Source of the DNA: Justusliebigvirus VEcB
Sequence record: OZ035773.1
Strand: one strand, 5' to 3'
Length of the DNA: 64,000 nucleotides
Numbering within the stretch: position 1 is the stretch's first letter; each line of letters opens with the position of its first letter. The notes under the pieces were generated by a model that was given only the letters and a program-made list of their open reading frames with translations, made no database searches and had not been told where the DNA came from. The position numbers were made by a program, and so were the translations under genes. Of this stretch, positions 1 to 64,000 are shown in pieces.

Positions 1-672
1 AGTTACCCTATCTTTTCCCAACCCTTGTTTGTGCACCATTAGGTAGTTTTTAGTGATCATTCTACCAAAAGCAGAGGTATCCAAACCTAAACTAATTGTT
101 ATAAAAGGTGACTGACCATTTACACTCATTAGAGTGTTCACTTGGTAGATTAAAGTTTGCATTGCATCATAGACCTGTTTATCTACCATACGCATAGCAA
201 TATCATAATCGCCAACATCGGCATATATTTTATTAAAACTTGCTTTAACGTATTGACTAAGCCCAGTATCAACATGTGCACAAGTTTGTCCACCATATTG
301 GCTAGAAGCTACTGCTTGAATAATTTGAGTTAGGACAGTAGTCGCTACACCGATAGATTTTGGTTTTTCAATATGTGCATTACCAATACGGAAACCGTTC
401 TCAAGCATATCTTGGTAATTTACCAGGCAACAATTAGTTAAAGGTGAGAGTAAATAATCTAAATCGTGGATGTGACCATACCCACTTTTATGCCATTCTG
501 CTAAATCTTCCGGTAAAATATGGGTCATTGCCATGTGCTTGCTTAGGATACCTGCTAGTAAGTCTCGGTGAGTATTAACAATCATTGCAGGTTTGTTTGC
601 ATTTTCACGAGTAAATTCTTCGGATGTTTGTTCGAGGAATCCGATTACATCCTCATATAGTTTTTGGGTCAT
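1..672 (-). CDS. nrdD: anaerobic ribonucleoside-triphosphate reductase NrdD, N-terminal part (3' end beyond left edge)
   Basis: Minus-strand translation from ATG 672 (SD GGAGGA upstream) gives MTQKLYEDV...RDLLAGI...HIHDLDY...NCCLV...PKSIGVAT, typical class III RNR core; ORF open to position 1. Confidence 0.8.
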   Translation of the reverse strand, partial: MTQKLYEDVIGFLEQTSEEFTRENANKPAMIVNTHRDLLAGILSKHMAMTHILPEDLAEWHKSGYGHIHDLDYLLSPLTNCCLVNYQDMLENGFRIGNAHIEKPKSIGVATTVLTQIIQAVASSQYGGQTCAHVDTGLSQYVKASFNKIYADVGDYDIAMRMVDKQVYDAMQTLIYQVNTLMSVNGQSPFITISLGLDTSAFGRMITKNYLMVHKQGLGKDRVT

Positions 673-761
673 TAATCCTCCGTGGAAAATAAAAGCCAGC
701 TTAATGCTGGCTTTAGGGTGGATCTTTATTTTAAATCTTTTTCGTAAGATTGTCCTTGATC

Positions 762-1712
762 TTAGTCAAGGTTTTTGGTAATACGTGTACAACCGTCAGA
801 AGTCAAACCGTCAACTTGAGTTTCCCAAGTGCCATGAATATTTCGGAACAATGTTGTTACACCTTTTGGTTCATTAATAATGATTGCCATAACAAGTTTA
901 GGATCGATAACAGACATAATCTTTTCCTCAATACCCTCTGTAATAACATTATTGCGCACAATATTAATTGCATCTTCTTGTACAGTAAGAGCACTTACGT
1001 TCTTAAGAGTATATACCTGCTGCGTAGTGTAAATGATACGAACATAGCTTACAGAACGAGTAGGCACAGGTTTACGCGGTCGGCGAAAACGTGGTTTTGG
1101 TGAAGATTCAGTCTTACTTTCATTTTTTGAATAATACTCCTCAAACAGTTTAGTAAATGTTTTTACATCAACTACAAACCGATCTTTCCTATATGGAGAA
1201 TTCTTATGTGCACCATTAATACCACTGTTTTCATCGAAGAAAGTAATGTTTTCTTCAGTTGAATATGTTAGATAATGGTCTGCATCTTTCCAATGTGGTT
1301 GTGGACAATGCGGATTACAAACGGAAAGCAGATAACTAATATCTTCTTCCGTTGCACTAGTATCCAGGAAACACGTATTATGCACAGTCAGTTGTACTTT
1401 TTCAGCCATATCTTTTTCTTTATCCTCATTGGTAAGATATTCAGTACGAAGAATTTCCAGAAAATTTTCAGGTGTTACTTCCATAAATGTATATTCAGGA
1501 TGAAGTTCCATATATTCAAATCCACAACCATCTAATTGCTGTAGAAAGTTAGGGTAGAAGAACAAGTCATTAACACTGTGAATCAGATCATTGATTTCTG
1601 CTTCAAACGTGTAACCAAAACTTTTGTGAATTGCCTCGTTAAGAATATGCAGGATACCCATCTCTTCTGCTGCTTTTTTAACTTCCAGTTTATTAGCGTA
1701 AAATGCAATCAT
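762..1712 (-). CDS. hypothetical protein (316 aa)
   Basis: Track ORF; SD AGAAGGAGAA upstream of ATG 1712; no recognisable motif. Confidence 0.55.
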   Translation of the reverse strand: MIAFYANKLEVKKAAEEMGILHILNEAIHKSFGYTFEAEINDLIHSVNDLFFYPNFLQQLDGCGFEYMELHPEYTFMEVTPENFLEILRTEYLTNEDKEKDMAEKVQLTVHNTCFLDTSATEEDISYLLSVCNPHCPQPHWKDADHYLTYSTEENITFFDENSGINGAHKNSPYRKDRFVVDVKTFTKLFEEYYSKNESKTESSPKPRFRRPRKPVPTRSVSYVRIIYTTQQVYTLKNVSALTVQEDAINIVRNNVITEGIEEKIMSVIDPKLVMAIIINEPKGVTTLFRNIHGTWETQVDGLTSDGCTRITKNLD

Positions 1713-1729
1713 TATGTTCTCCTTCTAAA

Positions 1730-2164
1730 TTAGTTTAAAATTTCTTTGGCAATGGTAGAAGCAAGTTTTCCATCATATTGATTAGGATACTCTGCTTTAA
1801 GGTGCTTCATCATATCTGGCATTTTCTTGCCTGTCAAGGCAAATTCTTCAGCAATCGCTCGAAGGTCATCTTCAGATAGCATTTCTGGTAAATATTTTTC
1901 CAGAGTGGTGATATCACGCATAGCTCGCTCACATTTGCTAAGGGAAGCATTAACTTTCTTAAGTGAGTCTAGCTCCTCTTTAGCGTGTGCAATACCAATC
2001 TTAACAATGTTAATCATAATATCATCTTCTGATTTATTTAGATTTGCCTTTTGAGTACGAGCAAGGTCAAACTCACCAATAATATTAGTTAACAAAGCAA
2101 AAGCACCCTTATCGGTTGTACGTGCTAAGATACGATCTGCTTTCATTTGTGTCACAATAGACAT
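1730..2164 (-). CDS. GatB/YqeY-domain protein
   Basis: 144 aa, size and helical pattern resemble YqeY/GatB C-terminal domain; SD AGAGGAGAA. Confidence 0.5.
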   Translation of the reverse strand: MSIVTQMKADRILARTTDKGAFALLTNIIGEFDLARTQKANLNKSEDDIMINIVKIGIAHAKEELDSLKKVNASLSKCERAMRDITTLEKYLPEMLSEDDLRAIAEEFALTGKKMPDMMKHLKAEYPNQYDGKLASTIAKEILN

Positions 2165-2176
2165 TCTATTCTCCTC

Positions 2177-2749
2177 TTATTTGCTAATGCTTTGAATGTT
2201 ATTTACAACACGGTTTATTGCCAGTGAAGCCCTAGGCTCCGCAATACCTGTTGCATAGATATAAGGATGACCTTTTGGAGACTCCCTCATACCGAATGAA
2301 CCTAATTCTAAACCATATTCATCCTCTACGTCAACCCCAATATTAGTGGGTACTAAATATGTTTTAACTCCATAGTAAGTAGAGAAGAAACAGCGCATAG
2401 AGTTAGCATACTCTTCAATTGTAGCATCAGGATAGAACTCAATCAACTCCAATTTCAAGAAAATATTAAAATGGGTATCATCTAAATTTTCTTCTGTGCG
2501 GTAACATGGTGTTAGTGCCATATACGGATTACCTACTGCAAATTCAAAACCATCCTTCTCCATTTGCAGGAAAGATTGTTCTGCACTAGCTACATAGTAT
2601 TTACCGTTAGGATGCCCTAATGGGCGATCCTCTTTATTTTCTGGTAGTGTATACGCCAGTATATCAGCATCCACGAGATATGGAACTTCTAACATTTGTG
2701 CAAATCGACCATAGTAATCAATAGCTTGAGCTATTACTGCAACATTCAT
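2177..2749 (-). CDS. hypothetical protein (190 aa)
   Basis: Track ORF; SD GGAGG upstream; 4-nt overlap with upstream gene (operon). Confidence 0.5.
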   Translation of the reverse strand: MNVAVIAQAIDYYGRFAQMLEVPYLVDADILAYTLPENKEDRPLGHPNGKYYVASAEQSFLQMEKDGFEFAVGNPYMALTPCYRTEENLDDTHFNIFLKLELIEFYPDATIEEYANSMRCFFSTYYGVKTYLVPTNIGVDVEDEYGLELGSFGMRESPKGHPYIYATGIAEPRASLAINRVVNNIQSISK

Positions 2750-2997
2750 GATCGACCTCCATTGCGGAATGCACGTTTAGTAATGTTTGACATAGTGATC
2801 AAATCTTGAAGCGTCATATCAGGAAAATGCTGTTCAAGAACACCTTCAACAGCGCCTACAATATCTGATAACTCAATAAGTTGCATCAGCTTGCAATCTT
2901 GATCAATAGCATCTTGAAGTTCATAAAGCTCTTCTTGAATCTTAGCAACAGAACCATATTCCTCTTTGCTAATCTCCTTCAAATGATACCCTGCCAC
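2746..2997 (-). CDS. MazG-like nucleotide pyrophosphohydrolase (small all-alpha NTP-PPase)
   Basis: 83 aa; EExxE..D metal-binding motifs (IQEELYELQDAIDQ, ELSDIVGAVEGV); SD AAGGGGGG. Confidence 0.55.
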   Translation of the reverse strand: MAGYHLKEISKEEYGSVAKIQEELYELQDAIDQDCKLMQLIELSDIVGAVEGVLEQHFPDMTLQDLITMSNITKRAFRNGGRS

Positions 2998-3008
2998 TTT
3001 AACCCCCC

Positions 3009-5783
3009 TTAGTTTACCAGTTTATTTATATCTGGTAAAAGATTTATTTCACCTAAGAAATCACCTTCACCTTCCTCTAGCCAACTCTCATATGCTTGTG
3101 CATGATTATAGTTACCATCAAAAGAATCTGCAACAAATTTTTCTACAGTTTTTCGAGATGTGCCAGCACCAAATACACCAAGTTTAATACCATTGATCGG
3201 TAAAGTGGTGCTTGTGGGTACTTTCTCTGTTGCAACACGGTTGATATCTATAATCTCCTGTACGGTTGTATTCCATTGTAAGCATTTAACACAACGGGTA
3301 TGCGCTACATACAGTAGGTTTCGCTCTGCCTCTTCTAGTCCTACCCATTCACCAGTCTTTTTATCATAATTGGAAGGAAAATCATTAGCAACAATAACCT
3401 GATCCCACTCCAAACCTTTAGACTTGTGTGCTGTAGTCAATGTGACTTTTGCTGTAGGAGAATTTCTATGCGTTCTAAGGGTATGTGCTATAGTGTTTGC
3501 CTTACCAGAAACTACAATGTTTAACAAGCGTTTAGCATCTGGATCAGCCTCTGCACACTCAACAAATTCATCCCAGTCTGCGTAAGGTAATACAGTTTCA
3601 TGTTTTACTTTCTCAATATCTCCTCTCCGAAGAGCATTAACACTATCTACCATAGAGATAAAATCCCTGGTATCTACGTTAATAATAATTTCTTCCCCAT
3701 CTGCAATACGATCCATTGCCTCCATAAGCAAGGTTAAATTCTTGCGAAAGATGATAGTGTAAGGTTTTGTATAGTCTACAACATCTGATTTGTAGCTACC
3801 TACTACAGTATCAAAGCCTTTACCAACCAAAGGATGACGCAAAGGTTCTTTATCGCTTAAAATCATATTGGCAATGTTTGCCACTTTGGGGCCAAAACGG
3901 AAGCAAGCAGTTAATGGAAGTTCTGCCCCATACTTAGCTGTTTCAATCATCATATTAGAGCTACCTCTAAATTGATAAATGCAGTTGTGGCTAAGAATTT
4001 CATTGCCAAAGAAGTTAGCAGTATCCTCTACTTCAATATCATAATAGATACCCTCACTATCTACAATGTCCACAATCTCTTCTGCCGTTACAGTATCACC
4101 ATCTTTTACCAACACAGACATGCCTTTAAACAAACCCGCTGCCGGAATTAAGTTATATTTGGCACTGTTCACAGAGGACATGCATTCTTTTAAAGATGCA
4201 AACGGAACTATTTCAAGGATCTTTTGTGCAAAACTCAATGCTTCACGATAAGAATTGAAATATTTACGTACACGGTAACGACCTTCCAATTTAGCAGCAC
4301 TTACGCTTACACCTGCTTTAATCAGTGAAGAATAGATCGGCATTTCACTTTCTGTCCACTCAAAACTAACTTGTGTTCCTTTACAACCTTGCGCTCGCAA
4401 AGTCACTGTTAGCATTTTTCTTTCATCTACTGCACAATTGATGCTGTGCCAGTGTGGATAAGCAAAATGATAATCTTTATCCTCTAAAAGTTTAAAACCA
4501 TTTTGTCCGAATTGTTCAAAGATGTTATTGATCTTTTCTTGATTAATGCCGCGTGAACTTGCTTCAAATACACAAGTAGGAATGCCATATTGTAAACTGT
4601 AAGCCATTTCTTTTTCCATAGCAGCTTCACGGTTTTCAACAATATCCAACACCCATAATTTCTGTGCTTTTTCAGAACGTGTACGTTGCCCCAGTTTAGA
4701 AAAACCTTCTTTATCATCGAATTTGTTAGTGATCCCTACTCGGAAACCTAAATCTTTCCTCCACATTAGGTATACCACCATCTGATCATCTTTCAGAACA
4801 TAGGATGAAGCCCAAATACGATGGTTATGTGTCATATCTAAAGTTTTACCTGTGGCAGTAATAATATTCCTACCTTTTGTACGTGTAGATAAAGTCTTAT
4901 TTGTTACTTTTCTAAATGTAATTTTACCATTAGAATAAGACTCTACCTTATCACCGATTTGTAGGTCTTTCATTGTAACCTGACCATTCTCGGTATTAAG
5001 TACCGTGTTTTCCGACACACATTGGAATTCGTCACCCACTACCACAATTTGTTTTGCAGATTTAGCATTTCGCAGAATAGACAAGAATGCAGGGTTAACA
5101 TCCTGGAATTCATCACCAAAAATAATATCATAACCAAGATCAGCACCAGACAATTCAAACAATTTTACATAGGTGTCATGCGTCATCAAAGTATCTGTAT
5201 TAGGATCAATGCGCTCTCGCCACAATTGTTTTGCATACTTAACTACTTCTGTAATTAGTTTGTGTTCGTTAATACCTTTTCTTTTAATATCTGCAAGATG
5301 TACACTAGGAAAATGTTTACGGCTGATAAAAGGATCATCCGAAAATTCAAACTTACCTACGGTTTGCTTGATCATTAAACCGATCATAGCACGAGTTAAA
5401 AGTGTTTTCCCTCGTTTATCAATAAGATTATTAATCTTAAATTTCTTTGCTATCTCGCTACCTGTACCTGCAACGTTAACATACTGTCCTTCTGGTCGTG
5501 ACAGTTTTGCACGTAAACGATGGTCCAGGAATTGATAGCAAATAGAATGCAATGTACGGCATTCTACATTTAGTGGCATCTTACGTCGTGCTTCTTCTGC
5601 CATGCTTTTATTGAAAGCTAAGTAAAGAATGCGATCTTCTGTACTGTTAGCCAGCAAATAAAGTGTTGACGTTTTGCCTGATCCAGATTTAGCTTGGATA
5701 GTTAAAAAGCGATGGTCTGGAAAAGCCTCCTTAATAGCTGTTTGCTCTTCTGTTGGAGTGAAGCTCAACTCTTTCTTAGCCAT
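3009..5783 (-). CDS. UvrD/PcrA-like SF1 DNA helicase, interrupted by an intein
   Basis: Walker A AKSGSGKTST, motif II GDEFQD, motif III GDEFQ|CIYQFRG split by in-frame insert; start placed at ATG 5783 (SD AAGAGAGG), track ORF extends 13 codons further. Confidence 0.8.
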   Translation of the reverse strand: MAKKELSFTPTEEQTAIKEAFPDHRFLTIQAKSGSGKTSTLYLLANSTEDRILYLAFNKSMAEEARRKMPLNVECRTLHSICYQFLDHRLRAKLSRPEGQYVNVAGTGSEIAKKFKINNLIDKRGKTLLTRAMIGLMIKQTVGKFEFSDDPFISRKHFPSVHLADIKRKGINEHKLITEVVKYAKQLWRERIDPNTDTLMTHDTYVKLFELSGADLGYDIIFGDEFQDVNPAFLSILRNAKSAKQIVVVGDEFQCVSENTVLNTENGQVTMKDLQIGDKVESYSNGKITFRKVTNKTLSTRTKGRNIITATGKTLDMTHNHRIWASSYVLKDDQMVVYLMWRKDLGFRVGITNKFDDKEGFSKLGQRTRSEKAQKLWVLDIVENREAAMEKEMAYSLQYGIPTCVFEASSRGINQEKINNIFEQFGQNGFKLLEDKDYHFAYPHWHSINCAVDERKMLTVTLRAQGCKGTQVSFEWTESEMPIYSSLIKAGVSVSAAKLEGRYRVRKYFNSYREALSFAQKILEIVPFASLKECMSSVNSAKYNLIPAAGLFKGMSVLVKDGDTVTAEEIVDIVDSEGIYYDIEVEDTANFFGNEILSHNCIYQFRGSSNMMIETAKYGAELPLTACFRFGPKVANIANMILSDKEPLRHPLVGKGFDTVVGSYKSDVVDYTKPYTIIFRKNLTLLMEAMDRIADGEEIIINVDTRDFISMVDSVNALRRGDIEKVKHETVLPYADWDEFVECAEADPDAKRLLNIVVSGKANTIAHTLRTHRNSPTAKVTLTTAHKSKGLEWDQVIVANDFPSNYDKKTGEWVGLEEAERNLLYVAHTRCVKCLQWNTTVQEIIDINRVATEKVPTSTTLPINGIKLGVFGAGTSRKTVEKFVADSFDGNYNHAQAYESWLEEGEGDFLGEINLLPDINKLVN
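3984..5021 (-). mobile_element. intein (346 aa) within helicase motif III
   Basis: Insert begins with Cys (CVSENTVL), has TxxH block (THNHRIW), ends ...SHN followed by Cys (+1); flanked by contiguous helicase motif III halves. Confidence 0.7.
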
Positions 5784-5784
5784 T

Positions 5785-6261
5785 TCAACCTCTCTTAATT
5801 TGTTTAACAAGCATAGGAACAAAATCTCGTTTTAAAATTTGTTCAATAATATGATCAGGTAGCTGTTGGAAATTATAATTAAAAGCTACTGTCTCACCTT
5901 TAGGTGTTTCTACCCGCACATATAACATGTTACGAAGTTTATCCACTTGTGCTGTATATTCTAAACCATGTAATTGATGCATTGCAAACATCAAATCATC
6001 AGTTTCAGTTTGGAATCTATCATTTGCTTGCATTAAGGATAAGGTAAAAGGTAGATTTTCCCTAAGAGCCACCTTCTTAGGAACTAGTGAAGGAAAATAC
6101 TCACCAATAACTTCCTGTGTAAGCTGGATACACTCTTTTTCAAGTTGGTTTTGTTCCTTAAGTTCACAAACACTTTTTTGTAAAGTGTTAACCTCTTTTT
6201 GCAAAGCTGCTAGTTGAGCACTTAACTTTCTTTTTTGATTACGACCAAAACGTTTAGACAT
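5785..6261 (-). CDS. hypothetical protein (158 aa), coiled-coil N-terminus
   Basis: Track ORF; SD AGGGGGAAAT upstream. Confidence 0.5.
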   Translation of the reverse strand: MSKRFGRNQKRKLSAQLAALQKEVNTLQKSVCELKEQNQLEKECIQLTQEVIGEYFPSLVPKKVALRENLPFTLSLMQANDRFQTETDDLMFAMHQLHGLEYTAQVDKLRNMLYVRVETPKGETVAFNYNFQQLPDHIIEQILKRDFVPMLVKQIKRG

Positions 6262-6269
6262 ATTTCCCC

Positions 6270-6785
6270 CTAGTAAAACCCTTTAACAATCTGTATTAAC
6301 TCGGCACAACGGTTGACCAACTTTTCCTCATACAATACACGTTGTGGCATATGTTGTATAATATACTCCATTTGCTCATGCCATGTCCACTTTTCTTTTT
6401 TGTCTGGGATAACATCACTAGCACGAGAATTATCTTTTAATGTTTGTATAATCCAATTGCTTGGAAAGTGCTCTCCACCTTTCTTAAATGGTTTATAGTG
6501 GCCTAGAGTAAATTGAGAATCCCCTGTTAGAGCACCCAATTTATTTAGATGGATAATCAAACTACGAAACACGTAGTATTCATAGATGTTATCCACCGTA
6601 TAGCAAGCATAATATTTCAAGATGCCCTTATCTCGCGGATACTTACCAACATCCAGATTGCACCAGTTGACATTTTCTGGATCATAGTGGTGTTCCTTAA
6701 GCCATATTTCTCTTTCATCAAAGTCTGGATATATTACCGCTCTGCTTACAGAGTCAACAAGTGGAGATTGAGCATCAAAAAACAT
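6270..6785 (-). CDS. hypothetical protein (171 aa)
   Basis: Track ORF; SD TAAGGAAAA upstream. Confidence 0.5.
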   Translation of the reverse strand: MFFDAQSPLVDSVSRAVIYPDFDEREIWLKEHHYDPENVNWCNLDVGKYPRDKGILKYYACYTVDNIYEYYVFRSLIIHLNKLGALTGDSQFTLGHYKPFKKGGEHFPSNWIIQTLKDNSRASDVIPDKKEKWTWHEQMEYIIQHMPQRVLYEEKLVNRCAELIQIVKGFY

Positions 6786-6806
6786 TATATTTTCCTTATT
6801 GGTTTG

Positions 6807-7172
6807 TTAAACGTTTTCTAAATCTTTTAAGGCATTACCCAACGTTAGAACAATAACATCGTTTGCTGCCTCTTCCCCATTGATATTGGTGAAATTTGGT
6901 GTGACAAAAGTAACCATATAAAACTCGTCCACCTGGAAGACAGCAATAACACCATCCATCTTAACATCTTGACGAAAGGAAAAACCAAGCATCTTCTCTT
7001 GCAAAGGCATATCCCCTTCCTTCATTACTGCCAGGGAGTTTTCAGGAATGTTATATTTATCTGCTCCGATGTAGATGTACGTAATGTTATCTTTATCGTG
7101 ATGATACAGGGTTGCTTTTTCCATATCTAAACCTGACAGATCAAATACGTTAATTTCTTGTGTAGTCTTCAT
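6807..7172 (-). CDS. hypothetical protein (121 aa)
   Basis: Start moved to ATG 7172 with strong SD TGGGAGGA; track ORF extends upstream into neighbouring gene. Confidence 0.5.
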   Translation of the reverse strand: MKTTQEINVFDLSGLDMEKATLYHHDKDNITYIYIGADKYNIPENSLAVMKEGDMPLQEKMLGFSFRQDVKMDGVIAVFQVDEFYMVTFVTPNFTNINGEEAANDVIVLTLGNALKDLENV

Positions 7173-7536
7173 AAATATCCTCCCAAATCCAATAATCATC
7201 TGTGTAAGTAGGATGCCTTTTATCCCACTCTGTTCTAGCCCAAGCAACCGCTGCTACCAACACATCACCATGACAAGGTTGAGGTGCGCAGAAGCAAACT
7301 AAGTCTTTCCCTTCTAATTCTAATAAATCTTCAAGAGTGATTTTACCACAACGAATTTGCTCCCACAACCACTCTTTATATCTTTGTATAGTTGATCCTC
7401 GTGGTTCATCATCCTTTAACTTAAAAGGATTTGCAAACTTTGAGGCTTTTAACCCCATATGAGGCATAGCTCTGCCAATGTACACTGCACCTTCAGGTAT
7501 TACTTTACCTAAGTGGTAAAAATTTAATACTTTCAT
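7150..7536 (-). CDS. DUF4326-family protein
   Basis: Motifs VYIGR...SKFANPF...YKEWLW...LEGKDLVCFCAPQPCHGDVL characteristic of DUF4326; ATG 7536. Confidence 0.6.
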   Translation of the reverse strand: MKVLNFYHLGKVIPEGAVYIGRAMPHMGLKASKFANPFKLKDDEPRGSTIQRYKEWLWEQIRCGKITLEDLLELEGKDLVCFCAPQPCHGDVLVAAVAWARTEWDKRHPTYTDDYWIWEDIYEDYTRN

Positions 7537-7537
7537 A

Positions 7538-7888
7538 TTAACCCAAACACATCTGTGCAATCAAGCCCTGTATAAATTTATTAGCTTCTTTACTGTCGTA
7601 GTCAGTCTCTTCTGGATATCCATCTTCATCGTACACAACTGTACCTTCAATATACCCTGCCTCAATTAAGGCGCGGATTATATCAAATTGCCAGCATGAG
7701 TTACCAAATGGACGTTTACCATTAAAACACTCTTCTTCTCTCCATAACGTAGAGAGTAGTTGTCGGAAATATTCCCGTACAGTGACAGTACCAAGATCTG
7801 AATCCTCAAACATAACATCCAAGGCATCAGGATTGCTTTTCTCTACATAAGGAATATATTTAACACCATTAATAGTTACATCAAGCAT
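7538..7888 (-). CDS. hypothetical protein (116 aa)
   Basis: Track ORF; strong SD AAGGAGAAATAA. Confidence 0.55.
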   Translation of the reverse strand: MLDVTINGVKYIPYVEKSNPDALDVMFEDSDLGTVTVREYFRQLLSTLWREEECFNGKRPFGNSCWQFDIIRALIEAGYIEGTVVYDEDGYPEETDYDSKEANKFIQGLIAQMCLG

Positions 7889-8251
7889 TTATTTCTCCTT
7901 ATCATCATATTCTAGGAACATATCTGCACGATATGCTTTACGCTCTTCAAACTTAGCAGGATCTACAACAATAAGCAATACAAGGTTAACATCTAAATAC
8001 TTCTTAACAAATAGAAATAAATCTTTTCCACAGTTAAAACCTACACCAGTATAGGCATCCCCATATTGATCTACTGATTTAATCTTCTTACTAACCGTAC
8101 ACTCTATGCTATTCTTTTCTTCTTGGTATAAGGCTTTCCCACCCCAATATGTAAAGAATTTAGTACCGTCAGCACCAAGTTTAAAACCCTCTGTTGCATG
8201 TCCCGCAAATGAAAGTAAACATAACCAAGTGATCATCAGGTACTTTAGCAT
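7889..8251 (-). CDS. secreted/periplasmic protein with N-terminal signal peptide
   Basis: From ATG 8251: MLKYLMITWLCLLSFAGHA|TEG (h-region + AxA-like site); track ORF has 18 extra N-terminal codons without RBS. Confidence 0.5.
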   Translation of the reverse strand: MLKYLMITWLCLLSFAGHATEGFKLGADGTKFFTYWGGKALYQEEKNSIECTVSKKIKSVDQYGDAYTGVGFNCGKDLFLFVKKYLDVNLVLLIVVDPAKFEERKAYRADMFLEYDDKEK

Positions 8252-8252
8252 T

Positions 8253-8735
8253 TTAACCACCCAATTGCAAATGTTTAGAAAGAACAATATCCCATTGATC
8301 ACCACAACCGTTATCTATGCGGAACATAATGTACGTATCATCTTCTTCTACAACATACCGTACCTCATAGGAGTTACAACAGTCTTCCCAATTTTTAACG
8401 GCTTCTGGTGTATGATGTGTAAGAATTTCATTACCATCATATGACCAAAACAAAGGGGTAAGGTTTTCGAAGGTCAGTGAAGTAGGGTTTACTTCATCTT
8501 TAACTGCTTCCTCATATTCTTTATGCGTTTGTACTGCTTTAGTTAGTGTACTCATGTCTATCTCCTTTTCTCCTTCTTGACTATGGAGGATAGCGAACTC
8601 TCTAAACTCCACTTCACGCCATGTTTTCAGGTAGTGCTTTATGATTTTATCAACATCTGTCTGTTCAACATTACTTTTCAAACAATAGTAATCATGGTCT
8701 TCGCCCATTCTACCCCATATGCTATACATTGTCAT
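8253..8735 (-). CDS. hypothetical protein (160 aa)
   Basis: Track ORF; SD AAAGGA. Confidence 0.5.
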   Translation of the reverse strand: MTMYSIWGRMGEDHDYYCLKSNVEQTDVDKIIKHYLKTWREVEFREFAILHSQEGEKEIDMSTLTKAVQTHKEYEEAVKDEVNPTSLTFENLTPLFWSYDGNEILTHHTPEAVKNWEDCCNSYEVRYVVEEDDTYIMFRIDNGCGDQWDIVLSKHLQLGG

Positions 8736-9003
8736 CTGATTGATCCTTTACATTGTTCTTGGCATACACAGGAATAACATCATGGTGATCTTTATTACTT
8801 TCGTCTGTTAAAGCCCAAAACAACTTACCTGCCGGATGTTTAAAGATGTAAGCAATAGGTTCCTCTTCCTGTGCTTCTTTGCTACGGATGCCATCCCGCC
8901 AGGCAAGCCAAGTGTAGATCATCATCTCTTGACGTTCTTCTTCATTAGGCCACAGATGGGGTAGAAAGTTTTTATCAAACCATTGCTTAAATTCTTCAGT
9001 CAT
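8722..9003 (-). CDS. hypothetical protein (93 aa)
   Basis: Track ORF; SD AAGGAG upstream of ATG 9003. Confidence 0.5.
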   Translation of the reverse strand: MTEEFKQWFDKNFLPHLWPNEEERQEMMIYTWLAWRDGIRSKEAQEEEPIAYIFKHPAGKLFWALTDESNKDHHDVIPVYAKNNVKDQSDDNV

Positions 9004-9013
9004 AGTCTACTCC

Positions 9014-9178
9014 TTAGCGTACAAAGTTAACTTCTGCTTCTTTCAGCTTTGACACTTCTACATAACCACCATGATCATCTTTAATCCATTCTTTTCCTTT
9101 ACGAATGATAACAGGATATGTAGAGTGAGTAAGTTTAGGTACAGATCTTTTTGTTTTAGTGATAGAAATGTTTTGCAT
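9014..9178 (-). CDS. small protein (54 aa), below track threshold
   Basis: Hand-translated MQNISITKTKRSVPKLTHSTYPVIIRKGKEWIKDDHGGYVEVSKLKEAEVNFVR; strong SD AAGGAGA 5 nt upstream. Confidence 0.45.
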   Translation of the reverse strand: MQNISITKTKRSVPKLTHSTYPVIIRKGKEWIKDDHGGYVEVSKLKEAEVNFVR

Positions 9179-9238
9179 AGTAGTCTCCTTAGTAAATTTT
9201 ACATAGAGTCTAGATTATTTAGTAGGTAGAGTCAATAA

Positions 9239-9505
9239 CTAATTACTGTTAGATCTGTACTCTGTCTTCCATTCACAATGGTAAACTTCAACAGGTTCTA
9301 ACTTCCAGTGTTCAGGAACTAGTTCAGGACAATATCTACAAAAGAGAAATAGATAGATAACTAAGACAGGTATTAAATAGTAAAATGGTATACGATCATA
9401 ACCATACTTACGAGATAACATGTAGACATATAGATAGGGTATAACAATTAATCCTATAACTATAAGTAAGAAGAGAAGTATAAACCTTAGTGTAGTAACA
9501 TCCAT
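9239..9505 (-). CDS. small membrane protein (2 predicted TM helices)
   Basis: 88 aa, two long hydrophobic stretches; SD AGGAGAATA. Confidence 0.55.
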   Translation of the reverse strand: MDVTTLRFILLFLLIVIGLIVIPYLYVYMLSRKYGYDRIPFYYLIPVLVIYLFLFCRYCPELVPEHWKLEPVEVYHCEWKTEYRSNSN

Positions 9506-9583
9506 AGTATTCTCCTATACAGTAATATACTCTGTTCCTGCCCCTCCATGAGTGACAGGAACAATATCTATAGAGAATACTAA

Positions 9584-9640
9584 CTCGCTTCGCTCGTCAC
9601 CTTTCAGGTTTAGGGTAGCATGTTTTTCTGAAAAAGTCAA
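9584..9640 (+). repeat. conserved ~55-bp non-coding element, copy A (CTCGCTTCGCTCG ... TTAGGGTAGCATGTTTTT)
   Basis: Near-identical element recurs at ~36487-36540 in the same orientation. Confidence 0.4.
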
Positions 9641-9669
9641 TACTCTCCACAAAACTTTACAAAATACTT

Positions 9670-9942
9670 TTACATAGGTACAACAGAATCTGTTTTGAAG
9701 TCGTACATATGATTTACACCTGTGATTTTTGACATAGAGATTGCACGTTTAGCACCTGCAATTACCTGGTCTGTCTTCTTAATCTCTTCACGGAACTTAC
9801 GTACAGTTAAAGAGAAGAAACGATGATCCATCCATTGACGATTCACACGATCACGCTTGAAGTGACGGAAATCTTCAATCTGTTTATTGCGTAATCGGCG
9901 CAGTACATGCAACAGTTTATAGTAAGGGTGTTTATTTTTCAT
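9670..9942 (-). CDS. hypothetical basic protein (90 aa)
   Basis: Track ORF; SD GGAGAATAA. Confidence 0.5.
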   Translation of the reverse strand: MKNKHPYYKLLHVLRRLRNKQIEDFRHFKRDRVNRQWMDHRFFSLTVRKFREEIKKTDQVIAGAKRAISMSKITGVNHMYDFKTDSVVPM

Positions 9943-9945
9943 AAT

Positions 9946-10374
9946 TTATTCTCCAAATCGAAAATCGTCAATATCATCAAACCATACACAATGGCGAGTC
10001 CTTTCTTTTTCTGTTGCAGACATTGTTTCAACAGCTTTAGGACTAAGCACAACAGGAGTGTAACGAATAGGTCGTTCATAATAGTAGCCATACTTTTCTG
10101 TATTAGCTGCCTCAAACACTTTACGGCGTTCTTCAAGATCTTCTATGGTGAATCCTACCATATAACCATCATATTTGCTACCCCATCCTTCCTCACTTTC
10201 AACAATTGGAGTATAAAAGCCGTTACGCGTCTCTGACGCTGGTTTTTCTTGAGCCTGAAGGCAAGTCTCCCACCCTGCTTTAAAGACGTTATAGAGCGAT
10301 TTACGCACGTTATGAGTGCCGCTTTCACTTGCTGGATAGAGTTCATTAAATTTGTCTTGAATTTGTTGTGTCAT
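9946..10374 (-). CDS. hypothetical protein (142 aa)
   Basis: Track ORF; SD AAGGGG. Confidence 0.5.
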   Translation of the reverse strand: MTQQIQDKFNELYPASESGTHNVRKSLYNVFKAGWETCLQAQEKPASETRNGFYTPIVESEEGWGSKYDGYMVGFTIEDLEERRKVFEAANTEKYGYYYERPIRYTPVVLSPKAVETMSATEKERTRHCVWFDDIDDFRFGE

Positions 10375-10517
10375 ACTCGCCCCTTAGTGATTATTTGACC
10401 AGCTAAACAAATAGCTTGTAGTACAGTAAAGAAGTAGCCTAATTTTACACTACCTAGTACCCAGAATGCAATGTTTGCAAACAAACAAAAAGCAATATTA
10501 AGTTTAAAGAATAACAT
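10371..10517 (-). CDS. small hydrophobic membrane protein (48 aa), below track threshold
   Basis: Hand-translated MLFFKLNIAFCLFANIAFWVLGSVKLGYFFTVLQAICLAGQIITKGRV; SD GAAGGGGA; ATGA-type overlaps with both neighbours. Confidence 0.4.
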   Translation of the reverse strand: MLFFKLNIAFCLFANIAFWVLGSVKLGYFFTVLQAICLAGQIITKGRV

Positions 10518-10718
10518 TTAATCCCCTTCATATTTAGGTAAAGGCATATATGCCACAATAGGAGGGTAATCAAAGTGAAAATGATGGTTCACCACAATAA
10601 TCTTACCAGACATACTTTTATGCACTTCACAATACCCTTTTTCACCATCTTCCATTACCACCACATACTCACCTAGTGGAATATCGTATGGATCTTCTAC
10701 TTTTACCCATTCTGTCAT
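10518..10718 (-). CDS. hypothetical protein (66 aa)
   Basis: Track ORF in tight operon. Confidence 0.5.
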   Translation of the reverse strand: MTEWVKVEDPYDIPLGEYVVVMEDGEKGYCEVHKSMSGKIIVVNHHFHFDYPPIVAYMPLPKYEGD

Positions 10719-10870
10719 TTTGTAAACTCCTCATAGTAAGGTAAAGCCTTGATCAGTTGTTCTGAAGTGCCATTTTGCACCCACGTAACACCATTGTCAA
10801 CAGAAACATACCCTTTTTTGTCAATAAATTTACGCAGACAGTCAGTGAACTTGTTTTTGTAGATAACCAT
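10715..10870 (-). CDS. small protein (51 aa), below track threshold
   Basis: Hand-translated MVIYKNKFTDCLRKFIDKKGYVSVDNGVTWVQNGTSEQLIKALPYYEEFTK; strong SD AAAGGAGTAAAC; 4-nt overlap with downstream gene. Confidence 0.45.
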   Translation of the reverse strand: MVIYKNKFTDCLRKFIDKKGYVSVDNGVTWVQNGTSEQLIKALPYYEEFTK

Positions 10871-10884
10871 GTTTACTCCTTTGT

Positions 10885-11070
10885 CTATTGTTCTTTCTCA
10901 ACTTTACGCAGTTCATCTCGGCAATTGTTTTGATATTTTTGATCATTTAGTTCCTCATTTGTAAGGACTGTAATTAGTAGTTCATTAACAAGTTTTGGAA
11001 TTGATTTCCCTTCTGCCTTTGCGCGATTTAACAACGCGTTATAAGTTGCAGAGTCAAAATTAATATTCAT
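10885..11070 (-). CDS. putative ribbon-helix-helix (Arc/CopG-like) DNA-binding protein
   Basis: 61 aa; N-terminal ...SATYNALLNRAKAEGKSIPKLVNELL pattern resembles RHH fold; strong SD AAGGAGAAAA. Confidence 0.4.
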   Translation of the reverse strand: MNINFDSATYNALLNRAKAEGKSIPKLVNELLITVLTNEELNDQKYQNNCRDELRKVEKEQ

Positions 11071-11085
11071 TTGGTTTTCTCCTTA

Positions 11086-11442
11086 TTACATCCACAGATT
11101 ATGGAAATACTTAGCAAACAAAATACGACCTTCTAAACGATCTTGCCGCTGTTTTTCATTAACTTCTTCTGGTGGAGTTAAATCCTTAAAAGAGGACTCC
11201 ATTTTTTCAAGAATTTCTAGCCAGTGTTCTGCTGCTCGTTCTTCCATATAAGGTAGATAGTCACCTTTAGCGTGTGGGTACATCCGACGAAGTAACCCAC
11301 TAGGAATTTTAACATTGTTTGTGGCTATCACTTTTGCACGATATGCAGAAAGTGCATTGTAGATCAGTTTACTTAGTGTCACATCCAGATCAAGAAGATC
11401 ACTCTCTTCAAATTGAATTTCATCGTGTACAATTTTCATCAT
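11086..11442 (-). CDS. hypothetical protein (118 aa)
   Basis: Track ORF; SD GGGAGAAGG. Confidence 0.5.
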   Translation of the reverse strand: MMKIVHDEIQFEESDLLDLDVTLSKLIYNALSAYRAKVIATNNVKIPSGLLRRMYPHAKGDYLPYMEERAAEHWLEILEKMESSFKDLTPPEEVNEKQRQDRLEGRILFAKYFHNLWM

Positions 11443-11723
11443 GCCTTCTCCCGATCTGCGTCTAATTTCAACAAGAAAGCTGTATACTCTTCCGAACCTT
11501 GGTGTAAAAACATGCGATAAGAGCTTACCAGTTTCTTCGTTGTTGTATAACGTTCCATTTCCCCAACAACACCTCCACCCAGTGTGTAGAGCACAACACC
11601 CTCAAACCCAACATGAGTTACTACTTCAACCAAATCTGTGTTATCCCAATGGTAGTTAGGTGACACAATAAGATCGCCAACTGCCAGTTTAATGTTTGCT
11701 GCTTCGTCTTGTGAATAGTACAT
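11439..11723 (-). CDS. hypothetical protein (94 aa)
   Basis: Track ORF; SD GAGAGGAGAA. Confidence 0.5.
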   Translation of the reverse strand: MYYSQDEAANIKLAVGDLIVSPNYHWDNTDLVEVVTHVGFEGVVLYTLGGGVVGEMERYTTTKKLVSSYRMFLHQGSEEYTAFLLKLDADREKA

Positions 11724-11735
11724 TTTGTTCTCCTC

Positions 11736-12026
11736 TCACATTAAGACACGTTTTGTACCGATGGGAGCATTGTCGAACATGTTTATCACTTTGTCAAGTT
11801 TGTGTATTAACTCGTTCGTAATGTTCCACTCTTTGTATGATCTCCATTGTTTCTTATTCTCACCTACCTGGTGTAAAACTTTGATTGGTGCATTCAAACG
11901 TACATTGCGTTCTTTGTCCTCTTCAAAAGAGGCTAACCATTTTTCGTTATGCCCATGAACAGCAATAATAATGCCAAAACCATCAAAAGTTTCTGTAATA
12001 TTCTTAGTTGCTAGTGTGATGTTCAT
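11736..12026 (-). CDS. hypothetical protein (96 aa); first gene of minus-strand arm
   Basis: Track ORF; SD AAGAGG. Confidence 0.5.
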   Translation of the reverse strand: MNITLATKNITETFDGFGIIIAVHGHNEKWLASFEEDKERNVRLNAPIKVLHQVGENKKQWRSYKEWNITNELIHKLDKVINMFDNAPIGTKRVLM

Positions 12027-12085
12027 ATCTAACCTCTTTTGTTACGATGCACACAGAGTACCAGAAATTAATTTCAGATCAAGTA

Positions 12086-12113
12086 TTGACATACTGTTTT
12101 ATTGTGCTAATCT
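12086..12113 (+). promoter_or_regulatory. sigma70-like promoter for the plus-strand island
   Basis: TTGACA, 16-17 nt spacer, TAATCT; located in divergent intergenic region. Confidence 0.4.
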
Positions 12114-12145
12114 TAATGCATACACAAATGAGAGGAGATAAACGA

Positions 12146-12697
12146 ATGCAAAACATCGATCTGACTTGGATAGAAGCCAAAGAAGCAATGTTAAAAGGCA
12201 AACGCGTTAAACATAAATACTTTTGCGAAGGAGAATGGTTTGAAATGCGTAACCGATCCATTGTAGATGAAAAAGGGAATGACATGCAACAATGGTTCAA
12301 AAATGAAATTTGGCAGGGAACAGGTTGGTCTGTAGTTGAAGAGCAGCCTAGCTCAAGCGCACTGTTTAGCCCTATTATGTATTGCGTTATCGGTGCTTTA
12401 GTTGTTGATCACGGGATTGCAGTGGAAAAAGAATGCTGGGAAGAGGTATCTTTTTTCAACCTGGCTTCTTATGCAAAAAGCCATATGCACTTGTTTGAAG
12501 AAGGGGATGAATTTGTTCTTCGTATGCGATATGGCAAAGAATTCAGATTACCACTTGATAATGATGTAGACACTGTTGTAAAATGGTTAGCAGAGCATTA
12601 CGCTTACGATGCAATTTGTGGTCGCAGCTTCGGCAACGAACGCTGGGACATGATTTGTGAAAAATATGATTTTGAGCCGGAGTACGGAGTTTTATAA
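12146..12697 (+). CDS. DUF2829 (Tad2-like) domain protein with C-terminal extension
   Basis: From ATG 12146 (SD GAGGAGA): MQNIDLTWIEAKEAMLKGKRVKHKYFCEGEWFEM...WSVVEE matches DUF2829 hallmark pattern; track ORF starts 33 codons upstream without RBS. Confidence 0.55.
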   Translation: MQNIDLTWIEAKEAMLKGKRVKHKYFCEGEWFEMRNRSIVDEKGNDMQQWFKNEIWQGTGWSVVEEQPSSSALFSPIMYCVIGALVVDHGIAVEKECWEEVSFFNLASYAKSHMHLFEEGDEFVLRMRYGKEFRLPLDNDVDTVVKWLAEHYAYDAICGRSFGNERWDMICEKYDFEPEYGVL

Positions 12698-12948
12698 TGT
12701 TAAGTATCACACCTAAAATGATAACAGAAGACGAAGCAGACTTTATTTTCAAATGTGGACGTGTATGGAGAGAATTCACAAAAGGAAATGAAGTGGTTGT
12801 TGTTGTTGAACACAAGATATCTATTCAGGATCTGTTTGGACAATATGTTGATGTTATTAAATTAGGTATTGACAAGGGTTTAGTTGAGGTGTTAACATTA
12901 GATCAAGTTGAAGCAGAGCACCTCGATAAAGTGGTGGTTGAATTTTAA
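12697..12948 (+). CDS. hypothetical protein (83 aa)
   Basis: Track ORF; start overlaps previous stop. Confidence 0.45.
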   Translation: MLSITPKMITEDEADFIFKCGRVWREFTKGNEVVVVVEHKISIQDLFGQYVDVIKLGIDKGLVEVLTLDQVEAEHLDKVVVEF

Positions 12949-12968
12949 AATACAGACGGGAGAAAGGT

Positions 12969-13142
12969 ATGAGTTTCTTTGTTACAGTATTTATGGCTAT
13001 CTGGATTGTAGTCTCACTCGTTCTTTTCCTGGTGGGTTGTCTGGAAGAGATTAAGAAAGCGGTTATTTGCGGTTTCTTTGGCTTTATTATCTCTCCTGCC
13101 TGGATGTGGTTCTTCATTATGATTGGTTTCCTTAAAAGGTAA
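12969..13142 (+). CDS. small membrane protein (57 aa), below track threshold
   Basis: Hand-translated MSFFVTVFMAIWIVVSLVLFLVGCLEEIKKAVICGFFGFIISPAWMWFFIMIGFLKR; SD GGGAGAAAGG. Confidence 0.45.
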   Translation: MSFFVTVFMAIWIVVSLVLFLVGCLEEIKKAVICGFFGFIISPAWMWFFIMIGFLKR

Positions 13143-13156
13143 GTGAGGAATAAAGA

Positions 13157-13594
13157 ATGAGTAAAACAAACGCAATCGCAGATAAAGCAACGGATGTACT
13201 TCTGAACATGGTTAACGTCACTATTCAAACAATGAGTGATGTTGTGGAGTTTGGAAAACAACAAATTCCAGAAGTAATCCATCAATTATTAGTGTGGAAA
13301 GCAGTATCCGCAGGTTTATGGCAACTTTTTAGTATTTGCTTTATGTTTATTACTTTTATTGCTGTGCGGAACCTCGTAAAAGCAATTAAAGATAAAGAAT
13401 GCCTGTGGTCACGAGATCGCTATGGTGAAGTATCTGCTTTACCTATTGTTGGTCTTGTTGTCTGTGCTTTCTTTTTCTTTTTAGGATTTGTTATTTTCTT
13501 TTCGAATTTTGATTGGCTAAAAATTATTATTGCACCAAAAGTGTATCTGATTGAATTTGCTGCTGATTTAATTCGTTCATCTCAACAAAGATAA
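13157..13594 (+). CDS. membrane protein (145 aa, at least 2 TM segments)
   Basis: Track ORF; SD GTGAGGAA; long hydrophobic stretches. Confidence 0.55.
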   Translation: MSKTNAIADKATDVLLNMVNVTIQTMSDVVEFGKQQIPEVIHQLLVWKAVSAGLWQLFSICFMFITFIAVRNLVKAIKDKECLWSRDRYGEVSALPIVGLVVCAFFFFLGFVIFFSNFDWLKIIIAPKVYLIEFAADLIRSSQQR

Positions 13595-13606
13595 AAGGGG
13601 GTTAAA

Positions 13607-14734
13607 ATGAAATACACGATTTATGGTGATATTGTAAGTGTAAATAAAGATATGGGCGTGGAATCTAACTATCTTCCACCTGGATTCTATACTGTTAGTC
13701 GTGATCCCCTTGGCAATTACTTTTTAAGCCGTGGTAATCTAACAGGTGTACCGGATGTTCTGTATGGTGAAACAGAAAAACGAGCAAATCACGTTATTCG
13801 TACATTCCATCGCCGGAGTGCACAAGGTAAAAACACAGGCTTGCTTCTGACAGGAACTAAGGGTAGTGGTAAAACTATGTTAGCCAAACTCATTAGTCGT
13901 GACCTTGTAGAAGAAGGTATTCCAACTATTATGGTTACTCAAGCCTACAGTGATGCTAATTTCATTGAACTTATTAGCAAGATCACAGACAAAGCAGTGA
14001 TTATTTTTGATGAATTTGATAAAGTATATGAGAAGAAACAAGATCAAGAAGCACTTCTCACTTTGTTAGATGGTACTGGCAGTGGTAATAAACTGTTTAT
14101 TCTAACTAAAAACAGTGGCTTTATCTCTGAATTCTTTCTAAATCGTCCTAGTCGTGTGTTTTATAATTTTAATTATGATAAAATCTCACTAGAAACTATG
14201 ATTGACTATTTAGATAAAAACCTGGATAACAAAGCACACTTTGATAATTTCCAAAGGCTTTGGGATGTAAGTTTAGAGTTGTCCTTTGATGTGATCCAAG
14301 GTATAGTAGAAGAACTTAATTTCTACCCTGATTTATCCTTTAAAGAATGCATCTCTATGATGGGCGTTTCTTTGGGTGGTGGTAATAAGTGGGATATCAG
14401 CAGCGTTGTTATTAATGGGAAACTTCAGAAAGTTAGCTGGGTATCTAGTTGGCATAACTTCACACCTGCAATCTTTTTAGGTGGCTCGTGCACACTAGAC
14501 GTGTACTTGTCATCTCCAAGTGATGCAGATTCTAAAGAAGCCCTTGCTAATAGCTCTTACGTGGTTTTTGATGATGAAGGAGATGCTCGAATTCCATTGA
14601 ATGCGACAAAAATGAAAGCAGATCTTATTACAGGCGGTAAAATCGTTGTGTTTAGTGATGATCCAGAAGATTCTTTCCGTATTGTTCTGGAACCAACTAT
14701 CACCAATGGTGCAACTTTGGCAAGCGTGTTTTAA
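13607..14734 (+). CDS. AAA+/P-loop ATPase (DnaC/IstB-like core)
   Basis: Walker A LLLTGTKGSGKTMLAK, Walker B VIIFDEFDK; SD AAAGGGGG. Confidence 0.65.
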   Translation: MKYTIYGDIVSVNKDMGVESNYLPPGFYTVSRDPLGNYFLSRGNLTGVPDVLYGETEKRANHVIRTFHRRSAQGKNTGLLLTGTKGSGKTMLAKLISRDLVEEGIPTIMVTQAYSDANFIELISKITDKAVIIFDEFDKVYEKKQDQEALLTLLDGTGSGNKLFILTKNSGFISEFFLNRPSRVFYNFNYDKISLETMIDYLDKNLDNKAHFDNFQRLWDVSLELSFDVIQGIVEELNFYPDLSFKECISMMGVSLGGGNKWDISSVVINGKLQKVSWVSSWHNFTPAIFLGGSCTLDVYLSSPSDADSKEALANSSYVVFDDEGDARIPLNATKMKADLITGGKIVVFSDDPEDSFRIVLEPTITNGATLASVF

Positions 14735-14748
14735 GTAAGCCAGCAAAT

Positions 14749-14775
14749 AAAAACCCGCTCCGGCGGGTTTTCTTG
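14749..14775 (+). terminator. rho-independent terminator
   Basis: AAACCCGC-tccg-GCGGGTTT followed by TCTTG. Confidence 0.6.
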
Positions 14776-14808
14776 TATTGATGCCAGATTTAATAAGAGG
14801 AGTAATAG

Positions 14809-15981
14809 ATGACAGCACCAAAATCATGGGAACAATATAAAGAAGAATTAACACCCCTTGCTAAAAATCGCAATATTCAAATCCTGGGTTATGTTGGTGA
14901 ATGGAAAGGGAACAAGACTAAACTTAAGCTATCTTGCCCTAAACATGGAGAGTGGAACACCACGAACATTAATGATTTTAAGAAGGGACGTGGTTGTCCT
15001 ATCTGTTCTGGTAAGAAGCCGTTAACATGGGAAACAGAATTGCCGATCTTGGAAGAGATAGCACAGAAGAGGGGGTATCAGGTGTTAGGGTACGTGGGAG
15101 AATGGAAAGGGAATAAAACAAAACTTGATTTGTTGTGTCATTGTGGTAATAAATGGGATACTACAAGTATTAACAATTTTAAACGTGGTAGCGGTTGTCC
15201 ACAATGTAAGAGGGAGAGACAAACAATGTCCGACGATCAACATATTGCAGATTTCTTTTCTACAGGGGAATTTAAGGAAGGCACTATCTTCACCAATACA
15301 GGGAAACGTAACAAGCGTGATGCAGTATGGATGGTTGAGTGTCCTGTTTGCTCCCATGATGAATATGTTCAAGCAGGTGTTTGTGATGGTAAATTTTACT
15401 CTGCAGGACATAACCTTAAACAAGGGTATATTCCGTGTCGTTGTGGGAACTATCAGTATACAGAAGACCAGATCACCTATAGGGTAAAAAAGGAAGTAGA
15501 AGGGAAAGGGTATGTCTGGGTAGATTGGATTACCAAACCATCTTCTATAGGTAAGTTTAAATATCTTTGTCTTGTGCATGGGGAGCAGATAGGGAGTGCT
15601 CGTAATTTATTAAGCCTCGGTCAAGGTTGTCCACAGTGTGCTGGTCATAGTCAGCAGCAATTGTATGTTAATGTTGTTAAAGATAATGGTATTATAGTTG
15701 CTCTTAAGTTTGGTATATCTAAAGATAGCGATAGACGATTAAACGGTCAAAATAGCCGTAATCTGTTTTTTATGGAGCGTATTTGTTTATATGATTTTAG
15801 CACAGTGAAACAATGTAGGGCTGCTGAAAGAGCTATAAAGAAAAAATTAAAAACTGGTATTTTAACGGCAAGAGAGTTGAAAGATGGTTATACAGAAACA
15901 GTAAGTGTTTCTGATTTGGAAAATCTTCAAAAAATTATTACACAATATGGTGGCAAATTAGTATACAGTAAGGAGGTGTAA
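14809..15981 (+). CDS. zinc-ribbon repeat protein with C-terminal GIY-YIG-like (T5orf172-type) domain; putative nuclease
   Basis: Four repeats of C-x-x-(C/H)...G-x-G-C-P-x-C; C-terminus LYVNVV...KFGIS.D..RL...AERAIKKKL resembles T5orf172/GIY-YIG; SD AAGAGGAG. Confidence 0.5.
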   Translation: MTAPKSWEQYKEELTPLAKNRNIQILGYVGEWKGNKTKLKLSCPKHGEWNTTNINDFKKGRGCPICSGKKPLTWETELPILEEIAQKRGYQVLGYVGEWKGNKTKLDLLCHCGNKWDTTSINNFKRGSGCPQCKRERQTMSDDQHIADFFSTGEFKEGTIFTNTGKRNKRDAVWMVECPVCSHDEYVQAGVCDGKFYSAGHNLKQGYIPCRCGNYQYTEDQITYRVKKEVEGKGYVWVDWITKPSSIGKFKYLCLVHGEQIGSARNLLSLGQGCPQCAGHSQQQLYVNVVKDNGIIVALKFGISKDSDRRLNGQNSRNLFFMERICLYDFSTVKQCRAAERAIKKKLKTGILTARELKDGYTETVSVSDLENLQKIITQYGGKLVYSKEV

Positions 15982-16533
15982 ATGCGGATTACTGATAAGT
16001 ATGTGTTCTTCTTCTCGGCAAAAGATGAATTTAGCAACTGGTATCTATCATCTTTTATTGAACCTTTAGCTCCCAAGTATAATAATTCTATTACAAGTTC
16101 TGTTGAATTTACTTGTGTGGAACAATATATGATGTGGAGAAAAGCATGTTTGTTTTATGATTACAACATTGCATCTTCTATTTTAACCGGAGATCTAAGA
16201 TATACAGGAGAAAAAGAACAGGCATATTATAAGCGACTAGGTAGATTAGTTAAAGATTACGATGAAGCTACTTGGACTTCTTTACGGGAGAAGATTGTCA
16301 AGCGTGGTTTGTATCTTAAATACACACAAAATGAAGATCTCAAAAATAAACTTATAGCTTACGCAGATAAGGAGTTTGTAGAAGCAAGCCCTTATGATTC
16401 TATTTATGGTATCAAAATTGGGATGTGGGATCGGGACGTGGAAAATAAGGATTGTTGGAAAGGACAAAATCTTTTAGGAAAATGGCATACAGACCTTGCT
16501 GTTTATCTAAAAGCACAATCTGATATTTCCTGA
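15982..16533 (+). CDS. NADAR (YbiA-like, DUF1768) domain protein
   Basis: FFFSAKDEFSNWYLS...EQYMMWRKA...KRLGRLV...ASPYDSIYGIKIG...WKGQNLLGK match NADAR signature blocks; SD AGGAGGTG. Confidence 0.65.
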   Translation: MRITDKYVFFFSAKDEFSNWYLSSFIEPLAPKYNNSITSSVEFTCVEQYMMWRKACLFYDYNIASSILTGDLRYTGEKEQAYYKRLGRLVKDYDEATWTSLREKIVKRGLYLKYTQNEDLKNKLIAYADKEFVEASPYDSIYGIKIGMWDRDVENKDCWKGQNLLGKWHTDLAVYLKAQSDIS

Positions 16534-16752
16534 TATTTTGAAAATTTTTATTTTTATAAAAAGGGGTGTGGGTTTCATGTACGGAAATTCACCCTCTGCA
16601 CAGTATACCCAGAGTAAGTATTATTCTATACTCTGTTAATAAAGTATTTAATTTGTTTGTTGGACTATGGTATCTGATCTTTAAAAGGCATACTATCTCT
16701 TAACTACTACTTATAACAGAACAGTAAAATCATTTTTATAAAAAGTACAAAA

Positions 16753-16949
16753 TTATTTAAAGTTTTTACAGATTTTTGGGTACAAATTTTGAAAATGAAA
16801 AGTTCAAGTTTGGTCAAAATTATTTAAAGTTTTTGTACGTATTTCTATCCAGATTTTGAAAATGAAAACTTCAATTTTTTAAAAATTCCCCAGTTTATTT
16901 AAAGTTTTTTTGCCTTTTTCCGTAGAAAAATCAAAAATGAAAAGTTCAA
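16753..16949. repeat. three tandem ~67-75-bp direct repeats (each with TTATTTAAAGTTTTT and TTGAAAATGAAAAGTTCAA)
   Basis: Both sub-motifs recur three times at ~67- and ~75-bp spacing. Confidence 0.6.
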
Positions 16950-16972
16950 TTTCGTGTTTTTATAGGTGTGTT

Positions 16973-17084
16973 AATGAGAATCATTTTCGTTTGTAAATGA
17001 GAATCATTATCATTTAATTATGTAAGTGATAATCATTCTCAGTAAGAGAATGAGAATCATTAGCAAATGAGAATTTTTCTCATT
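16973..17084. promoter_or_regulatory. cluster of five Fur-box-like palindromes (AATGAGAATCATT variants)
   Basis: Sites at ~16973, 16996, 17027, 17049, 17066; closest match TGAGAATCATTATCA vs Fur 7-1-7 core TGATAATnATTATCA. Confidence 0.4.
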
Positions 17085-17346
17085 TAGAGAATAACGCGCA
17101 GGGGTGGTGTTTGTCTCGCGCTCCCGTGTCCCCTCGCCATACAATAAGAATAGCATAACCAACAACAAAAGCAAGCGATTATTTTTATCTTTACATTTCT
17201 TTACAAATTTATTTTAGACGAGCCACCGGCGATCAACCTTCCAACCAGTGCCCCCTGGTATGTTAGCCCCGCCTTTACGCCGTGGGGGTGGCGTTTCCTC
17301 TTCTGTATGTAAAACAGTATAAGCCCGATCCCTGGGCTTGTCAAGA

Positions 17347-17613
17347 TTATTTTTTGTTTTCTTGCCAGGATAGGACACCTAACCAAAAATACATGTCGCC
17401 CCGCGCCCCTGGCGGGATCTTGCTTTCCCCGCCGCCACTGCAAGCCCATAGATAACCATTAGCGAACGGATCAAAATGATCTATTTCTTCCACCTTATGA
17501 TCGCCCAGGTTGAGAACGGTTTCAACCTTTAAGCCCGTTGCGCTTGCTACCTGGTGCACCGTGCCGCCTTGCCAGCCTAATGAGTGCATGAGGTGTAGAG
17601 TAGGATTTGTCAT
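17347..17613 (-). CDS. hypothetical protein (88 aa) in GC-rich islet
   Basis: Track ORF; SD AAAGGGCGA; local GC content far above the rest of the window; coding status uncertain. Confidence 0.3.
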   Translation of the reverse strand: MTNPTLHLMHSLGWQGGTVHQVASATGLKVETVLNLGDHKVEEIDHFDPFANGYLWACSGGGESKIPPGARGDMYFWLGVLSWQENKK

Positions 17614-17724
17614 GGTATCGCCCTTTCTTTGATGTGCGCCCTGGTTGGCGCGGTAGAAAGATAATAGCCCTTTCCTTTATAGATAGCAAGCAAAAAAGAA
17701 ATGAAAAAAAGATTAAAAAAGGGG

Positions 17725-17753
17725 TTGACGTTCCTCACCTGGTAGCGTATTAT
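17725..17753 (+). promoter_or_regulatory. sigma70-like promoter
   Basis: TTGACG, 17 nt spacer, TATTAT; ~120-nt GC-rich leader before peptide ORF. Confidence 0.45.
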
Positions 17754-17880
17754 TCATCTTGTCGAGGGGGGCGAGGCACAACGACAATAAACAAAAGGAG
17801 GGCGCAATGTAGGACGGGCAAAGGTGAGGATCTCCACAATCCACCGTCACAATAACATTACTTATAAAAGGTTGATAACG

Positions 17881-17976
17881 ATGATCAAGAAAGAAAACAG
17901 CTTGACGGTTGGAACGATTAACGCTATCATTCTTGCCGTTCCATTTTGGGTTGTAGTTGCGGTTATTATTTTTTAA
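17881..17976 (+). CDS. 31-aa hydrophobic peptide
   Basis: Hand-translated MIKKENSLTVGTINAIILAVPFWVVVAVIIF; single TM-like segment; weak SD; downstream of promoter 17725. Confidence 0.35.
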   Translation: MIKKENSLTVGTINAIILAVPFWVVVAVIIF

Positions 17977-17984
17977 AAATATTC

Positions 17985-18042
17985 TTGACAACGTTTTTTA
18001 ATCTGATAAGATGTATCACATAGGGCGGCAATAGTGCCGCTC
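17985..18042 (+). promoter_or_regulatory. promoter + 5' stem-loop cassette 1
   Basis: TTGACA, 16 nt spacer, TAAGAT; then GGGCGGC-aatagt-GCCGCTC hairpin, then SD. Confidence 0.6.
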
Positions 18043-18064
18043 ATAACAGAAGAGAGAAATAATC

Positions 18065-18337
18065 ATGGCATCATATAGCGCATCAATGATCGTAATGGGC
18101 ATCACTGGTAAACCTATGCGCGGTGGCGGATCTTTCGCTAATATTAATATTGATGGGCGTTTATCCCTGGATGCAGCGATCACCGTGGCACGGGAAACAT
18201 TTAAAAAAGAATGCAATTTCAATAAACAAGATTATCTCGGTTTCGCTATTGAAAAAACCGCGCGCTTTGTTGATTATAAAAGCCCAAAAATGGTTGATAC
18301 TACACTAAAAGCGCAAGATGTAGCGTTTTTGCTTTAA
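18065..18337 (+). CDS. hypothetical protein (90 aa)
   Basis: Track ORF behind cassette 1. Confidence 0.55.
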   Translation: MASYSASMIVMGITGKPMRGGGSFANINIDGRLSLDAAITVARETFKKECNFNKQDYLGFAIEKTARFVDYKSPKMVDTTLKAQDVAFLL

Positions 18338-18340
18338 GGC

Positions 18341-18400
18341 TTGACACTGAAAAATAATTTGGTAATATATACCACATAAGGCGGGAAATGGTTTCCCGCC
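18341..18400 (+). promoter_or_regulatory. promoter + 5' stem-loop cassette 2
   Basis: TTGACA ... TAATAT; hairpin GGCGGGAAA-tgg-TTTCCCGCC. Confidence 0.6.
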
Positions 18401-18425
18401 AGGCCATCAAAGAAAGGGTAATGCA

Positions 18426-18788
18426 ATGAGCAAGCAAATCAATAATATCATGTTAAACCTGGTATCTTTCCGCGACGACGTGAAAAATCTTCCACGTGAT
18501 GCAGTGGATGCACGTATCGAAAGCTATCGCTCACAGATCGCAACGCTACCGCTAAAACGTGATCAACATGCCGCTAATATGATGCTTAATGCTATGCTTA
18601 AAAAGATGATTCAATGTGATCTTACTCTGGCTTATGAATATGCTGGCGATCTCTTTGTAACGTATAGTAAGCCCGTTCCAGGTATGAGCACCACGGAAGA
18701 ATTGCATGCCTTAAATCTGCGACAAGATGCATGGGATAACATGCGCCGTGTTATGGTATGGGTAGAAAGCGGTAAAATTTACGAATAA
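18426..18788 (+). CDS. hypothetical protein (120 aa)
   Basis: Track ORF behind cassette 2. Confidence 0.55.
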   Translation: MSKQINNIMLNLVSFRDDVKNLPRDAVDARIESYRSQIATLPLKRDQHAANMMLNAMLKKMIQCDLTLAYEYAGDLFVTYSKPVPGMSTTEELHALNLRQDAWDNMRRVMVWVESGKIYE

Positions 18789-18794
18789 AAACGG

Positions 18795-18847
18795 TTGACA
18801 TTGCACTAAAACCTGATAAGCTATCTTAAAGCGGGAATAGTTCCCGC
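18795..18847 (+). promoter_or_regulatory. promoter + 5' stem-loop cassette 3
   Basis: TTGACA ... TAAGCT; hairpin GCGGGAA-tag-TTCCCGC. Confidence 0.55.
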
Positions 18848-18866
18848 TTACATAGGATAAAACTTT

Positions 18867-19013
18867 ATGAAACAATATGTAATGAGTATTCACACCAAAA
18901 ACGGCGCTACTGTTACGACTCCGGCACGGTTTGCACTTGTAAACCGTTGCAAGAGACTAAAACGAGAGTTAAAAAATAACCGTGCAACGGGCTTTAAACG
19001 CTGGGGAGGATAA
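18867..19013 (+). CDS. small basic protein (48 aa), below track threshold
   Basis: Hand-translated MKQYVMSIHTKNGATVTTPARFALVNRCKRLKRELKNNRATGFKRWGG; behind cassette 3. Confidence 0.45.
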   Translation: MKQYVMSIHTKNGATVTTPARFALVNRCKRLKRELKNNRATGFKRWGG

Positions 19014-19015
19014 TC

Positions 19016-19288
19016 TTGTTTTTTCTAAAAGTTTTTGATAATGTGATCGCTTTTGAACATGCTACGACGTTCAACCTGGCGAGATACGCTATCAGGTTTA
19101 AAGATAATGTTTATCCCCGTGCTGGCGGCGGTTACACTATTTTTAATCATCGTAATGCGCAAATAACAGATATAACGAATCCAGATCCTGGGGTGTATCG
19201 CATAGGCTGGCTACCGTCAAAAGACGCGGCAAGCATGTTTAAGGTGTGTAAACTACTAACAGAAGAGGCGAACGAACATGGGGCGTGA
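19016..19288 (+). CDS. hypothetical protein (90 aa), non-ATG (TTG) start
   Basis: Track ORF; SD GGGAGGA 6 nt upstream of TTG; start uncertain. Confidence 0.35.
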   Translation: MFFLKVFDNVIAFEHATTFNLARYAIRFKDNVYPRAGGGYTIFNHRNAQITDITNPDPGVYRIGWLPSKDAASMFKVCKLLTEEANEHGA

Positions 19289-19823
19289 ATATGTGATCCA
19301 GTCCTGGGTAAAGCATGACGCTAATGATCCGCGCATAATACCAGATGACATGATCGATCACATGGTAGGGTATAGCGGGGAGCAGATAGGGAATCGAGCG
19401 GCAAAGAGCAACGGCAACACAAAGGCGCGATCCGTTCGCCCTGGTTGGCTGGTAAATGGTAACGCTGACATTGCAAGCGCCGCAGATCCAAGCGATGACG
19501 CTAAAAATAATCCCTTGTATAGCATTGATCCGGCTTTTAAGGTGTTGGAAGAGTATCCCGCTAAATTAGCCGCACTAGATAAAGCATACGAAGAAAAACG
19601 GGTGGCATGGACTGTATACAACACCGCTAAAATGGTGCTAGATGCAAAATTGATTAAAGCCCAGGAGAAGATCAATAAACTTGTGACCATAGCGCAAGAG
19701 GAAGACCAGGAGGAAGAGGAAGAAATCATTCCTATCCTGGAAGAGGAAGAGATCCAGCCATACATGCCGACGGAAGAGGAAAAAAGACAAGCCTTAAAAA
19801 ATTATAAAAATTGTATTGTGTAA
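19278..19823 (+). CDS. hypothetical protein (181 aa) with acidic C-terminal tail
   Basis: Track ORF; SD GAGGCGAA; Glu-rich tail. Confidence 0.5.
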   Translation: MGREYVIQSWVKHDANDPRIIPDDMIDHMVGYSGEQIGNRAAKSNGNTKARSVRPGWLVNGNADIASAADPSDDAKNNPLYSIDPAFKVLEEYPAKLAALDKAYEEKRVAWTVYNTAKMVLDAKLIKAQEKINKLVTIAQEEDQEEEEEIIPILEEEEIQPYMPTEEEKRQALKNYKNCIV

Positions 19824-19826
19824 GGC

Positions 19827-19855
19827 TTGACATATGCAAACAAGCCCCGTAATAT
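19827..19855 (+). promoter_or_regulatory. sigma70-like promoter with degenerate downstream stem-loop
   Basis: TTGACA, 17 nt spacer, TAATAT; followed by ACATAGAGCGGGGCAACGCCTC, resembling cassette leaders but imperfect. Confidence 0.4.
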
Positions 19856-19903
19856 ATACCACATAGAGCGGGGCAACGCCTCAAAGGTGAAATAAAAAAT
19901 CAC

Positions 19904-19931
19904 TTGACACCTGAAATCAGTAAGCTATAAT
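19904..19931 (+). promoter_or_regulatory. consensus sigma70 promoter
   Basis: TTGACA, 16 nt spacer, TATAAT (perfect hexamers). Confidence 0.6.
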
Positions 19932-19968
19932 GCTTATATAAATTAAAGCGTTACTAAGGAATAAAATC

Positions 19969-20334
19969 ATGGCTAAAAATATCAATGTCTCTGCTTATGC
20001 TACCCTGGCTAACACTGCTAAAATTGAACTATCCAGCATTGAAGCGGTACATATTAGCGCCCGTCGCTGGTTTCAAAAGTCTTATGGTAATACTTATTTC
20101 TCTTTGATGGTTGACGTTGAGATCGGCGGTAAACTGATTGAGGTCGTTAACGTTCCGTTTCAATATGGTTATGGTGATCATTTTGATACCGTTGCCCTAG
20201 AAGAGTTTAGCAAGGTTATCAACCTGGAAGGTAAAGACTTTTCAAATTATGCTTACCTTTCCCGTTTTTGCCGTGATAATGGGATCGCTGTATACAGTCA
20301 TGCAAGCGATGTTAAACGTAAAAAAGATTTATAA
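19969..20334 (+). CDS. hypothetical protein (121 aa)
   Basis: Track ORF; SD TAAGGAA. Confidence 0.55.
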   Translation: MAKNINVSAYATLANTAKIELSSIEAVHISARRWFQKSYGNTYFSLMVDVEIGGKLIEVVNVPFQYGYGDHFDTVALEEFSKVINLEGKDFSNYAYLSRFCRDNGIAVYSHASDVKRKKDL

Positions 20335-20340
20335 AAAGTA

Positions 20341-20403
20341 TTGACAGCACGAATAAAAAGCGTAAAATGTTTTATATCAGGACGGGGGAACGGTTTCCCC
20401 TCC
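20341..20403 (+). promoter_or_regulatory. promoter + 5' stem-loop cassette 4
   Basis: TTGACA ... TAAAAT; hairpin GGGGGAA-cgg-TTTCCCC. Confidence 0.55.
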
Positions 20404-20423
20404 TAACAAAGAGAGAAATAAAA

Positions 20424-20606
20424 ATGGCTAAATGCACTATCTGTAAGAAAGAAATAGTATTAGTTCCAAGTGCCCGTGAACGTGCCGCTAAGTTTGGTGG
20501 CAAACCGTCAGACTATACGAAAATGTTTACTACCCATGCAGCTTGTCAAGTAGCAAAACGTTCAGAAGAAAGCGTAAAATTAATGCGTAAACTTTCCAAA
20601 AAATAA
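20424..20606 (+). CDS. small basic protein (60 aa) with Cys pair
   Basis: From ATG 20424: MAKCTICKKEIV...HAACQV; track ORF extends upstream through the hairpin. Confidence 0.5.
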   Translation: MAKCTICKKEIVLVPSARERAAKFGGKPSDYTKMFTTHAACQVAKRSEESVKLMRKLSKK

Positions 20607-20608
20607 TA

Positions 20609-20667
20609 TTGACAAAGTATTTTATTACTATATAATGGTTTACATCGAGAGCGGGAATAGTTCCCGC
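20609..20667 (+). promoter_or_regulatory. promoter + 5' stem-loop cassette 5
   Basis: TTGACA, 16 nt spacer, TATAAT; hairpin GCGGGAA-tag-TTCCCGC. Confidence 0.6.
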
Positions 20668-20691
20668 CTCACTGAAAAAGAGATTAACATC

Positions 20692-20931
20692 ATGGCTAAA
20701 TCTAAAATGTACAACGGTCACAAAAACAAAACTCATTGGAATGTAAGCCTTTGGATCAACAACGATGAAGGTTTTTATAATCTTGCGCGTGAATTTATCG
20801 CAGCTAACACCAATAAGAATGACGCAGCGCGGGATATGATGTTATTTCTTGAAAGTATGGATCAAGATAAAACGCCAGACGGTTACAAGTTCAGTAAAAC
20901 TGCAATCCGTGCCGCTATGGTTGGAATGTAA
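20692..20931 (+). CDS. hypothetical protein (79 aa)
   Basis: From ATG 20692 (MAKSKMYNGH...) behind cassette 5. Confidence 0.5.
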   Translation: MAKSKMYNGHKNKTHWNVSLWINNDEGFYNLAREFIAANTNKNDAARDMMLFLESMDQDKTPDGYKFSKTAIRAAMVGM

Positions 20932-21026
20932 AGGAGACATAAAAATGAAACATCGTTCGACCTATCTGACAAAACGTTTTAGCTTAGATCATAAATTAGG
21001 CTATTACGGAAGAAATAGAAAATAAT

Positions 21027-21086
21027 TTGACAACGTTTAAAATTAGTGTAAGATGTATCACGTAGGGCGGGAAATGGTTTCCCGCC
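21027..21086 (+). promoter_or_regulatory. promoter + 5' stem-loop cassette 6
   Basis: TTGACA ... TAAGAT; hairpin GGCGGGAAA-tgg-TTTCCCGCC. Confidence 0.6.
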
Positions 21087-21108
21087 AAATCAAAGAAAGG
21101 TTATCATT

Positions 21109-21336
21109 ATGGCTATCGTTATTGTTCGCGTATCCGGTACGGTTGGGATCTCCCAGGTAGTAGCAGTTATCACCGAGAAGAAAGGGGATGATCTTCACTC
21201 CTCCTTGAATAGCTGGGCGGTCGCTAACTTTGGGCAATGGTCGAGCGTTGAGTACATCGAAGCCTACCAGGTGCCAACGATTAGCCTAACCGATCTAAAT
21301 GTTGATCGCTTGTTGTGCCTGGATGGATTAAACTAA
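21109..21336 (+). CDS. hypothetical protein (75 aa)
   Basis: Track ORF behind cassette 6. Confidence 0.5.
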   Translation: MAIVIVRVSGTVGISQVVAVITEKKGDDLHSSLNSWAVANFGQWSSVEYIEAYQVPTISLTDLNVDRLLCLDGLN

Positions 21337-21344
21337 AAATAATC

Positions 21345-21402
21345 TTGACAAGATAACTAAAATCAGTAAAATGTAATGCATAGGGCGGCAATAGTGCCGC
21401 CC
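21345..21402 (+). promoter_or_regulatory. promoter + 5' stem-loop cassette 7
   Basis: TTGACA, 16 nt spacer, TAAAAT; hairpin GGGCGGCA-atag-TGCCGCCC. Confidence 0.6.
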
Positions 21403-21423
21403 CTAGTGAGAGAGATTATCAAA

Positions 21424-21639
21424 ATGGCTAATATCCGCACCTTGTTAAAAAATGCAAAGCAAGTTTTATTTTCAGATGACGAATATTTTAATAAAGATAT
21501 TACAGGCGTGAAAAATCTTAAAGATGTGAAAGATGTGATAGGTATTCGCGGATCTTTACGTAAAGGTGACACATACGGTAACAAGGTGCAATATAAATTA
21601 GATCAGTTTTATGATTTTACTTTGACAATTATTTCATAA
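21424..21639 (+). CDS. hypothetical protein (71 aa)
   Basis: From ATG 21424 (MANIRTLL...) behind cassette 7. Confidence 0.5.
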   Translation: MANIRTLLKNAKQVLFSDDEYFNKDITGVKNLKDVKDVIGIRGSLRKGDTYGNKVQYKLDQFYDFTLTIIS

Positions 21640-21684
21640 AACTACTTGCAAACCTGGTAAAATAAAGTAAACTATATTCATTAA

Positions 21685-21706
21685 GGCGGTGGAATAGCCC
21701 ACCGCC
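21685..21706 (+). promoter_or_regulatory. 5' stem-loop of cassette 8 (promoter hexamers unclear)
   Basis: Hairpin GGCGGTGG-aatag-CCACCGCC immediately before SD. Confidence 0.45.
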
Positions 21707-21729
21707 TAACAAAGAGAAGAGGAAACATC

Positions 21730-21900
21730 ATGATCACTTTCGCTACCCGTGAAGCCGCTCGCAACGTTGCACGTAAAGTTAACGCCGCCAACCTGGGCGC
21801 TACGCTTAAAGCCCCGGTGAAAGATGAATCAGGAAAATGGATCTTTCCTGGTCTGCGTCACGCTGATAAGCTGGGAACATTAACGTTAAAAAATAAATAA
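21730..21900 (+). CDS. small protein (56 aa), below track threshold
   Basis: Hand-translated MITFATREAARNVARKVNAANLGATLKAPVKDESGKWIFPGLRHADKLGTLTLKNK; SD GAGAAGAGGAAA. Confidence 0.45.
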   Translation: MITFATREAARNVARKVNAANLGATLKAPVKDESGKWIFPGLRHADKLGTLTLKNK

Positions 21901-21907
21901 TATTCGC

Positions 21908-21966
21908 TTGACAGTAGCATCATTTATAAGTAAAGTAACAACAACGGCGGGAAATGGTTTCCCGCC
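21908..21966 (+). promoter_or_regulatory. promoter + 5' stem-loop cassette 9
   Basis: TTGACA ... TAAAGT; hairpin GGCGGGAAA-tgg-TTTCCCGCC. Confidence 0.55.
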
Positions 21967-21986
21967 ATCAATAAAGAGATAAGATT

Positions 21987-22346
21987 ATGAAATCAGTAAA
22001 AGCAATTAAAACTTACATTGTGTCGGCTATTTCTTTTGATGGTACTACAACCGAAAAAGAAAAAATCACCGAACTGATGCGCCGTTTTAACTCTGAATAC
22101 TGGTATCAATCTAATCGTGATCGTTATAATAACAATATGGTACAAGCTGTTAAAAGCTGGTTACAAGGTTTACCGTCAGACATCAATATCGCTTTTAATT
22201 ATAACGAGATCGATCAATTATTAATTGAATGGAAGTACATAAAAGAAACAAGCAAAGAAACAACCGTTACCCGTGAGCGGGAAAATTATTGGTTATATAT
22301 TGCAAGCATGATCGTAACTTTGGCAAAATATCATAACGTAGCGTAA
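21987..22346 (+). CDS. hypothetical protein (119 aa)
   Basis: Track ORF behind cassette 9. Confidence 0.55.
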   Translation: MKSVKAIKTYIVSAISFDGTTTEKEKITELMRRFNSEYWYQSNRDRYNNNMVQAVKSWLQGLPSDINIAFNYNEIDQLLIEWKYIKETSKETTVTRERENYWLYIASMIVTLAKYHNVA

Positions 22347-22360
22347 TCGAGAGGAAAAAC

Positions 22361-22498
22361 ATGAACGCATCACAGCAGATCGAAAAATTCAACCGCAACA
22401 AAGCGCGTAAAGATTGGAACGAAGAGATCACCAAAAAAGGCGACAAGCGGAACAAAACAAAAAGAGATCGCAGCACAAAAAGATACTGGAACGAATAA
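22361..22498 (+). CDS. small highly basic protein (45 aa), below track threshold
   Basis: Hand-translated MNASQQIEKFNRNKARKDWNEEITKKGDKRNKTKRDRSTKRYWNE; SD GAGAGGAAAAAC; followed by terminator. Confidence 0.45.
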   Translation: MNASQQIEKFNRNKARKDWNEEITKKGDKRNKTKRDRSTKRYWNE

Positions 22499-22502
22499 CA
22501 AA

Positions 22503-22527
22503 AAAGGGCGCAATAAGCGCCCTTTTA
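22503..22527 (+). terminator. rho-independent terminator
   Basis: GGGCGC-aataa-GCGCCC followed by TTTT. Confidence 0.6.
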
Positions 22528-22616
22528 GCTTATATAGAGGCTTGTTACCCATAGGCAATGGTAACGCCAGGATAAGCCTATAAACCACGTTAGACAGCTT
22601 TACAGGAGCTTTAAAA

Positions 22617-22799
22617 ATGAAATTAGAAGAAATAAGCAAGGCACTAGCCCAGGGGCAAAGGTTAAACGCCCGTTATCGTGATCAATATGGCTTCATAACC
22701 AGCGGCGTGATCCTGGGGATTGAAGGCAATAAGATTTTTATTGACACGTTGAAAAACGTTGTATATAGTGACAATATAATCTCAATAAAACATATATGA
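22617..22799 (+). CDS. hypothetical protein (60 aa)
   Basis: Track ORF; SD ACAGGAG. Confidence 0.45.
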   Translation: MKLEEISKALAQGQRLNARYRDQYGFITSGVILGIEGNKIFIDTLKNVVYSDNIISIKHI

Positions 22800-22807
22800 G
22801 GCAAGAA

Positions 22808-23209
22808 ATGAAAAAATTATTGATCGCTGGTTTAATCTCTTTTGGCATGGTTGGAACATCTAGCGCGGCGATATCCTCCACAGTAGCAGAATTAAGCGCC
22901 GTTGATGCAATGGAAAACGTCATGATCATTAATAATGCGATCCCCGATGAAATCATGGAGGATTCACACATGATCGCTTATGGTGCTGTTACACAACTAA
23001 CGGCAAAAATAGATAAATCTATTGTTAATGGCTTAAATGAAGATGTACCATGTGAAATTATTACCAGTGTGCTGACTACTCAAAATTTTACGCCGTGGCT
23101 AAAAAGTATTCAAAAGGTGCATAGTGCAGCCGCAGATCGTAGCAATGAAAAACTAGTGTCAGCACTTGCAACGTATACCCTGGCAAAATGCACTGAAATA
23201 AAAGATTGA
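22808..23209 (+). CDS. secreted/periplasmic protein with signal peptide
   Basis: From ATG 22808: MKKLLIAGLISFGMVGTSSAA|ISS; track ORF has 4 extra codons. Confidence 0.5.
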   Translation: MKKLLIAGLISFGMVGTSSAAISSTVAELSAVDAMENVMIINNAIPDEIMEDSHMIAYGAVTQLTAKIDKSIVNGLNEDVPCEIITSVLTTQNFTPWLKSIQKVHSAAADRSNEKLVSALATYTLAKCTEIKD

Positions 23210-23234
23210 CAACATAGAAAGCACGTTATAAGAT
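23206..23234 (+). promoter_or_regulatory. sigma70-like promoter
   Basis: TTGACA, 17 nt spacer, TAAGAT. Confidence 0.5.
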
Positions 23235-23256
23235 ACACACAACAAAGGAGAACTAC

Positions 23257-23559
23257 ATGAACGGCATAGCTAAAACGTTTTTTCTTTTTTCTGGTGTAAA
23301 TGATCCATCAATAAAAGTCGATAGTGTAAAAGAAAACAATACTATCACCGCTAAATTGTTTCAAGATGAAACAAATAACGTGCTAATCATTAATCTTAAA
23401 GAAATAACTAAAGGTTATTATACTATTGCTTACCATGCGATCTATCATGCTGGTACTAGCGAGGAAGTGCAAACAAGCAACAACGAAAGCGCGGCGCTAC
23501 CTGGTGATCTGGTGCTGGGCGTTATCAGTTTAATTGTCAATGATTTTTTTAAGGAGTAA
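23257..23559 (+). CDS. hypothetical protein (100 aa)
   Basis: Track ORF; SD AAAGGAGAA. Confidence 0.55.
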   Translation: MNGIAKTFFLFSGVNDPSIKVDSVKENNTITAKLFQDETNNVLIINLKEITKGYYTIAYHAIYHAGTSEEVQTSNNESAALPGDLVLGVISLIVNDFFKE

Positions 23560-23563
23560 AACC

Positions 23564-23659
23564 ATGCCCTATTTACATTTATTTTTCGGGATCTTATTGT
23601 CAGGATCTTTTTTCTTCTGTATACTTGTTTCTATTGTAAACCACGTTTTAAGACATTAA
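23564..23659 (+). CDS. 31-aa hydrophobic peptide
   Basis: Hand-translated MPYLHLFFGILLSGSFFFCILVSIVNHVLRH; strong SD AAGGAG. Confidence 0.4.
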   Translation: MPYLHLFFGILLSGSFFFCILVSIVNHVLRH

Positions 23660-23668
23660 GGAAACAGC

Positions 23669-23788
23669 ATGAAAATTATTCCCGTACAATATAGCGTAAT
23701 AAATCCAGCATACGAGGAAGGAAGGAAAACAAGCATGGCTTTATGTTATATTGCTACTATAGCCATGTTGTTATATATTGTGTTTTAA
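23669..23788 (+). CDS. 39-aa peptide with hydrophobic C-terminus (alternative internal start gives 17-aa MALCYIATIAMLLYIVF)
   Basis: Hand-translated MKIIPVQYSVINPAYEEGRKTSMALCYIATIAMLLYIVF; SD AAGGAAAC; internal ATG 23735 has SD GAGGAAGGAAGG. Confidence 0.35.
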   Translation: MKIIPVQYSVINPAYEEGRKTSMALCYIATIAMLLYIVF

Positions 23789-23817
23789 TAGGTTTTATAG
23801 TTGTACGCTTTAAAGGC

Positions 23818-23845
23818 TTGACAATTTTTTGTTATGCTTTAAACT
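23818..23845 (+). promoter_or_regulatory. sigma70-like promoter
   Basis: TTGACA, ~16 nt spacer, TAAACT. Confidence 0.4.
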
Positions 23846-23888
23846 ATATCTTGAAAACGGCAAAGGCCGCAAACAAAAGGGTAAAATT

Positions 23889-24212
23889 ATGAAATCTGTG
23901 ATCGGTGTTTATTTGGATAACTCTGATTTTTTCTATCATCGCGCTCGTTTCCTTGATGCGATTGAAATGATAGAATCAGGCTTTAAAGAGTATCGCCTTG
24001 CACATGATGACCTAGAAGCATTACAGGGCAATAGTGTTTTTACATTGCAAGCGAAAGCACTATGCAAAAGCCGGATCGACATTGCGAGCAAAAAGATAGA
24101 ACGCGGCATGTCCTGGTTACGCACCGCAGAAATCAACATGGGGCAATGGTACGGCGAAAACTTAGAAAATAAACTCACTTTTGTAAATGTAGAAAATATT
24201 AAAGATTATTGA
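23889..24212 (+). CDS. hypothetical protein (107 aa)
   Basis: From ATG 23889 (MKSVIGVYLD...); SD AAAAGGG. Confidence 0.5.
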   Translation: MKSVIGVYLDNSDFFYHRARFLDAIEMIESGFKEYRLAHDDLEALQGNSVFTLQAKALCKSRIDIASKKIERGMSWLRTAEINMGQWYGENLENKLTFVNVENIKDY

Positions 24213-24274
24213 TTGACAGCACACCTGATAAGGAGTATATTGTATCTCATAGAGCGGGGAAATGGTTTCCCCGC
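24213..24274 (+). promoter_or_regulatory. promoter + 5' stem-loop cassette 10
   Basis: TTGACA, 17 nt spacer, TATATT; hairpin GCGGGGAAA-tgg-TTTCCCCGC. Confidence 0.6.
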
Positions 24275-24294
24275 CTTAACAGAAGAGATAAGAT

Positions 24295-24579
24295 ATGAAG
24301 ATCACAAAAGCACTTTCCAACTATGCAGCACGTCGCGGATTATGCTTATCCGTTGAAAACTTAGGGAAAGAAGATTTTTTGTGCTTTTGGGAGCTTGAGA
24401 ATGATAATGAGTGGATCTTCTCTTATTCTATCTGCGAAGATCAAAACGGTTGTTTATTAACCTGGCGCGGTAATATCTATCTACCGGAAGAAATCAAAGA
24501 AGAATTGCCAGGCACGATCATGACTGAGAAACAGCTTAAGGAAGTGATTAATTTTGTAGGGCAAAACATTAAAAAATAA
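24295..24579 (+). CDS. hypothetical protein (94 aa)
   Basis: Track ORF behind cassette 10. Confidence 0.55.
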   Translation: MKITKALSNYAARRGLCLSVENLGKEDFLCFWELENDNEWIFSYSICEDQNGCLLTWRGNIYLPEEIKEELPGTIMTEKQLKEVINFVGQNIKK

Positions 24580-24580
24580 T

Positions 24581-24639
24581 TTGACACTAGGCAAACAACG
24601 TAGTAAAGTTTATCACATAGGGCGGCAATAGTGCCGCTC
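24581..24639 (+). promoter_or_regulatory. promoter + 5' stem-loop cassette 11
   Basis: TTGACA, 17 nt spacer, TAAAGT; hairpin GGGCGGC-aatagt-GCCGCTC (near-identical to cassette 1). Confidence 0.6.
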
Positions 24640-24660
24640 ATAACAGAAGAGAAACAAATC

Positions 24661-24831
24661 ATGATCCCAACTATGTTTTATGTATCGCGCAAAGGTCACA
24701 ATATTTTTTGGTCTGAAGATTTAAATGAAGCCATGACGTTTGCCCGTGATCGTGTTGCTATTGGTGGCGTTAATATCACCGTAACCGATGAAAACGGCAT
24801 TGAATACTATAACGGCGACGATGAAGAGTAA
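24661..24831 (+). CDS. hypothetical protein (56 aa)
   Basis: From ATG 24661 (MIPTMFYVSRKGHNIFW...) behind cassette 11. Confidence 0.5.
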   Translation: MIPTMFYVSRKGHNIFWSEDLNEAMTFARDRVAIGGVNITVTDENGIEYYNGDDEE

Positions 24832-24838
24832 TTAATGA

Positions 24839-24859
24839 GGCGGGGGAGTATTCCCCGCC
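24839..24859 (+). promoter_or_regulatory. 5' stem-loop of cassette 12 (no clear promoter)
   Basis: Hairpin GGCGGGGG-agtat-TCCCCGCC before SD. Confidence 0.45.
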
Positions 24860-24878
24860 GTCAATAAAGAGGTAAATC

Positions 24879-25148
24879 ATGAAAATATCTTTGGACGTTG
24901 CAATCAAGGCCATCGAATCCGGTTACACCCTGGTAAAAGATGATAAGGCTAAAATAGTGCATCATGTTAACAAGGAAACAGGCGAAAGCATGATCACATA
25001 TAAAGCCGCCTACTTTCTCCAATCAGTAGCAGATCCGCGCGTACAGCGCCAGGTCACGGCGGCTATTGCTAAAAAATTATGTGCTTTACAGGGCACAAGT
25101 TTTAACGAGATCGCCCCGTGTTTTGACTGGTCGAGCTTGAAAAAATAG
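24879..25148 (+). CDS. hypothetical protein (89 aa)
   Basis: Track ORF; SD AAAGAGG. Confidence 0.55.
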   Translation: MKISLDVAIKAIESGYTLVKDDKAKIVHHVNKETGESMITYKAAYFLQSVADPRVQRQVTAAIAKKLCALQGTSFNEIAPCFDWSSLKK

Positions 25149-25149
25149 T

Positions 25150-25211
25150 TTGATAATACGCGGTTATCTGGTAAAGTGTACGACATAGGGCGGGGCAATA
25201 AGGCAACGCCC
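25150..25211 (+). promoter_or_regulatory. promoter + imperfect 5' stem-loop, cassette 13
   Basis: TTGATA ... TAAAGT; GGGCG...CGCCC stem with larger loop. Confidence 0.4.
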
Positions 25212-25230
25212 ATTAATGAGGGGTAGAATC

Positions 25231-25335
25231 ATGTTAGAGAAAATTTTCACGGTTGTAATAGTGGGCCTGGCGTTATCGGTTGGATTGGTTGCAACTATGG
25301 CTAACATGATCCTATCTTCCCACGGTATCGGCTAA
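25231..25335 (+). CDS. 34-aa hydrophobic peptide
   Basis: Hand-translated MLEKIFTVVIVGLALSVGLVATMANMILSSHGIG; SD GAGGGG. Confidence 0.4.
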   Translation: MLEKIFTVVIVGLALSVGLVATMANMILSSHGIG

Positions 25336-25349
25336 AAGAGAAACACAAC

Positions 25350-25736
25350 ATGAAAACAGAAATCATTATTGAAATCATCAACGGTTATAAAGAAGCCTTT
25401 ATTTTTGCCGAACCAGCGACGGATCACAATGGGGAATATATTGAGAATCTAGACGATTATGATTTTTCTCCTAGCGCCCTGAAACGTATTACCAGCGATG
25501 TGACCGCCTTTTGTGATGCCAATGATGCCGCTATCTCTGAGGCAATGAGCGACGGCGCTACAGCAAACCAGATCGGGAATGATTTACATTTTACCAGTAA
25601 CGGTCACGGCGTAGGTTTTTGGGATCGCCCTGAAATATACACTACTAACACCGCCAACCGTTTAACTGATGCAGCTAAATTAATGCCATTGGTGCATGCT
25701 TACATTGGTGAAGATAATTTGATTTATATTGACTAA
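25350..25736 (+). CDS. hypothetical acidic protein (128 aa)
   Basis: Track ORF. Confidence 0.55.
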   Translation: MKTEIIIEIINGYKEAFIFAEPATDHNGEYIENLDDYDFSPSALKRITSDVTAFCDANDAAISEAMSDGATANQIGNDLHFTSNGHGVGFWDRPEIYTTNTANRLTDAAKLMPLVHAYIGEDNLIYID

Positions 25737-25741
25737 AAGTG

Positions 25742-25800
25742 TTGACACCGATCCCCAATATGTTATTATTTACCACGTAGGCGGGAAATGGTTTCCCGCC
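25742..25800 (+). promoter_or_regulatory. promoter + 5' stem-loop cassette 14
   Basis: TTGACA, 16 nt spacer, TATTAT; hairpin GGCGGGAAA-tgg-TTTCCCGCC. Confidence 0.6.
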
Positions 25801-25823
25801 AGGTAATCAAAAAGGTAAATACT

Positions 25824-26213
25824 ATGCGCAACCTGGTTTCTGTTTCTAACGTTGAAAAATTTCAATCCTTACAGGGTATCGTTAACAACGTAGCGCCTTT
25901 TTTAGTAAACGGCTTGATCGCAAAGATGAAAAATAAACATCATGCGGCATGGTCTGCTTACTGCTTTGATAATGATGAAAAAGCGGCTGAAATGATGTTA
26001 GATATGCTGTTAGATAGTGTAGAAACATCTTTACCGGAAAACATCGCAGAAGAGATCACCTATCGTTATAATATGGCGATCACTTACCAGGAGGTTGCGC
26101 AATTCAACATGATGGATGATGACGAACAACAGGATCAGGAAATGTTCTGGGAGTATGCGGATCGTCAATCAGCTTTTGATGAAAAATTAGCGATGTATTA
26201 TAACGAATATTAA
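25824..26213 (+). CDS. hypothetical protein (129 aa)
   Basis: From ATG 25824 (MRNLVSVSNVEKF...); track ORF starts inside the hairpin. Confidence 0.55.
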   Translation: MRNLVSVSNVEKFQSLQGIVNNVAPFLVNGLIAKMKNKHHAAWSAYCFDNDEKAAEMMLDMLLDSVETSLPENIAEEITYRYNMAITYQEVAQFNMMDDDEQQDQEMFWEYADRQSAFDEKLAMYYNEY

Positions 26214-26226
26214 TACACGGTAAAAG

Positions 26227-26254
26227 AAAGGGGCGCACTAAGCGCCCTTTTTTG
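26227..26254 (+). terminator. rho-independent terminator
   Basis: GGGCGC-actaa-GCGCCC followed by TTTTTTG. Confidence 0.65.
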
Positions 26255-26400
26255 TATTCTTTTTCACAATGGAAGCGACACGTAAAGAATAGGCGTAAAG
26301 GTGGCGTAAAACCATCTAAAACCGACTGTAACCGCTTAAACAAGGTAGGAATGATTAATCACCTTACCAGGATGAAAAAGCTGTTATAAAGCTATCTAGG

Positions 26401-26697
26401 GTGTTTAAAGGTGACTTGGTTGAAGTTAGAACAACCGAAGGTTATAGCGACGATTATAAATGCGAGATTCATTTACACAACTGGTACACGGGTAAAACTT
26501 ATGCGCTGAATCATGCGTTTATCGGCAAGGTTGAATATAGAGAAATGATCGACGAAGAAACCGGGCAAGATTTTAGCGATCATGTTTATATTCGTTCAGA
26601 AACATTAGCCGAACGTTTGATCGAGAAAATGAAAGCAAAAAATAAAATTAATTTAGCTCATTGGATTGATATAACAAACGATCCAGCTTATAAGTAA
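26401..26697 (+). CDS. hypothetical protein (98 aa), GTG start
   Basis: Track ORF; weak RBS; start uncertain. Confidence 0.35.
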   Translation: MFKGDLVEVRTTEGYSDDYKCEIHLHNWYTGKTYALNHAFIGKVEYREMIDEETGQDFSDHVYIRSETLAERLIEKMKAKNKINLAHWIDITNDPAYK

Positions 26698-26712
26698 ATA
26701 ACATTTCATACC

Positions 26713-26739
26713 AGGGCGCTTATTGCGCCCTTTCTTTTT
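26713..26739 (+). terminator. rho-independent terminator closing the cassette array
   Basis: AGGGCGC-ttatt-GCGCCCT followed by TTCTTTTT. Confidence 0.65.
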
Positions 26740-26827
26740 ACCTAAATAAAGATGATAGCTTTTACCTATCAAAAACGTTCACCGAAAAAAGTGAATAGAT
26801 CGCGGTATCGAGCTAATCAAGGAGCAG

Positions 26828-26968
26828 ATGAACAACCATACCATGAAGATCATAAGGCGTTTACAGCGTGTTTTAGACCGTTTATTTTTAATTTCTTCAT
26901 GCAACTATAGGACAAAAACAGTCTTTTTCTTGTCTTTCCTCTTAAATGATAATCATTCTTATTTATAG
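26828..26968 (+). CDS. possible small ORF (46 aa) reading into a Fur-box-like site
   Basis: Hand-translated MNNHTMKIIRRLQRVLDRLFLISSCNYRTKTVFFLSFLLNDNHSYL; SD AAGGAG 3 nt upstream; speculative. Confidence 0.25.
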   Translation: MNNHTMKIIRRLQRVLDRLFLISSCNYRTKTVFFLSFLLNDNHSYL

Positions 26969-27015
26969 CTGATTATTTATGCAATAAACTGCATAATGCA
27001 ATAATGATAATCATT
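26945..27015. promoter_or_regulatory. two Fur-box-like palindromes (AATGATAATCATT)
   Basis: Sites at ~26945-26957 and ~27003-27015; second reads ATAATGATAATCATTCTTA vs Fur consensus GATAATGATAATCATTATC. Confidence 0.45.
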
Positions 27016-27385
27016 CTTAACTTAAGACCATCTAACTTATAAAATAATAAGTTATCTAACTAAATTAAAGCTAATTATCTTACTTTTATTTATAACATAC
27101 TGTTACTATCTTATTGATAACCTTATATTAAACAACAATAATCAATGTAAATCATTACTAAGCTAACTATAATCTATCTAACCATTAAAACTATAACTAT
27201 AATCTATCGAATTGTTGCACAAAGTAACTATTAAATTGTTAGTAACATTACTAAATAATTCACATCTTATCTATTTATGATCTAATCTTTACCTCCCTAT
27301 TTATTACCTAAATAACCATTTCATGTAGTAATCATTTCATACAATAACTATAACAAGAAATATAATTCGCAAGCGTATCATTAGC

Positions 27386-27539
27386 AGCCTATGCCGGACA
27401 CATAGGCGGCTAATAATAACGCAACTACACCCCCCCACATAATAACTATCGCCGATAGTTATTATTTGTGTTTATGTAGCTTGCAACAATTGCAAGCGCA
27501 ACAATATACATGGTATATTGTATTCCCTTACATTGTTGC
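27386..27539. repeat. cluster of four palindromes/hairpins
   Basis: GCCTATG-n7-CATAGGC (~27386-27406); 27-bp perfect palindrome ATAATAACTATCG-c-CGATAGTTATTAT (~27438-27464); GCTTGCAA-caa-TTGCAAGC (~27478-27496); CAATATAC-atg-GTATATTG nested in CGCAACAAT...ATTGTTGCG (~27496-27539). Confidence 0.55.
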
Positions 27540-27618
27540 GGTGCGTTATTATTAGCTAATGTTTAGAACATTGGCTATAATATAAGCTGCATATAATAAG
27601 CTATACAATAATAAACAT

Positions 27619-27654
27619 AATGAATAATGACACTGAAATGAATAATGACACTGA
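27619..27654. repeat. perfect tandem duplication of 18-bp unit AATGAATAATGACACTGA
   Basis: Two adjacent identical copies. Confidence 0.6.
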
Positions 27655-27794
27655 TGATCATAATGCGCCACCCTCCAGGGGCGCTATGTGAACACAAAGA
27701 AATCTTTCTTGTCAAGAAAAATATCATCATTATTGCGCAAAATTATTTACATCTGAATAGATGATTTTTCATACTATTGCCCCCATATAACTTA

Positions 27795-27853
27795 CTATTT
27801 GTTGCAATGTATTCCCCTATTTGTTGAGCATAGTTATAGCCTATTTGTTGAGC
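27795..27853. repeat. three iteron-like direct repeats CTATTTGTTG(AGC) at ~22-24-bp spacing
   Basis: Copies at ~27795, 27817, 27841 (about two helical turns apart). Confidence 0.55.
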
Positions 27854-27926
27854 CTACTTTCTTAAAAGCGCAATAAATCAGAATTATCTTGATTTTTAGG
27901 TAGTTTTATAGTATAGAAAATATGCA

Positions 27927-27942
27927 AATGATAATCATTATC
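27927..27942. promoter_or_regulatory. Fur-box-like palindrome, best match
   Basis: GCAAATGATAATCATTATC matches Fur consensus GATAATGATAATCATTATC at 17 of 19 positions; overlaps a possible promoter upstream of small ORF 28006. Confidence 0.45.
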
Positions 27943-28005
27943 AGCTATCTTCCACGGGTGGCACTATTTCACACCAGATCATTTCATTTGGCAAGGTGTA
28001 GATAG

Positions 28006-28110
28006 ATGTTTAGACTTGCCAAGTTATTGATTTACTTAGAATTTATCTGTTTTGTTGTAAGTAGAGCCTTTTTTGCTCAGAAAATAATCAAAAGTCTTAT
28101 AAGTCATTGA
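28006..28110 (+). CDS. possible 34-aa hydrophobic peptide flanked by Fur-box-like sites
   Basis: Hand-translated MFRLAKLLIYLEFICFVVSRAFFAQKIIKSLISH; SD AAGGTG 7 nt upstream; speculative. Confidence 0.3.
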   Translation: MFRLAKLLIYLEFICFVVSRAFFAQKIIKSLISH

Positions 28111-28140
28111 ATGATAATGCAAATGATAATTATTCTCATT
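28109..28140. promoter_or_regulatory. composite Fur-box-like site (overlapping GATAAT hexamers)
   Basis: GAATGATAATGCAAATGATAATTATTCTCATT. Confidence 0.4.
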
Positions 28141-28512
28141 GATATTTGAGGGGGACGGTCGGGAAAAATCGGGGGGCGCTGAAAATCGCGTTAAGCACCT
28201 CTCGCAAGCGAGCAGTATTTTGCGGCAAGTTATTGATATTATTGACTTTACGCTTATGAAAAGGGGGTGTGTCGAAATAAATCGGGTATACCGGAAAATT
28301 TTTGTGGCATAGATATTTATTTGTCTATATTATGTACAAAGGGGTGTGTTAAAAATATTAGGTATATATAGAATAATTGATAGGGAAATCCTATACTAAT
28401 TCCTCCATTAATGATGTTTCTATGTTGCTGTTCTTGTAATAGATGAAAAGACGCTGTATGATGTGTGGCATGAAACGTAATCCTACAACGTAATCTTATA
28501 AAGGAGTCTGAT

Positions 28513-28878
28513 ATGTGTGTTCCTCTTAGCAGTCCACTGCTGTTAGAATTTTACAAAGCATGGATGGAAGATCATTCCTCAATGCATCGTGAGAATGTTG
28601 GTTTGTGTAATTGCCTTATGGATTACCTGGCAACCACTATGTCAAAGAAAAAACCTACGGAAGAAGATATAGAACATTTCAAGATGGTTCGTAGCAAAAC
28701 GCTGGAAGAGATGAAACTGCAATTCACGTGTGCTGGGCTATCCTCCTTCCTACCCTTTAATTATGATCTTCTGTGTTATGAAGATGAAGGTAAGACACAT
28801 TCTTGCCATACCAACCCAAAGAGATTGCAGTGGGTGAAAGACAGAATCGAAGATGCAAATAATGCTTGCATTGAATAA
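28513..28878 (+). CDS. hypothetical protein, paralog family A (121 aa)
   Basis: SD AAGGAG; shares LLxFY..W...GLC.CL.D(F/Y)L ... (K/E)R(L/V)QWV.DRI.D with 30575 and 31853 ORFs. Confidence 0.6.
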   Translation: MCVPLSSPLLLEFYKAWMEDHSSMHRENVGLCNCLMDYLATTMSKKKPTEEDIEHFKMVRSKTLEEMKLQFTCAGLSSFLPFNYDLLCYEDEGKTHSCHTNPKRLQWVKDRIEDANNACIE

Positions 28879-28960
28879 AAATGTCTGTATAGTGGTTTGC
28901 ATACCGCGCACGACGCGTTTCCATTTTCAATAAAATGTTAGCATTATGGGGAGGTAGAAA

Positions 28961-29422
28961 ATGAGACAACTATCTATACTGGAAGCACATGTGCAATGTG
29001 TTGCAGATTATGTCAAAGAACACTCAAGTTTGTTGGATGTAACCTGTGCAGTGCAAAATGATGTAGGTATTGTCTGTGTGCGACATATCTTATCTGAAAC
29101 TCGTTATGAAGTATTTCGTGCCAAGTTGTTTGGATGTGATCAAGTGCATGTAAACTTCTTGGATTCCAATTTTCGTTATGCTTTAAAAAATATTGAGGAT
29201 TATCTTCCTTGCTCTCCGACCGGATATGTGATGATGGCAGCAAATGAAGTAACACCAAACAATAGTGAGCGGGAAACTTTGTTACGGAAGAAAATACGCC
29301 AACTGCAAGTGTTGAATGAACTGAAAGAAGAGATTGAAAAAGAACTGAAAGAAGATTTTGGTATGCTTCCAAAAGACGCTTTGAAATGGTTTGATGAACT
29401 AGGAGAGGAAAGTTATGAATAA
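28961..29422 (+). CDS. hypothetical protein, paralog family B (153 aa)
   Basis: SD GGGAGG; N-terminus similar to 35458 ORF (SLL.V...V.N..G.V.V.H.LS.T.Y.VF). Confidence 0.6.
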   Translation: MRQLSILEAHVQCVADYVKEHSSLLDVTCAVQNDVGIVCVRHILSETRYEVFRAKLFGCDQVHVNFLDSNFRYALKNIEDYLPCSPTGYVMMAANEVTPNNSERETLLRKKIRQLQVLNELKEEIEKELKEDFGMLPKDALKWFDELGEESYE

Positions 29423-29591
29423 AGAAACTACTGTGTACTTAGTAACAAAGAATACCCCAGGCTGGAGCCAATGCAGCACTATACCTTACAAGATCTGTGC
29501 AACATTAGAACTAGCACAACGTGCAGAAGCAGAAGTGGATGCCATGCAATACAGCTATGGTGAAATCATTCCTTTTACTCTTGAACAATAA
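29415..29591 (+). CDS. small protein (58 aa), below track threshold
   Basis: Hand-translated MNKETTVYLVTKNTPGWSQC...; SD GGAGAGGAAA. Confidence 0.45.
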   Translation: MNKETTVYLVTKNTPGWSQCSTIPYKICATLELAQRAEAEVDAMQYSYGEIIPFTLEQ

Positions 29592-29602
29592 GGAGTTGTG
29601 TA

Positions 29603-30055
29603 ATGTTTGAAATTGGTAAAGTGTATCGTTTTAAGAACGAATCTTATATCCGTAAGTTTGCTAATGTGTCTGAGTTCAATAACAGGATTGCTTCTTTCTT
29701 AGGTGATTCCTATTTTCGTGTATTAGATATTGATGACTGGTATGGTGTCACTTCTTTGCAATCCTTAGCAGGAGAGCAAGAAATTATCACTCAAAATGAA
29801 GGAGATTTTCTTCAGTGTTACACATTGCTTGTAGAGAGTGAGTTTGAATACTTTGTAGAAGTAGTAGAGGAAGCACCAAAAAGTAAGCATGAAGAGAAAT
29901 ACCTGCTTGTAGTGGATGGAGTTCCAATCGTGGAAACCATCTCCCGTGAGGAAGTTGAAAAAGAGGCAAAACGTTACAAGCTGGATCGTACACAGAGTGT
30001 AGTTGAAGTCTATTCTCTTATTGGTGTTGCAGATGTTCATGTGAACATTGTATAA
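29603..30055 (+). CDS. hypothetical protein (150 aa)
   Basis: Track ORF; SD TAAGGAG. Confidence 0.55.
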   Translation: MFEIGKVYRFKNESYIRKFANVSEFNNRIASFLGDSYFRVLDIDDWYGVTSLQSLAGEQEIITQNEGDFLQCYTLLVESEFEYFVEVVEEAPKSKHEEKYLLVVDGVPIVETISREEVEKEAKRYKLDRTQSVVEVYSLIGVADVHVNIV

Positions 30056-30056
30056 T

Positions 30057-30269
30057 ATGTGTAATGATAGATACATTCTTCGTGTATCTGATAAGTCTCC
30101 TATGTTTGACTGGCGGGGCTGGTGGCTACTAGCTCCGATGCTAGGTCTGACTGACGTGGAAAAGGAGGCTTATGTGTATACAAAAGAAGAGATAGAAGAT
30201 AGCCTTTATTTGACAGATAACATTAAGAATGGTATCTTTGAGTGTAAATTGAAAGGAGAGGAAGAATGA
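30057..30269 (+). CDS. hypothetical protein (70 aa)
   Basis: Track ORF from TTG 30048; first in-frame ATG at 30057; weak RBS. Confidence 0.35.
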   Translation: MCNDRYILRVSDKSPMFDWRGWWLLAPMLGLTDVEKEAYVYTKEEIEDSLYLTDNIKNGIFECKLKGEEE

Positions 30270-30565
30270 CTGTTACAGAAAAACTGCGTTGTATTGCAAA
30301 GCAAAGCGGAGAAGGCTTATGGTTTCCTATTGATGAAGTTATTCAGGACTGTTATGATCAGGCTAAGACTGGCAAATACTCCAAAGCATTTAAACCATCT
30401 GTTTTCGGTTTGGATGATTATCCGACGAATGAACAAGCAAGGAAACGCCAAGTTGATTTGATTGATCTTGCTATGGAAGCACTACGAGAGCGTGGACTTA
30501 GTAAGGTGTATGCTTTAAACACCAAAGAGGGTTTTGTAGATTCAGTGATCGTAGACTGGCATTAA
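30266..30565 (+). CDS. hypothetical protein (99 aa)
   Basis: Track ORF; SD AAAGGAGAGGAAG. Confidence 0.55.
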   Translation: MTVTEKLRCIAKQSGEGLWFPIDEVIQDCYDQAKTGKYSKAFKPSVFGLDDYPTNEQARKRQVDLIDLAMEALRERGLSKVYALNTKEGFVDSVIVDWH

Positions 30566-30574
30566 GGAGCAGCC

Positions 30575-30943
30575 ATGCAAGAGAATAATAAAGTGTGTAA
30601 CATGAAAAGCAGCCCCTATTTGCTACAATTTTATGAGTGGTGGTTGGAACAAGAAGATACAAACTTTAGCAAAAAGCATTATGGTCTTTGCACGTGTCTT
30701 GTAGACTTCTTATACAACATTGCTTGGATAAAAGATGTTGAAAATGTATCAAAACTCCAATCCTCTGTACGAGAGGAAATGAAGGAACAATTTAAGAAAG
30801 CGGGTTTGAACCATTTACACCCATTTAATACAGATTTCTCACATTACTTTACGGAAACAGAGCTAGGCACTGCACACCTTAACAAAGAACGTGTACAATG
30901 GGTGATTGATCGTATTCGTGATATGGAGGAATATAATGGTTAA
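30575..30943 (+). CDS. hypothetical protein, paralog family A (122 aa)
   Basis: SD AAGGAG; family A motifs. Confidence 0.6.
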   Translation: MQENNKVCNMKSSPYLLQFYEWWLEQEDTNFSKKHYGLCTCLVDFLYNIAWIKDVENVSKLQSSVREEMKEQFKKAGLNHLHPFNTDFSHYFTETELGTAHLNKERVQWVIDRIRDMEEYNG

Positions 30944-31145
30944 GTTTAAAACCTTCTGTGCAATCACTGTTTGTCTTATTCTTGCATACGTGTTATTCTC
31001 TGGTATCATTCGTTTAGGTGAGTATATGGCAAGAGAAGCTCGTGAAAGTGAAGCTAAAAAAGAACAGTGCATCGTGTTAAAGCACCAAAGGGATGCTGAA
31101 AAATTTCTTGAACAGGATTGTGGGCGCTATGTGAATTATAATTAG
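30936..31145 (+). CDS. small membrane-anchored protein, paralog family C (69 aa)
   Basis: From ATG 30936 (SD GGAGGA): N-terminal TM helix, C-terminal KEQCIVLKHQRDAEKFLEQDC shared with 35933 ORF. Confidence 0.55.
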   Translation: MVKFKTFCAITVCLILAYVLFSGIIRLGEYMAREARESEAKKEQCIVLKHQRDAEKFLEQDCGRYVNYN

Positions 31146-31154
31146 GAGGGAAGT

Positions 31155-31403
31155 ATGTTAGATATTTTTACCTTTGATCGTGTTGGTACACCGATTACCG
31201 AAGAAGAACGTACCAAAATTGAACAAGAATTGGATGCTTTACGTGCGTCTCTTACAGACACAGCCTCACTACAACGTGAAGCTGCACATCTCACAGAGAT
31301 CACTGGTATTCAGTGGAACACGGAGTGGGTTGTAATTACAATTGAAGCGGATATTTGGGGACATGAAGAGACGCTACGTACCGGAGTAGTAACGGTTTGG
31401 TGA
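31155..31403 (+). CDS. hypothetical protein (82 aa)
   Basis: Track ORF; SD TAGGAGGGAAG. Confidence 0.55.
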   Translation: MLDIFTFDRVGTPITEEERTKIEQELDALRASLTDTASLQREAAHLTEITGIQWNTEWVVITIEADIWGHEETLRTGVVTVW

Positions 31404-31449
31404 TAGATGTTATTCTTTTGTGTTTCTTGATATATAAATAGGAGGGTTT

Positions 31450-31674
31450 ATGGTAAAACGTCTGGAATGGGATGCGTGTACTGCTCACGCTTGTCACTGT
31501 GATATTGTTGAAGATCCTAATGGAGAGATGGTGTATTATGAGGATTACGAAGCATTGCACAATGCTGTGATTGCTTTACTGGATGATATTAGCTCACGCT
31601 ATCCAGGACAACAATTCACGTGTCCACATATCCAACTATTAGCCGAACTTACGGAGTATCCAAGTGTTCCATAA
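31450..31674 (+). CDS. hypothetical Cys-rich protein, paralog family D (74 aa)
   Basis: SD TAGGAGGG; CHCDIVEDPNGEMVYYEDYEAL similar to 36818 ORF. Confidence 0.55.
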   Translation: MVKRLEWDACTAHACHCDIVEDPNGEMVYYEDYEALHNAVIALLDDISSRYPGQQFTCPHIQLLAELTEYPSVP

Positions 31675-31675
31675 T

Positions 31676-31843
31676 ATGGGTGTCCCTGAACAACTGCTCT
31701 TTATTGTAGGATTAGTAGGCTTATTGGCGGCTGGCGCTAAAGCCGCTTCTCACACGCATCACATAATGTTAAGATTTCTGTTCCTACTCCCTTCTATCCT
31801 TGTATTATTAGTCATATTGATTGATAACATTTTTCACAATTAA
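31676..31843 (+). CDS. small membrane protein (55 aa), below track threshold
   Basis: Hand-translated MGVPEQLLFIVGLVGLLAAGAKAASHTHHIMLRFLFLLPSILVLLVILIDNIFHN; two hydrophobic segments. Confidence 0.4.
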   Translation: MGVPEQLLFIVGLVGLLAAGAKAASHTHHIMLRFLFLLPSILVLLVILIDNIFHN

Positions 31844-31852
31844 GGAGAGGTT

Positions 31853-32437
31853 ATGAGTAAAATTATACCAAGCAGTTATGAATTATTGCAGTTTTATGTA
31901 TATTACTTAGACTGGGTTAATAGATCGAATGTTAAAGACAATGCGATGTTTAGTAAAAACATCTGTTTAACAGAAAGTATCTTCCGTTATTGGCACACAG
32001 GCAGAAAGTGTACACACAGTGAAGCTATGCGCATTGTAGGTGAATACCTGGAGCAATTGCAAAAAGCAGAACTTCCTGTCCTTCACCCATTCAACGAATC
32101 TAAAGAAGAATTAGAACAAGAGTGTAGAGAAGGTAAGTGCCATTTAAATGAAAAACGTATCGAATGGGTGAGGCAACGTTTAGCCGATGCAGGGAATCCT
32201 CCTAGTGACTCTGACTATACGTGGTATGATGTAGAGGGTTTAGTTCAAGGTTTTGAGGCTTGTGCTATAGGTAATACCAACTTTGCCAAAGTTTTATGCG
32301 AGGTTTATGATCTGGCAGATAAAATCCGAAATCACGGATGGAAACAAGAGCATAAAGAATCATATGAACGCCTTGACAAGATTTTCAAACAGATCTATTC
32401 TAACCACAAAGAGATGTTCCAAATGGAGGATGTGTAA
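31853..32437 (+). CDS. hypothetical protein, paralog family A, extended (194 aa)
   Basis: SD TAAGGAGAGG; family A N-terminal motifs. Confidence 0.55.
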   Translation: MSKIIPSSYELLQFYVYYLDWVNRSNVKDNAMFSKNICLTESIFRYWHTGRKCTHSEAMRIVGEYLEQLQKAELPVLHPFNESKEELEQECREGKCHLNEKRIEWVRQRLADAGNPPSDSDYTWYDVEGLVQGFEACAIGNTNFAKVLCEVYDLADKIRNHGWKQEHKESYERLDKIFKQIYSNHKEMFQMEDV

Positions 32438-33123
32438 TGAAAGAGATTATGTTTGAAGGGCATCGTTACGAAGTTCCAGACAATGCAAATTTCATGGCTC
32501 GTGATATCACTGGAGATGTGTTCTGGTTTGAAGATGAACCTGTGTTTTCTTCGAACAAACACTGGTTTTCACAACAATCTTCTTCGGAAAATATGACTTT
32601 TGGCTACGTAGAGCCTAAAGTGCGCTGCAAAGCAGCTTCTTCTTTGGTAGAAATTTCCCAAGATGATCAAGAAAATACTCCAGATGTTGTTAGTGCACTA
32701 CTGAAGTACATTGCAGAACTTGAGAAGAAAATTAAAGAAGCAGAAACTAAGGTGAAAGCACGATCAGCCATCATTGAAGCTATGTCTGAACGTATCTTAG
32801 AGCTAGAAGATTTGTGTGGAGAGGCTTATCAAGTGGTTGGTGCGCTGGCTTGTGAAGCACAAATGTTTGAAACTTCAGAACAAGTTTCACATATGTTAGA
32901 TAATTTGAGTGAATGTAAAATGATTCATGATGATGTATTGCCATTTTGTTGCAATGTTAACAAAACAGAGCAAACACAAGATTCAGAAACAGTTTATGTT
33001 CCGCTAATGTGTGTTCCAGATCATCTAAAAGGTGTATTCTCTTGTAAATGGTCGCTGTTGAGCGTTACTAATTGTGGTGAAAACTATTCTGCCAACATTG
33101 AATTGCTAAAACACGTTAAATAA
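32437..33123 (+). CDS. hypothetical protein (228 aa)
   Basis: Track ORF; SD GGAGGATG. Confidence 0.55.
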   Translation: MKEIMFEGHRYEVPDNANFMARDITGDVFWFEDEPVFSSNKHWFSQQSSSENMTFGYVEPKVRCKAASSLVEISQDDQENTPDVVSALLKYIAELEKKIKEAETKVKARSAIIEAMSERILELEDLCGEAYQVVGALACEAQMFETSEQVSHMLDNLSECKMIHDDVLPFCCNVNKTEQTQDSETVYVPLMCVPDHLKGVFSCKWSLLSVTNCGENYSANIELLKHVK

Positions 33124-33133
33124 GGAGAGTAAT

Positions 33134-33538
33134 ATGTGGTCTGTTAAAATCAAATATAATGCGCAGTATTATGGTGGAAAGCCTTACGAAGTTGTTATTT
33201 GTGACTGTATCTCTAAAGAAGTTGCACAGCTTTGTGGCGCTGGTGTTAGTGAAGCTATGAACAAAATGCATAACTCGACTGTGCGTTACCTGGATCAAGA
33301 TATTCCAGAAGATGTAAATGACTATGCTTACGAAGTTATTTACAGTGAAGGTAAGAAGCTCTCTATTGAAGATGCACTTAAAGCACTACCTGCTATGTGC
33401 AGCCCAACGCCAGAAGCAGTTAAAGAGGTTTTACCAGAATCCAACCCCGATGAATATGCTTCTATGGTTGCTTCAGATATGTGGAATCTCTGTCGAGAAA
33501 CTATGATTAAAAATCTTGTGGAAATGGCGCATGAGTAA
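33134..33538 (+). CDS. hypothetical protein (134 aa)
   Basis: Track ORF; SD TAAGGAGAG. Confidence 0.55.
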   Translation: MWSVKIKYNAQYYGGKPYEVVICDCISKEVAQLCGAGVSEAMNKMHNSTVRYLDQDIPEDVNDYAYEVIYSEGKKLSIEDALKALPAMCSPTPEAVKEVLPESNPDEYASMVASDMWNLCRETMIKNLVEMAHE

Positions 33539-33749
33539 AACACACTTTATACATCCGTTTGATCCAAAGAACAAGGCGGTTATACACCGCCGTTGGACTG
33601 AAACGCGCATTACAAAATGTCCTGTGCCAGCAGCACAGGAATATAACAAAACATATAAAGCAGAATTTGTGGAGTACACCTTTGTAAATAACAAAGGGAA
33701 GGAGGTTTATGTTCCAGAATACTGCCTTTGGATAAAATGGGAGGAATAA
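33531..33749 (+). CDS. hypothetical protein (72 aa)
   Basis: Track ORF from TTG 33516; first ATG at 33531; weak RBS. Confidence 0.35.
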   Translation: MSKTHFIHPFDPKNKAVIHRRWTETRITKCPVPAAQEYNKTYKAEFVEYTFVNNKGKEVYVPEYCLWIKWEE

Positions 33750-33916
33750 TGCAAACATTTTTTATCGACAAGTTCAATAAAAGTATGAACACGTGGATGG
33801 CAACATTCACTATGCAATTTGCGTCATTTAAAGAAGCTCAAGAATGGTGCGATCAACACAAGGATTTTGATTTTTACTATCAAGTTAATGCAAACCTTTC
33901 TCCAGAGGAGAAATAA
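33749..33916 (+). CDS. hypothetical protein (55 aa)
   Basis: From ATG 33749 with SD GGGAGGAATA; track ORF starts 7 codons upstream. Confidence 0.45.
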   Translation: MQTFFIDKFNKSMNTWMATFTMQFASFKEAQEWCDQHKDFDFYYQVNANLSPEEK

Positions 33917-33917
33917 T

Positions 33918-34262
33918 ATGTTGGCTGATATTGAAATCCTTATGTACCGACAAGGTATGATCAAAATGTGGTTAGATTCTTTTAGCAACATATACTGCAC
34001 AGTACGATCAGCAGACGAGCGTAAAACGCTTATTTTATCTGCTATTGTTGATAAACAACGTTTCTTCAAAGAAATTTTGCAAACAGGCTTCTCCGATGCA
34101 GGAGTAGAAATTGCAACTCTTAGTTTTGGGGTGCTGTCTTACTTGGAATCTGTTGTTTTATATGTCTTCTCTTTAGAGGAAGACTTGCAATTCGAAGCAT
34201 TAAAACTTATCTTAGATGCTGCAATTGACATAGAACAAAATCGAATTGATTCTTTTGAATAA
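33918..34262 (+). CDS. hypothetical protein (114 aa)
   Basis: From ATG 33918 with SD GAGGAGAAATA; track ORF extends 33 codons upstream across previous gene. Confidence 0.5.
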   Translation: MLADIEILMYRQGMIKMWLDSFSNIYCTVRSADERKTLILSAIVDKQRFFKEILQTGFSDAGVEIATLSFGVLSYLESVVLYVFSLEEDLQFEALKLILDAAIDIEQNRIDSFE

Positions 34263-34277
34263 AATAAGGAGAAAACT

Positions 34278-34736
34278 ATGAAAGAGGTTAAACATTATCC
34301 ACATGGTCGTAGTTTTGTAGCTGTATGGCATGTTCCTGCTCGTAATGAACTATTTTGTGCATCTTTTCATTACAAAGATGGACAATATTTCACCTATGAC
34401 GAGACGATGGATGATTTTATCCCAGAGTGCGATCATGGGTATACACCAATGTTCTTTAAACGTATGAAAGCTCGTTTCTTCGTTACAGATGTTGATGGTG
34501 AACCTACTTGGCACATCGAAGAAGATTGGCAAGATTCTGTAGATATTAAAGAAGCCCCAGAATGGGCTACACTACTGGTACACGTCAAAACCCCTACTCT
34601 TGACGTTATGGCGTGGGTTAATCATGATGATACCCATTACCAATACATAAATGGTAGCACAGAGATTTCTGGTGAGATTATTGGTCGTTGGAAGCCTACG
34701 AATCAGGTTGCTATTGTCGGGTATAAGACAGTATAA
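34278..34736 (+). CDS. hypothetical protein (152 aa)
   Basis: Track ORF; SD TAAGGAGAAAA. Confidence 0.55.
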   Translation: MKEVKHYPHGRSFVAVWHVPARNELFCASFHYKDGQYFTYDETMDDFIPECDHGYTPMFFKRMKARFFVTDVDGEPTWHIEEDWQDSVDIKEAPEWATLLVHVKTPTLDVMAWVNHDDTHYQYINGSTEISGEIIGRWKPTNQVAIVGYKTV

Positions 34737-34737
34737 T

Positions 34738-34932
34738 ATGAAAAAGAGTGTAGATTGGGATGATTTATCCGATTTTGAAAAATGGTTTTTAGGTAGTGGT
34801 TGTTATGCAGATGGGGATCTCGAAAGAGATCCTTCTGGAAACTACACTATGCCATTAACCCAAGGTTTTTATGAGTGCTGGTGCGCAGCACAAAACAACG
34901 TACTGAATAAGGAGACAACACAATGCAATTAA
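34738..34932 (+). CDS. hypothetical protein (64 aa)
   Basis: From ATG 34738 adjacent to previous stop; weak RBS. Confidence 0.4.
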   Translation: MKKSVDWDDLSDFEKWFLGSGCYADGDLERDPSGNYTMPLTQGFYECWCAAQNNVLNKETTQCN

Positions 34933-35162
34933 ACATCGGACAACCAATTTTTGATGCAGATACTGGTCAATATGCAGTGATTGTTGCTCGTATGAGCGGT
35001 GATGACCTTATTGTTTCAGAACTACTCGGATCAGATCCGCAACTGCGCGTAGTATGTGACCTATATCTTCGAGACGAAAGTGATCGCATTGCACTGAAAG
35101 AAGATGGTATGCTCTACTATACCTGGACTAGAGATCCTGGGGTAACGGAGGTAGAGGTATAA
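34923..35162 (+). CDS. hypothetical protein (79 aa)
   Basis: Track ORF; SD TAAGGAGACA. Confidence 0.55.
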   Translation: MQLNIGQPIFDADTGQYAVIVARMSGDDLIVSELLGSDPQLRVVCDLYLRDESDRIALKEDGMLYYTWTRDPGVTEVEV

Positions 35163-35461
35163 TGGTAAGGAATAGGGGTTTACATAAAAGAAGACACCTT
35201 ACTTACTGGCATCGTAAAGTACATGAACCTGTATCAAAGAAAGAATGGCAATATCTGCCTTATGGGAAGGAGCGAAGAAAGTATCTGTTAGCTCATTTAA
35301 GGGTACATGGTTCTCTTCCTGTTAACAGTAAGTGGCAATTGCAAACAGCTTATGACGAAGATATGAAATATCTGTTAAAGAGAGGCATTATTTGCCTTGT
35401 TAAGATAGGGCGATGGAAATCTCGTCAATCTTATATCGTACTTAAACAGGAGAAACCATGA
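35162..35461 (+). CDS. hypothetical highly basic protein (99 aa)
   Basis: Track ORF; SD ACGGAGGTAGAGG; Lys/Arg/His-rich. Confidence 0.5.
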   Translation: MVRNRGLHKRRHLTYWHRKVHEPVSKKEWQYLPYGKERRKYLLAHLRVHGSLPVNSKWQLQTAYDEDMKYLLKRGIICLVKIGRWKSRQSYIVLKQEKP

Positions 35462-35709
35462 ATATCAAAGATGTTGTAGCATATGTAGAAGATGAAGTTA
35501 AAAACCATACAAGTTTACTGAAAGTAATGGTTGTGGTTAAAAATGGCATTGGACAAGTAAACGTACAACATGTCTTATCTGATACTGTATATAATGTGTT
35601 TGAATGTAAAGACACACCTCATGGAGTACGTGTGGTGTATATTGATAACAATTTCAAAGAGTGTGTGAGACATACCTTAGAAAATGAGCTAAGGATCACA
35701 ATCTTATGA
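35458..35709 (+). CDS. hypothetical protein, paralog family B, short form (83 aa)
   Basis: SD CAGGAGAAACC; similar to N-terminus of 28961 ORF. Confidence 0.55.
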   Translation: MNIKDVVAYVEDEVKNHTSLLKVMVVVKNGIGQVNVQHVLSDTVYNVFECKDTPHGVRVVYIDNNFKECVRHTLENELRITIL

Positions 35710-35879
35710 GTTATTATGTTGTACCCTATGCCAATAAGTGGAGAGTAAGAGAAACTTGTTTTCTATTCTCCTGGTGGGCTACGTTCGGAGATGGTTGTGG
35801 AAATGATACAGGGAAGCCTGTAGAGTACGACACAAAAGAAGAATGTGAACAGTGGATAAAATTAACACAAAGATGTTGA
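35706..35879 (+). CDS. small Cys/Trp-rich protein (57 aa), below track threshold
   Basis: Hand-translated MSYYVVPYANKWRVRETCFLFSWWATFGDGCGNDTGKPVEYDTKEECEQWIKLTQRC; ATGA overlap with previous stop. Confidence 0.35.
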   Translation: MSYYVVPYANKWRVRETCFLFSWWATFGDGCGNDTGKPVEYDTKEECEQWIKLTQRC

Positions 35880-35932
35880 CACGATCTTAACTTCTTGTTA
35901 GTATCAATGTGTACTAACGATAAGGAGGGTTT

Positions 35933-36157
35933 ATGAAGTCTGTAAACAAGTTGCAACAATTTTTGTTATCAACAGCAATCTTTTTGCTTTTGTTAATTGG
36001 TATTCTGTATGGTGCATCTAACTTATACAATCTACATAATGATGTAGAACAGAATAAAGAGAAGTGCATCATTCTAAAACACAAGAAACAAGCAGAAGAT
36101 TTCTTAAAGAATAAGTGTTACAACTACATTGATTATGAGGAGACAAACAATGATTAA
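35933..36157 (+). CDS. small membrane-anchored protein, paralog family C (74 aa)
   Basis: SD TAAGGAGGG; N-terminal TM helix, C-terminal KEKCIILKHKKQAEDFLKNKC motif. Confidence 0.55.
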   Translation: MKSVNKLQQFLLSTAIFLLLLIGILYGASNLYNLHNDVEQNKEKCIILKHKKQAEDFLKNKCYNYIDYEETNND

Positions 36158-36392
36158 AGAATTAGGTATGCGAGTATACAGTGAGTGGACTCCAAGCAAT
36201 GGCCCAGGAGTTGTTGCAGCTAAATGTATCAATGGTCGTATTGAGTACCTGGAAGGGTATGAAGATAATGAAGAGTTAGTAGATTATGCTAAATCTTTTA
36301 TTGAAGATGATACAGACTTTATTGTATTATATGATACAGGAGAGTTAGAGTATGGATATGATGGAGATGGGGATATCTTTGAACTTCAATAA
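36150..36392 (+). CDS. hypothetical acidic protein (80 aa)
   Basis: From ATG 36150 with SD GAGGAGACAAACA. Confidence 0.5.
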   Translation: MIKELGMRVYSEWTPSNGPGVVAAKCINGRIEYLEGYEDNEELVDYAKSFIEDDTDFIVLYDTGELEYGYDGDGDIFELQ

Positions 36393-36486
36393 GAGTAGTA
36401 AGTAAGGTATAAAGAGTATATAGTTAGTTATAGAGTTAGTAACATTACATATACTCTTTCTATGTATAACATGGAATATTCTCTAC

Positions 36487-36540
36487 CTCGCTATCGCTCG
36501 GTATATAAGATTAGGGTAGCATGTTTTTTACGAAAAGTAA
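36487..36540 (+). repeat. conserved ~55-bp non-coding element, copy B (CTCGCTATCGCTCG ... TTAGGGTAGCATGTTTTTT)
   Basis: Matches element at ~9584-9640. Confidence 0.4.
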
Positions 36541-36599
36541 AACTGTTTGTACCGATTGATAGCAGGTTTTTAATAGATTTTATCTATGAGGAGTAGAAA

Positions 36600-36818
36600 G
36601 TGTACAAATTATATAAAGCAAAAGATAAGTTTACGGGTAATACATCTGGTTTCTATGTAACACCTCGGGGTGTTGCTGTGTTCGATTGGATCTCCGGTAC
36701 TCCAGATCGGGAAATGATCTCTCTTGTAAAACTGTCGGAACAAGAGTACACTTACGGTGACATTACAACATTCTATTCTCGTGCAGAAAATCCAAAACTG
36801 ATTGCGGAGTGGGAATAA
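36600..36818 (+). CDS. hypothetical protein (72 aa), GTG start
   Basis: Track ORF; SD GAGGAG 7 nt upstream of GTG. Confidence 0.45.
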   Translation: MYKLYKAKDKFTGNTSGFYVTPRGVAVFDWISGTPDREMISLVKLSEQEYTYGDITTFYSRAENPKLIAEWE

Positions 36819-37081
36819 TGGTTACACGATATGACTTAGAGGTGTACAGCCAAGGTGCTGCTGGTCAATGTGATATTGTACCAGATCCAGAAGGGGATTA
36901 TGTTCTTCTTGCTGATTACAATAAGCTAGAAGAAAGACTTCTGGCTGTGTATGCTAAAGAGAACAAAACAATCTGCCCTTATTGCAGTGGAATGGGTTGG
37001 GTAGTTGCAGATGTTGGACAAATGTATGAATGTGTGCCTTGTAAAACCACAGGATTTATTGAAAAGGATACTGACAAATGA
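36818..37081 (+). CDS. hypothetical Cys-rich protein, paralog family D (87 aa)
   Basis: From ATG 36818; QCDIVPDPEGDYVLLADYNKLEE similar to 31450 ORF; C-terminal CPYCSG...CVPC. Confidence 0.5.
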   Translation: MVTRYDLEVYSQGAAGQCDIVPDPEGDYVLLADYNKLEERLLAVYAKENKTICPYCSGMGWVVADVGQMYECVPCKTTGFIEKDTDK

Positions 37082-37326
37082 CTGTAGCAGATAAAATGAG
37101 AGAACTGGCAGAAAACGCAGAACTTAACAAAGCAAAAGAGAGTTTACAAAACGTCTACGCGTATATTGAAAGAGCAGCTAAAGATGGAGACAGAGAAGCT
37201 GCTATATACACGCTCTATCCAACTTTCGTAAAAGTTAGCTTGGATGCTGAAGGTTTTTCAACTTTTATTGATACAGAAACATCTCATTACGATGAAAACT
37301 TTACTCGAATAGTTATTCGATGGTAA
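37078..37326 (+). CDS. hypothetical protein (82 aa)
   Basis: Track ORF; 4-nt overlap with previous gene. Confidence 0.5.
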   Translation: MTVADKMRELAENAELNKAKESLQNVYAYIERAAKDGDREAAIYTLYPTFVKVSLDAEGFSTFIDTETSHYDENFTRIVIRW

Positions 37327-37431
37327 ATTTCTGATATTTATGCGCCCTGGCTACCTGGGCGTAATAAATTCAGCTTATATTTGATCCGCGCCTTCGGCGC
37401 TTAGGCAAAGCCACGCCACACAGGAGAGTTT

Positions 37432-37842
37432 ATGTTCAAATGGTTAAAAGAGTTTCTAACATCTTTGGCAGAACCTAAGCAAGATGTTATTAAAAGCTCT
37501 ATCACAGGAAAACCGCTTGTTATAGTTACAGGCGGCTTTGGTCATGGGTTTTCTCTTAAACAAACAGATATAGGTTTACAGGGATCTTTGATTAGTTTTA
37601 GAATCACTCAATTAGGAGATAATAGACAAACAATCTTAGACCTTTTCAATGGGGAATTTGATGACTATTTATCCAAGAGTGGTAAAGAACGTCTGATCGA
37701 GCATATAAAACACCGCTATGAGCATGGTGGTTACTACTTAGATACAAAACGTAATGCACAAGGTGATCTTGACATAGTTCGTATAGCGTGGGATAATGAA
37801 TTTAAAACTAAACTTGGTAAACTTCTGGAGGAGTTATGGTAA
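37432..37842 (+). CDS. hypothetical protein (136 aa)
   Basis: Track ORF; SD CAGGAGAG. Confidence 0.55.
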   Translation: MFKWLKEFLTSLAEPKQDVIKSSITGKPLVIVTGGFGHGFSLKQTDIGLQGSLISFRITQLGDNRQTILDLFNGEFDDYLSKSGKERLIEHIKHRYEHGGYYLDTKRNAQGDLDIVRIAWDNEFKTKLGKLLEELW

Positions 37843-38018
37843 ATATTAAAACAGGTGATATTGTACGTCTTGCTAGTGAAGAAATGTTAATGACTGTAAT
37901 GGTATCTACCTACGATACTTGCGAAGTGGTGTGGTTTGATGTTAATGAACAACTACAGAAAGCTACATTTGATAAACGTATGCTTCGTAAAGTTGAAGAA
38001 GTGAAGGAGGAAGAATAA
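37836..38018 (+). CDS. hypothetical protein (60 aa)
   Basis: Track ORF; SD GGAGGAG. Confidence 0.5.
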   Translation: MVNIKTGDIVRLASEEMLMTVMVSTYDTCEVVWFDVNEQLQKATFDKRMLRKVEEVKEEE

Positions 38019-38019
38019 T

Positions 38020-38232
38020 ATGGGAATGTTGCTTCGTGTTTTTGTGTTTCTTATGTTCTGGATTATCGTTGGTAACGGTATTGTATTTTTGATTTTTCCT
38101 GAAGTGATGACAGGTAATGAAAATAAGGCAGTGCCTTACATTATGCTTATCGGTTACGGTATTGGTACACTTGGACTACTGTTTGCTGATTGGTTGATCA
38201 ATACTTTGTTCTCTAAGTACAGGAACAACTAA
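38020..38232 (+). CDS. small membrane protein (70 aa, 2 TM segments)
   Basis: Track ORF; SD GAAGGAGGAAG; hydrophobic. Confidence 0.55.
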   Translation: MGMLLRVFVFLMFWIIVGNGIVFLIFPEVMTGNENKAVPYIMLIGYGIGTLGLLFADWLINTLFSKYRNN

Positions 38233-38233
38233 T

Positions 38234-38506
38234 ATGTCGGAAAAATTACCTAACGTTTTCTTTTGTTTTGTAGATTGCGTTACACAAGAAATTATAGTTG
38301 ACGAAGAAGGTATGTTTACTTATTTTGCATCTGAAGAAGAGGCAAAACTATCAGCTATGAAGTGTATAAGCCAATTGTCAGTACCTGCTGTCAACAGGTT
38401 CGGTATTGCACAGGTGTATAAAACAGTAACAGAGTTTACACCAGATCGAAAACTAACTTTTCTTAACGTTCACTTTGTTTGTAAGTTTAGTGAACTACGA
38501 CATTAA
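38234..38506 (+). CDS. hypothetical protein (90 aa)
   Basis: Track ORF. Confidence 0.5.
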   Translation: MSEKLPNVFFCFVDCVTQEIIVDEEGMFTYFASEEEAKLSAMKCISQLSVPAVNRFGIAQVYKTVTEFTPDRKLTFLNVHFVCKFSELRH

Positions 38507-38519
38507 ATCAGGAGTAAAA

Positions 38520-39119
38520 ATGAAAGAATATTGGAGTGGTGAGAAGGGCTTGCTAAAGTCAGGAATGCTTTTGCGAGTAAAGAACATGTTGATCACACAA
38601 GATTACATAATGCCTAATCCTGGAGCATTAGTAGAATTCCTTACTGCGCGAGATCAACCTGGGGTTGGTGAAATGTGGATTGTAACGTGGATATCTCTCG
38701 ATAGTAAATTACGCGTTGCTCCTATTGACCCAAAACACTTGGAATCTCCTTACGCCAGCATTGATTCTCGGATCATAGATTTGGCTAGAGTTTATAAGGC
38801 TAGGACTGGTGTAGAATTAGATGTAGAAATTTTAAATCAATGTATTGACTTCTTACCTGAAAAAGTGCATAATGCACAACAAGAAGATAGCGGTTTAGAA
38901 GTTATTCTTCTGAATGATGGGATGTTCTCTGGTCTGGCATCTGTAGATTTTCCAATAACATTAAGATTGTTACCTGGGGAATACGTACTGGATGACACTA
39001 CTATTGCTATATCCTCTAAAATTTTAGAACTCATTCCAGGTGCAAGGTGTGTTGGTGATACATCTTCCTTGCTGTTTACTCTGAATGAAGAAGCCATTAT
39101 AGTTAAAAAGGAGAAGTAA
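38520..39119 (+). CDS. hypothetical protein (199 aa)
   Basis: From ATG 38520 with SD CAGGAGTAAAA; track ORF starts 15 codons upstream. Confidence 0.55.
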   Translation: MKEYWSGEKGLLKSGMLLRVKNMLITQDYIMPNPGALVEFLTARDQPGVGEMWIVTWISLDSKLRVAPIDPKHLESPYASIDSRIIDLARVYKARTGVELDVEILNQCIDFLPEKVHNAQQEDSGLEVILLNDGMFSGLASVDFPITLRLLPGEYVLDDTTIAISSKILELIPGARCVGDTSSLLFTLNEEAIIVKKEK

Positions 39120-39224
39120 ATGATGACGTTTATTGTTGGTGTTGTTGTTGGTTATTTTGGTCACAAGTATCAGGATGTTATCATCGCTAAAGTTGACGAA
39201 GTAATCGAAAAATTTAAACACTAA
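39120..39224 (+). CDS. 34-aa peptide with hydrophobic N-terminus
   Basis: Hand-translated MMTFIVGVVVGYFGHKYQDVIIAKVDEVIEKFKH; strong SD AAAAGGAGAAG. Confidence 0.35.
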   Translation: MMTFIVGVVVGYFGHKYQDVIIAKVDEVIEKFKH

Positions 39225-39275
39225 TTTTCTAAAAGGCTGTACTATTGTGCAGCCTATCTTTCAAAGGAGAGTAAA

Positions 39276-39449
39276 ATGTTCAAAGATACCAATTATAAAT
39301 GTGTACATTGTGGTAAATCTTTTGGTGATCACAAAGCTAAAACATTCAATTGTCCACGAAAAGGGCGAGGTAGCTTTAAAGGTTTTAATCCATCTCACGT
39401 TTATTCTCCCAACTACGAGAAACCAGAAGAAGAAAAATTTGTAATCTGA
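39276..39449 (+). CDS. small zinc-ribbon-like protein (57 aa)
   Basis: Hand-translated MFKDTNYKCVHCGKSFGDHKAKTFNCPRKGRG...; SD AAAGGAGAG; preferred over overlapping track ORF 39247-39444 which has no RBS. Confidence 0.45.
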   Translation: MFKDTNYKCVHCGKSFGDHKAKTFNCPRKGRGSFKGFNPSHVYSPNYEKPEEEKFVI

Positions 39450-39458
39450 GGAGGCAAT

Positions 39459-39746
39459 ATGGAACTAGTGCAAGAAGTTTATGAAAAACTGAAAGAAGAG
39501 AATCTTGATTGGCCTGAACATGCTCTTATTGTCGTCAAAGATACTAATGGTGAAATAAAATTCTCAAGTGTAAGTGAAGATGATGTTGTTTTAAGTCCTA
39601 CAGGATATTATATGAGAGGTGTTACGTGTCTATTCAACACCAAAGTGTATCCTGAAATTAAACTTAGTTACGGTGAACCTGATCATCCAGAAATCGTTAC
39701 ACGTAATGAATATGAAAATTATTATTTTGCTCGTGAAAGCAAATAA
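39459..39746 (+). CDS. hypothetical protein (95 aa)
   Basis: Track ORF; SD TGAGGAGG. Confidence 0.55.
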   Translation: MELVQEVYEKLKEENLDWPEHALIVVKDTNGEIKFSSVSEDDVVLSPTGYYMRGVTCLFNTKVYPEIKLSYGEPDHPEIVTRNEYENYYFARESK

Positions 39747-39754
39747 GGAAAACT

Positions 39755-40078
39755 ATGCAAAAAATAAACACTGGTTCTCGTCCTAAACAGAAGCAAACAA
39801 AAGCAAGGGTATCTTATGTTGACAACTCTTGTTATAATTTCAAAAATGTTAAAGAAGTTATCATTGATGAAAAAGAAGGTTTGATTCACATTTCATCTGA
39901 ACGTTTGAAAGGTAGTGTTACTCTTCGTGAGAATGTATCTATACCTATGAAAGTTGTGGCTACACTCTGTGTTGATAAACCAGATGTTGTTAACTACTAT
40001 GTGTTCCGTGATAGTTGTATTTCATTACATAATAAGATTTTTAAATCTTCGCACGTTAAAACAAAACACATTGTATAA
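39755..40078 (+). CDS. hypothetical protein (107 aa)
   Basis: Track ORF; SD TAAGGAAAA. Confidence 0.55.
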   Translation: MQKINTGSRPKQKQTKARVSYVDNSCYNFKNVKEVIIDEKEGLIHISSERLKGSVTLRENVSIPMKVVATLCVDKPDVVNYYVFRDSCISLHNKIFKSSHVKTKHIV

Positions 40079-40083
40079 CACAT

Positions 40084-40108
40084 AAACCCGCTTCGGCGGG
40101 TTTTCTTG
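40084..40108 (+). terminator. rho-independent terminator
   Basis: CCCGC-ttcg-GCGGG followed by TTTTCTTG. Confidence 0.65.
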
Positions 40109-40163
40109 TATGTGTGTTCTTTATTTGTTATAAGTATTCTTAGCATAAACAATAGGAGGTATT

Positions 40164-40385
40164 ATGTCTGTAGTTGTAGAAGGTAGTATTGGTTTCTTAG
40201 TAGATAACCCTCACCCTTTCGTGGTTAAGGTTCATATTCAAGAAAAGGTAAGCAACAATACGTGGTTGTGCTTGTTAGATAGTAAGATACACTCTTATAC
40301 AGAGGTTTATCTTCATACTTGGCAAATTGGTACGATAACAGCAGAGGATGAATTGATAATTGAATTATATGAACGAGATCTATAG
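40164..40385 (+). CDS. hypothetical protein (73 aa)
   Basis: Track ORF; SD TAGGAGG. Confidence 0.5.
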   Translation: MSVVVEGSIGFLVDNPHPFVVKVHIQEKVSNNTWLCLLDSKIHSYTEVYLHTWQIGTITAEDELIIELYERDL

Positions 40386-40464
40386 ATGACTTTACTAGAG
40401 AGTATCGTAGTGTTAATCATCCTTATCATTGTTGTCATAGGATATTTTACAGAAGACTAAAAAT

Positions 40465-40500
40465 AAAGCCCCTAGAATCGCTTCTAGGGGCTTTTGTTTG
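40465..40500 (+). terminator. rho-independent terminator at end of plus-strand block
   Basis: AAAGCCCCTAGAA-tcgc-TTCTAGGGGCTTT followed by TGTTTG. Confidence 0.65.
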
Positions 40501-40561
40501 CATTAGATAGGGAAACGTATTACTAAAATAAAAAATGCGTTAGAATGCGTTACAGGAGGTT

Positions 40562-40819
40562 TTAGGAATGCATAAAATCTTCTTCAGGGCAGGTTGAGAG
40601 ATAAGAGATGCACGTTGGGACAACAACAACATTATCTTTAAGGTTTGCAACCAAGCCTTTTGTAATTCCAGCCACTGCCCCGTTAATATCTGCTTGACGG
40701 ATACCAAAACCTTGTTGTGCGGATAGATAACAAAATCCCTCACCTTTCTGTTGATTATTATTGAAGTAATAAACGTAGTGCATCATAAAATGGTCTTTAA
40801 CGATTTGTTCTGTGGTCAT
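40562..40819 (-). CDS. hypothetical protein (85 aa); last gene of minus-strand arm
   Basis: Track ORF; SD AGGAGAATA. Confidence 0.5.
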   Translation of the reverse strand: MTTEQIVKDHFMMHYVYYFNNNQQKGEGFCYLSAQQGFGIRQADINGAVAGITKGLVANLKDNVVVVPTCISYLSTCPEEDFMHS

Positions 40820-40832
40820 AATATTCTCCTAT

Positions 40833-40856
40833 AAGAAAAGGGGCTTTCGCCCCCTT
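40833..40856 (-). terminator. rho-independent terminator (minus strand)
   Basis: GGGGC-gaaa-GCCCC followed by TTTTCTT on minus strand, just downstream of Sir2-like gene. Confidence 0.55.
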
Positions 40857-40863
40857 GGTTAAG

Positions 40864-41676
40864 TTATTTAGTCAAATGATCTTCTATCATTTTTATGAAA
40901 GCAGGATTGCTAAAAGCATCTGCGGCCTTTTCTCGATAAACAAAAACTCCTCTATCTTCGTAAAGAAGAGTTTCTTCGTAATTAATTCCTGGGTTAACAA
41001 CAATCATTTTTGTACCCATACTAAGTGCAGGGAATAATTCCCAATTAAAATTGATAACTTGGTTTGAACATCCTACTACAACAACCAAATCTTGCATGGT
41101 CAAAGTATCAAACAAGTGATCCATATCTGCATACAAAGGTGCAGCCTCACCAAAAAATACAACATTAGGCTTCACCCAGTTATAATCATCTATGTTTATA
41201 CTATTGTAACCAATGTCTACCAGTGTTTTGTAATCTCCAGGATGCATACGGTAAACTACTTCAGGAAGATATCCGTGCACGTGGATAACAGAATCCCTGT
41301 CTACACCTGCTCGCTCTAGTAGATCATCAACGTTTGTTGTCAAGTTTACTACTTGGTTAGGATATTCCTTAAACCACTTTGCTATTTGAATATGTGCAGC
41401 ATTAGGTTGTACATCTTTAAGCTCAACACGTCTTTTGTTATAAAATTCGTGTGTTTTGGCATACAAATCCATACCGTTTTCGTCTACACCACCAACCACT
41501 GGAAGATCTGGTGATGTTCTCACACGATAACCTGCTTGGAAAGCTCCAATATCGCAGATCTCTTCTAAATCCCATTCTTCCCATAGGGCACGACCACTAT
41601 CTGTGTCTGTTCGGAATGTTCGAATCCCACTGTCTGCACTTAAACCAGCTCCACTAACAAAAATTACTCTTCGCAT
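40864..41676 (-). CDS. Sir2 (sirtuin)-family protein lacking the zinc-ribbon module
   Basis: Sirtuin motifs GAGLSADSGIRTFR, TTNVDDL, VIHVHG, VVFFGE, VVVVGCS; no CxxC...CxxC pair; SD AAGAGGA. Confidence 0.7.
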   Translation of the reverse strand: MRRVIFVSGAGLSADSGIRTFRTDTDSGRALWEEWDLEEICDIGAFQAGYRVRTSPDLPVVGGVDENGMDLYAKTHEFYNKRRVELKDVQPNAAHIQIAKWFKEYPNQVVNLTTNVDDLLERAGVDRDSVIHVHGYLPEVVYRMHPGDYKTLVDIGYNSINIDDYNWVKPNVVFFGEAAPLYADMDHLFDTLTMQDLVVVVGCSNQVINFNWELFPALSMGTKMIVVNPGINYEETLLYEDRGVFVYREKAADAFSNPAFIKMIEDHLTK

Positions 41677-42218
41677 TCAATATCCTCTTCGTAATCATCA
41701 TCCCAAGAAGATGCGTCGTAACGCTCTTCCTCTTCGAAATCCCAATTAATTTCTACTCCAAAATCTAAAAACAATTTAACAATGTTTTCTGTAGAGTAGT
41801 ATTTATCATAAGCATCAGCTAGTTCCCAATACTTGTCACTCAATTTTTTATATTTAGGATCATTATAGTCATAATCTACTTTATAACCATAATCATACAT
41901 CTCTTGTTCAGCTTTAAGCATAGCTTCTGGCGTAAGAAGATTAGGGAACGGACGATTTCTTTCTTTTAACTTAGAAACAATCCAGTTTGCAACATTTGCC
42001 ACTTCACCATCTTGATTATCACCTAAACAACTTGCATAATCTCCATCTTCGTAAGTGCCTAAATCCCCACAGACTTCATGTACAATAGATGAATACGATC
42101 CACACGTTTCACAATCTGAAAAAGTGTCTACTGTTGTAATATCAATAGATAAAACTGGTAAAGCCATAGCTTCTTTCACACAAGCCTCCTCATATAATAA
42201 CATATCATCAAAACCCAT
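41664..42218 (-). CDS. hypothetical acidic protein (184 aa)
   Basis: Start placed at ATG 42218 with SD GGAGGATAT; track ORF 5 codons longer. Confidence 0.5.
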   Translation of the reverse strand: MGFDDMLLYEEACVKEAMALPVLSIDITTVDTFSDCETCGSYSSIVHEVCGDLGTYEDGDYASCLGDNQDGEVANVANWIVSKLKERNRPFPNLLTPEAMLKAEQEMYDYGYKVDYDYNDPKYKKLSDKYWELADAYDKYYSTENIVKLFLDFGVEINWDFEEEERYDASSWDDDYEEDIECEE

Positions 42219-42231
42219 ATATCCTCCACAC

Positions 42232-42256
42232 AAATAAAGCCCCTGATTGGGGCTTT
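42232..42256 (-). terminator. rho-independent terminator (minus strand)
   Basis: AGCCCC-aatca-GGGGCT followed by TTATTTG on minus strand. Confidence 0.5.
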
Positions 42257-42272
42257 GGTTAAGTTTTACGGA

Positions 42273-42881
42273 TTATACCAGACTTTTAAGGTACTTGTCA
42301 AGGGCTTCTTGATCACCTTGACAAACATAGCAACGGAAGTCTTGAGCAGAAGGTTCTTTGTCCTCGTCCCAATCCCAATAAACAGTACCTTTATAACGTG
42401 AACCTGGGAACTCGAAATATGCTGTATGAGTAATATGATGTGGGCCACCCCAAAACTGTGTAAAAGTAAATTGAGGATACGCTGCTTTAACTGTATTTTC
42501 AAACCAAGTTTTACGATCTAACGCTTCGTTTATAAAATAAGCATGGCGTTCCATTTCATCCCAGTTTTTCCAAACGCATTTTTCATCCAGAGAAAAAACA
42601 AAATCTTCACTGTTGAATTCATCTGTATCTTCCAAAATATCATAATCATGTGCACTAGGTATCCACCATCCAGCTTCTAATAGTGCTTTCACGGGTACAA
42701 AACCTTTTTCAGCATATTGATCAAATTCTTTTACTCTACGTACAGTGCAGTATTCATCTTCACCACCAATGTCCAGTAGACAAGCACCTTTGCGTCTTGC
42801 TGCAAGACCATGTGTATCAAAAACTACAACACTACCTTCACCATCTTCACGATCTACTTGATATGCAACTTTTTGAGTCAT
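42273..42881 (-). CDS. hypothetical protein (202 aa)
   Basis: Track ORF; SD GGGGGTAAT. Confidence 0.55.
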   Translation of the reverse strand: MTQKVAYQVDREDGEGSVVVFDTHGLAARRKGACLLDIGGEDEYCTVRRVKEFDQYAEKGFVPVKALLEAGWWIPSAHDYDILEDTDEFNSEDFVFSLDEKCVWKNWDEMERHAYFINEALDRKTWFENTVKAAYPQFTFTQFWGGPHHITHTAYFEFPGSRYKGTVYWDWDEDKEPSAQDFRCYVCQGDQEALDKYLKSLV

Positions 42882-43004
42882 ATTACCCCCAATGTATATG
42901 GGAAATTAACCAAAAGATAAATTCCCAAAAACACCAACCAAGAAAAGTTAATGGAATTATAAAAGCTATCAGAGCAGTCTTCCAGCCTTTCCACAATGTT
43001 TCCA

Positions 43005-43994
43005 CTATTCCTCCATACATTTAAGAATATGTGCAATGACAGGTATAGTCCAACCGTTACCTAACATCTTATATGCTTGTGTGTTACTACTCACTTTAAA
43101 GTAATCATCTGGCACACCTTGCAAACGGCAACACTCTTTAACGGTTAACTTTCTATAATGTACGCCTTCACTCAATTTTTCAAAAGCATCTAAATATCTT
43201 CCAGGTGGAATGTAAGCTAATAGTACGTCTTTCGGCACAGTCGTGAGGCAACGAGTTTTTTCACTATCCTGAACTTCCAAACAATGTACCAAACGATCAG
43301 TTTTAGATGTACTACGTTTGCCATTCTCATTAATTCTACGCCCATATATTGCTGCTGGATAAAAAACCAGTTGTCTGCGACTCTTTTCAAAATACTGTTC
43401 TATATTACCACCTTTGGCATAATTTGCATCTATGCAATAAGCCTTATCTCTGTCTACAATACTATCATCTTCAATGATATCTTGCAACACTTCATTGGTA
43501 ATATCCCAAGGTTTTATTTCCCAGTTGCACCAGTATAAACGTTGTCTATTCTGTGCTGTGAAATCTGCGGAGTTAATGAATACGGGATCAACACCTAAGT
43601 AACTTGTGATCACGTTTTCCCACTCCACTTTCATCTTAACGTTTTCAAGCATGAACTTAACATTAGGGTTAAACTTTTTAATATGTTCAAGAATCTCAAC
43701 ATATTCGAAGAATAGCTTAGATCGCGGATCTTGAAAGTTCAAACCTTTACCGGAAGAAGAGAAGCCTTGACACGGACTACCACCTAACAAAAGATCAATT
43801 TCTCCCCACGGGATATCCCATTCTCTCCATTTTGTAACATCACCTAACTGAATAATATCTGGAAAATTTGCTTGGCTTTCAGCTATGGCAAATTTGTCTA
43901 ATTCTGAAGCATAATATGTATCTACTTCAATACCTGCACTTTTTAGCGCAAGCATTCCTCCTGACATACCATCAAAAAGACTTAAAATTTTCAT
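43005..43994 (-). CDS. DNA (cytosine-5)-methyltransferase (Dcm-type)
   Basis: Motif I LFDGMSGG, motif IV GSPCQGFS, motif VI ENV, motif VIII QNRQR, motif X GNGW; strong SD TAAGGAGAAG. Confidence 0.8.
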   Translation of the reverse strand: MKILSLFDGMSGGMLALKSAGIEVDTYYASELDKFAIAESQANFPDIIQLGDVTKWREWDIPWGEIDLLLGGSPCQGFSSSGKGLNFQDPRSKLFFEYVEILEHIKKFNPNVKFMLENVKMKVEWENVITSYLGVDPVFINSADFTAQNRQRLYWCNWEIKPWDITNEVLQDIIEDDSIVDRDKAYCIDANYAKGGNIEQYFEKSRRQLVFYPAAIYGRRINENGKRSTSKTDRLVHCLEVQDSEKTRCLTTVPKDVLLAYIPPGRYLDAFEKLSEGVHYRKLTVKECCRLQGVPDDYFKVSSNTQAYKMLGNGWTIPVIAHILKCMEE

Positions 43995-43996
43995 TA

Positions 43997-44407
43997 TTAC
44001 TTCTTCTCCTTAACACTAGCTGGTAATTCTGCCTTGAGGCAGAAGTTTAAACGGTAAGCCTCATTCTCATTTAAAAGTACAGATTCACACGATAACCAGA
44101 ACAAGAGATCCTCAATACCAGGGCTGTTAAGCCAACAGTGCAGAAGAGAATGTTGTTCTATATCAATGTAATTTAGTAACAAGGCTTGTAAGGCGTAACT
44201 AGTTCCTGTCGTTTTTGCTTTTTCAAGGATGATATTGTGTTTACTAACAACTTTCTTCCTAAGACCAAACCATTTATTAACAACAACAGTCTCTTCTTGT
44301 AGTTGTTTTCTTATTTTCTCACATTCTTTAACTACAATCTGCATCTTATCCACCGCTGATTGAAGTTGTTCTTTTGTTGGGTTTACAAAATAATCACTAT
44401 AATACAT
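43997..44407 (-). CDS. hypothetical protein (136 aa)
   Basis: Track ORF; SD GAGGAG. Confidence 0.55.
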   Translation of the reverse strand: MYYSDYFVNPTKEQLQSAVDKMQIVVKECEKIRKQLQEETVVVNKWFGLRKKVVSKHNIILEKAKTTGTSYALQALLLNYIDIEQHSLLHCWLNSPGIEDLLFWLSCESVLLNENEAYRLNFCLKAELPASVKEKK

Positions 44408-44461
44408 GCTAAACTCCTCTTCTGTTTTTCTGTAGTTTATTCTAAAAAACTGGTGTTGTCA

Positions 44462-44486
44462 ACAAAAAACCCGCCGAAGCGGGTTT
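44462..44486 (-). terminator. rho-independent terminator (minus strand)
   Basis: AACCCGC-ttcg-GCGGGTT followed by TTTTTTGTT on minus strand. Confidence 0.6.
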
Positions 44487-44489
44487 ATA

Positions 44490-44747
44490 TTATTCTACAG
44501 GAACTTCTTCACCAAGAGAAACTTCTAAACGAAATGCTTTACTTTCAATACATTCACTACCTTTTAGAAAATCAAATTGCACTATAGACTGACTTAATAG
44601 AATAGATAGAATCACATCGCAATCTTCACTAGGAGCTAGATGTTTGTATTCTTCCTTCAAGGTAACATCATAAAAACATAAATCCCCTACTCCTAGTTCA
44701 TCCCATCCTTCCCACGCATCTACAAAGTTAAACTCTAAACCTTTCAT
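44490..44747 (-). CDS. hypothetical protein (85 aa)
   Basis: Track ORF; SD GAGGAGG. Confidence 0.5.
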   Translation of the reverse strand: MKGLEFNFVDAWEGWDELGVGDLCFYDVTLKEEYKHLAPSEDCDVILSILLSQSIVQFDFLKGSECIESKAFRLEVSLGEEVPVE

Positions 44748-45268
44748 ACAACCTCCTCGTAATTGTTATTGTGTTTTACTGTCTCAACATACAATAAAGA
44801 TTCCATCTGTAATACATTACCAGAAATAATAAATCCATAAGACATTTCAGATGTGTCTATATCATATGCCCCGTCTTCCGGTTTAGCAAAGTGTAAAACT
44901 ATTTCATCTGGGTTTTCTTCATCCCATAGTTTAGAAATTTTCCGAACCAGGATGTTAGCTAAAATAGTTGACATTCGGGATAAAGCTGTATCCTCATATC
45001 TTTTAAAACCTAGCCAATAGAGGTTAAGAATTTCTACTTCTTCTTGTGTTAAGTTTTTGTCTAAAGTAATCAGATCTGTAGAGCACGGCGTTTTTGTTGA
45101 ACCTACTGTTACAAAACCTGGGGTGTTATGAAAAACAATCTTAACTTTATCACGTATAAAGTTTAAACCTTGTGCCTCAACTATATATTGTATTGTAGGT
45201 ACAATATCGTTTGTTACATCAATAAAACTATCTTTAATGACGCTTATATTATTTCTGGACAAGACCAT
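44744..45268 (-). CDS. hypothetical protein (174 aa)
   Basis: Track ORF; SD AGAGGAGA. Confidence 0.55.
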   Translation of the reverse strand: MVLSRNNISVIKDSFIDVTNDIVPTIQYIVEAQGLNFIRDKVKIVFHNTPGFVTVGSTKTPCSTDLITLDKNLTQEEVEILNLYWLGFKRYEDTALSRMSTILANILVRKISKLWDEENPDEIVLHFAKPEDGAYDIDTSEMSYGFIISGNVLQMESLLYVETVKHNNNYEEVV

Positions 45269-45827
45269 TCTCCTCTAAAATAGGCTTAATAAATTCGAAA
45301 ATTTGTTTTTTACTTTTACCTCGAATATTAAAACAAGGAACATTAAACTTTTTAGCCAACATCCAAGCTGTTCTTGTACCACCTAAAGGATCTCCATTTT
45401 TATCTGTGTTTGCACAAGCTAAAAGAAAACAAGATGGTTTTGGATTCTCAAGATCTTTTCCAAGAACTTGGTGGATATTTCTTTGATGTAATTTTTTAGC
45501 ACCTTGAGATAATCTGTCCCAAGCTGGATGCAATTCTTTTGCATATTGTAAGGTTAAAGCATAGTTTACACTATCTGGTCTGTCAAGAACAATAACCTCT
45601 CCCTCTATTTCATTACCTTTAAATGAGAGCCAAGGGATGTATATTTCTTTCTTTGTATTGTTCCCACTATCATATACCCCGCATTCAAATGCGGAATCTG
45701 CACCTTCTGCTTTACCAGATCGCAAAATGAACCATGTAGATAACCATTTTGCAACAGATACCATAGTATCCCATTCTTCGTCTGTAATATCTCTGCTACC
45801 AACACCTGTGTAGAATAAATCGCTCAT
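45249..45827 (-). CDS. DprA/Smf-like Rossmann-fold protein
   Basis: From ATG 45827 (SD TAAGGAGAAAACC): YTGVGSRDIT...LRSGKAEGADSAF...GGT resembles DprA GxGSR / SG.A.G.D motifs; track ORF has 28 extra hydrophobic codons. Confidence 0.5.
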   Translation of the reverse strand: MSDLFYTGVGSRDITDEEWDTMVSVAKWLSTWFILRSGKAEGADSAFECGVYDSGNNTKKEIYIPWLSFKGNEIEGEVIVLDRPDSVNYALTLQYAKELHPAWDRLSQGAKKLHQRNIHQVLGKDLENPKPSCFLLACANTDKNGDPLGGTRTAWMLAKKFNVPCFNIRGKSKKQIFEFIKPILEENGLVQK

Positions 45828-45837
45828 GGTTTTCTCC

Positions 45838-46158
45838 TTAACAAGTAATATTGGGAGTAACAATTGGATTAACAATTGGAGTAATAGGGTACGTAAACCA
45901 AGGGCTTCCAATTTCCCAAGGATAATAAGGTCTACGAGGATCGTATGGAGGAGTTACTTCAGGCTTTTTCCAAATCTCCGCTAGTTGTTTCTTCCATTTA
46001 TCCCTTGCTGTCTCATTATCTTCATCCAACTGTTCATCATTATCTTTTATTTCTGGTTTTGGAAATAAAAGCTCTTTGACTAACTCAACATCTTCCGTCT
46101 CAATAGTAGTTTCTTTCGTAAGTTCTCCTACTGTTTCTTTAATTGTGATTTTATACAT
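45838..46158 (-). CDS. hypothetical Pro-rich protein (106 aa)
   Basis: Track ORF; SD AGAGGAGGA. Confidence 0.5.
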   Translation of the reverse strand: MYKITIKETVGELTKETTIETEDVELVKELLFPKPEIKDNDEQLDEDNETARDKWKKQLAEIWKKPEVTPPYDPRRPYYPWEIGSPWFTYPITPIVNPIVTPNITC

Positions 46159-46901
46159 TAGTCCTCCTCTAAAGTAGAATAAAATTGTAACGTATTTGAA
46201 TCATCAAAATATGCAAAGGTTAAATTACCATTGAAGCAAGATCCTGTGTCCATATATACCCTATTACTGCTAATCACAGGTTTAGGAACATAAGAATGTC
46301 CGTGAAATACATAATCTACTCCTGAAACCCTAGGAAGAAGAATCCCTTCAAGTGCGCAATCTATCATATCACGATCCCACATTAAAGATTCTGTGAATCG
46401 AGAAACTTGCTCTTTATTCATATTCAAACAAAATGGCAAAACTTCTGTCACTGGTAAATGTTCCAAAACTGAAGGATACCCACCGTGAATAAAGCCTAGT
46501 TTCATATTACGATAATTGACAACAAGTACAACAGGTAAATCTTCTAGCATCAAAGCAAGAGCAGTTGCACCCTCTTCTCCACACTCGTCTAGAACTGTAT
46601 GGCCTCCGTTCTGAAACCAACATTCGTAATATCGTCTATCACCTTCTAGCAACCCTTTAATCATCATATCTTCATGATTTCCACGAATACCATAACGATT
46701 TAGCTTTCTGGTGAATTCAACAACACAACGAAAATTCTGCTTGCCGCGATCTGTAAGATCTCCTAAAGATACAACAACATCTTGATCTCGGATACCTAAA
46801 GTATTAACACCTTTCTGGTACAAATCAAAACAACCATGTAAATCACCAATAATAAACAGGTCTTGATCATCTTTTACACTAATTTCTTGATATACTAGCA
46901 T
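46158..46901 (-). CDS. Ser/Thr protein phosphatase (calcineurin-like metallophosphoesterase)
   Basis: GDLHGC, GDLTDRG, GNHE motifs; start at ATG 46901 (SD GAGGAGAG), track uses TTG one codon upstream. Confidence 0.8.
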   Translation of the reverse strand: MLVYQEISVKDDQDLFIIGDLHGCFDLYQKGVNTLGIRDQDVVVSLGDLTDRGKQNFRCVVEFTRKLNRYGIRGNHEDMMIKGLLEGDRRYYECWFQNGGHTVLDECGEEGATALALMLEDLPVVLVVNYRNMKLGFIHGGYPSVLEHLPVTEVLPFCLNMNKEQVSRFTESLMWDRDMIDCALEGILLPRVSGVDYVFHGHSYVPKPVISSNRVYMDTGSCFNGNLTFAYFDDSNTLQFYSTLEED

Positions 46902-47227
46902 CAACTCTCCTCAAAATCCATAAGTATAAAGATATTAACTTTACCTTCTATATTATGTTCTACAACAAGGTCTGCAAATTCTTTGTAGGCTTTTTCTTCT
47001 ATTTGTTCAATATGAGACGCTACATCTTTGTATATAGCGTCACCATCTACTTTAACAAGGAGGAATAGAGATCTCACTTCAATCTCTTTATTTTTACGGG
47101 GTAGAAAATCGACGGCTTCTTGTATACGCCAGCCGAGATACCCTGGAGTCCTTTGAATATCCTCCAAATGACTTTCTAAGATTTCCCTTCCTTTGTCTAT
47201 TAAAGCCTGTTCTGTCGTTATTTTCAT
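46901..47227 (-). CDS. hypothetical protein (108 aa)
   Basis: Track ORF; SD TAAGGAGAAGGGG. Confidence 0.55.
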   Translation of the reverse strand: MKITTEQALIDKGREILESHLEDIQRTPGYLGWRIQEAVDFLPRKNKEIEVRSLFLLVKVDGDAIYKDVASHIEQIEEKAYKEFADLVVEHNIEGKVNIFILMDFEES

Positions 47228-47237
47228 CCCCTTCTCC

Positions 47238-47810
47238 TTAATGTGTTAATGAAACTGCATAACTAAACACAGGTTCAGATATTACATCGGCTACAGTAAT
47301 AAAAACGTCCTCGTCTTGCGTTGTTTCTACACGACATACAGTTACACCATTTACCACGAATTCAACGCAATGTGGAATATCTTCACAAACGAAGGTAGTG
47401 TAAGTAACACCCAAAGCATCATACAAAGATTTAACAGTGTTTGCAAGTGCCGCAGTTTCTTCTTTTTCTGAGACAATGAATGCTGTAACAATAAGATTGT
47501 TTGCATAGTTTAGACTGTCCTCTATAGCCAATGATTTACAAGGTAGTAATGCAAAATATTTACCTGGTTTAATCAGACCTGCTTCCCATTGATTCAAAAT
47601 TGCCTGGGATGGTTTAGTAATATAAAATAGATTTTCACTTGGGTTATCAATATTACTTCTGGCGATACAACGTGAAGGATTATTAATATCAAATACATGA
47701 TCAAAATCTACACAAACAGGTAAACTGAAAGGTGTAAATTTTTTACCTAATAATCCTATGGCTGATAATATGTTTGCTGTGCTTATCTTCCCGTTAAAAG
47801 CTAAACGCAT
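47238..47810 (-). CDS. hypothetical protein (190 aa)
   Basis: Track ORF; SD AAAGGAG. Confidence 0.55.
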   Translation of the reverse strand: MRLAFNGKISTANILSAIGLLGKKFTPFSLPVCVDFDHVFDINNPSRCIARSNIDNPSENLFYITKPSQAILNQWEAGLIKPGKYFALLPCKSLAIEDSLNYANNLIVTAFIVSEKEETAALANTVKSLYDALGVTYTTFVCEDIPHCVEFVVNGVTVCRVETTQDEDVFITVADVISEPVFSYAVSLTH

Positions 47811-47821
47811 ATTTAACTCCT

Positions 47822-48025
47822 TTAACTAGCGACCGTAACTTCCGAACTTTCTTCTTTCGTACTGTCTACGATATGCCTGGTGGCAATATACGAGACTTGC
47901 CAGTTACCATCTGGTGTAGTCTCAATAAGTACCCTATCTACTTCGAGAAAATGCAAAAATTCAACCATCGCTCGCTTCGATAGGAATTGTTTTTTAACAG
48001 TCTCCTCAAAAGATTGAACTGCCAT
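47822..48025 (-). CDS. hypothetical protein (67 aa)
   Basis: Track ORF; SD TAAGGAGGAAAC. Confidence 0.5.
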   Translation of the reverse strand: MAVQSFEETVKKQFLSKRAMVEFLHFLEVDRVLIETTPDGNWQVSYIATRHIVDSTKEESSEVTVAS

Positions 48026-48034
48026 GTTTCCTCC

Positions 48035-48697
48035 TTATTTAATATTCAATTTTGCACAAAGACGTTGTACCGCTTTGGCATCGAACAAACTCCCACGAAT
48101 AGTTCTCTTTCCTGATTCATTCAGATGCTTTGCAATCGTCATATATGGCGTTTTACAAGCTCTGTATGCAACTAAAGAATCTTTTAAAGAAAGCGCAAAC
48201 TCTCTTGAGCGTTTTGCTTCTTCCGTTTTCGTATAGTCTGTTCTTTTGTATTTAGGGTTTGCTGCACCAAGAAGCGTTCCCTTCGCTTTTGCTACCTTAA
48301 GGCTCTTCTTAACACGATCAGATATTGCACGAGCCTCTTCTTCTGCCAGAACTGCTAAAATATTTATTATCATATTTTCAGCGGAGGGCATAGTTGCTAT
48401 TCGTACATTAATCATCTCTAACAAGGTTGCAACAGAAGCTGTGTTACGTCCAAGACGGTCAACCTTAGCAACAACAAGTGTAGCACCTGTTTCTTTGCAA
48501 AGATTAACAGCTTTTACAAGCTCTCTACGTTGCTTCCAATCGCCTTTACCCGAATAAAACTCTGCAAAGCTACCTATAATAGTATAATTTTCTTGTGAAT
48601 CCAGGAAGCGTTGAATATCTGCTTCCTGTGATTCTATACCATACTGGTTGCCTTGTTGTTTCTTCTTAGAAAGTCGATGATATAGTACAAACTTCAT
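48035..48697 (-). CDS. serine recombinase (resolvase/invertase family)
   Basis: Catalytic region LYHRLSKKKQ (Ser), VAKVDRLGRN, LAEEEARAISDRVKKSL; C-terminal HTH-like segment; SD AGGAGGG. Confidence 0.75.
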   Translation of the reverse strand: MKFVLYHRLSKKKQQGNQYGIESQEADIQRFLDSQENYTIIGSFAEFYSGKGDWKQRRELVKAVNLCKETGATLVVAKVDRLGRNTASVATLLEMINVRIATMPSAENMIINILAVLAEEEARAISDRVKKSLKVAKAKGTLLGAANPKYKRTDYTKTEEAKRSREFALSLKDSLVAYRACKTPYMTIAKHLNESGKRTIRGSLFDAKAVQRLCAKLNIK

Positions 48698-48754
48698 AAT
48701 ACCCTCCTGTTCTGTTACAGGAAGTATGCACTACCTTAATGTTAAAGTCAACAG

Positions 48755-48958
48755 TTAAGTAGTGGTAATATCATCCTCTTGAATACCAGGGTCAACTTCT
48801 GCAAAGATAGCCTCTACAGGAATTTCTTCACCTGCTATTCTAGAAAGAAGCACTGAACCAATAGCTTTTGCGTGTTCTTCGGATTCCGCATAAACATTAG
48901 TTCCTGTGTCTTTTTTCTTAGTTTCGTTAAAATATACCAGATAGTAATTGTATGCCAT
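48755..48958 (-). CDS. hypothetical protein (67 aa)
   Basis: Start at ATG 48958 (SD GGGAAGAATAA); track ORF 4 codons longer. Confidence 0.5.
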   Translation of the reverse strand: MAYNYYLVYFNETKKKDTGTNVYAESEEHAKAIGSVLLSRIAGEEIPVEAIFAEVDPGIQEDDITTT

Positions 48959-49188
48959 TATTCTTCCCAATCGTTGTTACGAGCACTTTCAAGAACCTTG
49001 ACAACTTCTGCATACTCTACAGCTAAACCAGCGCACACTTCAGCTTGTTTTGCAATTGCTTGTTTAAAGAACATAGCGATTGCAACACTCTGTGTTGTGT
49101 GAATGTTATCTGCTTTAGTTGATACATGAAGATCAAAATCTTCTTCATCAAAGGTGAGTTCCATAGTAACAATAAATTTCTCGGTCAT
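48958..49188 (-). CDS. hypothetical protein (76 aa)
   Basis: Start at ATG 49188 with SD AAGAGGAG; track uses upstream TTG. Confidence 0.5.
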   Translation of the reverse strand: MTEKFIVTMELTFDEEDFDLHVSTKADNIHTTQSVAIAMFFKQAIAKQAEVCAGLAVEYAEVVKVLESARNNDWEE

Positions 49189-49201
49189 AAAAATGCTCCT
49201 C

Positions 49202-49711
49202 TTAAACAAAATAGAAAGGTTGAGTTAAACCCAGCCTGTTTTTTGGGTCGTAGACGTACCAAGCATATGCTGTCTTATCAGTACCACCTGCAACAAAAGA
49301 TGGTCGTTCAGAAAGAACAATCAAATTTGTTGGTGGATTCTGTTTATGGAACTCCCTTCGTTTAATAGACTCTAGGAACCCAAGACGCAACAAGTATATG
49401 CAAACGTCTGCTTCTTTTAAGCTCTTTTGCAAGAACTCAAGTGCAAGTTTGAATGGGGGATTTGTGATTATAATATCCGGCTTAGTATGCCATTCGTGGT
49501 TAAAATAATCTTTCCCTTCTTCTAACTCACAATATTCTGATCCTTCTGGAAAATGTTGATAAATTGCAGCAGCAGCGCCTTTACACGGTTCTGCAAAAAT
49601 AAAACCTTCTTCTTTAAGGTTATTAAAATCTATTACACTAAATAATGCATTTATACATTTTTGTGGAGTAGGATAGTAATCAGTTGGTGGACGATCATAC
49701 TTATTTGCCAC
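49202..49711 (-). CDS. small DNA N6-adenine methyltransferase-like protein (phage Dam-like, NPPF motif)
   Basis: Motif IV IIITNPPF; N-terminal YYPTPQKCINALF; GTG start with strong SD AAGAGGAGA. Confidence 0.6.
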   Translation of the reverse strand: MANKYDRPPTDYYPTPQKCINALFSVIDFNNLKEEGFIFAEPCKGAAAAIYQHFPEGSEYCELEEGKDYFNHEWHTKPDIIITNPPFKLALEFLQKSLKEADVCIYLLRLGFLESIKRREFHKQNPPTNLIVLSERPSFVAGGTDKTAYAWYVYDPKNRLGLTQPFYFV

Positions 49712-50129
49712 TACTTAAAATCTCCTCTTTTGTGATTTCAGGGTCTTCTTCAAAAACCATAATATCTCTTAAGAACGTTAATTCTTCCATAGATACTGGT
49801 ATTGTATCTTCTTCTGTTTTTCGTTTACATAAATCGTCAAGAAAGTTTTTAAAGTTTTCTGACAAATCGTAAAATTTCAACAGTTGATAATCACAGGAGG
49901 AGATCCTATCTAGTTCTAACATTCTTTCTAAGATATTTTCTGTGTTGCCGTACAACACACGAACTTCTCCGAAAGGGTTGACTGAATATTGTGAAGTTCT
50001 GAACCATCCCTTTTTAGATACAGTGTAACGCTGTTCTGCTAAACTTTCAATAAAATTTTTAGCTCTTTTACAGTTTTGTTCTAAAGAGTAGTAGGCTTTT
50101 TCTACAAAGATTACAGGTACTGGTAACAT
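49701..50129 (-). CDS. hypothetical protein (142 aa)
   Basis: Track ORF; SD TAGGAGGAGAT. Confidence 0.55.
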   Translation of the reverse strand: MLPVPVIFVEKAYYSLEQNCKRAKNFIESLAEQRYTVSKKGWFRTSQYSVNPFGEVRVLYGNTENILERMLELDRISSCDYQLLKFYDLSENFKNFLDDLCKRKTEEDTIPVSMEELTFLRDIMVFEEDPEITKEEILSSGK

Positions 50130-50169
50130 ATCTCCTCCTAATAACCCCCGTGAGGGGGTTTATGTTAGA

Positions 50170-50823
50170 TTAATTATCAGAGGATACTTTATCAAGTTTT
50201 TCAGAGACTGTCAATACTTTTTCTTGTGATTCTTTCATTTCTGCTAAAATACTTTCAGCTTCATCACTATCAGGATCACCAGTCAACAGCATACTAATTA
50301 GTTGCTCCTTGCTGAAGTTCAGAATATCTTCCGCTGTTAGCTCCAGTTGTTCTTCAATCTCTTCGACAAAAGTTTCACCGCCTGAAAAAGCATCTCGTAG
50401 TTTTGCAACTTCCATCGCTTCTTCTGGGGTTGCCCCAGCATCTAAAGCTGCTAAAGCAAAATCTGCCCCACTACCAACAGCATAGTAATCTTCAGTTAAA
50501 GGATATGCTCGCGTTGGATTATTACCCTCGTGCATATAAATTTTACCGTCTGGGTGAACAACCAATGCCACAAACTCTTCATCTTCTTTATCAGGATCTG
50601 ACTGGATCACCAAACCTGGGATTGTCTCTTGTGCTGCCTGGCACTGTAAGTTTTGTTCGAACCAAGAAAAGAAAGTCAGGATAGAAGACAGACGTCCTGC
50701 ACCACCAACAAGGTAATCCCCAATTTTACGCACTTTCTTAAAATTTAAAGTGTCTACTCGATTACCTACTGTTACTTTACCGTCAGATAGAATTTTGTTA
50801 TGTGTTGCAATAATTGTTGTCAT
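50170..50823 (-). CDS. HslV-like (proteasome beta-type, Ntn-hydrolase) peptidase
   Basis: N-terminal MTTIIATHNK (Thr nucleophile after Met), GGAGRLSS, YYAVGSGADFALAALDAG; acidic C-terminal extension; SD CAGGAGGAAG. Confidence 0.65.
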   Translation of the reverse strand: MTTIIATHNKILSDGKVTVGNRVDTLNFKKVRKIGDYLVGGAGRLSSILTFFSWFEQNLQCQAAQETIPGLVIQSDPDKEDEEFVALVVHPDGKIYMHEGNNPTRAYPLTEDYYAVGSGADFALAALDAGATPEEAMEVAKLRDAFSGGETFVEEIEEQLELTAEDILNFSKEQLISMLLTGDPDSDEAESILAEMKESQEKVLTVSEKLDKVSSDN

Positions 50824-51314
50824 TGTACTTCCTCCTGTAGTGTTTTAAGGACTGCTTTACCACCGCTTACATACTTACGGAGGTAATCAATAGCTCTTAG
50901 TGTTTCTTTATCCACAAGAATTTTATTAGTTCTTGTCAATGGATGATTCAGTAAGTCACTGCAATTTCTTACTAACATAGATTTCTTGTGAAAGATACTG
51001 CTAAGAAAAAGAAGTTTAGAATCTTCTTCATCAATCAGGAGTAATTCTGAATTAGACCCAGCTACATTTATTATACACTCAAACAAGCCTTCTTGACTAT
51101 CAGATAATTCCTGGTAATATTTAGTTAGCCAATCCTCTCCTTTTAACCAACTAAAAAACATCTGAACTTTTTGCAAAGTTGTCATGTTCTCTAAACGAAG
51201 AGATATTTCTTTTTCAATCTTGTCAATATAAATCTGTCTAAACTCATTCGGCTTAACTAAGCCAGCTTGATAGCATTCATCAATACCATTGCGATCAATC
51301 TCAATTAGCGTCAT
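50820..51314 (-). CDS. hypothetical protein (164 aa)
   Basis: Track ORF; SD GGAGG. Confidence 0.55.
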   Translation of the reverse strand: MTLIEIDRNGIDECYQAGLVKPNEFRQIYIDKIEKEISLRLENMTTLQKVQMFFSWLKGEDWLTKYYQELSDSQEGLFECIINVAGSNSELLLIDEEDSKLLFLSSIFHKKSMLVRNCSDLLNHPLTRTNKILVDKETLRAIDYLRKYVSGGKAVLKTLQEEVQ

Positions 51315-51350
51315 TTAACCTCCATAATAGGCATCCTTGCCTTGTAATTA

Positions 51351-52103
51351 TTAATATACTTCCGTGATGAACTGAGACAAACGGGAACGTTGGTTATCAG
51401 CAGTTGTCATTTCAACATAACCAATAAAATCTACAATAGCTTCCCTTTCTCCTTCTTCGTTAATAGGAACAACACGATCTAACAAATCACCTAACCCGTT
51501 AGCTCTTCGTTTAATTGCATATGTTTGATTAACATCGCCCATAATGACAATACGTGTATTAAGACCTGCTCGCTCAAGGAGAAGTTTTACTGTGTTTGGT
51601 GACATAAGTTGAACTTCATCAATAAGAATAATGCTGTTATCCCACGTAGCACCTAGTGCATAGTTCGGAATATTAAGTTCAATTTTGCCACTTGCAATAT
51701 CGTTTTCCAATTTATTTGCAGTCATAAACTGTTGGAAAATTCTTTTAGTTGACTCGTAGTGTGCTGCTAGTTTATCAGTCTTATCTCCAGATAAGAAACC
51801 GATTTGGTCATCACCTACTTCTGTCGGGTTTTTAAGGAAAATCAACTTTCTGAAGTCACCAGCTTTAAGCATTTGCAATGCTTTCCATAGTGCTGTTGTC
51901 GTTTTTCCTGTTCCTGCTGGGGCATTAACAATGGTTAAATCATTCCAAACCATGCTTCTTACAATAGCTTCTTGATTCCCAACAGGGGTAAATTCATCAA
52001 GACGGTAATCATCATTTCCTACTGCTTTAGCCGCATAACGACTGGCACGTTTGTCATCATTGGCTGCTGATTGACGACGAGCCTTTGCGGTTTTATTTCC
52101 CAT
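51351..52103 (-). CDS. phoH: PhoH-like ATPase
   Basis: Walker A NAPAGTGKTTTAL, Walker B ILIDEVQL, PhoH-type GDVNQT; SD AAGGAG. Confidence 0.8.
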   Translation of the reverse strand: MGNKTAKARRQSAANDDKRASRYAAKAVGNDDYRLDEFTPVGNQEAIVRSMVWNDLTIVNAPAGTGKTTTALWKALQMLKAGDFRKLIFLKNPTEVGDDQIGFLSGDKTDKLAAHYESTKRIFQQFMTANKLENDIASGKIELNIPNYALGATWDNSIILIDEVQLMSPNTVKLLLERAGLNTRIVIMGDVNQTYAIKRRANGLGDLLDRVVPINEEGEREAIVDFIGYVEMTTADNQRSRLSQFITEVY

Positions 52104-52116
52104 GTTTGCACTCCTT

Positions 52117-52141
52117 ATAAAAGGGGCTTTCGCCCCTTTGT
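52117..52141 (-). terminator. rho-independent terminator (minus strand)
   Basis: GGGGC-gaaa-GCCCC followed by TTTTAT on minus strand, between lysozyme and phoH. Confidence 0.55.
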
Positions 52142-52642
52142 TTAGTTATAAGCGTCTAATGTTCCAGTTTTAAGCACCTGAATTACACGCTCTGCGCGAT
52201 TAGGCGTTTGGCGATACCATTTACTTTTACGTAAATTTATAGAGGCTTGAGTATAATATGAATTACTCACTAAAGTCAAGCTATTTTTGAAAGATTCTGC
52301 ACCTTTCAATCCCATTTGAAATACCATATTAATAATAGCCATTTTACGATTAGGACTTACTTTATCGTAAATAGGAGATAATATGGTGCTTGAATGGATT
52401 TGTTGTATCGCTTTCTTTACGTCACTCTCAAAGATTCTTCTAGCTTCCGCTTCAGTAATAACTCCATTGGTTTTTCTACCTACTAAGTTATCAAGAATGC
52501 GTATAGCTTCTGCTTTATCTTTGAGTTTTGTCAGAAGGTGTCCAATACCAACTGTCCAATACCCTTCGGTATCAGGATATACAGTTAGCTTTAGTCCTTC
52601 ATCAAAACGTAACATATCAAACACATCAACTACTTTAGCCAT
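52142..52642 (-). CDS. T4-type lysozyme (GH24 endolysin-like)
   Basis: MLRFDEGLKLTVYPDTEGYWTVGIGHLLTK and C-terminal RQTPNRAERVIQVLKTGTLDAY match T4 lysozyme signature regions; SD TAAGGAAAAC. Confidence 0.85.
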   Translation of the reverse strand: MAKVVDVFDMLRFDEGLKLTVYPDTEGYWTVGIGHLLTKLKDKAEAIRILDNLVGRKTNGVITEAEARRIFESDVKKAIQQIHSSTILSPIYDKVSPNRKMAIINMVFQMGLKGAESFKNSLTLVSNSYYTQASINLRKSKWYRQTPNRAERVIQVLKTGTLDAYN

Positions 52643-52802
52643 GTTTTCCTTATATTAGTCGCCCTCCCCATGATCTAGCTCTTGAAACAGTAGGTGTTCA
52701 GGAGACATTTCACGTTTAGGCTTCGTCTTTTTAGTTTGGGACTTAAGCTCTGTTGCCAAAGCACGAGAAAAGATCTTACGTTTCTGTTTACCTTTCATAT
52801 TG

Positions 52803-53063
52803 TTACTCCGCAATCTGAGCCATGAATTCACGTAGTTCAGAAAAACCTCCTACGTGGGTTAGCTGTTCACCATCTTCCACAAAAATCTGAGGAAATGTGC
52901 GTGGTAGAACACCTGTTTTCTCTAAAACCAGATTCTGAATCTGATCTAAAGAATAGTCTTCATCTAAGGTAAGGTATTTAAAATCCTGTTCACGCTGTTC
53001 TAGTAGAATCTTAGCGTTAGTGCAGAAAGGACAATTTGGTTTACCGTAGATAATAAAATTCAT
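52803..53063 (-). CDS. glutaredoxin-like redoxin (CPFC active site)
   Basis: From ATG 53063 (SD AAGGAG): MNFIIYGKPNCPFCTNAK...GGFSELREF; sits beside RNR genes. Confidence 0.7.
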   Translation of the reverse strand: MNFIIYGKPNCPFCTNAKILLEQREQDFKYLTLDEDYSLDQIQNLVLEKTGVLPRTFPQIFVEDGEQLTHVGGFSELREFMAQIAE

Positions 53064-53065
53064 TT

Positions 53066-53896
53066 TCACTCCTTGTTTAAAAGTATAGTTAAAGTTCTTA
53101 CAATACCGCTATCAACACTTCGCGGATTTAAAGTAGGATCTGTTTTTAAATAAGATGTTGCTGGTCTGACTGCTTTGGAATTATAGGTTGAAGCAGACAC
53201 AGGATTAACTGTAACAGATAAATCTATAACAAGAAATATCTTACGTGCAAAATCATACCAAGAAATATAATCTGCACCTGCATAGTGTACAATTTTACTA
53301 TTTACACCATCTTTTACAAGTTTAAAAATTGTTTCTGCAAGATCAGGTGCATAAGTAGGACATGACAAATGATCACATACTACATTAAATTCTTTTTGAC
53401 CACCGTTGTAGCGTTCCAACATAGTTTTCAAAAAGTTATGTCCAAATTCACTATAAACAGAAGCTGTTCTGATAATAAGTGCTGTAGGACAAACTGTTTG
53501 TACTAAAGTTTCACCTAATTGTTTACTGTAACCGTAGGTGTTCAAGGGGTTTGTTTTACTATCTTCTGTGCCAGCAACATGCCCATCAAAAACATAGTCT
53601 GTTGAAATATGTACAAACTGTATCAGTAAATCATTACATGCTTTGGCAATGTTTGTTGCACCGTATGCATTAACATTTATACAGGTGTTAACATCTTCTT
53701 CAGCTTTATCTACTGCCGTGTAAGCCGCACAATTCACAACAACATCAGGCACATGCTGTACAAGACTATTCATAACATCTTTAAAGTTGGTAATGTCTAC
53801 ATCACTTGCTTCAATCAAAATAACATCTTCGGGCGCAACTTTTGCCAAAGACTGTCCTAATTGACCTTTTGAACCAAAGATTAAAAATTTTGTCAA
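53066..53896 (-). CDS. rmlD: dTDP-4-dehydrorhamnose reductase
   Basis: N-terminal FLIFGSKGQLGQSL Rossmann motif, ~276 aa, last gene of rml operon. Confidence 0.75.
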   Translation of the reverse strand: MTKFLIFGSKGQLGQSLAKVAPEDVILIEASDVDITNFKDVMNSLVQHVPDVVVNCAAYTAVDKAEEDVNTCINVNAYGATNIAKACNDLLIQFVHISTDYVFDGHVAGTEDSKTNPLNTYGYSKQLGETLVQTVCPTALIIRTASVYSEFGHNFLKTMLERYNGGQKEFNVVCDHLSCPTYAPDLAETIFKLVKDGVNSKIVHYAGADYISWYDFARKIFLVIDLSVTVNPVSASTYNSKAVRPATSYLKTDPTLNPRSVDSGIVRTLTILLNKE

Positions 53897-54447
53897 AATA
53901 TGATCTCCTTTAGTGTTTTGGCTTGCTGATCTTTTTGTGACAAGATAGGTTTAAAATTAATATCATTAAAGATTAAATCAAAACCCCAATCAATATTGAT
54001 ATCTGGATCATTCCACGCAAGACTACACTCTGAAGTCGGATCGTAATATTCTGTACATTTATATTCAAAATCAGCAATGTCACTAATCACAACAAAGCCA
54101 TGAGCGAAACCAGGAGGAATCCAAAATTGTGTTTTATTCTTTTCAGATAAGAGAACACCTACCCATTCTCCAAATGTTGGACTACCAACTCTAATATCCA
54201 CAGCAACATCATAAACTTCACCACGAACACAACGTACTAACTTCCCTTGTGGGTTTTTCTTTTGAAAATGAAGCCCACGTAGAACTCCTCGGATAGAACG
54301 TGAATGGTTATCTTGGACAAAGTTTTGTTTACCTATGTATTGATCATATAAAGCCTGATTAAAACTTTCTAAGAAAAAACCACGTTCATCTCCGTAAACG
54401 TCTGGTTGAATGATCAACAAATCTTCGATTTTTGTTGCTTGAATCAT
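53893..54447 (-). CDS. rmlC: dTDP-4-dehydrorhamnose 3,5-epimerase
   Basis: IRGVLRGLHFQ..., FWIPPGFAHGF cupin motifs typical of RmlC; 184 aa. Confidence 0.8.
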   Translation of the reverse strand: MIQATKIEDLLIIQPDVYGDERGFFLESFNQALYDQYIGKQNFVQDNHSRSIRGVLRGLHFQKKNPQGKLVRCVRGEVYDVAVDIRVGSPTFGEWVGVLLSEKNKTQFWIPPGFAHGFVVISDIADFEYKCTEYYDPTSECSLAWNDPDINIDWGFDLIFNDINFKPILSQKDQQAKTLKEIIF

Positions 54448-54459
54448 TTAATCTCCCCT

Positions 54460-55329
54460 TTATTTTAATTTAAGTAAATACTTGCCGTAGTCTGTTTTAC
54501 TTAAAACCTCTCCAGAACTTTTTACAGAATCTAAAGTAATCCATTCATTTTTAAAAGCAATCTCTTCTAGGCATGCAACCTTCATACCTTGTTGCTTTTC
54601 TATTGCATGAACAAATTGAGATGCTTCCATAAGACTTTCATGTGTTCCTGTATCCAGCCAAGTGAAACCTCTTCCTAGCTTACAGACACGTAAAGCCTTT
54701 TCTTTCCAGTACATCTCATTTATATCTGTGATCTCTAACTCTCCTCTAGCAGAAGGCTTAACGCTTTTAGCTTTCTGTATAACAGAATTATCGTAAAAGT
54801 ACAAGCCTGTAATTGCATAGTTGCTTTTTGGTGCTTTTGGTTTTTCTTCAATACTTACCACTGTACCTTCAGAATCAAACTCAACAACACCAAATCTTTC
54901 AGGATCATTTACGTGATACCCAAAAATATTAGCTCCACCATTCTTTTCAATATGTTCTTTAGCAGAATCTAAAATGCTACCAAAACTCTGACCAAAGAAT
55001 AAATTATCACCTAGCACAAGTGCTACAGAATCTTCACCAATAAAGTTCTCACCAATAATAAACGCTTCTGCTAAACCTTTTGGGCTATCCTGTATTGCAT
55101 ACTGTAGGGAAATACCAAAAGAAGAACCGTCACCTAGAAGATTTACAAAATTAATTTGATCTTCTGGTGTTGTAATTATTAGTATTTCCCTAATTCCAGA
55201 AAGCATTAGGACAGAGAGTGGATAATAAATCATAGGTTTATCGTAAATTGGTAATAGTTGTTTACTAACCCCTTTAGTAACTGGGTAAAGTCTTGTTCCA
55301 CTACCACCTGCTAAGATAATACCTTTCAT
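54460..55329 (-). CDS. rmlA: glucose-1-phosphate thymidylyltransferase
   Basis: [35 protein letters not shown] signature; 289 aa. Confidence 0.85.
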
Positions 55330-55337
55330 ACTCCTCC

Positions 55338-56327
55338 TTAAACTTTATTTTCCCACCACTCTTTGTTATCTACATACCAATCAATGGTTGAATAAAGTTT
55401 TTCTTCAAATGTGCCTTTAGCTTTCCACCCTAATTCCTTTTCAATCTTATAAGGATTCACTTCATATCTTAGATCATGCCCAGGCCTATCTGTAACCATC
55501 TCAATGAGGCTACAAGCATCTGTTTCAGATGGATATACCGCATCCATATAATCACAAATCATATAGATTACATCAATATTAGTTCTAGGGTTTCTGCTCC
55601 CAATATTATATGTTTCTCCAGATTTGCCTTTAGTTACTACTAGGTGTAATGCTTCTGCGTGATCGTCAACGTATAGCCAGTCTCTTACTTGAAGACCATT
55701 GCCATAAACAGGGATTGGTTTATTCATTAAGATATTTGTTATCGTCTTAGGTATTAGTTTTTCTGGATGATGATACGCTCCAAAATTATTTGAACAATTT
55801 GTTATAACTGTCGGAATACCATAAGTACGATGCCACGCTCTTACCAAATGATCGCTTGCAGCTTTAGATGCGGCATATGGACTACTTGGTTTATAAGGAT
55901 TCTGTTCTGTAAACGGATAATCCCCTTCTTCCATATCACCATACACTTCATCTGTTGAAATATGATGAAACATTTTAAGATTTGATTTATCTCCCATTAA
56001 ACGAACAGCTTCTAGAAGATTAAATGTTCCAACGATATTTGAATTTATAAAAACACTCGGTGATGCTATTGAATTATCTACGTGACTTTCTGCTGCAAGA
56101 TGCATTATATAATCTGGGTTAACATCTGCCACAATCTTAGCAGTTAACTGAGCATTTGTCAAGTCAACACGACAAAACTTTACATTAGGTGTTTCTGATA
56201 AATTTCTAGGGTCTGAAGCGTAACCCCATTTATCTATAACGTAAATATCATTCTTAGTATTTTTAGCCAGGAAACGAACTACTGCACTTCCAATAAAACC
56301 TAAACCACCTGTTACTAAGTATTTCAT
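55338..56327 (-). CDS. rmlB: dTDP-glucose 4,6-dehydratase
   Basis: [28 protein letters not shown] (YxxxK SDR catalytic motif); 329 aa. Confidence 0.85.
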
Positions 56328-56521
56328 TTAGTCTCCTTCCAATTATTCCCTTCAGTAAAAATAATACCTTCATAAAACAACCATCTGGAACCTTTTTCAA
56401 CAGGAACAGGAATCTCTTCTTCAGTAAAGTTATAAACCTCTCTAGCATCTTCTAAAAGTGATGCAAATGTTTTTGGACTTACTGTTACGCGAGGAGCATT
56501 GATCAGTTGATCTAGCATCAT
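56324..56521 (-). CDS. hypothetical protein (65 aa)
   Basis: Start at ATG 56521 with strong SD AAGGAGGAT; track ORF extends upstream into neighbour. Confidence 0.45.
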   Translation of the reverse strand: MMLDQLINAPRVTVSPKTFASLLEDAREVYNFTEEEIPVPVEKGSRWLFYEGIIFTEGNNWKETK

Positions 56522-56534
56522 TCTACTATCCTCC

Positions 56535-56861
56535 TTACCAAACGTGTTGAGAAATAATAGTTTCCGTTTCAATGTTATATTTTTCAAGAAGTTGTGCATA
56601 GGCTTCTTTTGCATTCTTATTTAGTTGCTCAAGATCTACAGCTACACTTCCTTCGCCACCTTCTAAATAAATCCCATATATGCAATAAGATGCATCAGCG
56701 TCATAGAAAGGTGAGATACGGCTTAAATCAAGACCTTCTTGTAAGAACCAATTAAAATCTCCATCAAATTCTTCTTCAATTCTAGGATCTTCTCCTACAG
56801 CCTCTTCCCATTTATTAAAAGGTGCGCCCTGTAACATACGCCATTCAATATTAGTTCCCAT
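56535..56861 (-). CDS. hypothetical acidic protein (108 aa)
   Basis: Track ORF; SD AGGAGGAAGATA. Confidence 0.55.
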   Translation of the reverse strand: MGTNIEWRMLQGAPFNKWEEAVGEDPRIEEEFDGDFNWFLQEGLDLSRISPFYDADASYCIYGIYLEGGEGSVAVDLEQLNKNAKEAYAQLLEKYNIETETIISQHVW

Positions 56862-56997
56862 TATCTTCCTCCTCTTCTTTTTCTTCCGTGTGAACGAAGC
56901 CTAAACCGTTACAATTCCAACACGGAATAAATTGTTCCATACTAACAATAAAATTCCCAGTACCACCGCAGATAGGACAAATACTTACATCGTCCAT
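56851..56997 (-). CDS. small zinc-ribbon protein (48 aa, CxxCxGxG / CxxC), below track threshold
   Basis: Hand-translated MDDVSICPICGGTGNFIVSMEQFIPCWNCNGLGFVHTEEKEEEEDNGN; SD TGAGGAG. Confidence 0.45.
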   Translation of the reverse strand: MDDVSICPICGGTGNFIVSMEQFIPCWNCNGLGFVHTEEKEEEEDNGN

Positions 56998-56999
56998 TA

Positions 57000-57182
57000 T
57001 TAAAGCTCCTCAATCTTTTCTAACATCTGTTTTAACTCATTCTCTGTTAATAGAATTTCTGTGATACCATCATAAGTTTCTACCATCAGAGTAAAACATT
57101 TCTCTCCATCTGAACATACAAAAGCACCACCTTCCTCTTCTGTTAAGTCAGAATTAATATCTACATCAACAAAATCAATCAT
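57000..57182 (-). CDS. hypothetical acidic protein (60 aa)
   Basis: Start at ATG 57182 with SD AAAGGAGAAAAAG; track uses upstream TTG. Confidence 0.45.
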   Translation of the reverse strand: MIDFVDVDINSDLTEEEGGAFVCSDGEKCFTLMVETYDGITEILLTENELKQMLEKIEEL

Positions 57183-57393
57183 CTTTTTCTCCTTTGATAA
57201 TTTCAAACTTGGCTACACCATTAACTATAATATGACCGCAAGACAGAACTCCTAGCCAATGATCACCATTCTTTTTTAAACGTTTACCGTAAACATCACA
57301 GAAACCATTCTGTAATTCGGAAGCCTCGTAAGAGGCTCCCTTTTCGAAAACGTCTTTGAAGTCAGAAATTAATCCAACACAAAGTAGTTTCAT
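57175..57393 (-). CDS. hypothetical protein (72 aa)
   Basis: Track ORF; SD GAGGAG. Confidence 0.5.
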   Translation of the reverse strand: MKLLCVGLISDFKDVFEKGASYEASELQNGFCDVYGKRLKKNGDHWLGVLSCGHIIVNGVAKFEIIKGEKDD

Positions 57394-58478
57394 TAGAAGT
57401 CTAACTCCTCGTCATCACTTACATCTTTATTTGCTGAATTCAGTTTGTAAGCTGTAATTTGGATCTCCTGTGCTGCTGCTTGAATTTGATCTGGATTTAA
57501 CCAAACATCCATCCAAGGCAGTGGACTTTTCTTCGGTGCACGGAATTTGTGTTTCATTTTCAGTCTGCGATAGATAGGCGCAGCATTGAAGTAAACCCAA
57601 AGTTTGAACAACTCTGCGTTACCACCAACGATAATCCTTCCTTCACTAAACAGATAGTCACACCAATCTTCCTCTTGTCCAACTACCGTGTCAAGAATTT
57701 CTGTCAGAACGTCGATATTATCTTCGTATACTTTTCTCCAGACAGGATCTTTCAGCAGTGCATCAATAATAGCATAATCCATTTTAACGTGCAATAGTTC
57801 ATCCAACATAATTTTTTGAATGAGTTTAGCTGCACCTACAAACAGTTGCTGCTCTGCTAAGGCAAATGTTGCAGCAAAAGATGATATGAATTGAATGCCT
57901 TCCAGACCGATAAGTGCAATCATTCCTTTCAGAATCAGTAGACGAAGGTTATCATCCTTCTCAATCAGACCTAGAGCATATTTATGTCCTGCCTCTGCCA
58001 GATCACTCATTATCTCTTCAACTATACCCATCCTCTGGAAGATTCTTTCGTTCTCCATAATCTGATCGATAACTTCATTTGGATTAGGGATACACTGACG
58101 AATAATTTCAGAATATGTCAAAGCGTGTAAAACTTCCATTTCTGATTGCTTCATCATCATTGCACATGCTTCGTTGTTGCTTAAAAATGGTGCAAACAAA
58201 GTGATGATTGATTTAGCAAGTGAATCATTTTCCCATTGGAAAGATAGGTTTTTGATCATAACATCATAGTTGCTTTTAGAACAAGCTACGAAATCTTTTC
58301 GTGTCTGATCTAAGTTTACTTCGTTTTCATCCCAATCTTGCTGTTTTTGTAGTTTGTACAGACGATGCATTTCTGGGTATGTTACATTAATAGAATCAAA
58401 AATACCTAACTGTTCTCCCAAAAACACAGGGTAGAAACCTTCTTTGTAAGTGTCGTTGTATAAGTTAATTGCTGCCAT
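57393..58478 (-). CDS. nrdB: ribonucleotide reductase class Ia beta subunit
   Basis: 361 aa; ferritin-like di-iron pattern and acidic C-terminal tail (...DEELDF); adjacent to nrdA; SD GGAGGA. Confidence 0.85.
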   Translation of the reverse strand: MAAINLYNDTYKEGFYPVFLGEQLGIFDSINVTYPEMHRLYKLQKQQDWDENEVNLDQTRKDFVACSKSNYDVMIKNLSFQWENDSLAKSIITLFAPFLSNNEACAMMMKQSEMEVLHALTYSEIIRQCIPNPNEVIDQIMENERIFQRMGIVEEIMSDLAEAGHKYALGLIEKDDNLRLLILKGMIALIGLEGIQFISSFAATFALAEQQLFVGAAKLIQKIMLDELLHVKMDYAIIDALLKDPVWRKVYEDNIDVLTEILDTVVGQEEDWCDYLFSEGRIIVGGNAELFKLWVYFNAAPIYRRLKMKHKFRAPKKSPLPWMDVWLNPDQIQAAAQEIQITAYKLNSANKDVSDDEELDF

Positions 58479-58800
58479 TTAAATCCTCCACAATATCGCA
58501 CATTGCTTTTATTGTATCAATGTGTTCTCTCTCCATACCATGCTCTATGTAAGCCTTCTCTAATGCGTCCCATACACTCTTTGTGAGTAGTACAGTAACC
58601 TCTCCCTCATACCTTGCCCTGGTTAAAGCATACCAGGTAGCTACGGGATCATTGGAAGCCCATATTTCAACACTGGAAAATTGAAAACCTGCAATATAAT
58701 GGCAACACCAATCGAATGTAAAATCTTTACTATCTACCAGTGTATAATTTCCCCAGCGTCTTTGTGGTGTTGCCCCAGGTAATACAACTAATGTAGGCAT
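58465..58800 (-). CDS. hypothetical protein (111 aa) between nrdA and nrdB
   Basis: Start at ATG 58800 with SD AAGGAGGAAT; track ORF extends upstream into nrdA. Confidence 0.5.
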   Translation of the reverse strand: MPTLVVLPGATPQRRWGNYTLVDSKDFTFDWCCHYIAGFQFSSVEIWASNDPVATWYALTRARYEGEVTVLLTKSVWDALEKAYIEHGMEREHIDTIKAMCDIVEDLNGSN

Positions 58801-58810
58801 ATTCCTCCTT

Positions 58811-58834
58811 AAGAAAGGGGGACAAAGCCCCCTA
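58811..58834 (-). terminator. hairpin / possible attenuating terminator after nrdA (minus strand)
   Basis: GGGGGC-tttgt-CCCCCT followed by TTCTT on minus strand, immediately before next SD. Confidence 0.4.
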
Positions 58835-58840
58835 GTTTCA

Positions 58841-61102
58841 TTACATCTTACAAGCCTCACAACCGGATTCTTCATCCTCTTGAGCGAGTGAGGTTGCCGA
58901 TTTTGTTCTGCTATTTAGATAGTACAAAGATTTACCACCAAGTTTTGCAAACTGAAGAATATATTGCATTTCTGATTTAATGGATAAACGACCACCTTCC
59001 ATCTTAGAATAGTCAATCCACTTATCACATGATGCACCTTGATCTAAGAATTTAGTCAACAGTCCATATGCTTCAGCCATATCTTTATCTGGCGTATCCC
59101 AAGCCGATTGGTAAATATCTTTTAGTTTATCGTAGTCTGGCACAATAAACAGAACATTACCCTTTTGGCTTTGTTTATAAACTATAGTATCACGTACAGG
59201 ATACACAGAGTTAGTCGTATTACTTACAAGACTACTGGACTCATTTGGAGCAATAGCTGCTAATACGCTATTTCGGATACCACCTTGTGCAATGATATCT
59301 TGTCGTAAACCTTCCCAATCCATTTTAAGTTTAAAATTGCCAATATCGTCTACAGCTTTAGCGTAGGTGTCAATAGGCAACCATCCTTCAGGCCATTTGG
59401 TTTTATGCATCCATTCTGCATTACCTTTCTCTTTTGCCAAACGAAGAGAAGCTCTTGCTAACCAATAATAATGTCTTTCTGCTAATTCGTGAATTAGTTT
59501 TTTGCCGTAAGGATCTGAATAAGTAACAAAATTACTTGCCAGATAATGTGCAAGGTTTGTAATACCTACACCGATAGATCTACGTGCTTTAGCAGTGATT
59601 TCGTTATGTTTAAACGGATACTGCATTGTTTCAATAACATTATCAATAGTTAGAACGGTATAATATGCAACATCTTCATATTCTTCTGGTGTAACACGAC
59701 CAGCTACAATAGAAGACAGGAAGCATAATGCCAACTCTTGATCTTCTGTATTCTCACCTGTGAAAAGATCAGTCATATTGTGAAATGCTTTCGTAGGTAA
59801 GAAAATTTCTTGGCACAAGTTTGACTGGTAAATAACATCCTTAAACGGAGTATGCTTATTAGCATTATCCGCAAAGAACATATAAATACGTCCTGTCTCT
59901 GCTCTTTGTGTAATAATTTCTGCCAGAAGATCTCGTGCTTTTACAAACTTCTTCTTAATTCGTTTGCGACTAACTTTTTCATATACTTCTTCAAACTCTT
60001 CCTCGCTTTTATAAAGCGCCTCATAGAGTTCTGGTGCTTCGTCATAACTGACTAGCATCCAATCTTTACCTTTTGCTGCACGGCGCAGGAAAGCATTGTT
60101 TACTACAATAGAGTAATCAAGTTTATCTACTCGTTTTTCACTAACAGTAGTTGGGTTTTTCAAACGTACCAGATCTTCAAAATCAGGTTCTAGTATTGTA
60201 AACGTTACCGTTGCACTTCCACCACGACTTGCTTGTTTTGATGCTCCAACACTTGTTTCCATCCATTTCAGATATGGTAAAAGACCACCGTGAACGATAC
60301 GGTTGTTCTTAACACCTTGTCCTGTAGCACGGGTTTGGAGGTTAACACCAATACCTGCATTATTCAATGTATATTCATGAGCAAGATAGTTAGCAATTGC
60401 TAAAGATTCTGCTGTATCATCTGCTCTAAACAGACAACAAGAAGCACTACCTTTAATCTTAGTACGCAACGTTGTTAAATAAGGCGATGGTAAATTAATC
60501 TTAAGATCACTTACGTAGGTATATAGACGTTTAATGTCTTCTACTCTGCGATCTTTTGGTTGAATTTCCATTACCTTCATTGCTACACCAATGAATAAAA
60601 ACTGTGGTGATTCAAAAACAACATTATTGATCGCATCTTTCACAAGATACTTATCAACCATCTGGCGCAGTACGGAATAACCATAAGTTAGGTTTTTATC
60701 GTGATTGACAATTTTACCAATCTCAATAATTTCTTCTTCTGTATAATCCATCTTCCCCCAATAGCCTTTACTTACAGACATATTGTAGAAATCCAGGAGG
60801 GAGGGGATATTGTGATATCCCCCATGAGCCTGTTTATAGATCATACCAAGAAGTAACCGACCTGCCATATCACTATATGCCTGATCTTTCTTATCAATAC
60901 ATGCTGCTATCATAGCTTTATGTAAATCACGAGTAGGCACACCGTCGTAACAACGTTTAACAGCTTCGAGTTCAATTTCAGACCAATTTAATTTACCAGC
61001 AGCAAACTCTGACCATTTACGAAGTTTTTCTGGATTAAATTCTTCTTTCTTGCCGTTTGTTTTTGTTACATAACGGATAGATTTGCTTAGATACTGAGTC
61101 AC
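58841..61102 (-). CDS. nrdA: ribonucleotide reductase class Ia alpha subunit
   Basis: 753 aa; C-terminal Cys pair (...CEACKM); GTG start with SD AGGAGAGG. Confidence 0.85.
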   Translation of the reverse strand: MTQYLSKSIRYVTKTNGKKEEFNPEKLRKWSEFAAGKLNWSEIELEAVKRCYDGVPTRDLHKAMIAACIDKKDQAYSDMAGRLLLGMIYKQAHGGYHNIPSLLDFYNMSVSKGYWGKMDYTEEEIIEIGKIVNHDKNLTYGYSVLRQMVDKYLVKDAINNVVFESPQFLFIGVAMKVMEIQPKDRRVEDIKRLYTYVSDLKINLPSPYLTTLRTKIKGSASCCLFRADDTAESLAIANYLAHEYTLNNAGIGVNLQTRATGQGVKNNRIVHGGLLPYLKWMETSVGASKQASRGGSATVTFTILEPDFEDLVRLKNPTTVSEKRVDKLDYSIVVNNAFLRRAAKGKDWMLVSYDEAPELYEALYKSEEEFEEVYEKVSRKRIKKKFVKARDLLAEIITQRAETGRIYMFFADNANKHTPFKDVIYQSNLCQEIFLPTKAFHNMTDLFTGENTEDQELALCFLSSIVAGRVTPEEYEDVAYYTVLTIDNVIETMQYPFKHNEITAKARRSIGVGITNLAHYLASNFVTYSDPYGKKLIHELAERHYYWLARASLRLAKEKGNAEWMHKTKWPEGWLPIDTYAKAVDDIGNFKLKMDWEGLRQDIIAQGGIRNSVLAAIAPNESSSLVSNTTNSVYPVRDTIVYKQSQKGNVLFIVPDYDKLKDIYQSAWDTPDKDMAEAYGLLTKFLDQGASCDKWIDYSKMEGGRLSIKSEMQYILQFAKLGGKSLYYLNSRTKSATSLAQEDEESGCEACKM

Positions 61103-61113
61103 TTCCTCTCCTA

Positions 61114-61362
61114 TTAATTGTGCATGTTTAGAACATCTACATCATAACCGCCACGCATCTCATTATATAAGCCATTTGCGTATAGAAAACCTTCAAAATG
61201 ATCTATACCTTCAAAACCTTTTGCCTTTGCTTTGCGGTCTGCTTCTTGTCTTTTTGGGGATAATCTTTTAGATGTATCAAGAATAACTGTTACATTGCAA
61301 CCTAATGTTTCATCAAAATAGACTTCAATTTCACAGCCTTCATATTTATTACTTTCTGTCAT
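61114..61362 (-). CDS. hypothetical protein (82 aa)
   Basis: Start at ATG 61362 (SD GAGAGG); track uses TTG upstream. Confidence 0.5.
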   Translation of the reverse strand: MTESNKYEGCEIEVYFDETLGCNVTVILDTSKRLSPKRQEADRKAKAKGFEGIDHFEGFLYANGLYNEMRGGYDVDVLNMHN

Positions 61363-61374
61363 TTGGCCTCTCAA

Positions 61375-61785
61375 TTAGAATTCAGAATCATCATCTCGTG
61401 ATGGATCATGTTCATTTCCGAAGTCTTCCATTTTGATATGAGAGCTACCCCAACCTGTAAAATCTTCTTCTCCAAAGTGCAAAATATCTACACCTTGATA
61501 GATTCGCTTATATTTATAGTCTTGTCGAACTGGGAAAGTATACAATGTAGTATTTGCAAACACCACACGTCGATTGTTGTTACTACGAATATTAACACCA
61601 CGTTCTACTGTATAATGTCCATCGGTAGACATACCAAGCATTACTAATGCTGCTCGCAATGTAGTGTTATGATACTCGTGAGGAATTTTTCCTCCGTGTT
61701 TTTTAGCCATTTCTTTCCAGATCGGTGTAGCCTTAATGGTAGACATACTTACGGTCGCCCAAATGGTTGTATTAATTAGTGACAT
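61375..61785 (-). CDS. hypothetical protein (136 aa)
   Basis: Track ORF; SD GAAGGAGAA. Confidence 0.55.
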   Translation of the reverse strand: MSLINTTIWATVSMSTIKATPIWKEMAKKHGGKIPHEYHNTTLRAALVMLGMSTDGHYTVERGVNIRSNNNRRVVFANTTLYTFPVRQDYKYKRIYQGVDILHFGEEDFTGWGSSHIKMEDFGNEHDPSRDDDSEF

Positions 61786-61883
61786 AAATTCTCCTTCTCT
61801 CTTTTTAAGGAGAGCTACGCTCTCCTAACGTTAGCCTATACTACACGAATCTCAATTAAAAGTCAACTATAATTTTAAGTTGA

Positions 61884-62855
61884 TCACCATTTTGTATGGT
61901 TAGTCAAAAGTTGACGATGTTGAATCCAACCACAGAAGTTTCCACTCCACAAACGATGTTTACGATCCATATGTGTAATACCTTCTTCCCAAGAGGTAGG
62001 GAACGGAGGAATATTAATACCACCTTTCTGTTGTTTTAATCCTGACAAATCCATTTCTTTCATTGGCGTTGCCTGGTGTTCAAACGGAGATGCATGTACC
62101 TTTTGTCCAGACAGCAAACGAGAATAGATATCCAATGCTTTATCTTTGGTATCATTCAATTTACGATAACTTACCTGAGCGCAACAAGAAGCTGAAATAG
62201 CTTTTGCTTCCTCTTCTGTCAACATTTTCTCGTTGGAGAAGGTTTCACCCAAGAAATAACGGATCATACCAGTTTCTGGATCTCGATCACGATTAACGTA
62301 AGGTGTATGCCATTCCCCTGGGAAAAGAAGATATGGTTCAGAAGATTCATACAGTTTTTTAATTTCTTTAGCAAGAGCCTCAATAGTAGGATCTGCATCA
62401 GCATCTACGCGCAACCACAAGAAGTTTTCTAGCTCTGTAGTGGTTACTACAGTCTTCATACGCTGGAATGGTTCTAGTAGGCGGTTTGCAACCTGTTTAT
62501 GATAACCAGCAAGGGCAAACTCTTCTGCAAAACGTGCAGCACTTAGCGCAGCCAAGTCCCACCATTCTTTTGCAGTGTAACCTGCATCAATCAGGGCATC
62601 GTGATCTGTGCCTTTATCTTGCATACCTGGTTGGTTAGCACCAAAACGATAAGGACGTGCTGGAGATTGCCGTACCATTTCAATTAGAGTTTTAACAGGG
62701 ATAGCTCGACTTGATGCGGCATTACGAGAAAACAAACGATGCGTCATCAATTCAGAGTGAATGATTCGAGGATATTCAAGTTCAAAGGTAACAATATCCT
62801 TACCTTCAGATGTTTGAGAGTGTGCAATAATTTTTGCTGAAATAGAGTTTGTCAT
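61884..62855 (-). CDS. thyX: flavin-dependent thymidylate synthase
   Basis: ThyX signature THRLFSRNAASSRAIP (RHR..S.N..S.R-type); 323 aa. Confidence 0.75.
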   Translation of the reverse strand: MTNSISAKIIAHSQTSEGKDIVTFELEYPRIIHSELMTHRLFSRNAASSRAIPVKTLIEMVRQSPARPYRFGANQPGMQDKGTDHDALIDAGYTAKEWWDLAALSAARFAEEFALAGYHKQVANRLLEPFQRMKTVVTTTELENFLWLRVDADADPTIEALAKEIKKLYESSEPYLLFPGEWHTPYVNRDRDPETGMIRYFLGETFSNEKMLTEEEAKAISASCCAQVSYRKLNDTKDKALDIYSRLLSGQKVHASPFEHQATPMKEMDLSGLKQQKGGINIPPFPTSWEEGITHMDRKHRLWSGNFCGWIQHRQLLTNHTKW

Positions 62856-62864
62856 TATTTCTCC

Positions 62865-63455
62865 TTAAGGTAGTAAAATACTTTCAATTTCTTCCCACTG
62901 ATTATCTAAACCAGTGATAATTACATTAGGAAGTTTCTTTAACTCTTCCAAGTATGGATCTTCGTAAATAGTGTTGAAATATATTTTCAACGTTTCATCT
63001 GGAAATAGGACAAGATTTTCAGCCCTATCGTCAATAGTTACGTCGCAAGGTAATAAGTATTTTTCTTTTGTTGCGAAAAAGCCATTACCAGATGTTCTAC
63101 TAAAGTCCACTCTATCTAAAGATCGTGTTACGTGTCTATATTTAGAACTAAGGTGTCCACCCTTAGTGTGGCTTGCTATAGATATATTAGCTCCATTTGC
63201 AATTATACGATGAACAACATCTGTACTATTAGGTACTACTCCCATAGTATCATATAGATGTTGGTTATCCCAAAAAGAGTAAGGATCTACACCAAATTGC
63301 TTTTTAAAATCAGGAAAATATTTCGTAATATCATAATGCACAGTCTTATGTGCCTTATCAAATTTGATATTAGATCTACTTACCGCATTTAACCAACTCA
63401 ACCATTCTACATCGGCAGGAGCTATTACTAAATCCCAATCACATACTAGACGCAT
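62865..63455 (-). CDS. HAD-superfamily 5'(3')-deoxyribonucleotidase-like protein
   Basis: From ATG 63455 (SD AGGAGAAATA): N-terminal MRLVCDWDLVIAP (HAD motif I DxD); track ORF extends 38 codons into tk. Confidence 0.5.
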   Translation of the reverse strand: MRLVCDWDLVIAPADVEWLSWLNAVSRSNIKFDKAHKTVHYDITKYFPDFKKQFGVDPYSFWDNQHLYDTMGVVPNSTDVVHRIIANGANISIASHTKGGHLSSKYRHVTRSLDRVDFSRTSGNGFFATKEKYLLPCDVTIDDRAENLVLFPDETLKIYFNTIYEDPYLEELKKLPNVIITGLDNQWEEIESILLP

Positions 63456-64000
63456 TATTTCTCCTGTTATAACATTTTCTACACATTGTTTCGTAAATAT
63501 CTTCTCCTCCAATAACAATCTGTTCTTTAGAGTCGATAAGTCTAGCATTGAAAATAGCTTTTCTTCCACATTTACAAATGCTTTTCAATTCTGTAATTGA
63601 ATCTGCTATGGCTAATAACCGTTCAGAACCTTCAAACAATTCTGTAGCAAAATCTGTTTTAAGCCCATAACAGAATACAGGAATATCGTAATTATCTACC
63701 ACATCTCCAAGAATGTCAACCATATCTTTAGTTAGGAATTGTGATTCGTCCACAAACACTGCATCTACTGGATTTTCTTTAAGTTGTGTATAAATTTCCA
63801 GCATATCTTCTTTTGTTTTAACTGGTTTTGCTTCCTCTTTAATACCTATCCTAGAAGCAATAGCACAACCAGACCTGGTATCTAAAGCTGAAGTTAAAAG
63901 AAGAACTTTCATATTTCTTTCTTTATAGTTCCAAGCTGTTTGTAGCAGATGTGTGCTTTTACCACTGTTCATCGGACTATATCGGAAATAAAGTTTAGCC
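63439..64000 (-). CDS. tk: thymidine kinase (5' end beyond right edge)
   Basis: ...LYFRYSPMNSGKSTHLLQ (P-loop), VFVDESQFL, CYGLKTDF, C-terminal CKCGRKA...CRKCY zinc motif; reading frame open to window end. Confidence 0.85.
   Translation of the reverse strand, partial: AKLYFRYSPMNSGKSTHLLQTAWNYKERNMKVLLLTSALDTRSGCAIASRIGIKEEAKPVKTKEDMLEIYTQLKENPVDAVFVDESQFLTKDMVDILGDVVDNYDIPVFCYGLKTDFATELFEGSERLLAIADSITELKSICKCGRKAIFNARLIDSKEQIVIGGEDIYETMCRKCYNRRNNASSM

Follow-up and report, generated by a model that had tools for sequence, protein, structure and literature searches.

Two clusters of Fur-box-like palindromes at the borders of the early-gene array of Justusliebigvirus VEcB, a virulent phi92-like coliphage, raise the question of which protein reads them and to what effect. 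The analysis covered a 64,000-nucleotide stretch of sequence record OZ035773.1 (the window, whose numbering is used throughout). An earlier note on this DNA had recorded four palindromes between 26945 and 28140 (the second set, boxes A to D), assigned them to the same family as a cluster at 16973-17084 (cluster 1) and proposed a shared regulator, either host Fur or a phage protein with similar specificity.

Fur-type palindromes in gene-free DNA

All four palindromes of the second set were found where the earlier note had located them, in ORF-free DNA, and their membership of one family with the five boxes of cluster 1 is supported (Table 1). Box C, read in the classical register at 27924-27942 (GCAAATGATAATCATTATC), bears out the reported 17 of 19 match to the Fur consensus; it contains a perfect 7-1-7 core (TGATAATCATTATCA) and has the best Fur PWM score in the window (20.8 bits). 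This box is unchanged in 7 Justusliebigvirus sequences and has a conserved form, AATAATAATCATTCTCAT, in Phapecoctavirus. Box D shows no mismatch to the 9-1-9 pattern AATGAKAATNATTMTCATT and is identical in all 8 aligned sequences, which represent two genera. At the position of the weak box D' that overlaps it, phiWec190 and an IMG/VR relative carry the classical GATAAT-GATAAT-T-ATTCTC arrangement. The IMG/VR relatives found by protein represent one locus, and the comparisons rest on annotated phage records. Box A is conserved as AATGATAACCATTATCATC in six Phapecoctavirus sequences and occurs in degenerate form in TH18, an rV5-like phage. Box B scores 19.4 bits in the classical register (27000-27018) and is the least secure of the four because it is degenerate in Phapecoctavirus. 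The right halves of boxes A and B are poor.

Table 1. Coordinates of the palindromes and of neighbouring elements in the window
Feature	Position	Strand	Description
Cluster 1	16973-17084		five boxes, at 16973, 16996, 17025, 17049 and 17066; same family as A-D
Very conserved non-coding block	17093-17310		between cluster 1 and the leftward promoter
Predicted sigma-70 promoter	17316-17344	-	TTGACA-17-TATACT; would fire leftwards to cluster 1
Intrinsic terminator	26713-26731	+	ends upstream early-gene array, after Gp30.8-like gene; terminator annotated in relatives
Fur-type box A	26945-26963		AATGATAATCATTCTTATT; 9-1-9 register, 1 mismatch to pattern; 16.6 bits
Fur-type box B	27003-27021		AATGATAATCATTCTTAAC; 3 mismatches to 9-1-9 pattern
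Structured element	27380-27558	-	multi-branch, with six helices; lies between B and C
Direct terminal repeat, 343 bp	27851-28193		by homology to annotated DTR of phi92
Fur-type box C	27927-27945		AATGATAATCATTATCAGC; 9-1-9 register; within terminal repeat
Invertible segment	27960-28068		bounded by short inverted repeats GGCACTATT / AGTAGAGCC
Sigma-70-like promoter	27988-28016	+	TTGGCA-17-TAGACT (phi92 has TTGACA); between C and D
34-aa ORF	28006-28110	+	between C and D; ATG upstream of promoter-like -10
Weak box D'	28113-28131		GATAATGCAAATGATAATT; overlaps D, one hexamer step upstream; 5 mismatches; 12.0 bits
Fur-type box D	28122-28140		AATGATAATTATTCTCATT; within terminal repeat, 53 bp from right edge

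The palindromes are strongly enriched. With at most three mismatches, the classical consensus occurs at 6 positions in the window, compared with 0.03 expected from dinucleotide shuffles, and with at most four mismatches at 10 positions, compared with 0.53; the second-set region alone gives 3 matches (0.05 expected). The 9-1-9 pattern gives 10 matches (0.44 expected), a number equalled in none of 100 shuffles. Nine of the ten 9-1-9 matches fall in two ORF-free stretches, and the ~85 kb that complete the genome of a close relative contain no such match. An origin of the sites by chance in non-coding, AT-rich DNA is a negligible explanation. The region is indeed AT-rich (33% GC), and isolated matches within coding DNA occur at 4463 and 53049, but the 6-10 sites observed against 0.03-0.5 in dinucleotide-preserving shuffles exceed the frequency expected of such DNA, and conservation of the sites reaches beyond single genera and subfamilies; the chance reading is refuted.

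The scan with a Fur PWM that the earlier note had suggested was run on the 64-kb window with a matrix independent of the phage, made from ten natural Fur boxes of Gram-negative bacteria given in PMC10665472. The four sites score 15.5-20.8 bits, compared with 5.4-19.1 bits for the training sites in a leave-one-out analysis and a null maximum of 14.2 +/- 1.5, and the best 7 scores of the window all lie within the two clusters. The sites match the 19-bp inverted repeat GATAATGATAATCATTATC / AATGATAATnATTATCATT / 7-1-7 TGATAATnATTATCA to the degrees given above, and the motif agrees with the Fur matrix at every informative position. The consensus of the phage family, AAATGAGAATCATTCTCATTT, is the same as the one published for Xanthomonas Fur, AATGAgAATcATTctCATT, and its single variable half-site position is the one that is weakly conserved in the Bacillus consensus (PMC1790865). 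Among 41 ORFs that adjoin the exact 19-mer in bacteria, Pfam identified Plug seven times, FUR four times and Peripla_BP_2 twice (counts taken without a random-ORF control), together with single instances of FeoB, FTR1, FecCD, HemS, ChuX, TonB_C, imelysin, a ferritin-like protein and a siderophore monooxygenase. Boxes A, C and D form conserved islands in the second genus, with 79-80% identity to Phapecoctavirus compared with 49% across the whole region; the boxes rank within the top ~10% of the region's conserved 19-mers and are not the topmost. Boxes of the window with C or G at the centre always carry C on the + strand. An orientation bias with a possible role at the RNA level was considered on this account and dropped, since ESCO13 has G-centred boxes.

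Genome ends, borders and conserved neighbours

Placing the second set at a border of the early-gene array was incomplete, as it overlooked that boxes C and D lie inside a 343-bp direct terminal repeat. The annotated repeats of phi92 (FR775895.2; left 1-343, right 148270-148612) both align to 27851-28193 from the first through the last base. On this homology, the segment is the terminal repeat of the window phage, with boundaries as in phi92. Boxes C and D, 77 and 53 bp from the two edges of the repeat, would thus occur at each end of the DNA in the virion. Three CTATTTGTTG repeats adjoin the left edge, which suggests a packaging region.

Between C and D, the site at 27988-28016 is the sole promoter-like sequence to hold its alignment column in all 8 sequences from two genera (scores 5.9-11.6). 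Its -35 element is well conserved and its -10 element poorly, and its sequence points to promoter function. Box C lies ~45 bp upstream and box D ~100 bp downstream of this site, which is aimed at the right-hand early genes. The segment that carries it is reversed in AMO3598: here the forward strand of AMO3598 matches the window and PATM in reverse complement.

The earlier note had also drawn attention to a 34-aa ORF bracketed by two of the sites. The ORF is present and C and D flank it, but its frame is not conserved, being disrupted in 8 of 13 relatives examined. In phAPEC8-type phages (six Phapecoctavirus sequences) the frame ends after 7 codons; in KMB37 a nonsense change converts codon 25 from CAG to TAG; and in AMO3598 the inversion splits the ORF and replaces its C-terminal part. 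Intact copies show about 5 non-synonymous changes versus 1 synonymous change. The ORF is probably not a gene, and a toxin-like peptide was rejected on conservation.

At the upstream border, box A lies ~215 bp past the terminator of the upstream early-gene array, whose ORF at 26401-26697 matches Pfam Phage_30_8. The structured element between boxes B and C comprises 61 pairs, with 97.6% of cells paired compared with 24-51% in slid controls, and with compensatory changes at 9 pairs; it matches no Rfam family. A search of the whole window against Rfam at the gathering score gave no match, and searches of both regions at E <= 5 gave chance-level matches only. ARAGORN found no tRNA or tmRNA, and Pfam and PHROGs assigned no function to gp224 or the neighbouring early proteins.

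Cluster 1 borders a very conserved neighbourhood. The box nearest to the conserved non-coding block is invariant in 15 phages from two subfamilies, whose hosts are Escherichia, Salmonella, Cronobacter and Pectobacterium; the number of additional boxes varies from 0 to 4 among relatives. The predicted promoter at 17316-17344 recurs in all 15 phages, with the -35 and -10 elements kept and the spacer variable. The block itself retains 70-93% nucleotide identity across Stephanstirmvirinae and Vequintavirinae, is matched by 235 records and belongs to no Rfam family. A host origin of 17085-17350 was rejected, as no match was found in 5,426 E. coli genomes. Covariation gave 1-2 compensatory pairs on each strand of the block and cannot pick its strand because the sequence is too conserved. 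Two conserved leftward promoters are predicted upstream of cluster 1, and putative convergent promoters flank the block. The cluster-1 box occupies an 18-bp spacer between TTGAAT and nnGAAT (CTGAAT in one clade), and this -10-like element lacks the critical -11 A in one clade.

Host Fur and rival explanations

The motif recurs outside this phage group. T5 has 5 matches compared with 0 expected, all within the annotated injection-stop region, which is untranslated and places the array beside DnaA boxes; one of them is the same 21-mer as window 16995-17015. In a T5-like phage, a perfect palindrome lies in the left terminal repeat directly after a terminator hairpin. Unrelated T5-like phages share the 19-21-mer, as do more than 120 other viral contigs, and many viral contigs carry arrays of 3-8 boxes. 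That the motif forms an array in the unrelated T5 as well speaks for a host factor.

Existence, enrichment and conservation of the sites are established, as are their likeness to Fur boxes by independent criteria and the location of two of them in the terminal repeat. A shared regulator for both clusters, as the earlier note had proposed, is the best reading of one strongly non-random palindrome family. Its best candidate is host Fur, in view of the sequence, the independent PWM, the bacterial context of the 19-mer, conservation, recurrence in T5 and the lack of a phage Fur: a tblastn search with E. coli Fur against 50,697 phage records (E <= 0.01) matched 34 records, none from Stephanstirmvirinae or Vequintavirinae, and a phage-encoded Fur was rejected because no homologue was found in this phage group. 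We therefore lean, if only just, towards boxes A-D and the five cluster-1 boxes being host Fur operators that would make transcription across the borders iron-responsive, which suggests that the phage reads or exploits host iron status.

Occupancy of the sites by Fur during infection is inferred, and so are the promoters and the sign of the regulation. In an iron-replete infected cell, Fe2+-loaded Fur dimers would sit on the boxes, and in an iron-starved cell Fur would be off. Because Fur would bind or leave with iron, transcription that starts at or crosses the gene-free borders is proposed to be iron-responsive. Fur on box D, which might be bridged to box C, would stop transcripts of the promoter-like site at 27988-28016, and boxes A and B, ~215-290 bp behind the upstream terminator, would act on whatever crosses that border. 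Promoter overlap is the usual hallmark of Fur repression. In the second set, the sole promoter-like site common to both genera lies between C and D, not beneath them, and has a weak -10; inspection, a consensus scan and cross-species promoter scoring found no promoter beneath any of boxes A-D. No iron-related gene was found downstream of the boxes. It is not obvious why a virulent phage would let iron-replete hosts repress early transcription, which counts against Fur operators. The poor right halves of boxes A and B, the decay of B in Phapecoctavirus, the missing -11 A at cluster 1 in one clade and the rank of the boxes below the most conserved 19-mers of the region weigh in the same direction.

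It is unlikely, without being far-fetched, that Fur or another abundant host protein binds the sites for an architectural job other than iron sensing. The bound sites could act as roadblocks or insulators that back terminators at transcription-unit borders, or could organise the genome ends into a nucleoprotein structure that serves DNA entry, end protection, replication or packaging. Boxes C and D close to the edges of the terminal repeat would suit such a job, as would the three repeats at its left edge that suggest a packaging region, boxes A and B behind a terminator, the T5-like box directly behind a terminator hairpin and the T5 array in an untranslated injection-stop region beside DnaA boxes. 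Cluster 1, downstream of two conserved leftward promoters, could halt antisense read-through. Boxes C and D symmetrically flank the invertible segment, and since this promoter-bearing segment is inverted in one relative, a symmetric roadblock fits better than a classic operator. However, 11 kb separate cluster 1 from the terminal repeat, the number of boxes ranges from 1 to 5 across relatives, no known system links Fur to DNA entry or packaging, and it would take experiments to tell an architectural job from Fur operators.

That a phage-encoded DNA-binding protein other than Fur reads the palindromes, with the likeness to Fur boxes arising by mimicry or coincidence, is improbable. A 10-1-10 palindrome fits any dimeric regulator, the majority of early genes have no known function, and a very conserved 88-aa protein (gp224; 17613-17347, minus strand) with a stretch judged by eye to be HTH-like (GGTVHQVASATGL) is encoded beside cluster 1. 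This protein occurs in 151 records compared with 235 for the box-bearing block and is absent from Cronobacter CR3-type phages, which keep the boxes; gp224 was rejected as the box binder because its distribution differs from that of the boxes. The recurrence of the 19-21-mer in unrelated phages and contigs and the fit to the Fur matrix also speak against a phage protein. Very improbable is a Fur sponge, by which phage DNA, replicating to hundreds of copies that each bring at least nine strong boxes, would titrate Fur off host promoters and derepress iron uptake for the benefit of the phage. The principle works in the Fur titration assay, in which multicopy Fur boxes titrate Fur, and tandem high-scoring boxes that vary in number among relatives, as well as the 3-8-box arrays of many viral contigs, are consistent with it; but the key boxes hold fixed positions relative to conserved neighbours, which argues against a pure sponge, as a sponge needs no such positioning.

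Comparison with known systems and significance

As bacterial operators, Fur boxes are textbook knowledge, and prophages are known to carry them before cargo genes. Gram-negative Fur boxes (aerobactin operator GATAATGAGAATCATTATT; 9-1-9 consensus AATGATAATnATTATCATT) and the phage sites share the same 19-bp inverted repeat, the same tolerance of G or T at heptamer position 4 and a tandem arrangement that overlaps in hexamer steps, and the phage scores fall within the range of proven sites. Unlike bacterial Fur boxes, the phage sites occupy DNA without genes in a strictly virulent phage, where two fall within the terminal repeat, with no iron gene downstream and no clear overlap with a promoter. 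Shiga toxin 1 is an iron-regulated, Fur-controlled cargo of temperate phages. The sitABCD operon on lambdoid coliphages likewise places a host Fur box on phage DNA (PMC6969025). Such temperate cargo has one box and a bacterial-type accessory operon expressed from a prophage, whereas the phi92-like phage is lytic and has arrays at its genome ends and in its control regions.

Lytic cyanophage genomes carry NtcA and PhoB boxes, which are sites for host nutrient-stress regulators. Here too a virulent phage wires its transcription to a host starvation regulator, but the regulator, nutrient and host group are different, and the cyanophage boxes precede recognisable metabolic genes. In the RyhB-type arrangement, a non-coding RNA gene stands under a Fur box. 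The invariant cluster-1 box similarly abuts a very conserved non-coding block between convergent promoters, although this block has neither similarity to host DNA nor an Rfam family. The untranslated iss region of the T5 left repeat contains repeats, palindromes and DnaA boxes, in an account that does not mention Fur (Davison, bioRxiv 10.1101/866236). T5 iss and the present repeat both hold conserved host-factor sites in non-coding terminal-repeat DNA of a virulent coliphage; they differ in that the T5 repeat spans 10 kb with pre-early genes and that phi92-like phages are not known to transfer their DNA in two steps. The literature searched on Fur together with Phapecoctavirus, rV5, T5 or lytic phages gave nothing relevant; for strictly virulent phages, no paper in it describes conserved Fur-box arrays in gene-free control regions and terminal repeats.

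A broader reading, which we hold tentatively and consider rather doubtful, is that unrelated virulent phages of enterobacteria have repeatedly and convergently acquired arrays of host Fur operators in the non-coding terminal-repeat DNA that enters first. Examples would be the phi92/rV5-like myoviruses, the T5-like siphoviruses (in the injection-stop region, which has long lacked an explanation) and many uncultivated phages. If so, Fur would be a general host factor that lytic phages use at the start of infection, either as an iron sensor or by way of a roadblock or anchor on the entering DNA. The motif in T5 iss also opens a cheap test of a question that is more than 50 years old, namely whether first-step transfer depends on fur. 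For the window phage, the analysis locates the genome ends by homology to phi92 and discards a spurious small gene. If Fur binds, the phi92-, phAPEC8- and rV5-like phages, a large group of broad-host-range coliphages with therapeutic relevance, would tie the start of infection to host iron status. Because iron status is the dominant signal in the gut and in infected tissue, such coupling would affect phage performance in vivo.

Fur-type boxes in a gene-free border

The region 26000-29000 matched 134 phage records by megablast (80-96% identity). Every one is a phi92- or phAPEC8-like myovirus from the subfamily Stephanstirmvirinae, and the nearest are in the genus Justusliebigvirus. The second set of candidate Fur-type boxes, A to D, sits in 1.7 kb of DNA that has no long open frames. 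All four palindromes reported in the earlier note were recovered, and its 17 of 19 match to the Fur consensus was confirmed as box C. The palindrome has alternative descriptions (9-1-9, 7-1-7 and classical consensus), and matches were compared with dinucleotide-preserving shuffles of the window. The classical consensus occurs at 6 positions with up to three mismatches (0.03 expected) and at 10 with up to four (0.53 expected). The 9-1-9 pattern gives 10 matches versus 0.44 expected; nine of them fall in two gene-free stretches, and the other 85 kb of the close relative alia (OZ035799.1) contain none. A PWM derived solely from ten natural Gram-negative Fur boxes (PMC10665472) scores A-D at 15.5-20.8 bits, compared with 5.4-19.1 for left-out training sites and a random-sequence peak of 14.2 +/- 1.5. 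Run on the 64-kb window, it confines the seven best matches to the second set and cluster 1, the first set of the same family (16973-17084). Two isolated Fur-like sites (4463-4481 and 53049-53067; 16.0 and 16.6 bits) lie within long minus-strand open frames and are probably without function.

Coordinates of the features (window positions unless stated)
Feature	Position	Strand	Remarks
Conserved non-coding block, ~215 bp	17093-17344, including flanking promoter		70-93% nucleotide identity, two subfamilies, 235 records
88-aa protein (phrog_19316)	17347-17613	minus	adjoins cluster 1
Terminator of early-gene array	26713-26731		left limit of 1.7-kb stretch
Box A	26945-26963
Box B	27003-27021
Structured element	27380-27558	best on minus	multi-branch, conserved, 61 pairs
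Direct terminal repeat of phi92-like phages, 343 bp	27851-28193		homology to phi92 annotation
Box C	27927-27945		17/19 match to GATAATGATAATCATTATC; perfect 7-1-7 core inside
Invertible segment, ~105 bp	27960-28068		between C and D; bounded by short (9-bp) inverted repeats
Weaker overlapping site	28113-28131
Box D	28122-28140		0 mismatches to 9-1-9 form AATGAKAATNATTMTCATT
Next array of small genes	from 28513	+	right limit of 1.7-kb stretch
T5 Fur-type array	L278 (T5) 953-1116 = record 9552-9715		left terminal repeat, beside DnaA boxes

The consensus of the whole phage box family is a perfect palindrome, AAATGAGAATCATTCTCATTT, the same as the Xanthomonas Fur consensus AATGAgAATcATTctCATT (PMC1790865). 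Its sole departure from the Shewanella and Bacillus forms is at the half-site position that they mark as weakly conserved (PMC1790865), and the aerobactin-type box GATAATGAGAATCATTATT carries the same G (PMC10665472). The exact 19-mer is present in more than 120 bacterial species. Pfam domains in 41 adjoining ORFs (raw counts) include TonB-dependent receptor Plug (7), Fur (4) and siderophore-binding proteins (2), together with FeoB, FTR1, FecCD, HemS, ChuX, TonB, imelysin, ferritin-like and siderophore-monooxygenase domains; by these predicted domains, the neighbours plainly represent an iron regulon. No Fur homologue encoded by this phage group was found. Four independent lines (PWM, consensus, bacterial context and no phage Fur) thus identify the sites as Fur boxes at the sequence level.

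Aligned with six Phapecoctavirus sequences (mean column identity 54%), A, C and D form islands of 79-80% identity versus 49% for the non-coding region and rank in the top ~10% of 19-mers, and box B decays. Box D is identical in 8/8 sequences, C and D are invariant in 7 Justusliebigvirus genomes, and in an rV5-like phage A and B persist in degenerate form at the corresponding position. Between A and B, the inverted repeat TTATGCA-N6-TGCATAA (26977-26996) shows 93% identity to Phapecoctavirus and ranks among the region's most conserved 19-mers. Two further elements are nearly invariant across genera: GCGGTATCGAGCTAATCAA (26802-26820), directly past the terminator, and GGGGTGTGTTAAAAATATTAGGTATATATAGAATAATTGATAGG (28340-28386), 5' of the first gene right of the terminal repeat. 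The structured element is 97.6% paired; 9 pairs show compensatory changes between the two genera compared, and several G-U pairs are possible on the minus strand only. It matched no Rfam family and may be an RNA or single-stranded DNA element.

The terminal repeat and its contents

In the phi92 record, direct terminal repeats of 343 bp are annotated, and both copies align with window 27851-28193 end to end, base for base. The physical genome ends would therefore fall inside the second-set region, and C, D and the 34-aa ORF, which lie within the repeat, would be present at both termini of the virion DNA. Both edges of the repeat sit in blocks conserved across genera. Three CTATTTGTTG copies (27795-27850), the last directly abutting the left edge, may be sites that the packaging enzyme recognises.

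Our cross-species scoring over 8 sequences detected one promoter-like site common to all eight, TTGGCA-17-TAGACT (27988-28016), whose -35 reads TTGACA in phi92 and Phapecoctavirus and which is directed rightwards, to D and the early genes. The invertible segment bears this site and is reversed in phage AMO3598 (L023 about 1330-1470), which could reflect a one-off recombination or a switch. The hydrophobic peptide ORF proposed in the note (28006-28110, + strand) starts upstream of the -10 of this site. Intact copies are present in the window, phi92, PATM, inny and Antha, and among these about five amino-acid changes were counted versus one silent. In phAPEC8-type phages the frame closes after 7 codons, in KMB37 codon 25 is a nonsense codon, and in AMO3598 the inversion removes the C-terminal third. 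On this comparison, the ORF is probably not a gene.

Cluster 1 and unrelated phages

Across 15 phages from two subfamilies (hosts Escherichia, Salmonella, Cronobacter and Pectobacterium), the cluster 1 box adjoining the conserved non-coding block does not vary, and the extra upstream boxes number from 0 to 4. A leftward TTGACA-17-TATACT promoter flanks the other side of the block, and a second conserved leftward promoter lies inside it; the block has no Rfam match and no E. coli homologue. These two leftward sigma-70 promoters, conserved in 15/15 phages, are directed at the cluster 1 array, and the box occupies the spacer between TTGAAT (CTGAAT in one clade) and an invariant GAAT. Upstream of cluster 1, repeated units TTGAAAATGAAAAsTTCAA and ATTATTTAAAGTTTTT (16560-16960) are found, and Vequintavirinae have another repeat (TCTCGATCGA...CGTATT) in the corresponding position; these may be replication-origin iterons.

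T5 (NC_005859.1) contains five Fur-type matches versus 0 expected, all in a 170-bp stretch inside the annotated injection-stop region, one being a 21-mer identical to window 16995-17015. A preprint dissecting that region (bioRxiv 10.1101/866236) never mentions Fur. In T5-like chee24, a perfect 21-bp palindrome, AAATGAGAATGATTCTCATTT (L048 3159-3177, record about 9152-9170), comes immediately after a terminator hairpin within the left terminal repeat as annotated. Perfect boxes are present in more than 120 IMG/VR contigs; of the 119 fetched, 29 carry arrays in which 3-8 boxes lie within 400 bp. The 62-kb contig L056, which matches no cultured phage, packs 9 boxes into 540 bp (2215-2751).

Candidate binding proteins and roles

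A phage protein rather than Fur appears an improbable ligand. The obvious candidate, the 88-aa protein, has a stretch resembling a helix-turn-helix and is 94-99% identical between genera otherwise sharing about 75% nucleotide identity, but it is absent from Cronobacter phages that retain the boxes (151 records for the protein vs 235 for the block). Moreover, convergence of unrelated lineages on one sequence suggests a host protein that they share. Fur binding as such is quite probable. Regulatory geometry is the weak part of the Fur explanation, and the same cross-species scoring of 8 sequences found no promoter under A-D; an architectural or roadblock role for the boxes is considered unlikely, and a Fur sponge very improbable.

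In lambdoid prophages, Fur boxes precede sitABCD (PMC6969025). The literature searched makes no mention of Fur sites in phi92-, rV5- or T5-like phages. We regard it as reasonably likely that host Fur-Fe2+ binds the boxes with a regulatory effect: it would occupy them at the gene-free borders, and this occupancy would render border transcription iron-responsive.

Follow-up and report, generated by a model that had tools for sequence, protein, structure and literature searches.

We found that a rightward block of small genes in Justusliebigvirus VEcB holds four paralogous families, A, B, C, and D (three copies of A and two each of B, C, and D). The block is probably an early host-takeover module, built from old paralogues of the Stephanstirmvirinae pool (seven core copies plus an A1/B1 island) and encoding binding proteins. 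The window (the whole 64,000-nucleotide stretch analysed, record OZ035773.1) comes from a phi92-like E. coli myovirus of the genus Justusliebigvirus, with 97-98% identity to published genomes. No further members of the four families were found elsewhere in the 64-kb window. The features were as follows.

26900..28512, no strand: non-coding leader upstream of the block, placed by the mapped repeat and palindromes
28513..40078, + strand: rightward block of ~36 small genes, tightly packed or overlapping, from the ORF list and the annotation of relatives
28513..28878, + strand: A1, 121 aa, left edge, accessory; family A profile E=6e-32, phrog_2510 5.5e-23
28961..29422, + strand: B1, long form, 153 aa, accessory; match to B2 at E=2e-11, phrog_14944
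30575..30943, + strand: A2, 122 aa, core; phi92 gp006
30936..31145, + strand: C1, 69 aa, core; phi92 gp007, E=6e-9 to C2
31155..31403, + strand: 82-aa gene between C1 and D1, an accessory insertion outside families A-D
31450..31674, + strand: D1, 74 aa, core; phi92 gp008, match to D2 at E=2.5e-5, z=9.5
31853..32437, + strand: A3, 194 aa, core, with a ~75-aa C-terminal extension; phi92 gp010
35458..35709, + strand: B2, short form, 83 aa, domain only, core; phi92 gp020
35933..36157, + strand: C2, 74 aa, core; phi92 gp022, aligned to C1
36818..37081, + strand: D2, 87 aa, core, start ATG 36818; phi92 gp025

When mapped against phi92-like genomes, the block began ~320 bp inward from the boundary of the left terminal repeat, and positions ~27851-28193 of the leader were equivalent to the 343-bp direct terminal repeat of phi92. 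Fur-box-like palindromes were also seen within the leader. GC skew was positive throughout the block, which ended at a bidirectional terminator-like hairpin (40084-40103), and the last 8 nt of A2 were shared with C1. Counterparts of the family copies were phi92 gp001, 006, 007, 008, 010, 020, 022, and 025, and the phi92 record annotates ribosome-binding sites. Near C2, positions 35876-35904 hold a promoter-like sequence (TTGACA-17-TAGTAT, preceded by TG); the scan for such sites in this AT-rich DNA gave 55 against 52.7 expected, no better than chance. The initial annotation had placed duplicated, diverged small genes at a host-interaction locus, and their position near the left terminal repeat is indeed where such genes are expected. 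From this position and the operon-like packing, we infer that the block is expressed early.

To assess paralogy, we compared the 36 block proteins by blastp, scored pairs by Smith-Waterman against 1000 shuffles, and matched them to PHROG profiles. Blastp gave E=1e-25 for A1-A2 (40% identity over 115 aa), 1e-10 for A2-A3, 9e-8 for A1-A3, 2e-11 for B1-B2 (43% over 74 aa), 6e-9 for C1-C2 (50% over the 30-aa tail), and 2.5e-5 for D1-D2 (36% over the N-terminal 44 aa). The six paralogue pairs had z-scores of 34, 12.6, 16.4, 17.8, 17.5, and 9.5, the last belonging to the D pair (Gumbel p = 3e-6). Against its own PHROG, every copy scored E 1e-23 to 1e-138; against that of its paralogue, the range was 1e-4 to 1e-18. 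The four families proposed in the initial annotation were recovered at the coordinates above with significant alignments throughout. PHROGs divides each paralogue pair into separate families with no function given, namely phrog_2510, 27059, and 6418 (A), 14944 and 27423 (B), 15662 and 23204 (C), and 23083 and 22955 (D). A3 is the founder of phrog_27059, while B2, C1, and D1 belong to phrog_27423, phrog_15662, and phrog_23083 and cross-match phrog_14944, phrog_23204, and phrog_22955, respectively. We found no paper reporting within-genome paralogy of these families, and no characterised member of families A-D among model phages.

Family A, the largest of the four, is an unnamed protein domain widespread among phages. 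A profile search (E<=1e-3) returned 691 phage-borne clusters at 50% identity, spanning many phage types, and all three window copies matched the profile nearly full length (A3 through residues 8-116, E=2.5e-29). Copy number was 2-4 in Justusliebigvirus records and 1-8 in Phapecoctavirus records, with seven copies in 24 kb of one Phapecoctavirus; single polypeptides with 2-3 tandem domains also occur. Multiple copies per genome are seen in many phages unrelated to one another. An N4-like phage carries a member in its early region, flanked by gp1/gp2 and the RNA polymerase gene, and the unrelated contig L006 has four copies. The block resembles the multi-copy small early genes of other large or early-region-rich phages, such as the six DUF6197 copies in L006 and the early region of N4-like phages; there too, small genes line up on one strand close to a genome end and domain families recur. 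The domain also forms an internal module in lambdoid prophage proteins of 250-400 aa with a phrog_60/660-type N-terminal module, which we take to be ead/Ea22-like; unlike these modular proteins, the window copies are stand-alone domains. A search of solved structures with a family A model returned no Ea22 chain and no other significant match.

We then examined the structure and conserved residues of family A. The AF2 model of A2 was confident and all-helical (six helices, pLDDT 89, pTM 0.81), and had no match among solved structures in the PDB. In a four-sequence alignment, the three window copies shared F19, Y20, E68, Q72, P83, F84, N85, H101, N103, R106, W109, and V110. Across 112 diverse members, the residue was conserved in 112 for R106, 111 for C39, 105 for Q72, 103 for E68, 102 for N103, 88 for E94, and 87 for H101. 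Family A would be a ~110-aa all-helical domain with a near-invariant polar constellation of C39, E68, Q72, N103, and R106, joined in most members by H101 and E94; this constellation points to a site for binding or catalysis that the members have in common. Against the favoured reading, such residues could also mark an enzyme instead of a protein that binds stoichiometrically.

It is possible, though somewhat unlikely, that family A is a new-fold enzyme or small-molecule-binding domain instead of a protein-protein inhibitor, with a Cys/Glu/Gln/Asn/Arg (plus His) site and paralogues that differ in substrate. The near-invariance of the polar residues, the almost end-to-end profile matches of the window copies, and the spread across phage types are consistent with this. 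However, the family has no sequence or fold similarity to any known enzyme, the domain is only ~110 aa and all-helical, and H101 is replaced in 25 of the 112 members. Searches of Pfam and NCBIfam with the nine proteins found no known enzymatic family, and this absence, together with the small size of the proteins, suggests a binding function.

Family B appears to be specific to subfamily Stephanstirmvirinae, and would be a ~80-aa N-terminal domain, followed in some members by a charged helical tail. B1, which corresponds to phi92 gp001, carries the shared domain plus the tail. For B2, 49 phage records carry a version with at least 95% identity.

The initial annotation had called family D Cys-rich. 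The two proteins do have 4 and 5 cysteines, but their homology is limited to the N-terminal 45-55 residues. D1 has an N-terminal hairpin-helix module and a degenerate zinc finger that has lost three of its four cysteines; its AF2 model was weak (pLDDT 65.7), with helices after a beta-hairpin at 19-29. D2 has the N-terminal module and a DnaJ-type zinc finger (CPYCSGMG ... CVPCKTTG), and its start at 36818, proposed earlier, is the one annotated in relatives, with an alternative GTG at 36809. The D2 C-terminus has the CxxCxGxG-type spacing of the DnaJ Cys-rich domain (PF00684) and anti-TRAP-like zinc ribbons, and the phi92 record notes a 'predicted DnaJ-like zinc finger domain' in its counterpart. 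The Pfam and NCBIfam matches of D2 to PF00684 were weak, with scores far below the cut-offs (DnaJ_CXXCXGXG, E=0.033, 14.9 vs 32.7 bits), and D2, unlike DnaJ, has one finger pair only and no J domain. Family D would be read as a hairpin-helix module, joined in D2 to a putative zinc finger.

Family C consists of an N-terminal hydrophobic helix and a conserved tail with two cysteines, in which the KExCIxLKHxxxAExFL motif was present as first described. The phi92 gp022 record predicts a cleavable signal peptide (SignalP probability 0.985), and tblastn found C2 in Justusliebigvirus-type genomes only (55 records). The family is predicted to be exported or membrane-anchored, likely with a disulfide, and would most likely act at the cell envelope, for example in superinfection exclusion. 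T4 Imm and Sp and T5 Llp are small exported early phage proteins that act at the envelope. Family C resembles them in size (~70 aa), in having a signal or anchor helix at the N-terminus and a short tail that faces the periplasm, and in its place in the early block, whereas it has no sequence similarity to them (no Pfam match) and no lipobox.

The age of the duplications and the selection on each copy were then assessed. The duplications are old, with paralogues at 30-45% amino-acid identity and residual DNA similarity of just 38-39 nt. The orthologues are under purifying selection, with dN/dS values of 0.05-0.22 in eight of the nine copies (A1 0.14, A2 0.05, A3 0.15, B2 0.09, C1 0.10, D1 0.06, and D2 0.05). 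In the comparison with five Justusliebigvirus relatives, the seven core copies (A2, A3, B2, C1, C2, D1, and D2) showed 86-100% identity, A2 reaching 97-99% in all relatives examined, and about 49-55 phage records closely matched A2, B2, C2, and D1. Both D1-type and D2-type copies were present in the sister genus Phapecoctavirus, indicating that the D duplication predates the genus split. These results do not bear out the earlier description of the locus as rapidly evolving.

Comparison across relatives showed that presence and absence varied at the left edge (A1, B1) only, while the core copies were conserved. A1 was present in UAB_1, Antha, and EmilieFrey, with a short remnant at most in phi92, and EmilieFrey and UAB_1 had other genes in place of B1; the A1-B1 segment was at least 80% covered in only 4 records. 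Positions 28549-29594 had 92-94% DNA identity to Phapecoctavirus tuntematon, with no similarity beyond. A1 shared 90% of amino acids and 94% of DNA with the tuntematon copy, B1 was 89-90% identical to Phapecoctavirus phAPEC8_0023 and nepoznato_131, and the extra A copy of EmilieFrey was 97% identical to a copy in phiWec186. A1 and B1 thus appear to form a recombining accessory island swapped with Phapecoctavirus at 90-97% identity.

The variable left edge and its exchange between genera, the varying copy number of family A, and the small size and early position of the genes, as in typical anti-defence regions, would also fit an arms-race counter-defence locus, in which immune-system inhibitors duplicate and diverge quickly under diversifying selection. 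D1 further matched a PHROG annotated as Lar-like restriction alleviation (E=7.7e-4), but this weak match spans 47 of 182 profile positions and lacks Pfam support. The low dN/dS values, the high identity of the core copies, and a D duplication older than the genus split argue against this explanation, and none of the solved anti-defence proteins showed a similar fold in the structure search. The BASEL study (PMC8594841) reports exceptional susceptibility of these phages to restriction-modification systems, which speaks against anti-restriction activity, at least of an effective kind. We therefore consider a counter-defence locus unlikely, and favour early host takeover by conserved binding proteins.

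The order of the genes was also analysed, as a C-x-D cassette repeated twice had been proposed. Between C1 and D1 lies a single gene (31155-31403); phi92, UAB_1, and KMB37 lack it and have C1 directly next to D1. Between C2 and D2 there are two or three genes (36150-36392, a 44-aa ORF at 36462-36596, and 36600-36818). The intervening genes were mutually unrelated (z = -0.4 and -0.5 in the shuffle test). The block appears to contain no repeating cassette unit, and the bare order B...C...D alone recurs twice, which is expected by chance about 1 time in 6 for order alone.

One ancient B-C-D segmental duplication, blurred by later insertions and deletions, would account for this order on the same strand, for the adjacency of C1 and D1 in phi92, and for the similar divergence of the three pairs (43% for B, 35-50% for C, and 36% for D); it is this about equal divergence (36-44%) that keeps such a duplication in consideration. 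However, the genes between C and D are not homologous, the order match can arise by chance, and Phapecoctavirus has D1-type, D2-type, and one B gene with no detectable C, in a different order. In addition, B1 is sporadic in Justusliebigvirus and close to its Phapecoctavirus homologue, so the co-residence of B1 and B2 looks imported rather than duplicated in situ. We regard a single segmental event as quite improbable. The idea that these genes are random open frames or decaying, functionless pseudogenes, suggested by small, unannotated genes that match no known families, is already contradicted and scarcely credible given the excess of synonymous changes (61 vs 15 non-synonymous in A2), the conservation of four core copies in about 49-55 phage records, the 691 clusters and confident fold of family A, and the annotated ribosome-binding sites.

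In the favoured reading of an early host-takeover module, the four families would be old paralogues kept in the gene pool of subfamily Stephanstirmvirinae. Each product would be a small protein of one domain, produced shortly after the DNA enters the cell, that binds a host macromolecule or ligand, and the paralogues may retain a common core while diverging in target specificity.

A megablast search with positions 28000-38000 of the window matched 128 phage records. The top matches (97-98% identity, 93-100% query coverage) were Escherichia phages Antha, EmilieFrey, phi92 and others, and these top-matching phages belong to the genus Justusliebigvirus, subfamily Stephanstirmvirinae. The records of phi92 and Salmonella phage UAB_1 annotate a 343-bp left direct terminal repeat, and the match to both began at record position 152, which places phi92 position 1 at approximately 27851 in the window. 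The four families sit beside this terminal repeat; the gene block that holds them is the first one inward from the left genome end and shows operon-like packing. All nine family genes listed in the initial annotation were present:

28513..40078, + strand, small-gene block of ~36 tightly packed, often overlapping genes
28513..28878, + strand, A1 (family A)
28961..29422, + strand, B1 (family B)
30575..30943, + strand, A2 (family A)
30936..31145, + strand, C1 (family C)
31450..31674, + strand, D1 (family D)
31853..32437, + strand, A3 (family A)
35458..35709, + strand, B2 (family B)
35933..36157, + strand, C2 (family C)
36818..37081, + strand, D2 (family D)
40084-40103, bidirectional terminator-like hairpin closing the ~36-gene block

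Scans of the 64-kb window for tRNA and Rfam elements gave no hit. Large phage genomes consist to a considerable extent of small early genes without assigned function, and the locus is of this familiar kind: multi-copy small early genes of a large phage. The genes are already known as hypothetical proteins deposited in dozens of genomes and binned in function-less PHROGs. Our literature search found no publication describing the genes of families A-D or their paralogy, and both the paralogy and the swapping of left-edge genes between genera appear to be undescribed so far.

The members of each family were compared by blastp, with E values computed within the 36-protein database of the block, and z scores were obtained from 1000 shuffles.

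Pairwise comparison of family members (pair; blastp E value; identity; z)
A1-A2; 1e-25; 40%; 34
A2-A3; 1e-10; 31%; 16.4
A1-A3; 9e-8; 29%; 12.6
B1-B2; 2e-11; 43% over 74 aa; 17.8
C1-C2; 6e-9; 50% over the 30-aa tail; 17.5
D1-D2; 2.5e-5; 36% over the first 44 aa; 9.5

Searched against 38,880 PHROG families, every member also matched the PHROG founded on its paralogue. The family A PHROGs are phrog_2510, 27059 and 6418; phrog_2510 was matched by A1 (5.5e-23), A2 (4.4e-26) and A3 (5e-18), and A3 matched phrog_27059 at 1.5e-138. Cross-matches were 1e-11 and 3e-12 for family B (PHROG 14944/27423), 1.3e-7 and 1.5e-8 for family C (15662/23204), and 4.2e-4 and 3e-4 for family D (23083/22955). The pairwise E values, shuffle z scores and PHROG cross-matches indicate that the proposed paralogy of all four families is real. 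No further members of families A-D were found among the other ORFs of the 64-kb window, and no PHROG was shared among the remaining block genes.

The arrangement of the copies in a repeated C-x-D cassette was not borne out: the intervening genes are unrelated and unequal in number, and the order of B, C and D alone recurs. This order was the same in both sets on the + strand (B1 < C1 < D1 and B2 < C2 < D2), which is weak evidence by itself, a chance match of order being expected at about 1 in 6. One gene (31155-31403) lies between C1 and D1, and two to three lie between C2 and D2. The gene at 31155-31403 is missing in phi92, UAB_1 and the related phage KMB37, where C1 and D1 abut with no gene between them. 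It gave z values of -0.4 and -0.5 against the genes at 36129 and 36600 and has no PHROG in common with them, and no homology was detected between the genes at 29415 and 35706. A hidden third D copy at 36150-36392, giving two adjacent C-D pairs, was rejected, the D N-terminal profile scoring this gene at a non-significant E=13. The idea had come from P0174, a 73-aa metagenome protein in which D1 residues 1-33 (window 31450-31550) are joined, at a short YEDxE microhomology, to the C-terminus of the 36150-36392 gene (36250-36392). As read from its sequence, P0174 implies a putative deletion variant of ~4.7 kb without A3 through C2, or else an assembly chimera.

The DNA similarity left between paralogues was confined to two short stretches (39 nt at 74% and 38 nt at 76%). 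Phage phiWec186, of the sister genus Phapecoctavirus, already has distinct genes of the D1 type (70% identical) and of the D2 type (48%), one B gene and seven family A genes within 24 kb; family C was not detectable in it. Selection was assessed from pooled Nei-Gojobori counts between the window and five Justusliebigvirus genomes. The dN/dS figures refer to orthologues, synonymous sites being saturated between paralogues (30-45% amino acid identity).

Selection on the family genes (gene; dN/dS)
A2; 0.05
D2; 0.05
D1; 0.06
B2; 0.09
C1; 0.10
A1; 0.14
A3; 0.15
C2; 0.22
B1; 0.78 (just 12 substitutions)

The values for the family copies were not above those of neighbouring genes, indicating that the genes are functional, conserved and not fast-evolving. 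The rapid evolution expected in the initial annotation was therefore not seen; the genes are under purifying selection and the core copies are conserved.

Two classes of copies were distinguished across the relatives. A2, A3, B2, C1, C2, D1 and D2 form the core class, and the accessory copies at the left edge are swapped between genera. Close matches for A2, B2, C2 and D1 were present in ~49-55 records, and of the 124 records matching the A1-B1 segment, 4 alone covered at least 80% of it. By deletion, phi92 has lost A1 except for a short remnant, and EmilieFrey has A1 together with a second family A gene (50% identical); in place of B1, EmilieFrey and UAB_1 carry unrelated genes. The DNA of this edge is a mosaic: identity to Phapecoctavirus tuntematon was 94% over 28549-28903 and 92% over 28899-29594, no nucleotide similarity to tuntematon was found past 29594, and tuntematon carries three extra small genes between A and B. 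The A1 protein is 90% identical to the tuntematon copy, the B1 protein is 89-90% identical to phAPEC8_0023 and nepoznato_131, and the protein of EmilieFrey's additional A gene shares 97% identity with one from phiWec186. No Phapecoctavirus counterpart of A2 or A3 exceeded 40%. The presence of B1 and B2 in one genome looks like import rather than in-place duplication.

Two further observations concern the gene block. The 150-aa protein encoded at 29603-30055 had 14 PHROG matches, two of them annotated 'goF mRNA metabolism modulator' (E=9e-8 and 2e-3), and has two tandem relatives in phiWec186 (locus positions 14337 and 14868); at the subfamily level it is a fifth multi-copy family. Three records of ~146 kb labelled as Campylobacter jejuni phages ('Campylobacter phage' A145, A150 and A110a; MG065645, MG065639 and MG065689) encode A2 and C2 with 97.5% and 89% identity, respectively, to the copies of this E. 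coli phage, which probably points to a wrong host label, or else to mixed samples.

Family A is widely spread among phages. When 1.84 billion representatives (50% identity level) were searched with a profile of the three copies, 691 clusters matched at E<=1e-3, of which 133 reached E<=1e-10. Most members measure 100-120 aa. Others contain the domain two or three times in tandem, and in some it forms part of a modular prophage protein of 250-400 aa. By tblastn and a viral structure library, the family was found in Stephanstirmvirinae, rV5-like phages of ~137-143 kb, 43-48 kb phages infecting Salmonella and Klebsiella, ~75-77 kb phages infecting Erwinia and Escherichia, an Achromobacter phage, Rhizobium, Burkholderia and Pectobacterium phages, and a jumbo Burkholderia phage. 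The genes frequently lie in the first few kb of the record, and in one case the gene stands between the RNA polymerase gene and the gp1/gp2 homologues of an N4-like early region. An unrelated phage-like contig (NCBI GCA_040383985.1, positions 1-3879) carries six DUF6197 genes beside four family A genes and is a further case of multi-copy small-gene arrays.

No Pfam, NCBIfam or PADLOC family corresponds to family A, no source gave its proteins a name, and word-indexed homologue searches returned 1, 24 and 7 matches without names or Pfam domains. Near-invariant residues (A2 numbering) are L16, F19, Y20, G37, L38, C39 (111/112), E68, Q72, F73, L78, P83, F84, N103, R106 (112/112), W109 and V110, and Y91, E94 and H101 are kept in most members. 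A1, A2 and A3 match the family profile along almost the whole length of the profile and have most near-invariant residues in common in their own alignment. This conservation fits one common core function with diverged surfaces. The structural model is confident and has no solved relative, and no fold similarity to solved anti-defence proteins was found. The sigma-factor-binding protein Crl was rejected as a relative: A2 as the sole query matched three Crl chains (E=0.009) and NF008217, but the match was lost with the 112-sequence profile and absent from both fold searches, indicating chance, and family A did not reach the Crl NCBIfam cut-off (117 bits). Family A is a large, unnamed phage domain, probably with a new fold. 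A fuller reading, which we hold tentatively and consider rather unlikely as a whole, is that this widespread domain has a new all-helical fold in which the invariant Cys, Glu, Gln, Asn and Arg (with His) would form a catalytic or ligand site, and that phages would multiply it (2-8 genes, or 2-3 fused domains) so that several host targets or signals are covered early in infection.

Family B is confined to Stephanstirmvirinae and has an N-terminal domain of ~80 aa with invariant D16, H42, S45, Y49, D68 and N70, to which B1 adds a charged helical tail. Searches of PDB and Pfam gave no relative. The Mfd/TRCF (transcription-repair coupling factor) fold that the phi92 record notes for gp001, the B1 equivalent, found no support from sequence profiles: no CarD_TRCF/Mfd Pfam match was obtained at E<=1, and a 9-sequence family B profile found none in PDB.

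Family C was detected in Justusliebigvirus-type genomes only. Its proteins carry export signals: the N-terminus is rich in Lys and leads into a hydrophobic helix of ~19 residues, and the tail has a conserved pair of cysteines spaced 16 residues apart. For gp022, the C2 equivalent, a signal peptide with cleavage is predicted in the phi92 record (SignalP). The positive-inside rule would place the tail in the periplasm, and a disulfide could link its two cysteines there. An N-terminal signal or anchor helix and a predicted extracytoplasmic tail are shared with envelope-acting early proteins of the superinfection-exclusion type.

The common part of family D comprises ~45-55 N-terminal residues (xCDIVxDPxGxxVxxxDYxxL), modelled in D1 at low confidence (pLDDT 65.7) as a beta-hairpin followed by a long helix. 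D2 runs on into a DnaJ-type zinc-finger motif, with CPYCSGMG (full CxxCxGxG) and CVPCKTTG (CxxCxxxG) at its C-terminus, and D1 retains the first finger cysteine only. Against the DnaJ cysteine-rich domain PF00684, D2 scored 14.9 bits (gathering cut-off 32.7). Genes of the D1 type are likewise present in phages of ~40 kb, Kagunavirus among them, and in Escherichia phages of ~68-69 kb. A Lar-like restriction alleviation protein (phrog_3592, PF14354) was rejected for this family: D1 covers 47 of 182 profile positions (E=7.7e-4), D2 has no phrog_3592 match, and no Pfam match was obtained at E<=1. Elsewhere in the window, a second small ORF (56854-57009, - strand) encodes a DnaJ-type zinc finger (CPICGGTG ... 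CWNCNGLG) resembling the D2 C-terminus (tblastn E=8e-4).

Several non-coding elements were also observed. The E. coli Fur box consensus is GATAATGATAATCATTATC, and Fur-box-like palindromes lie at 26944-27030, 27924-27945 and 28119-28140, and also at 16970-17064 and 4463-4481. AATGATAATCATTATC occurred 22 times at <=3 mismatches, against 2.1 expected, and the best site, GCAAATGATAATCATTATC at 27924, matches at 17 of 19 positions. Two sites fall inside the terminal-repeat equivalent and are kept in the phi92 and UAB_1 repeats; such sites also lie upstream of the early block of phiWec186. These palindromes could be Fur sites, through which early transcription would follow the iron status, or else a phage protein could use them as operators. 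The AT-rich, non-coding region 16730-17100 contains 3-4 direct repeats with a period of ~65 bp (ATTATTTAAAGTTTTT ... TTTTGAAAATGAAAAGTTCAA), directly followed by four or five tandem AATGAGAATCATT palindromes, and looks like a candidate iteron/origin-like region or regulatory array. Just 5' of A1, at 28250-28370, two copies of AAAGGGGTGTGT(N6-8)AT(N3)GGTATA stand beside promoter-like hexamers and may represent a phage-specific promoter or operator motif.

Small early phage genes are a recurrent source of host-takeover and anti-defence proteins. We propose that the family products would be early host-takeover proteins acting through binding, that paralogues would differ in target, and that family C would act at the envelope. 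Our literature search turned up neither a transcriptome for phages of this group nor experiments on the family A-D genes. A counter-defence role is possible for the left-edge genes; against it, the core copies are conserved, and phi92-like phages are reported to be exceptionally susceptible to restriction-modification systems (PMC8594841). Atd1, the sole anti-defence gene reported for Justusliebigvirus, was rejected as a relative, being a MazG-like enzyme unrelated to families A-D, and PADLOC, NCBIfam, Rfam and tRNA scans returned nothing relevant.

Early host takeover is the reading we prefer. The analysis singles out a few testable items among ~36 anonymous genes and corrects the picture of the locus, which is conserved, under purifying selection and without cassette organisation. 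It is most useful in that it defines family A, with a clear set of residues to mutate, and the exported, Cys-containing family C pair are candidates for envelope or exclusion roles. The 1-kb left-edge island is swapped between two genera of therapeutic E. coli phages and may bear on differences in host range. If the catalytic- or ligand-site reading of family A is true, the left-edge A1-type copies would be a shared allele pool moving between phage genera.
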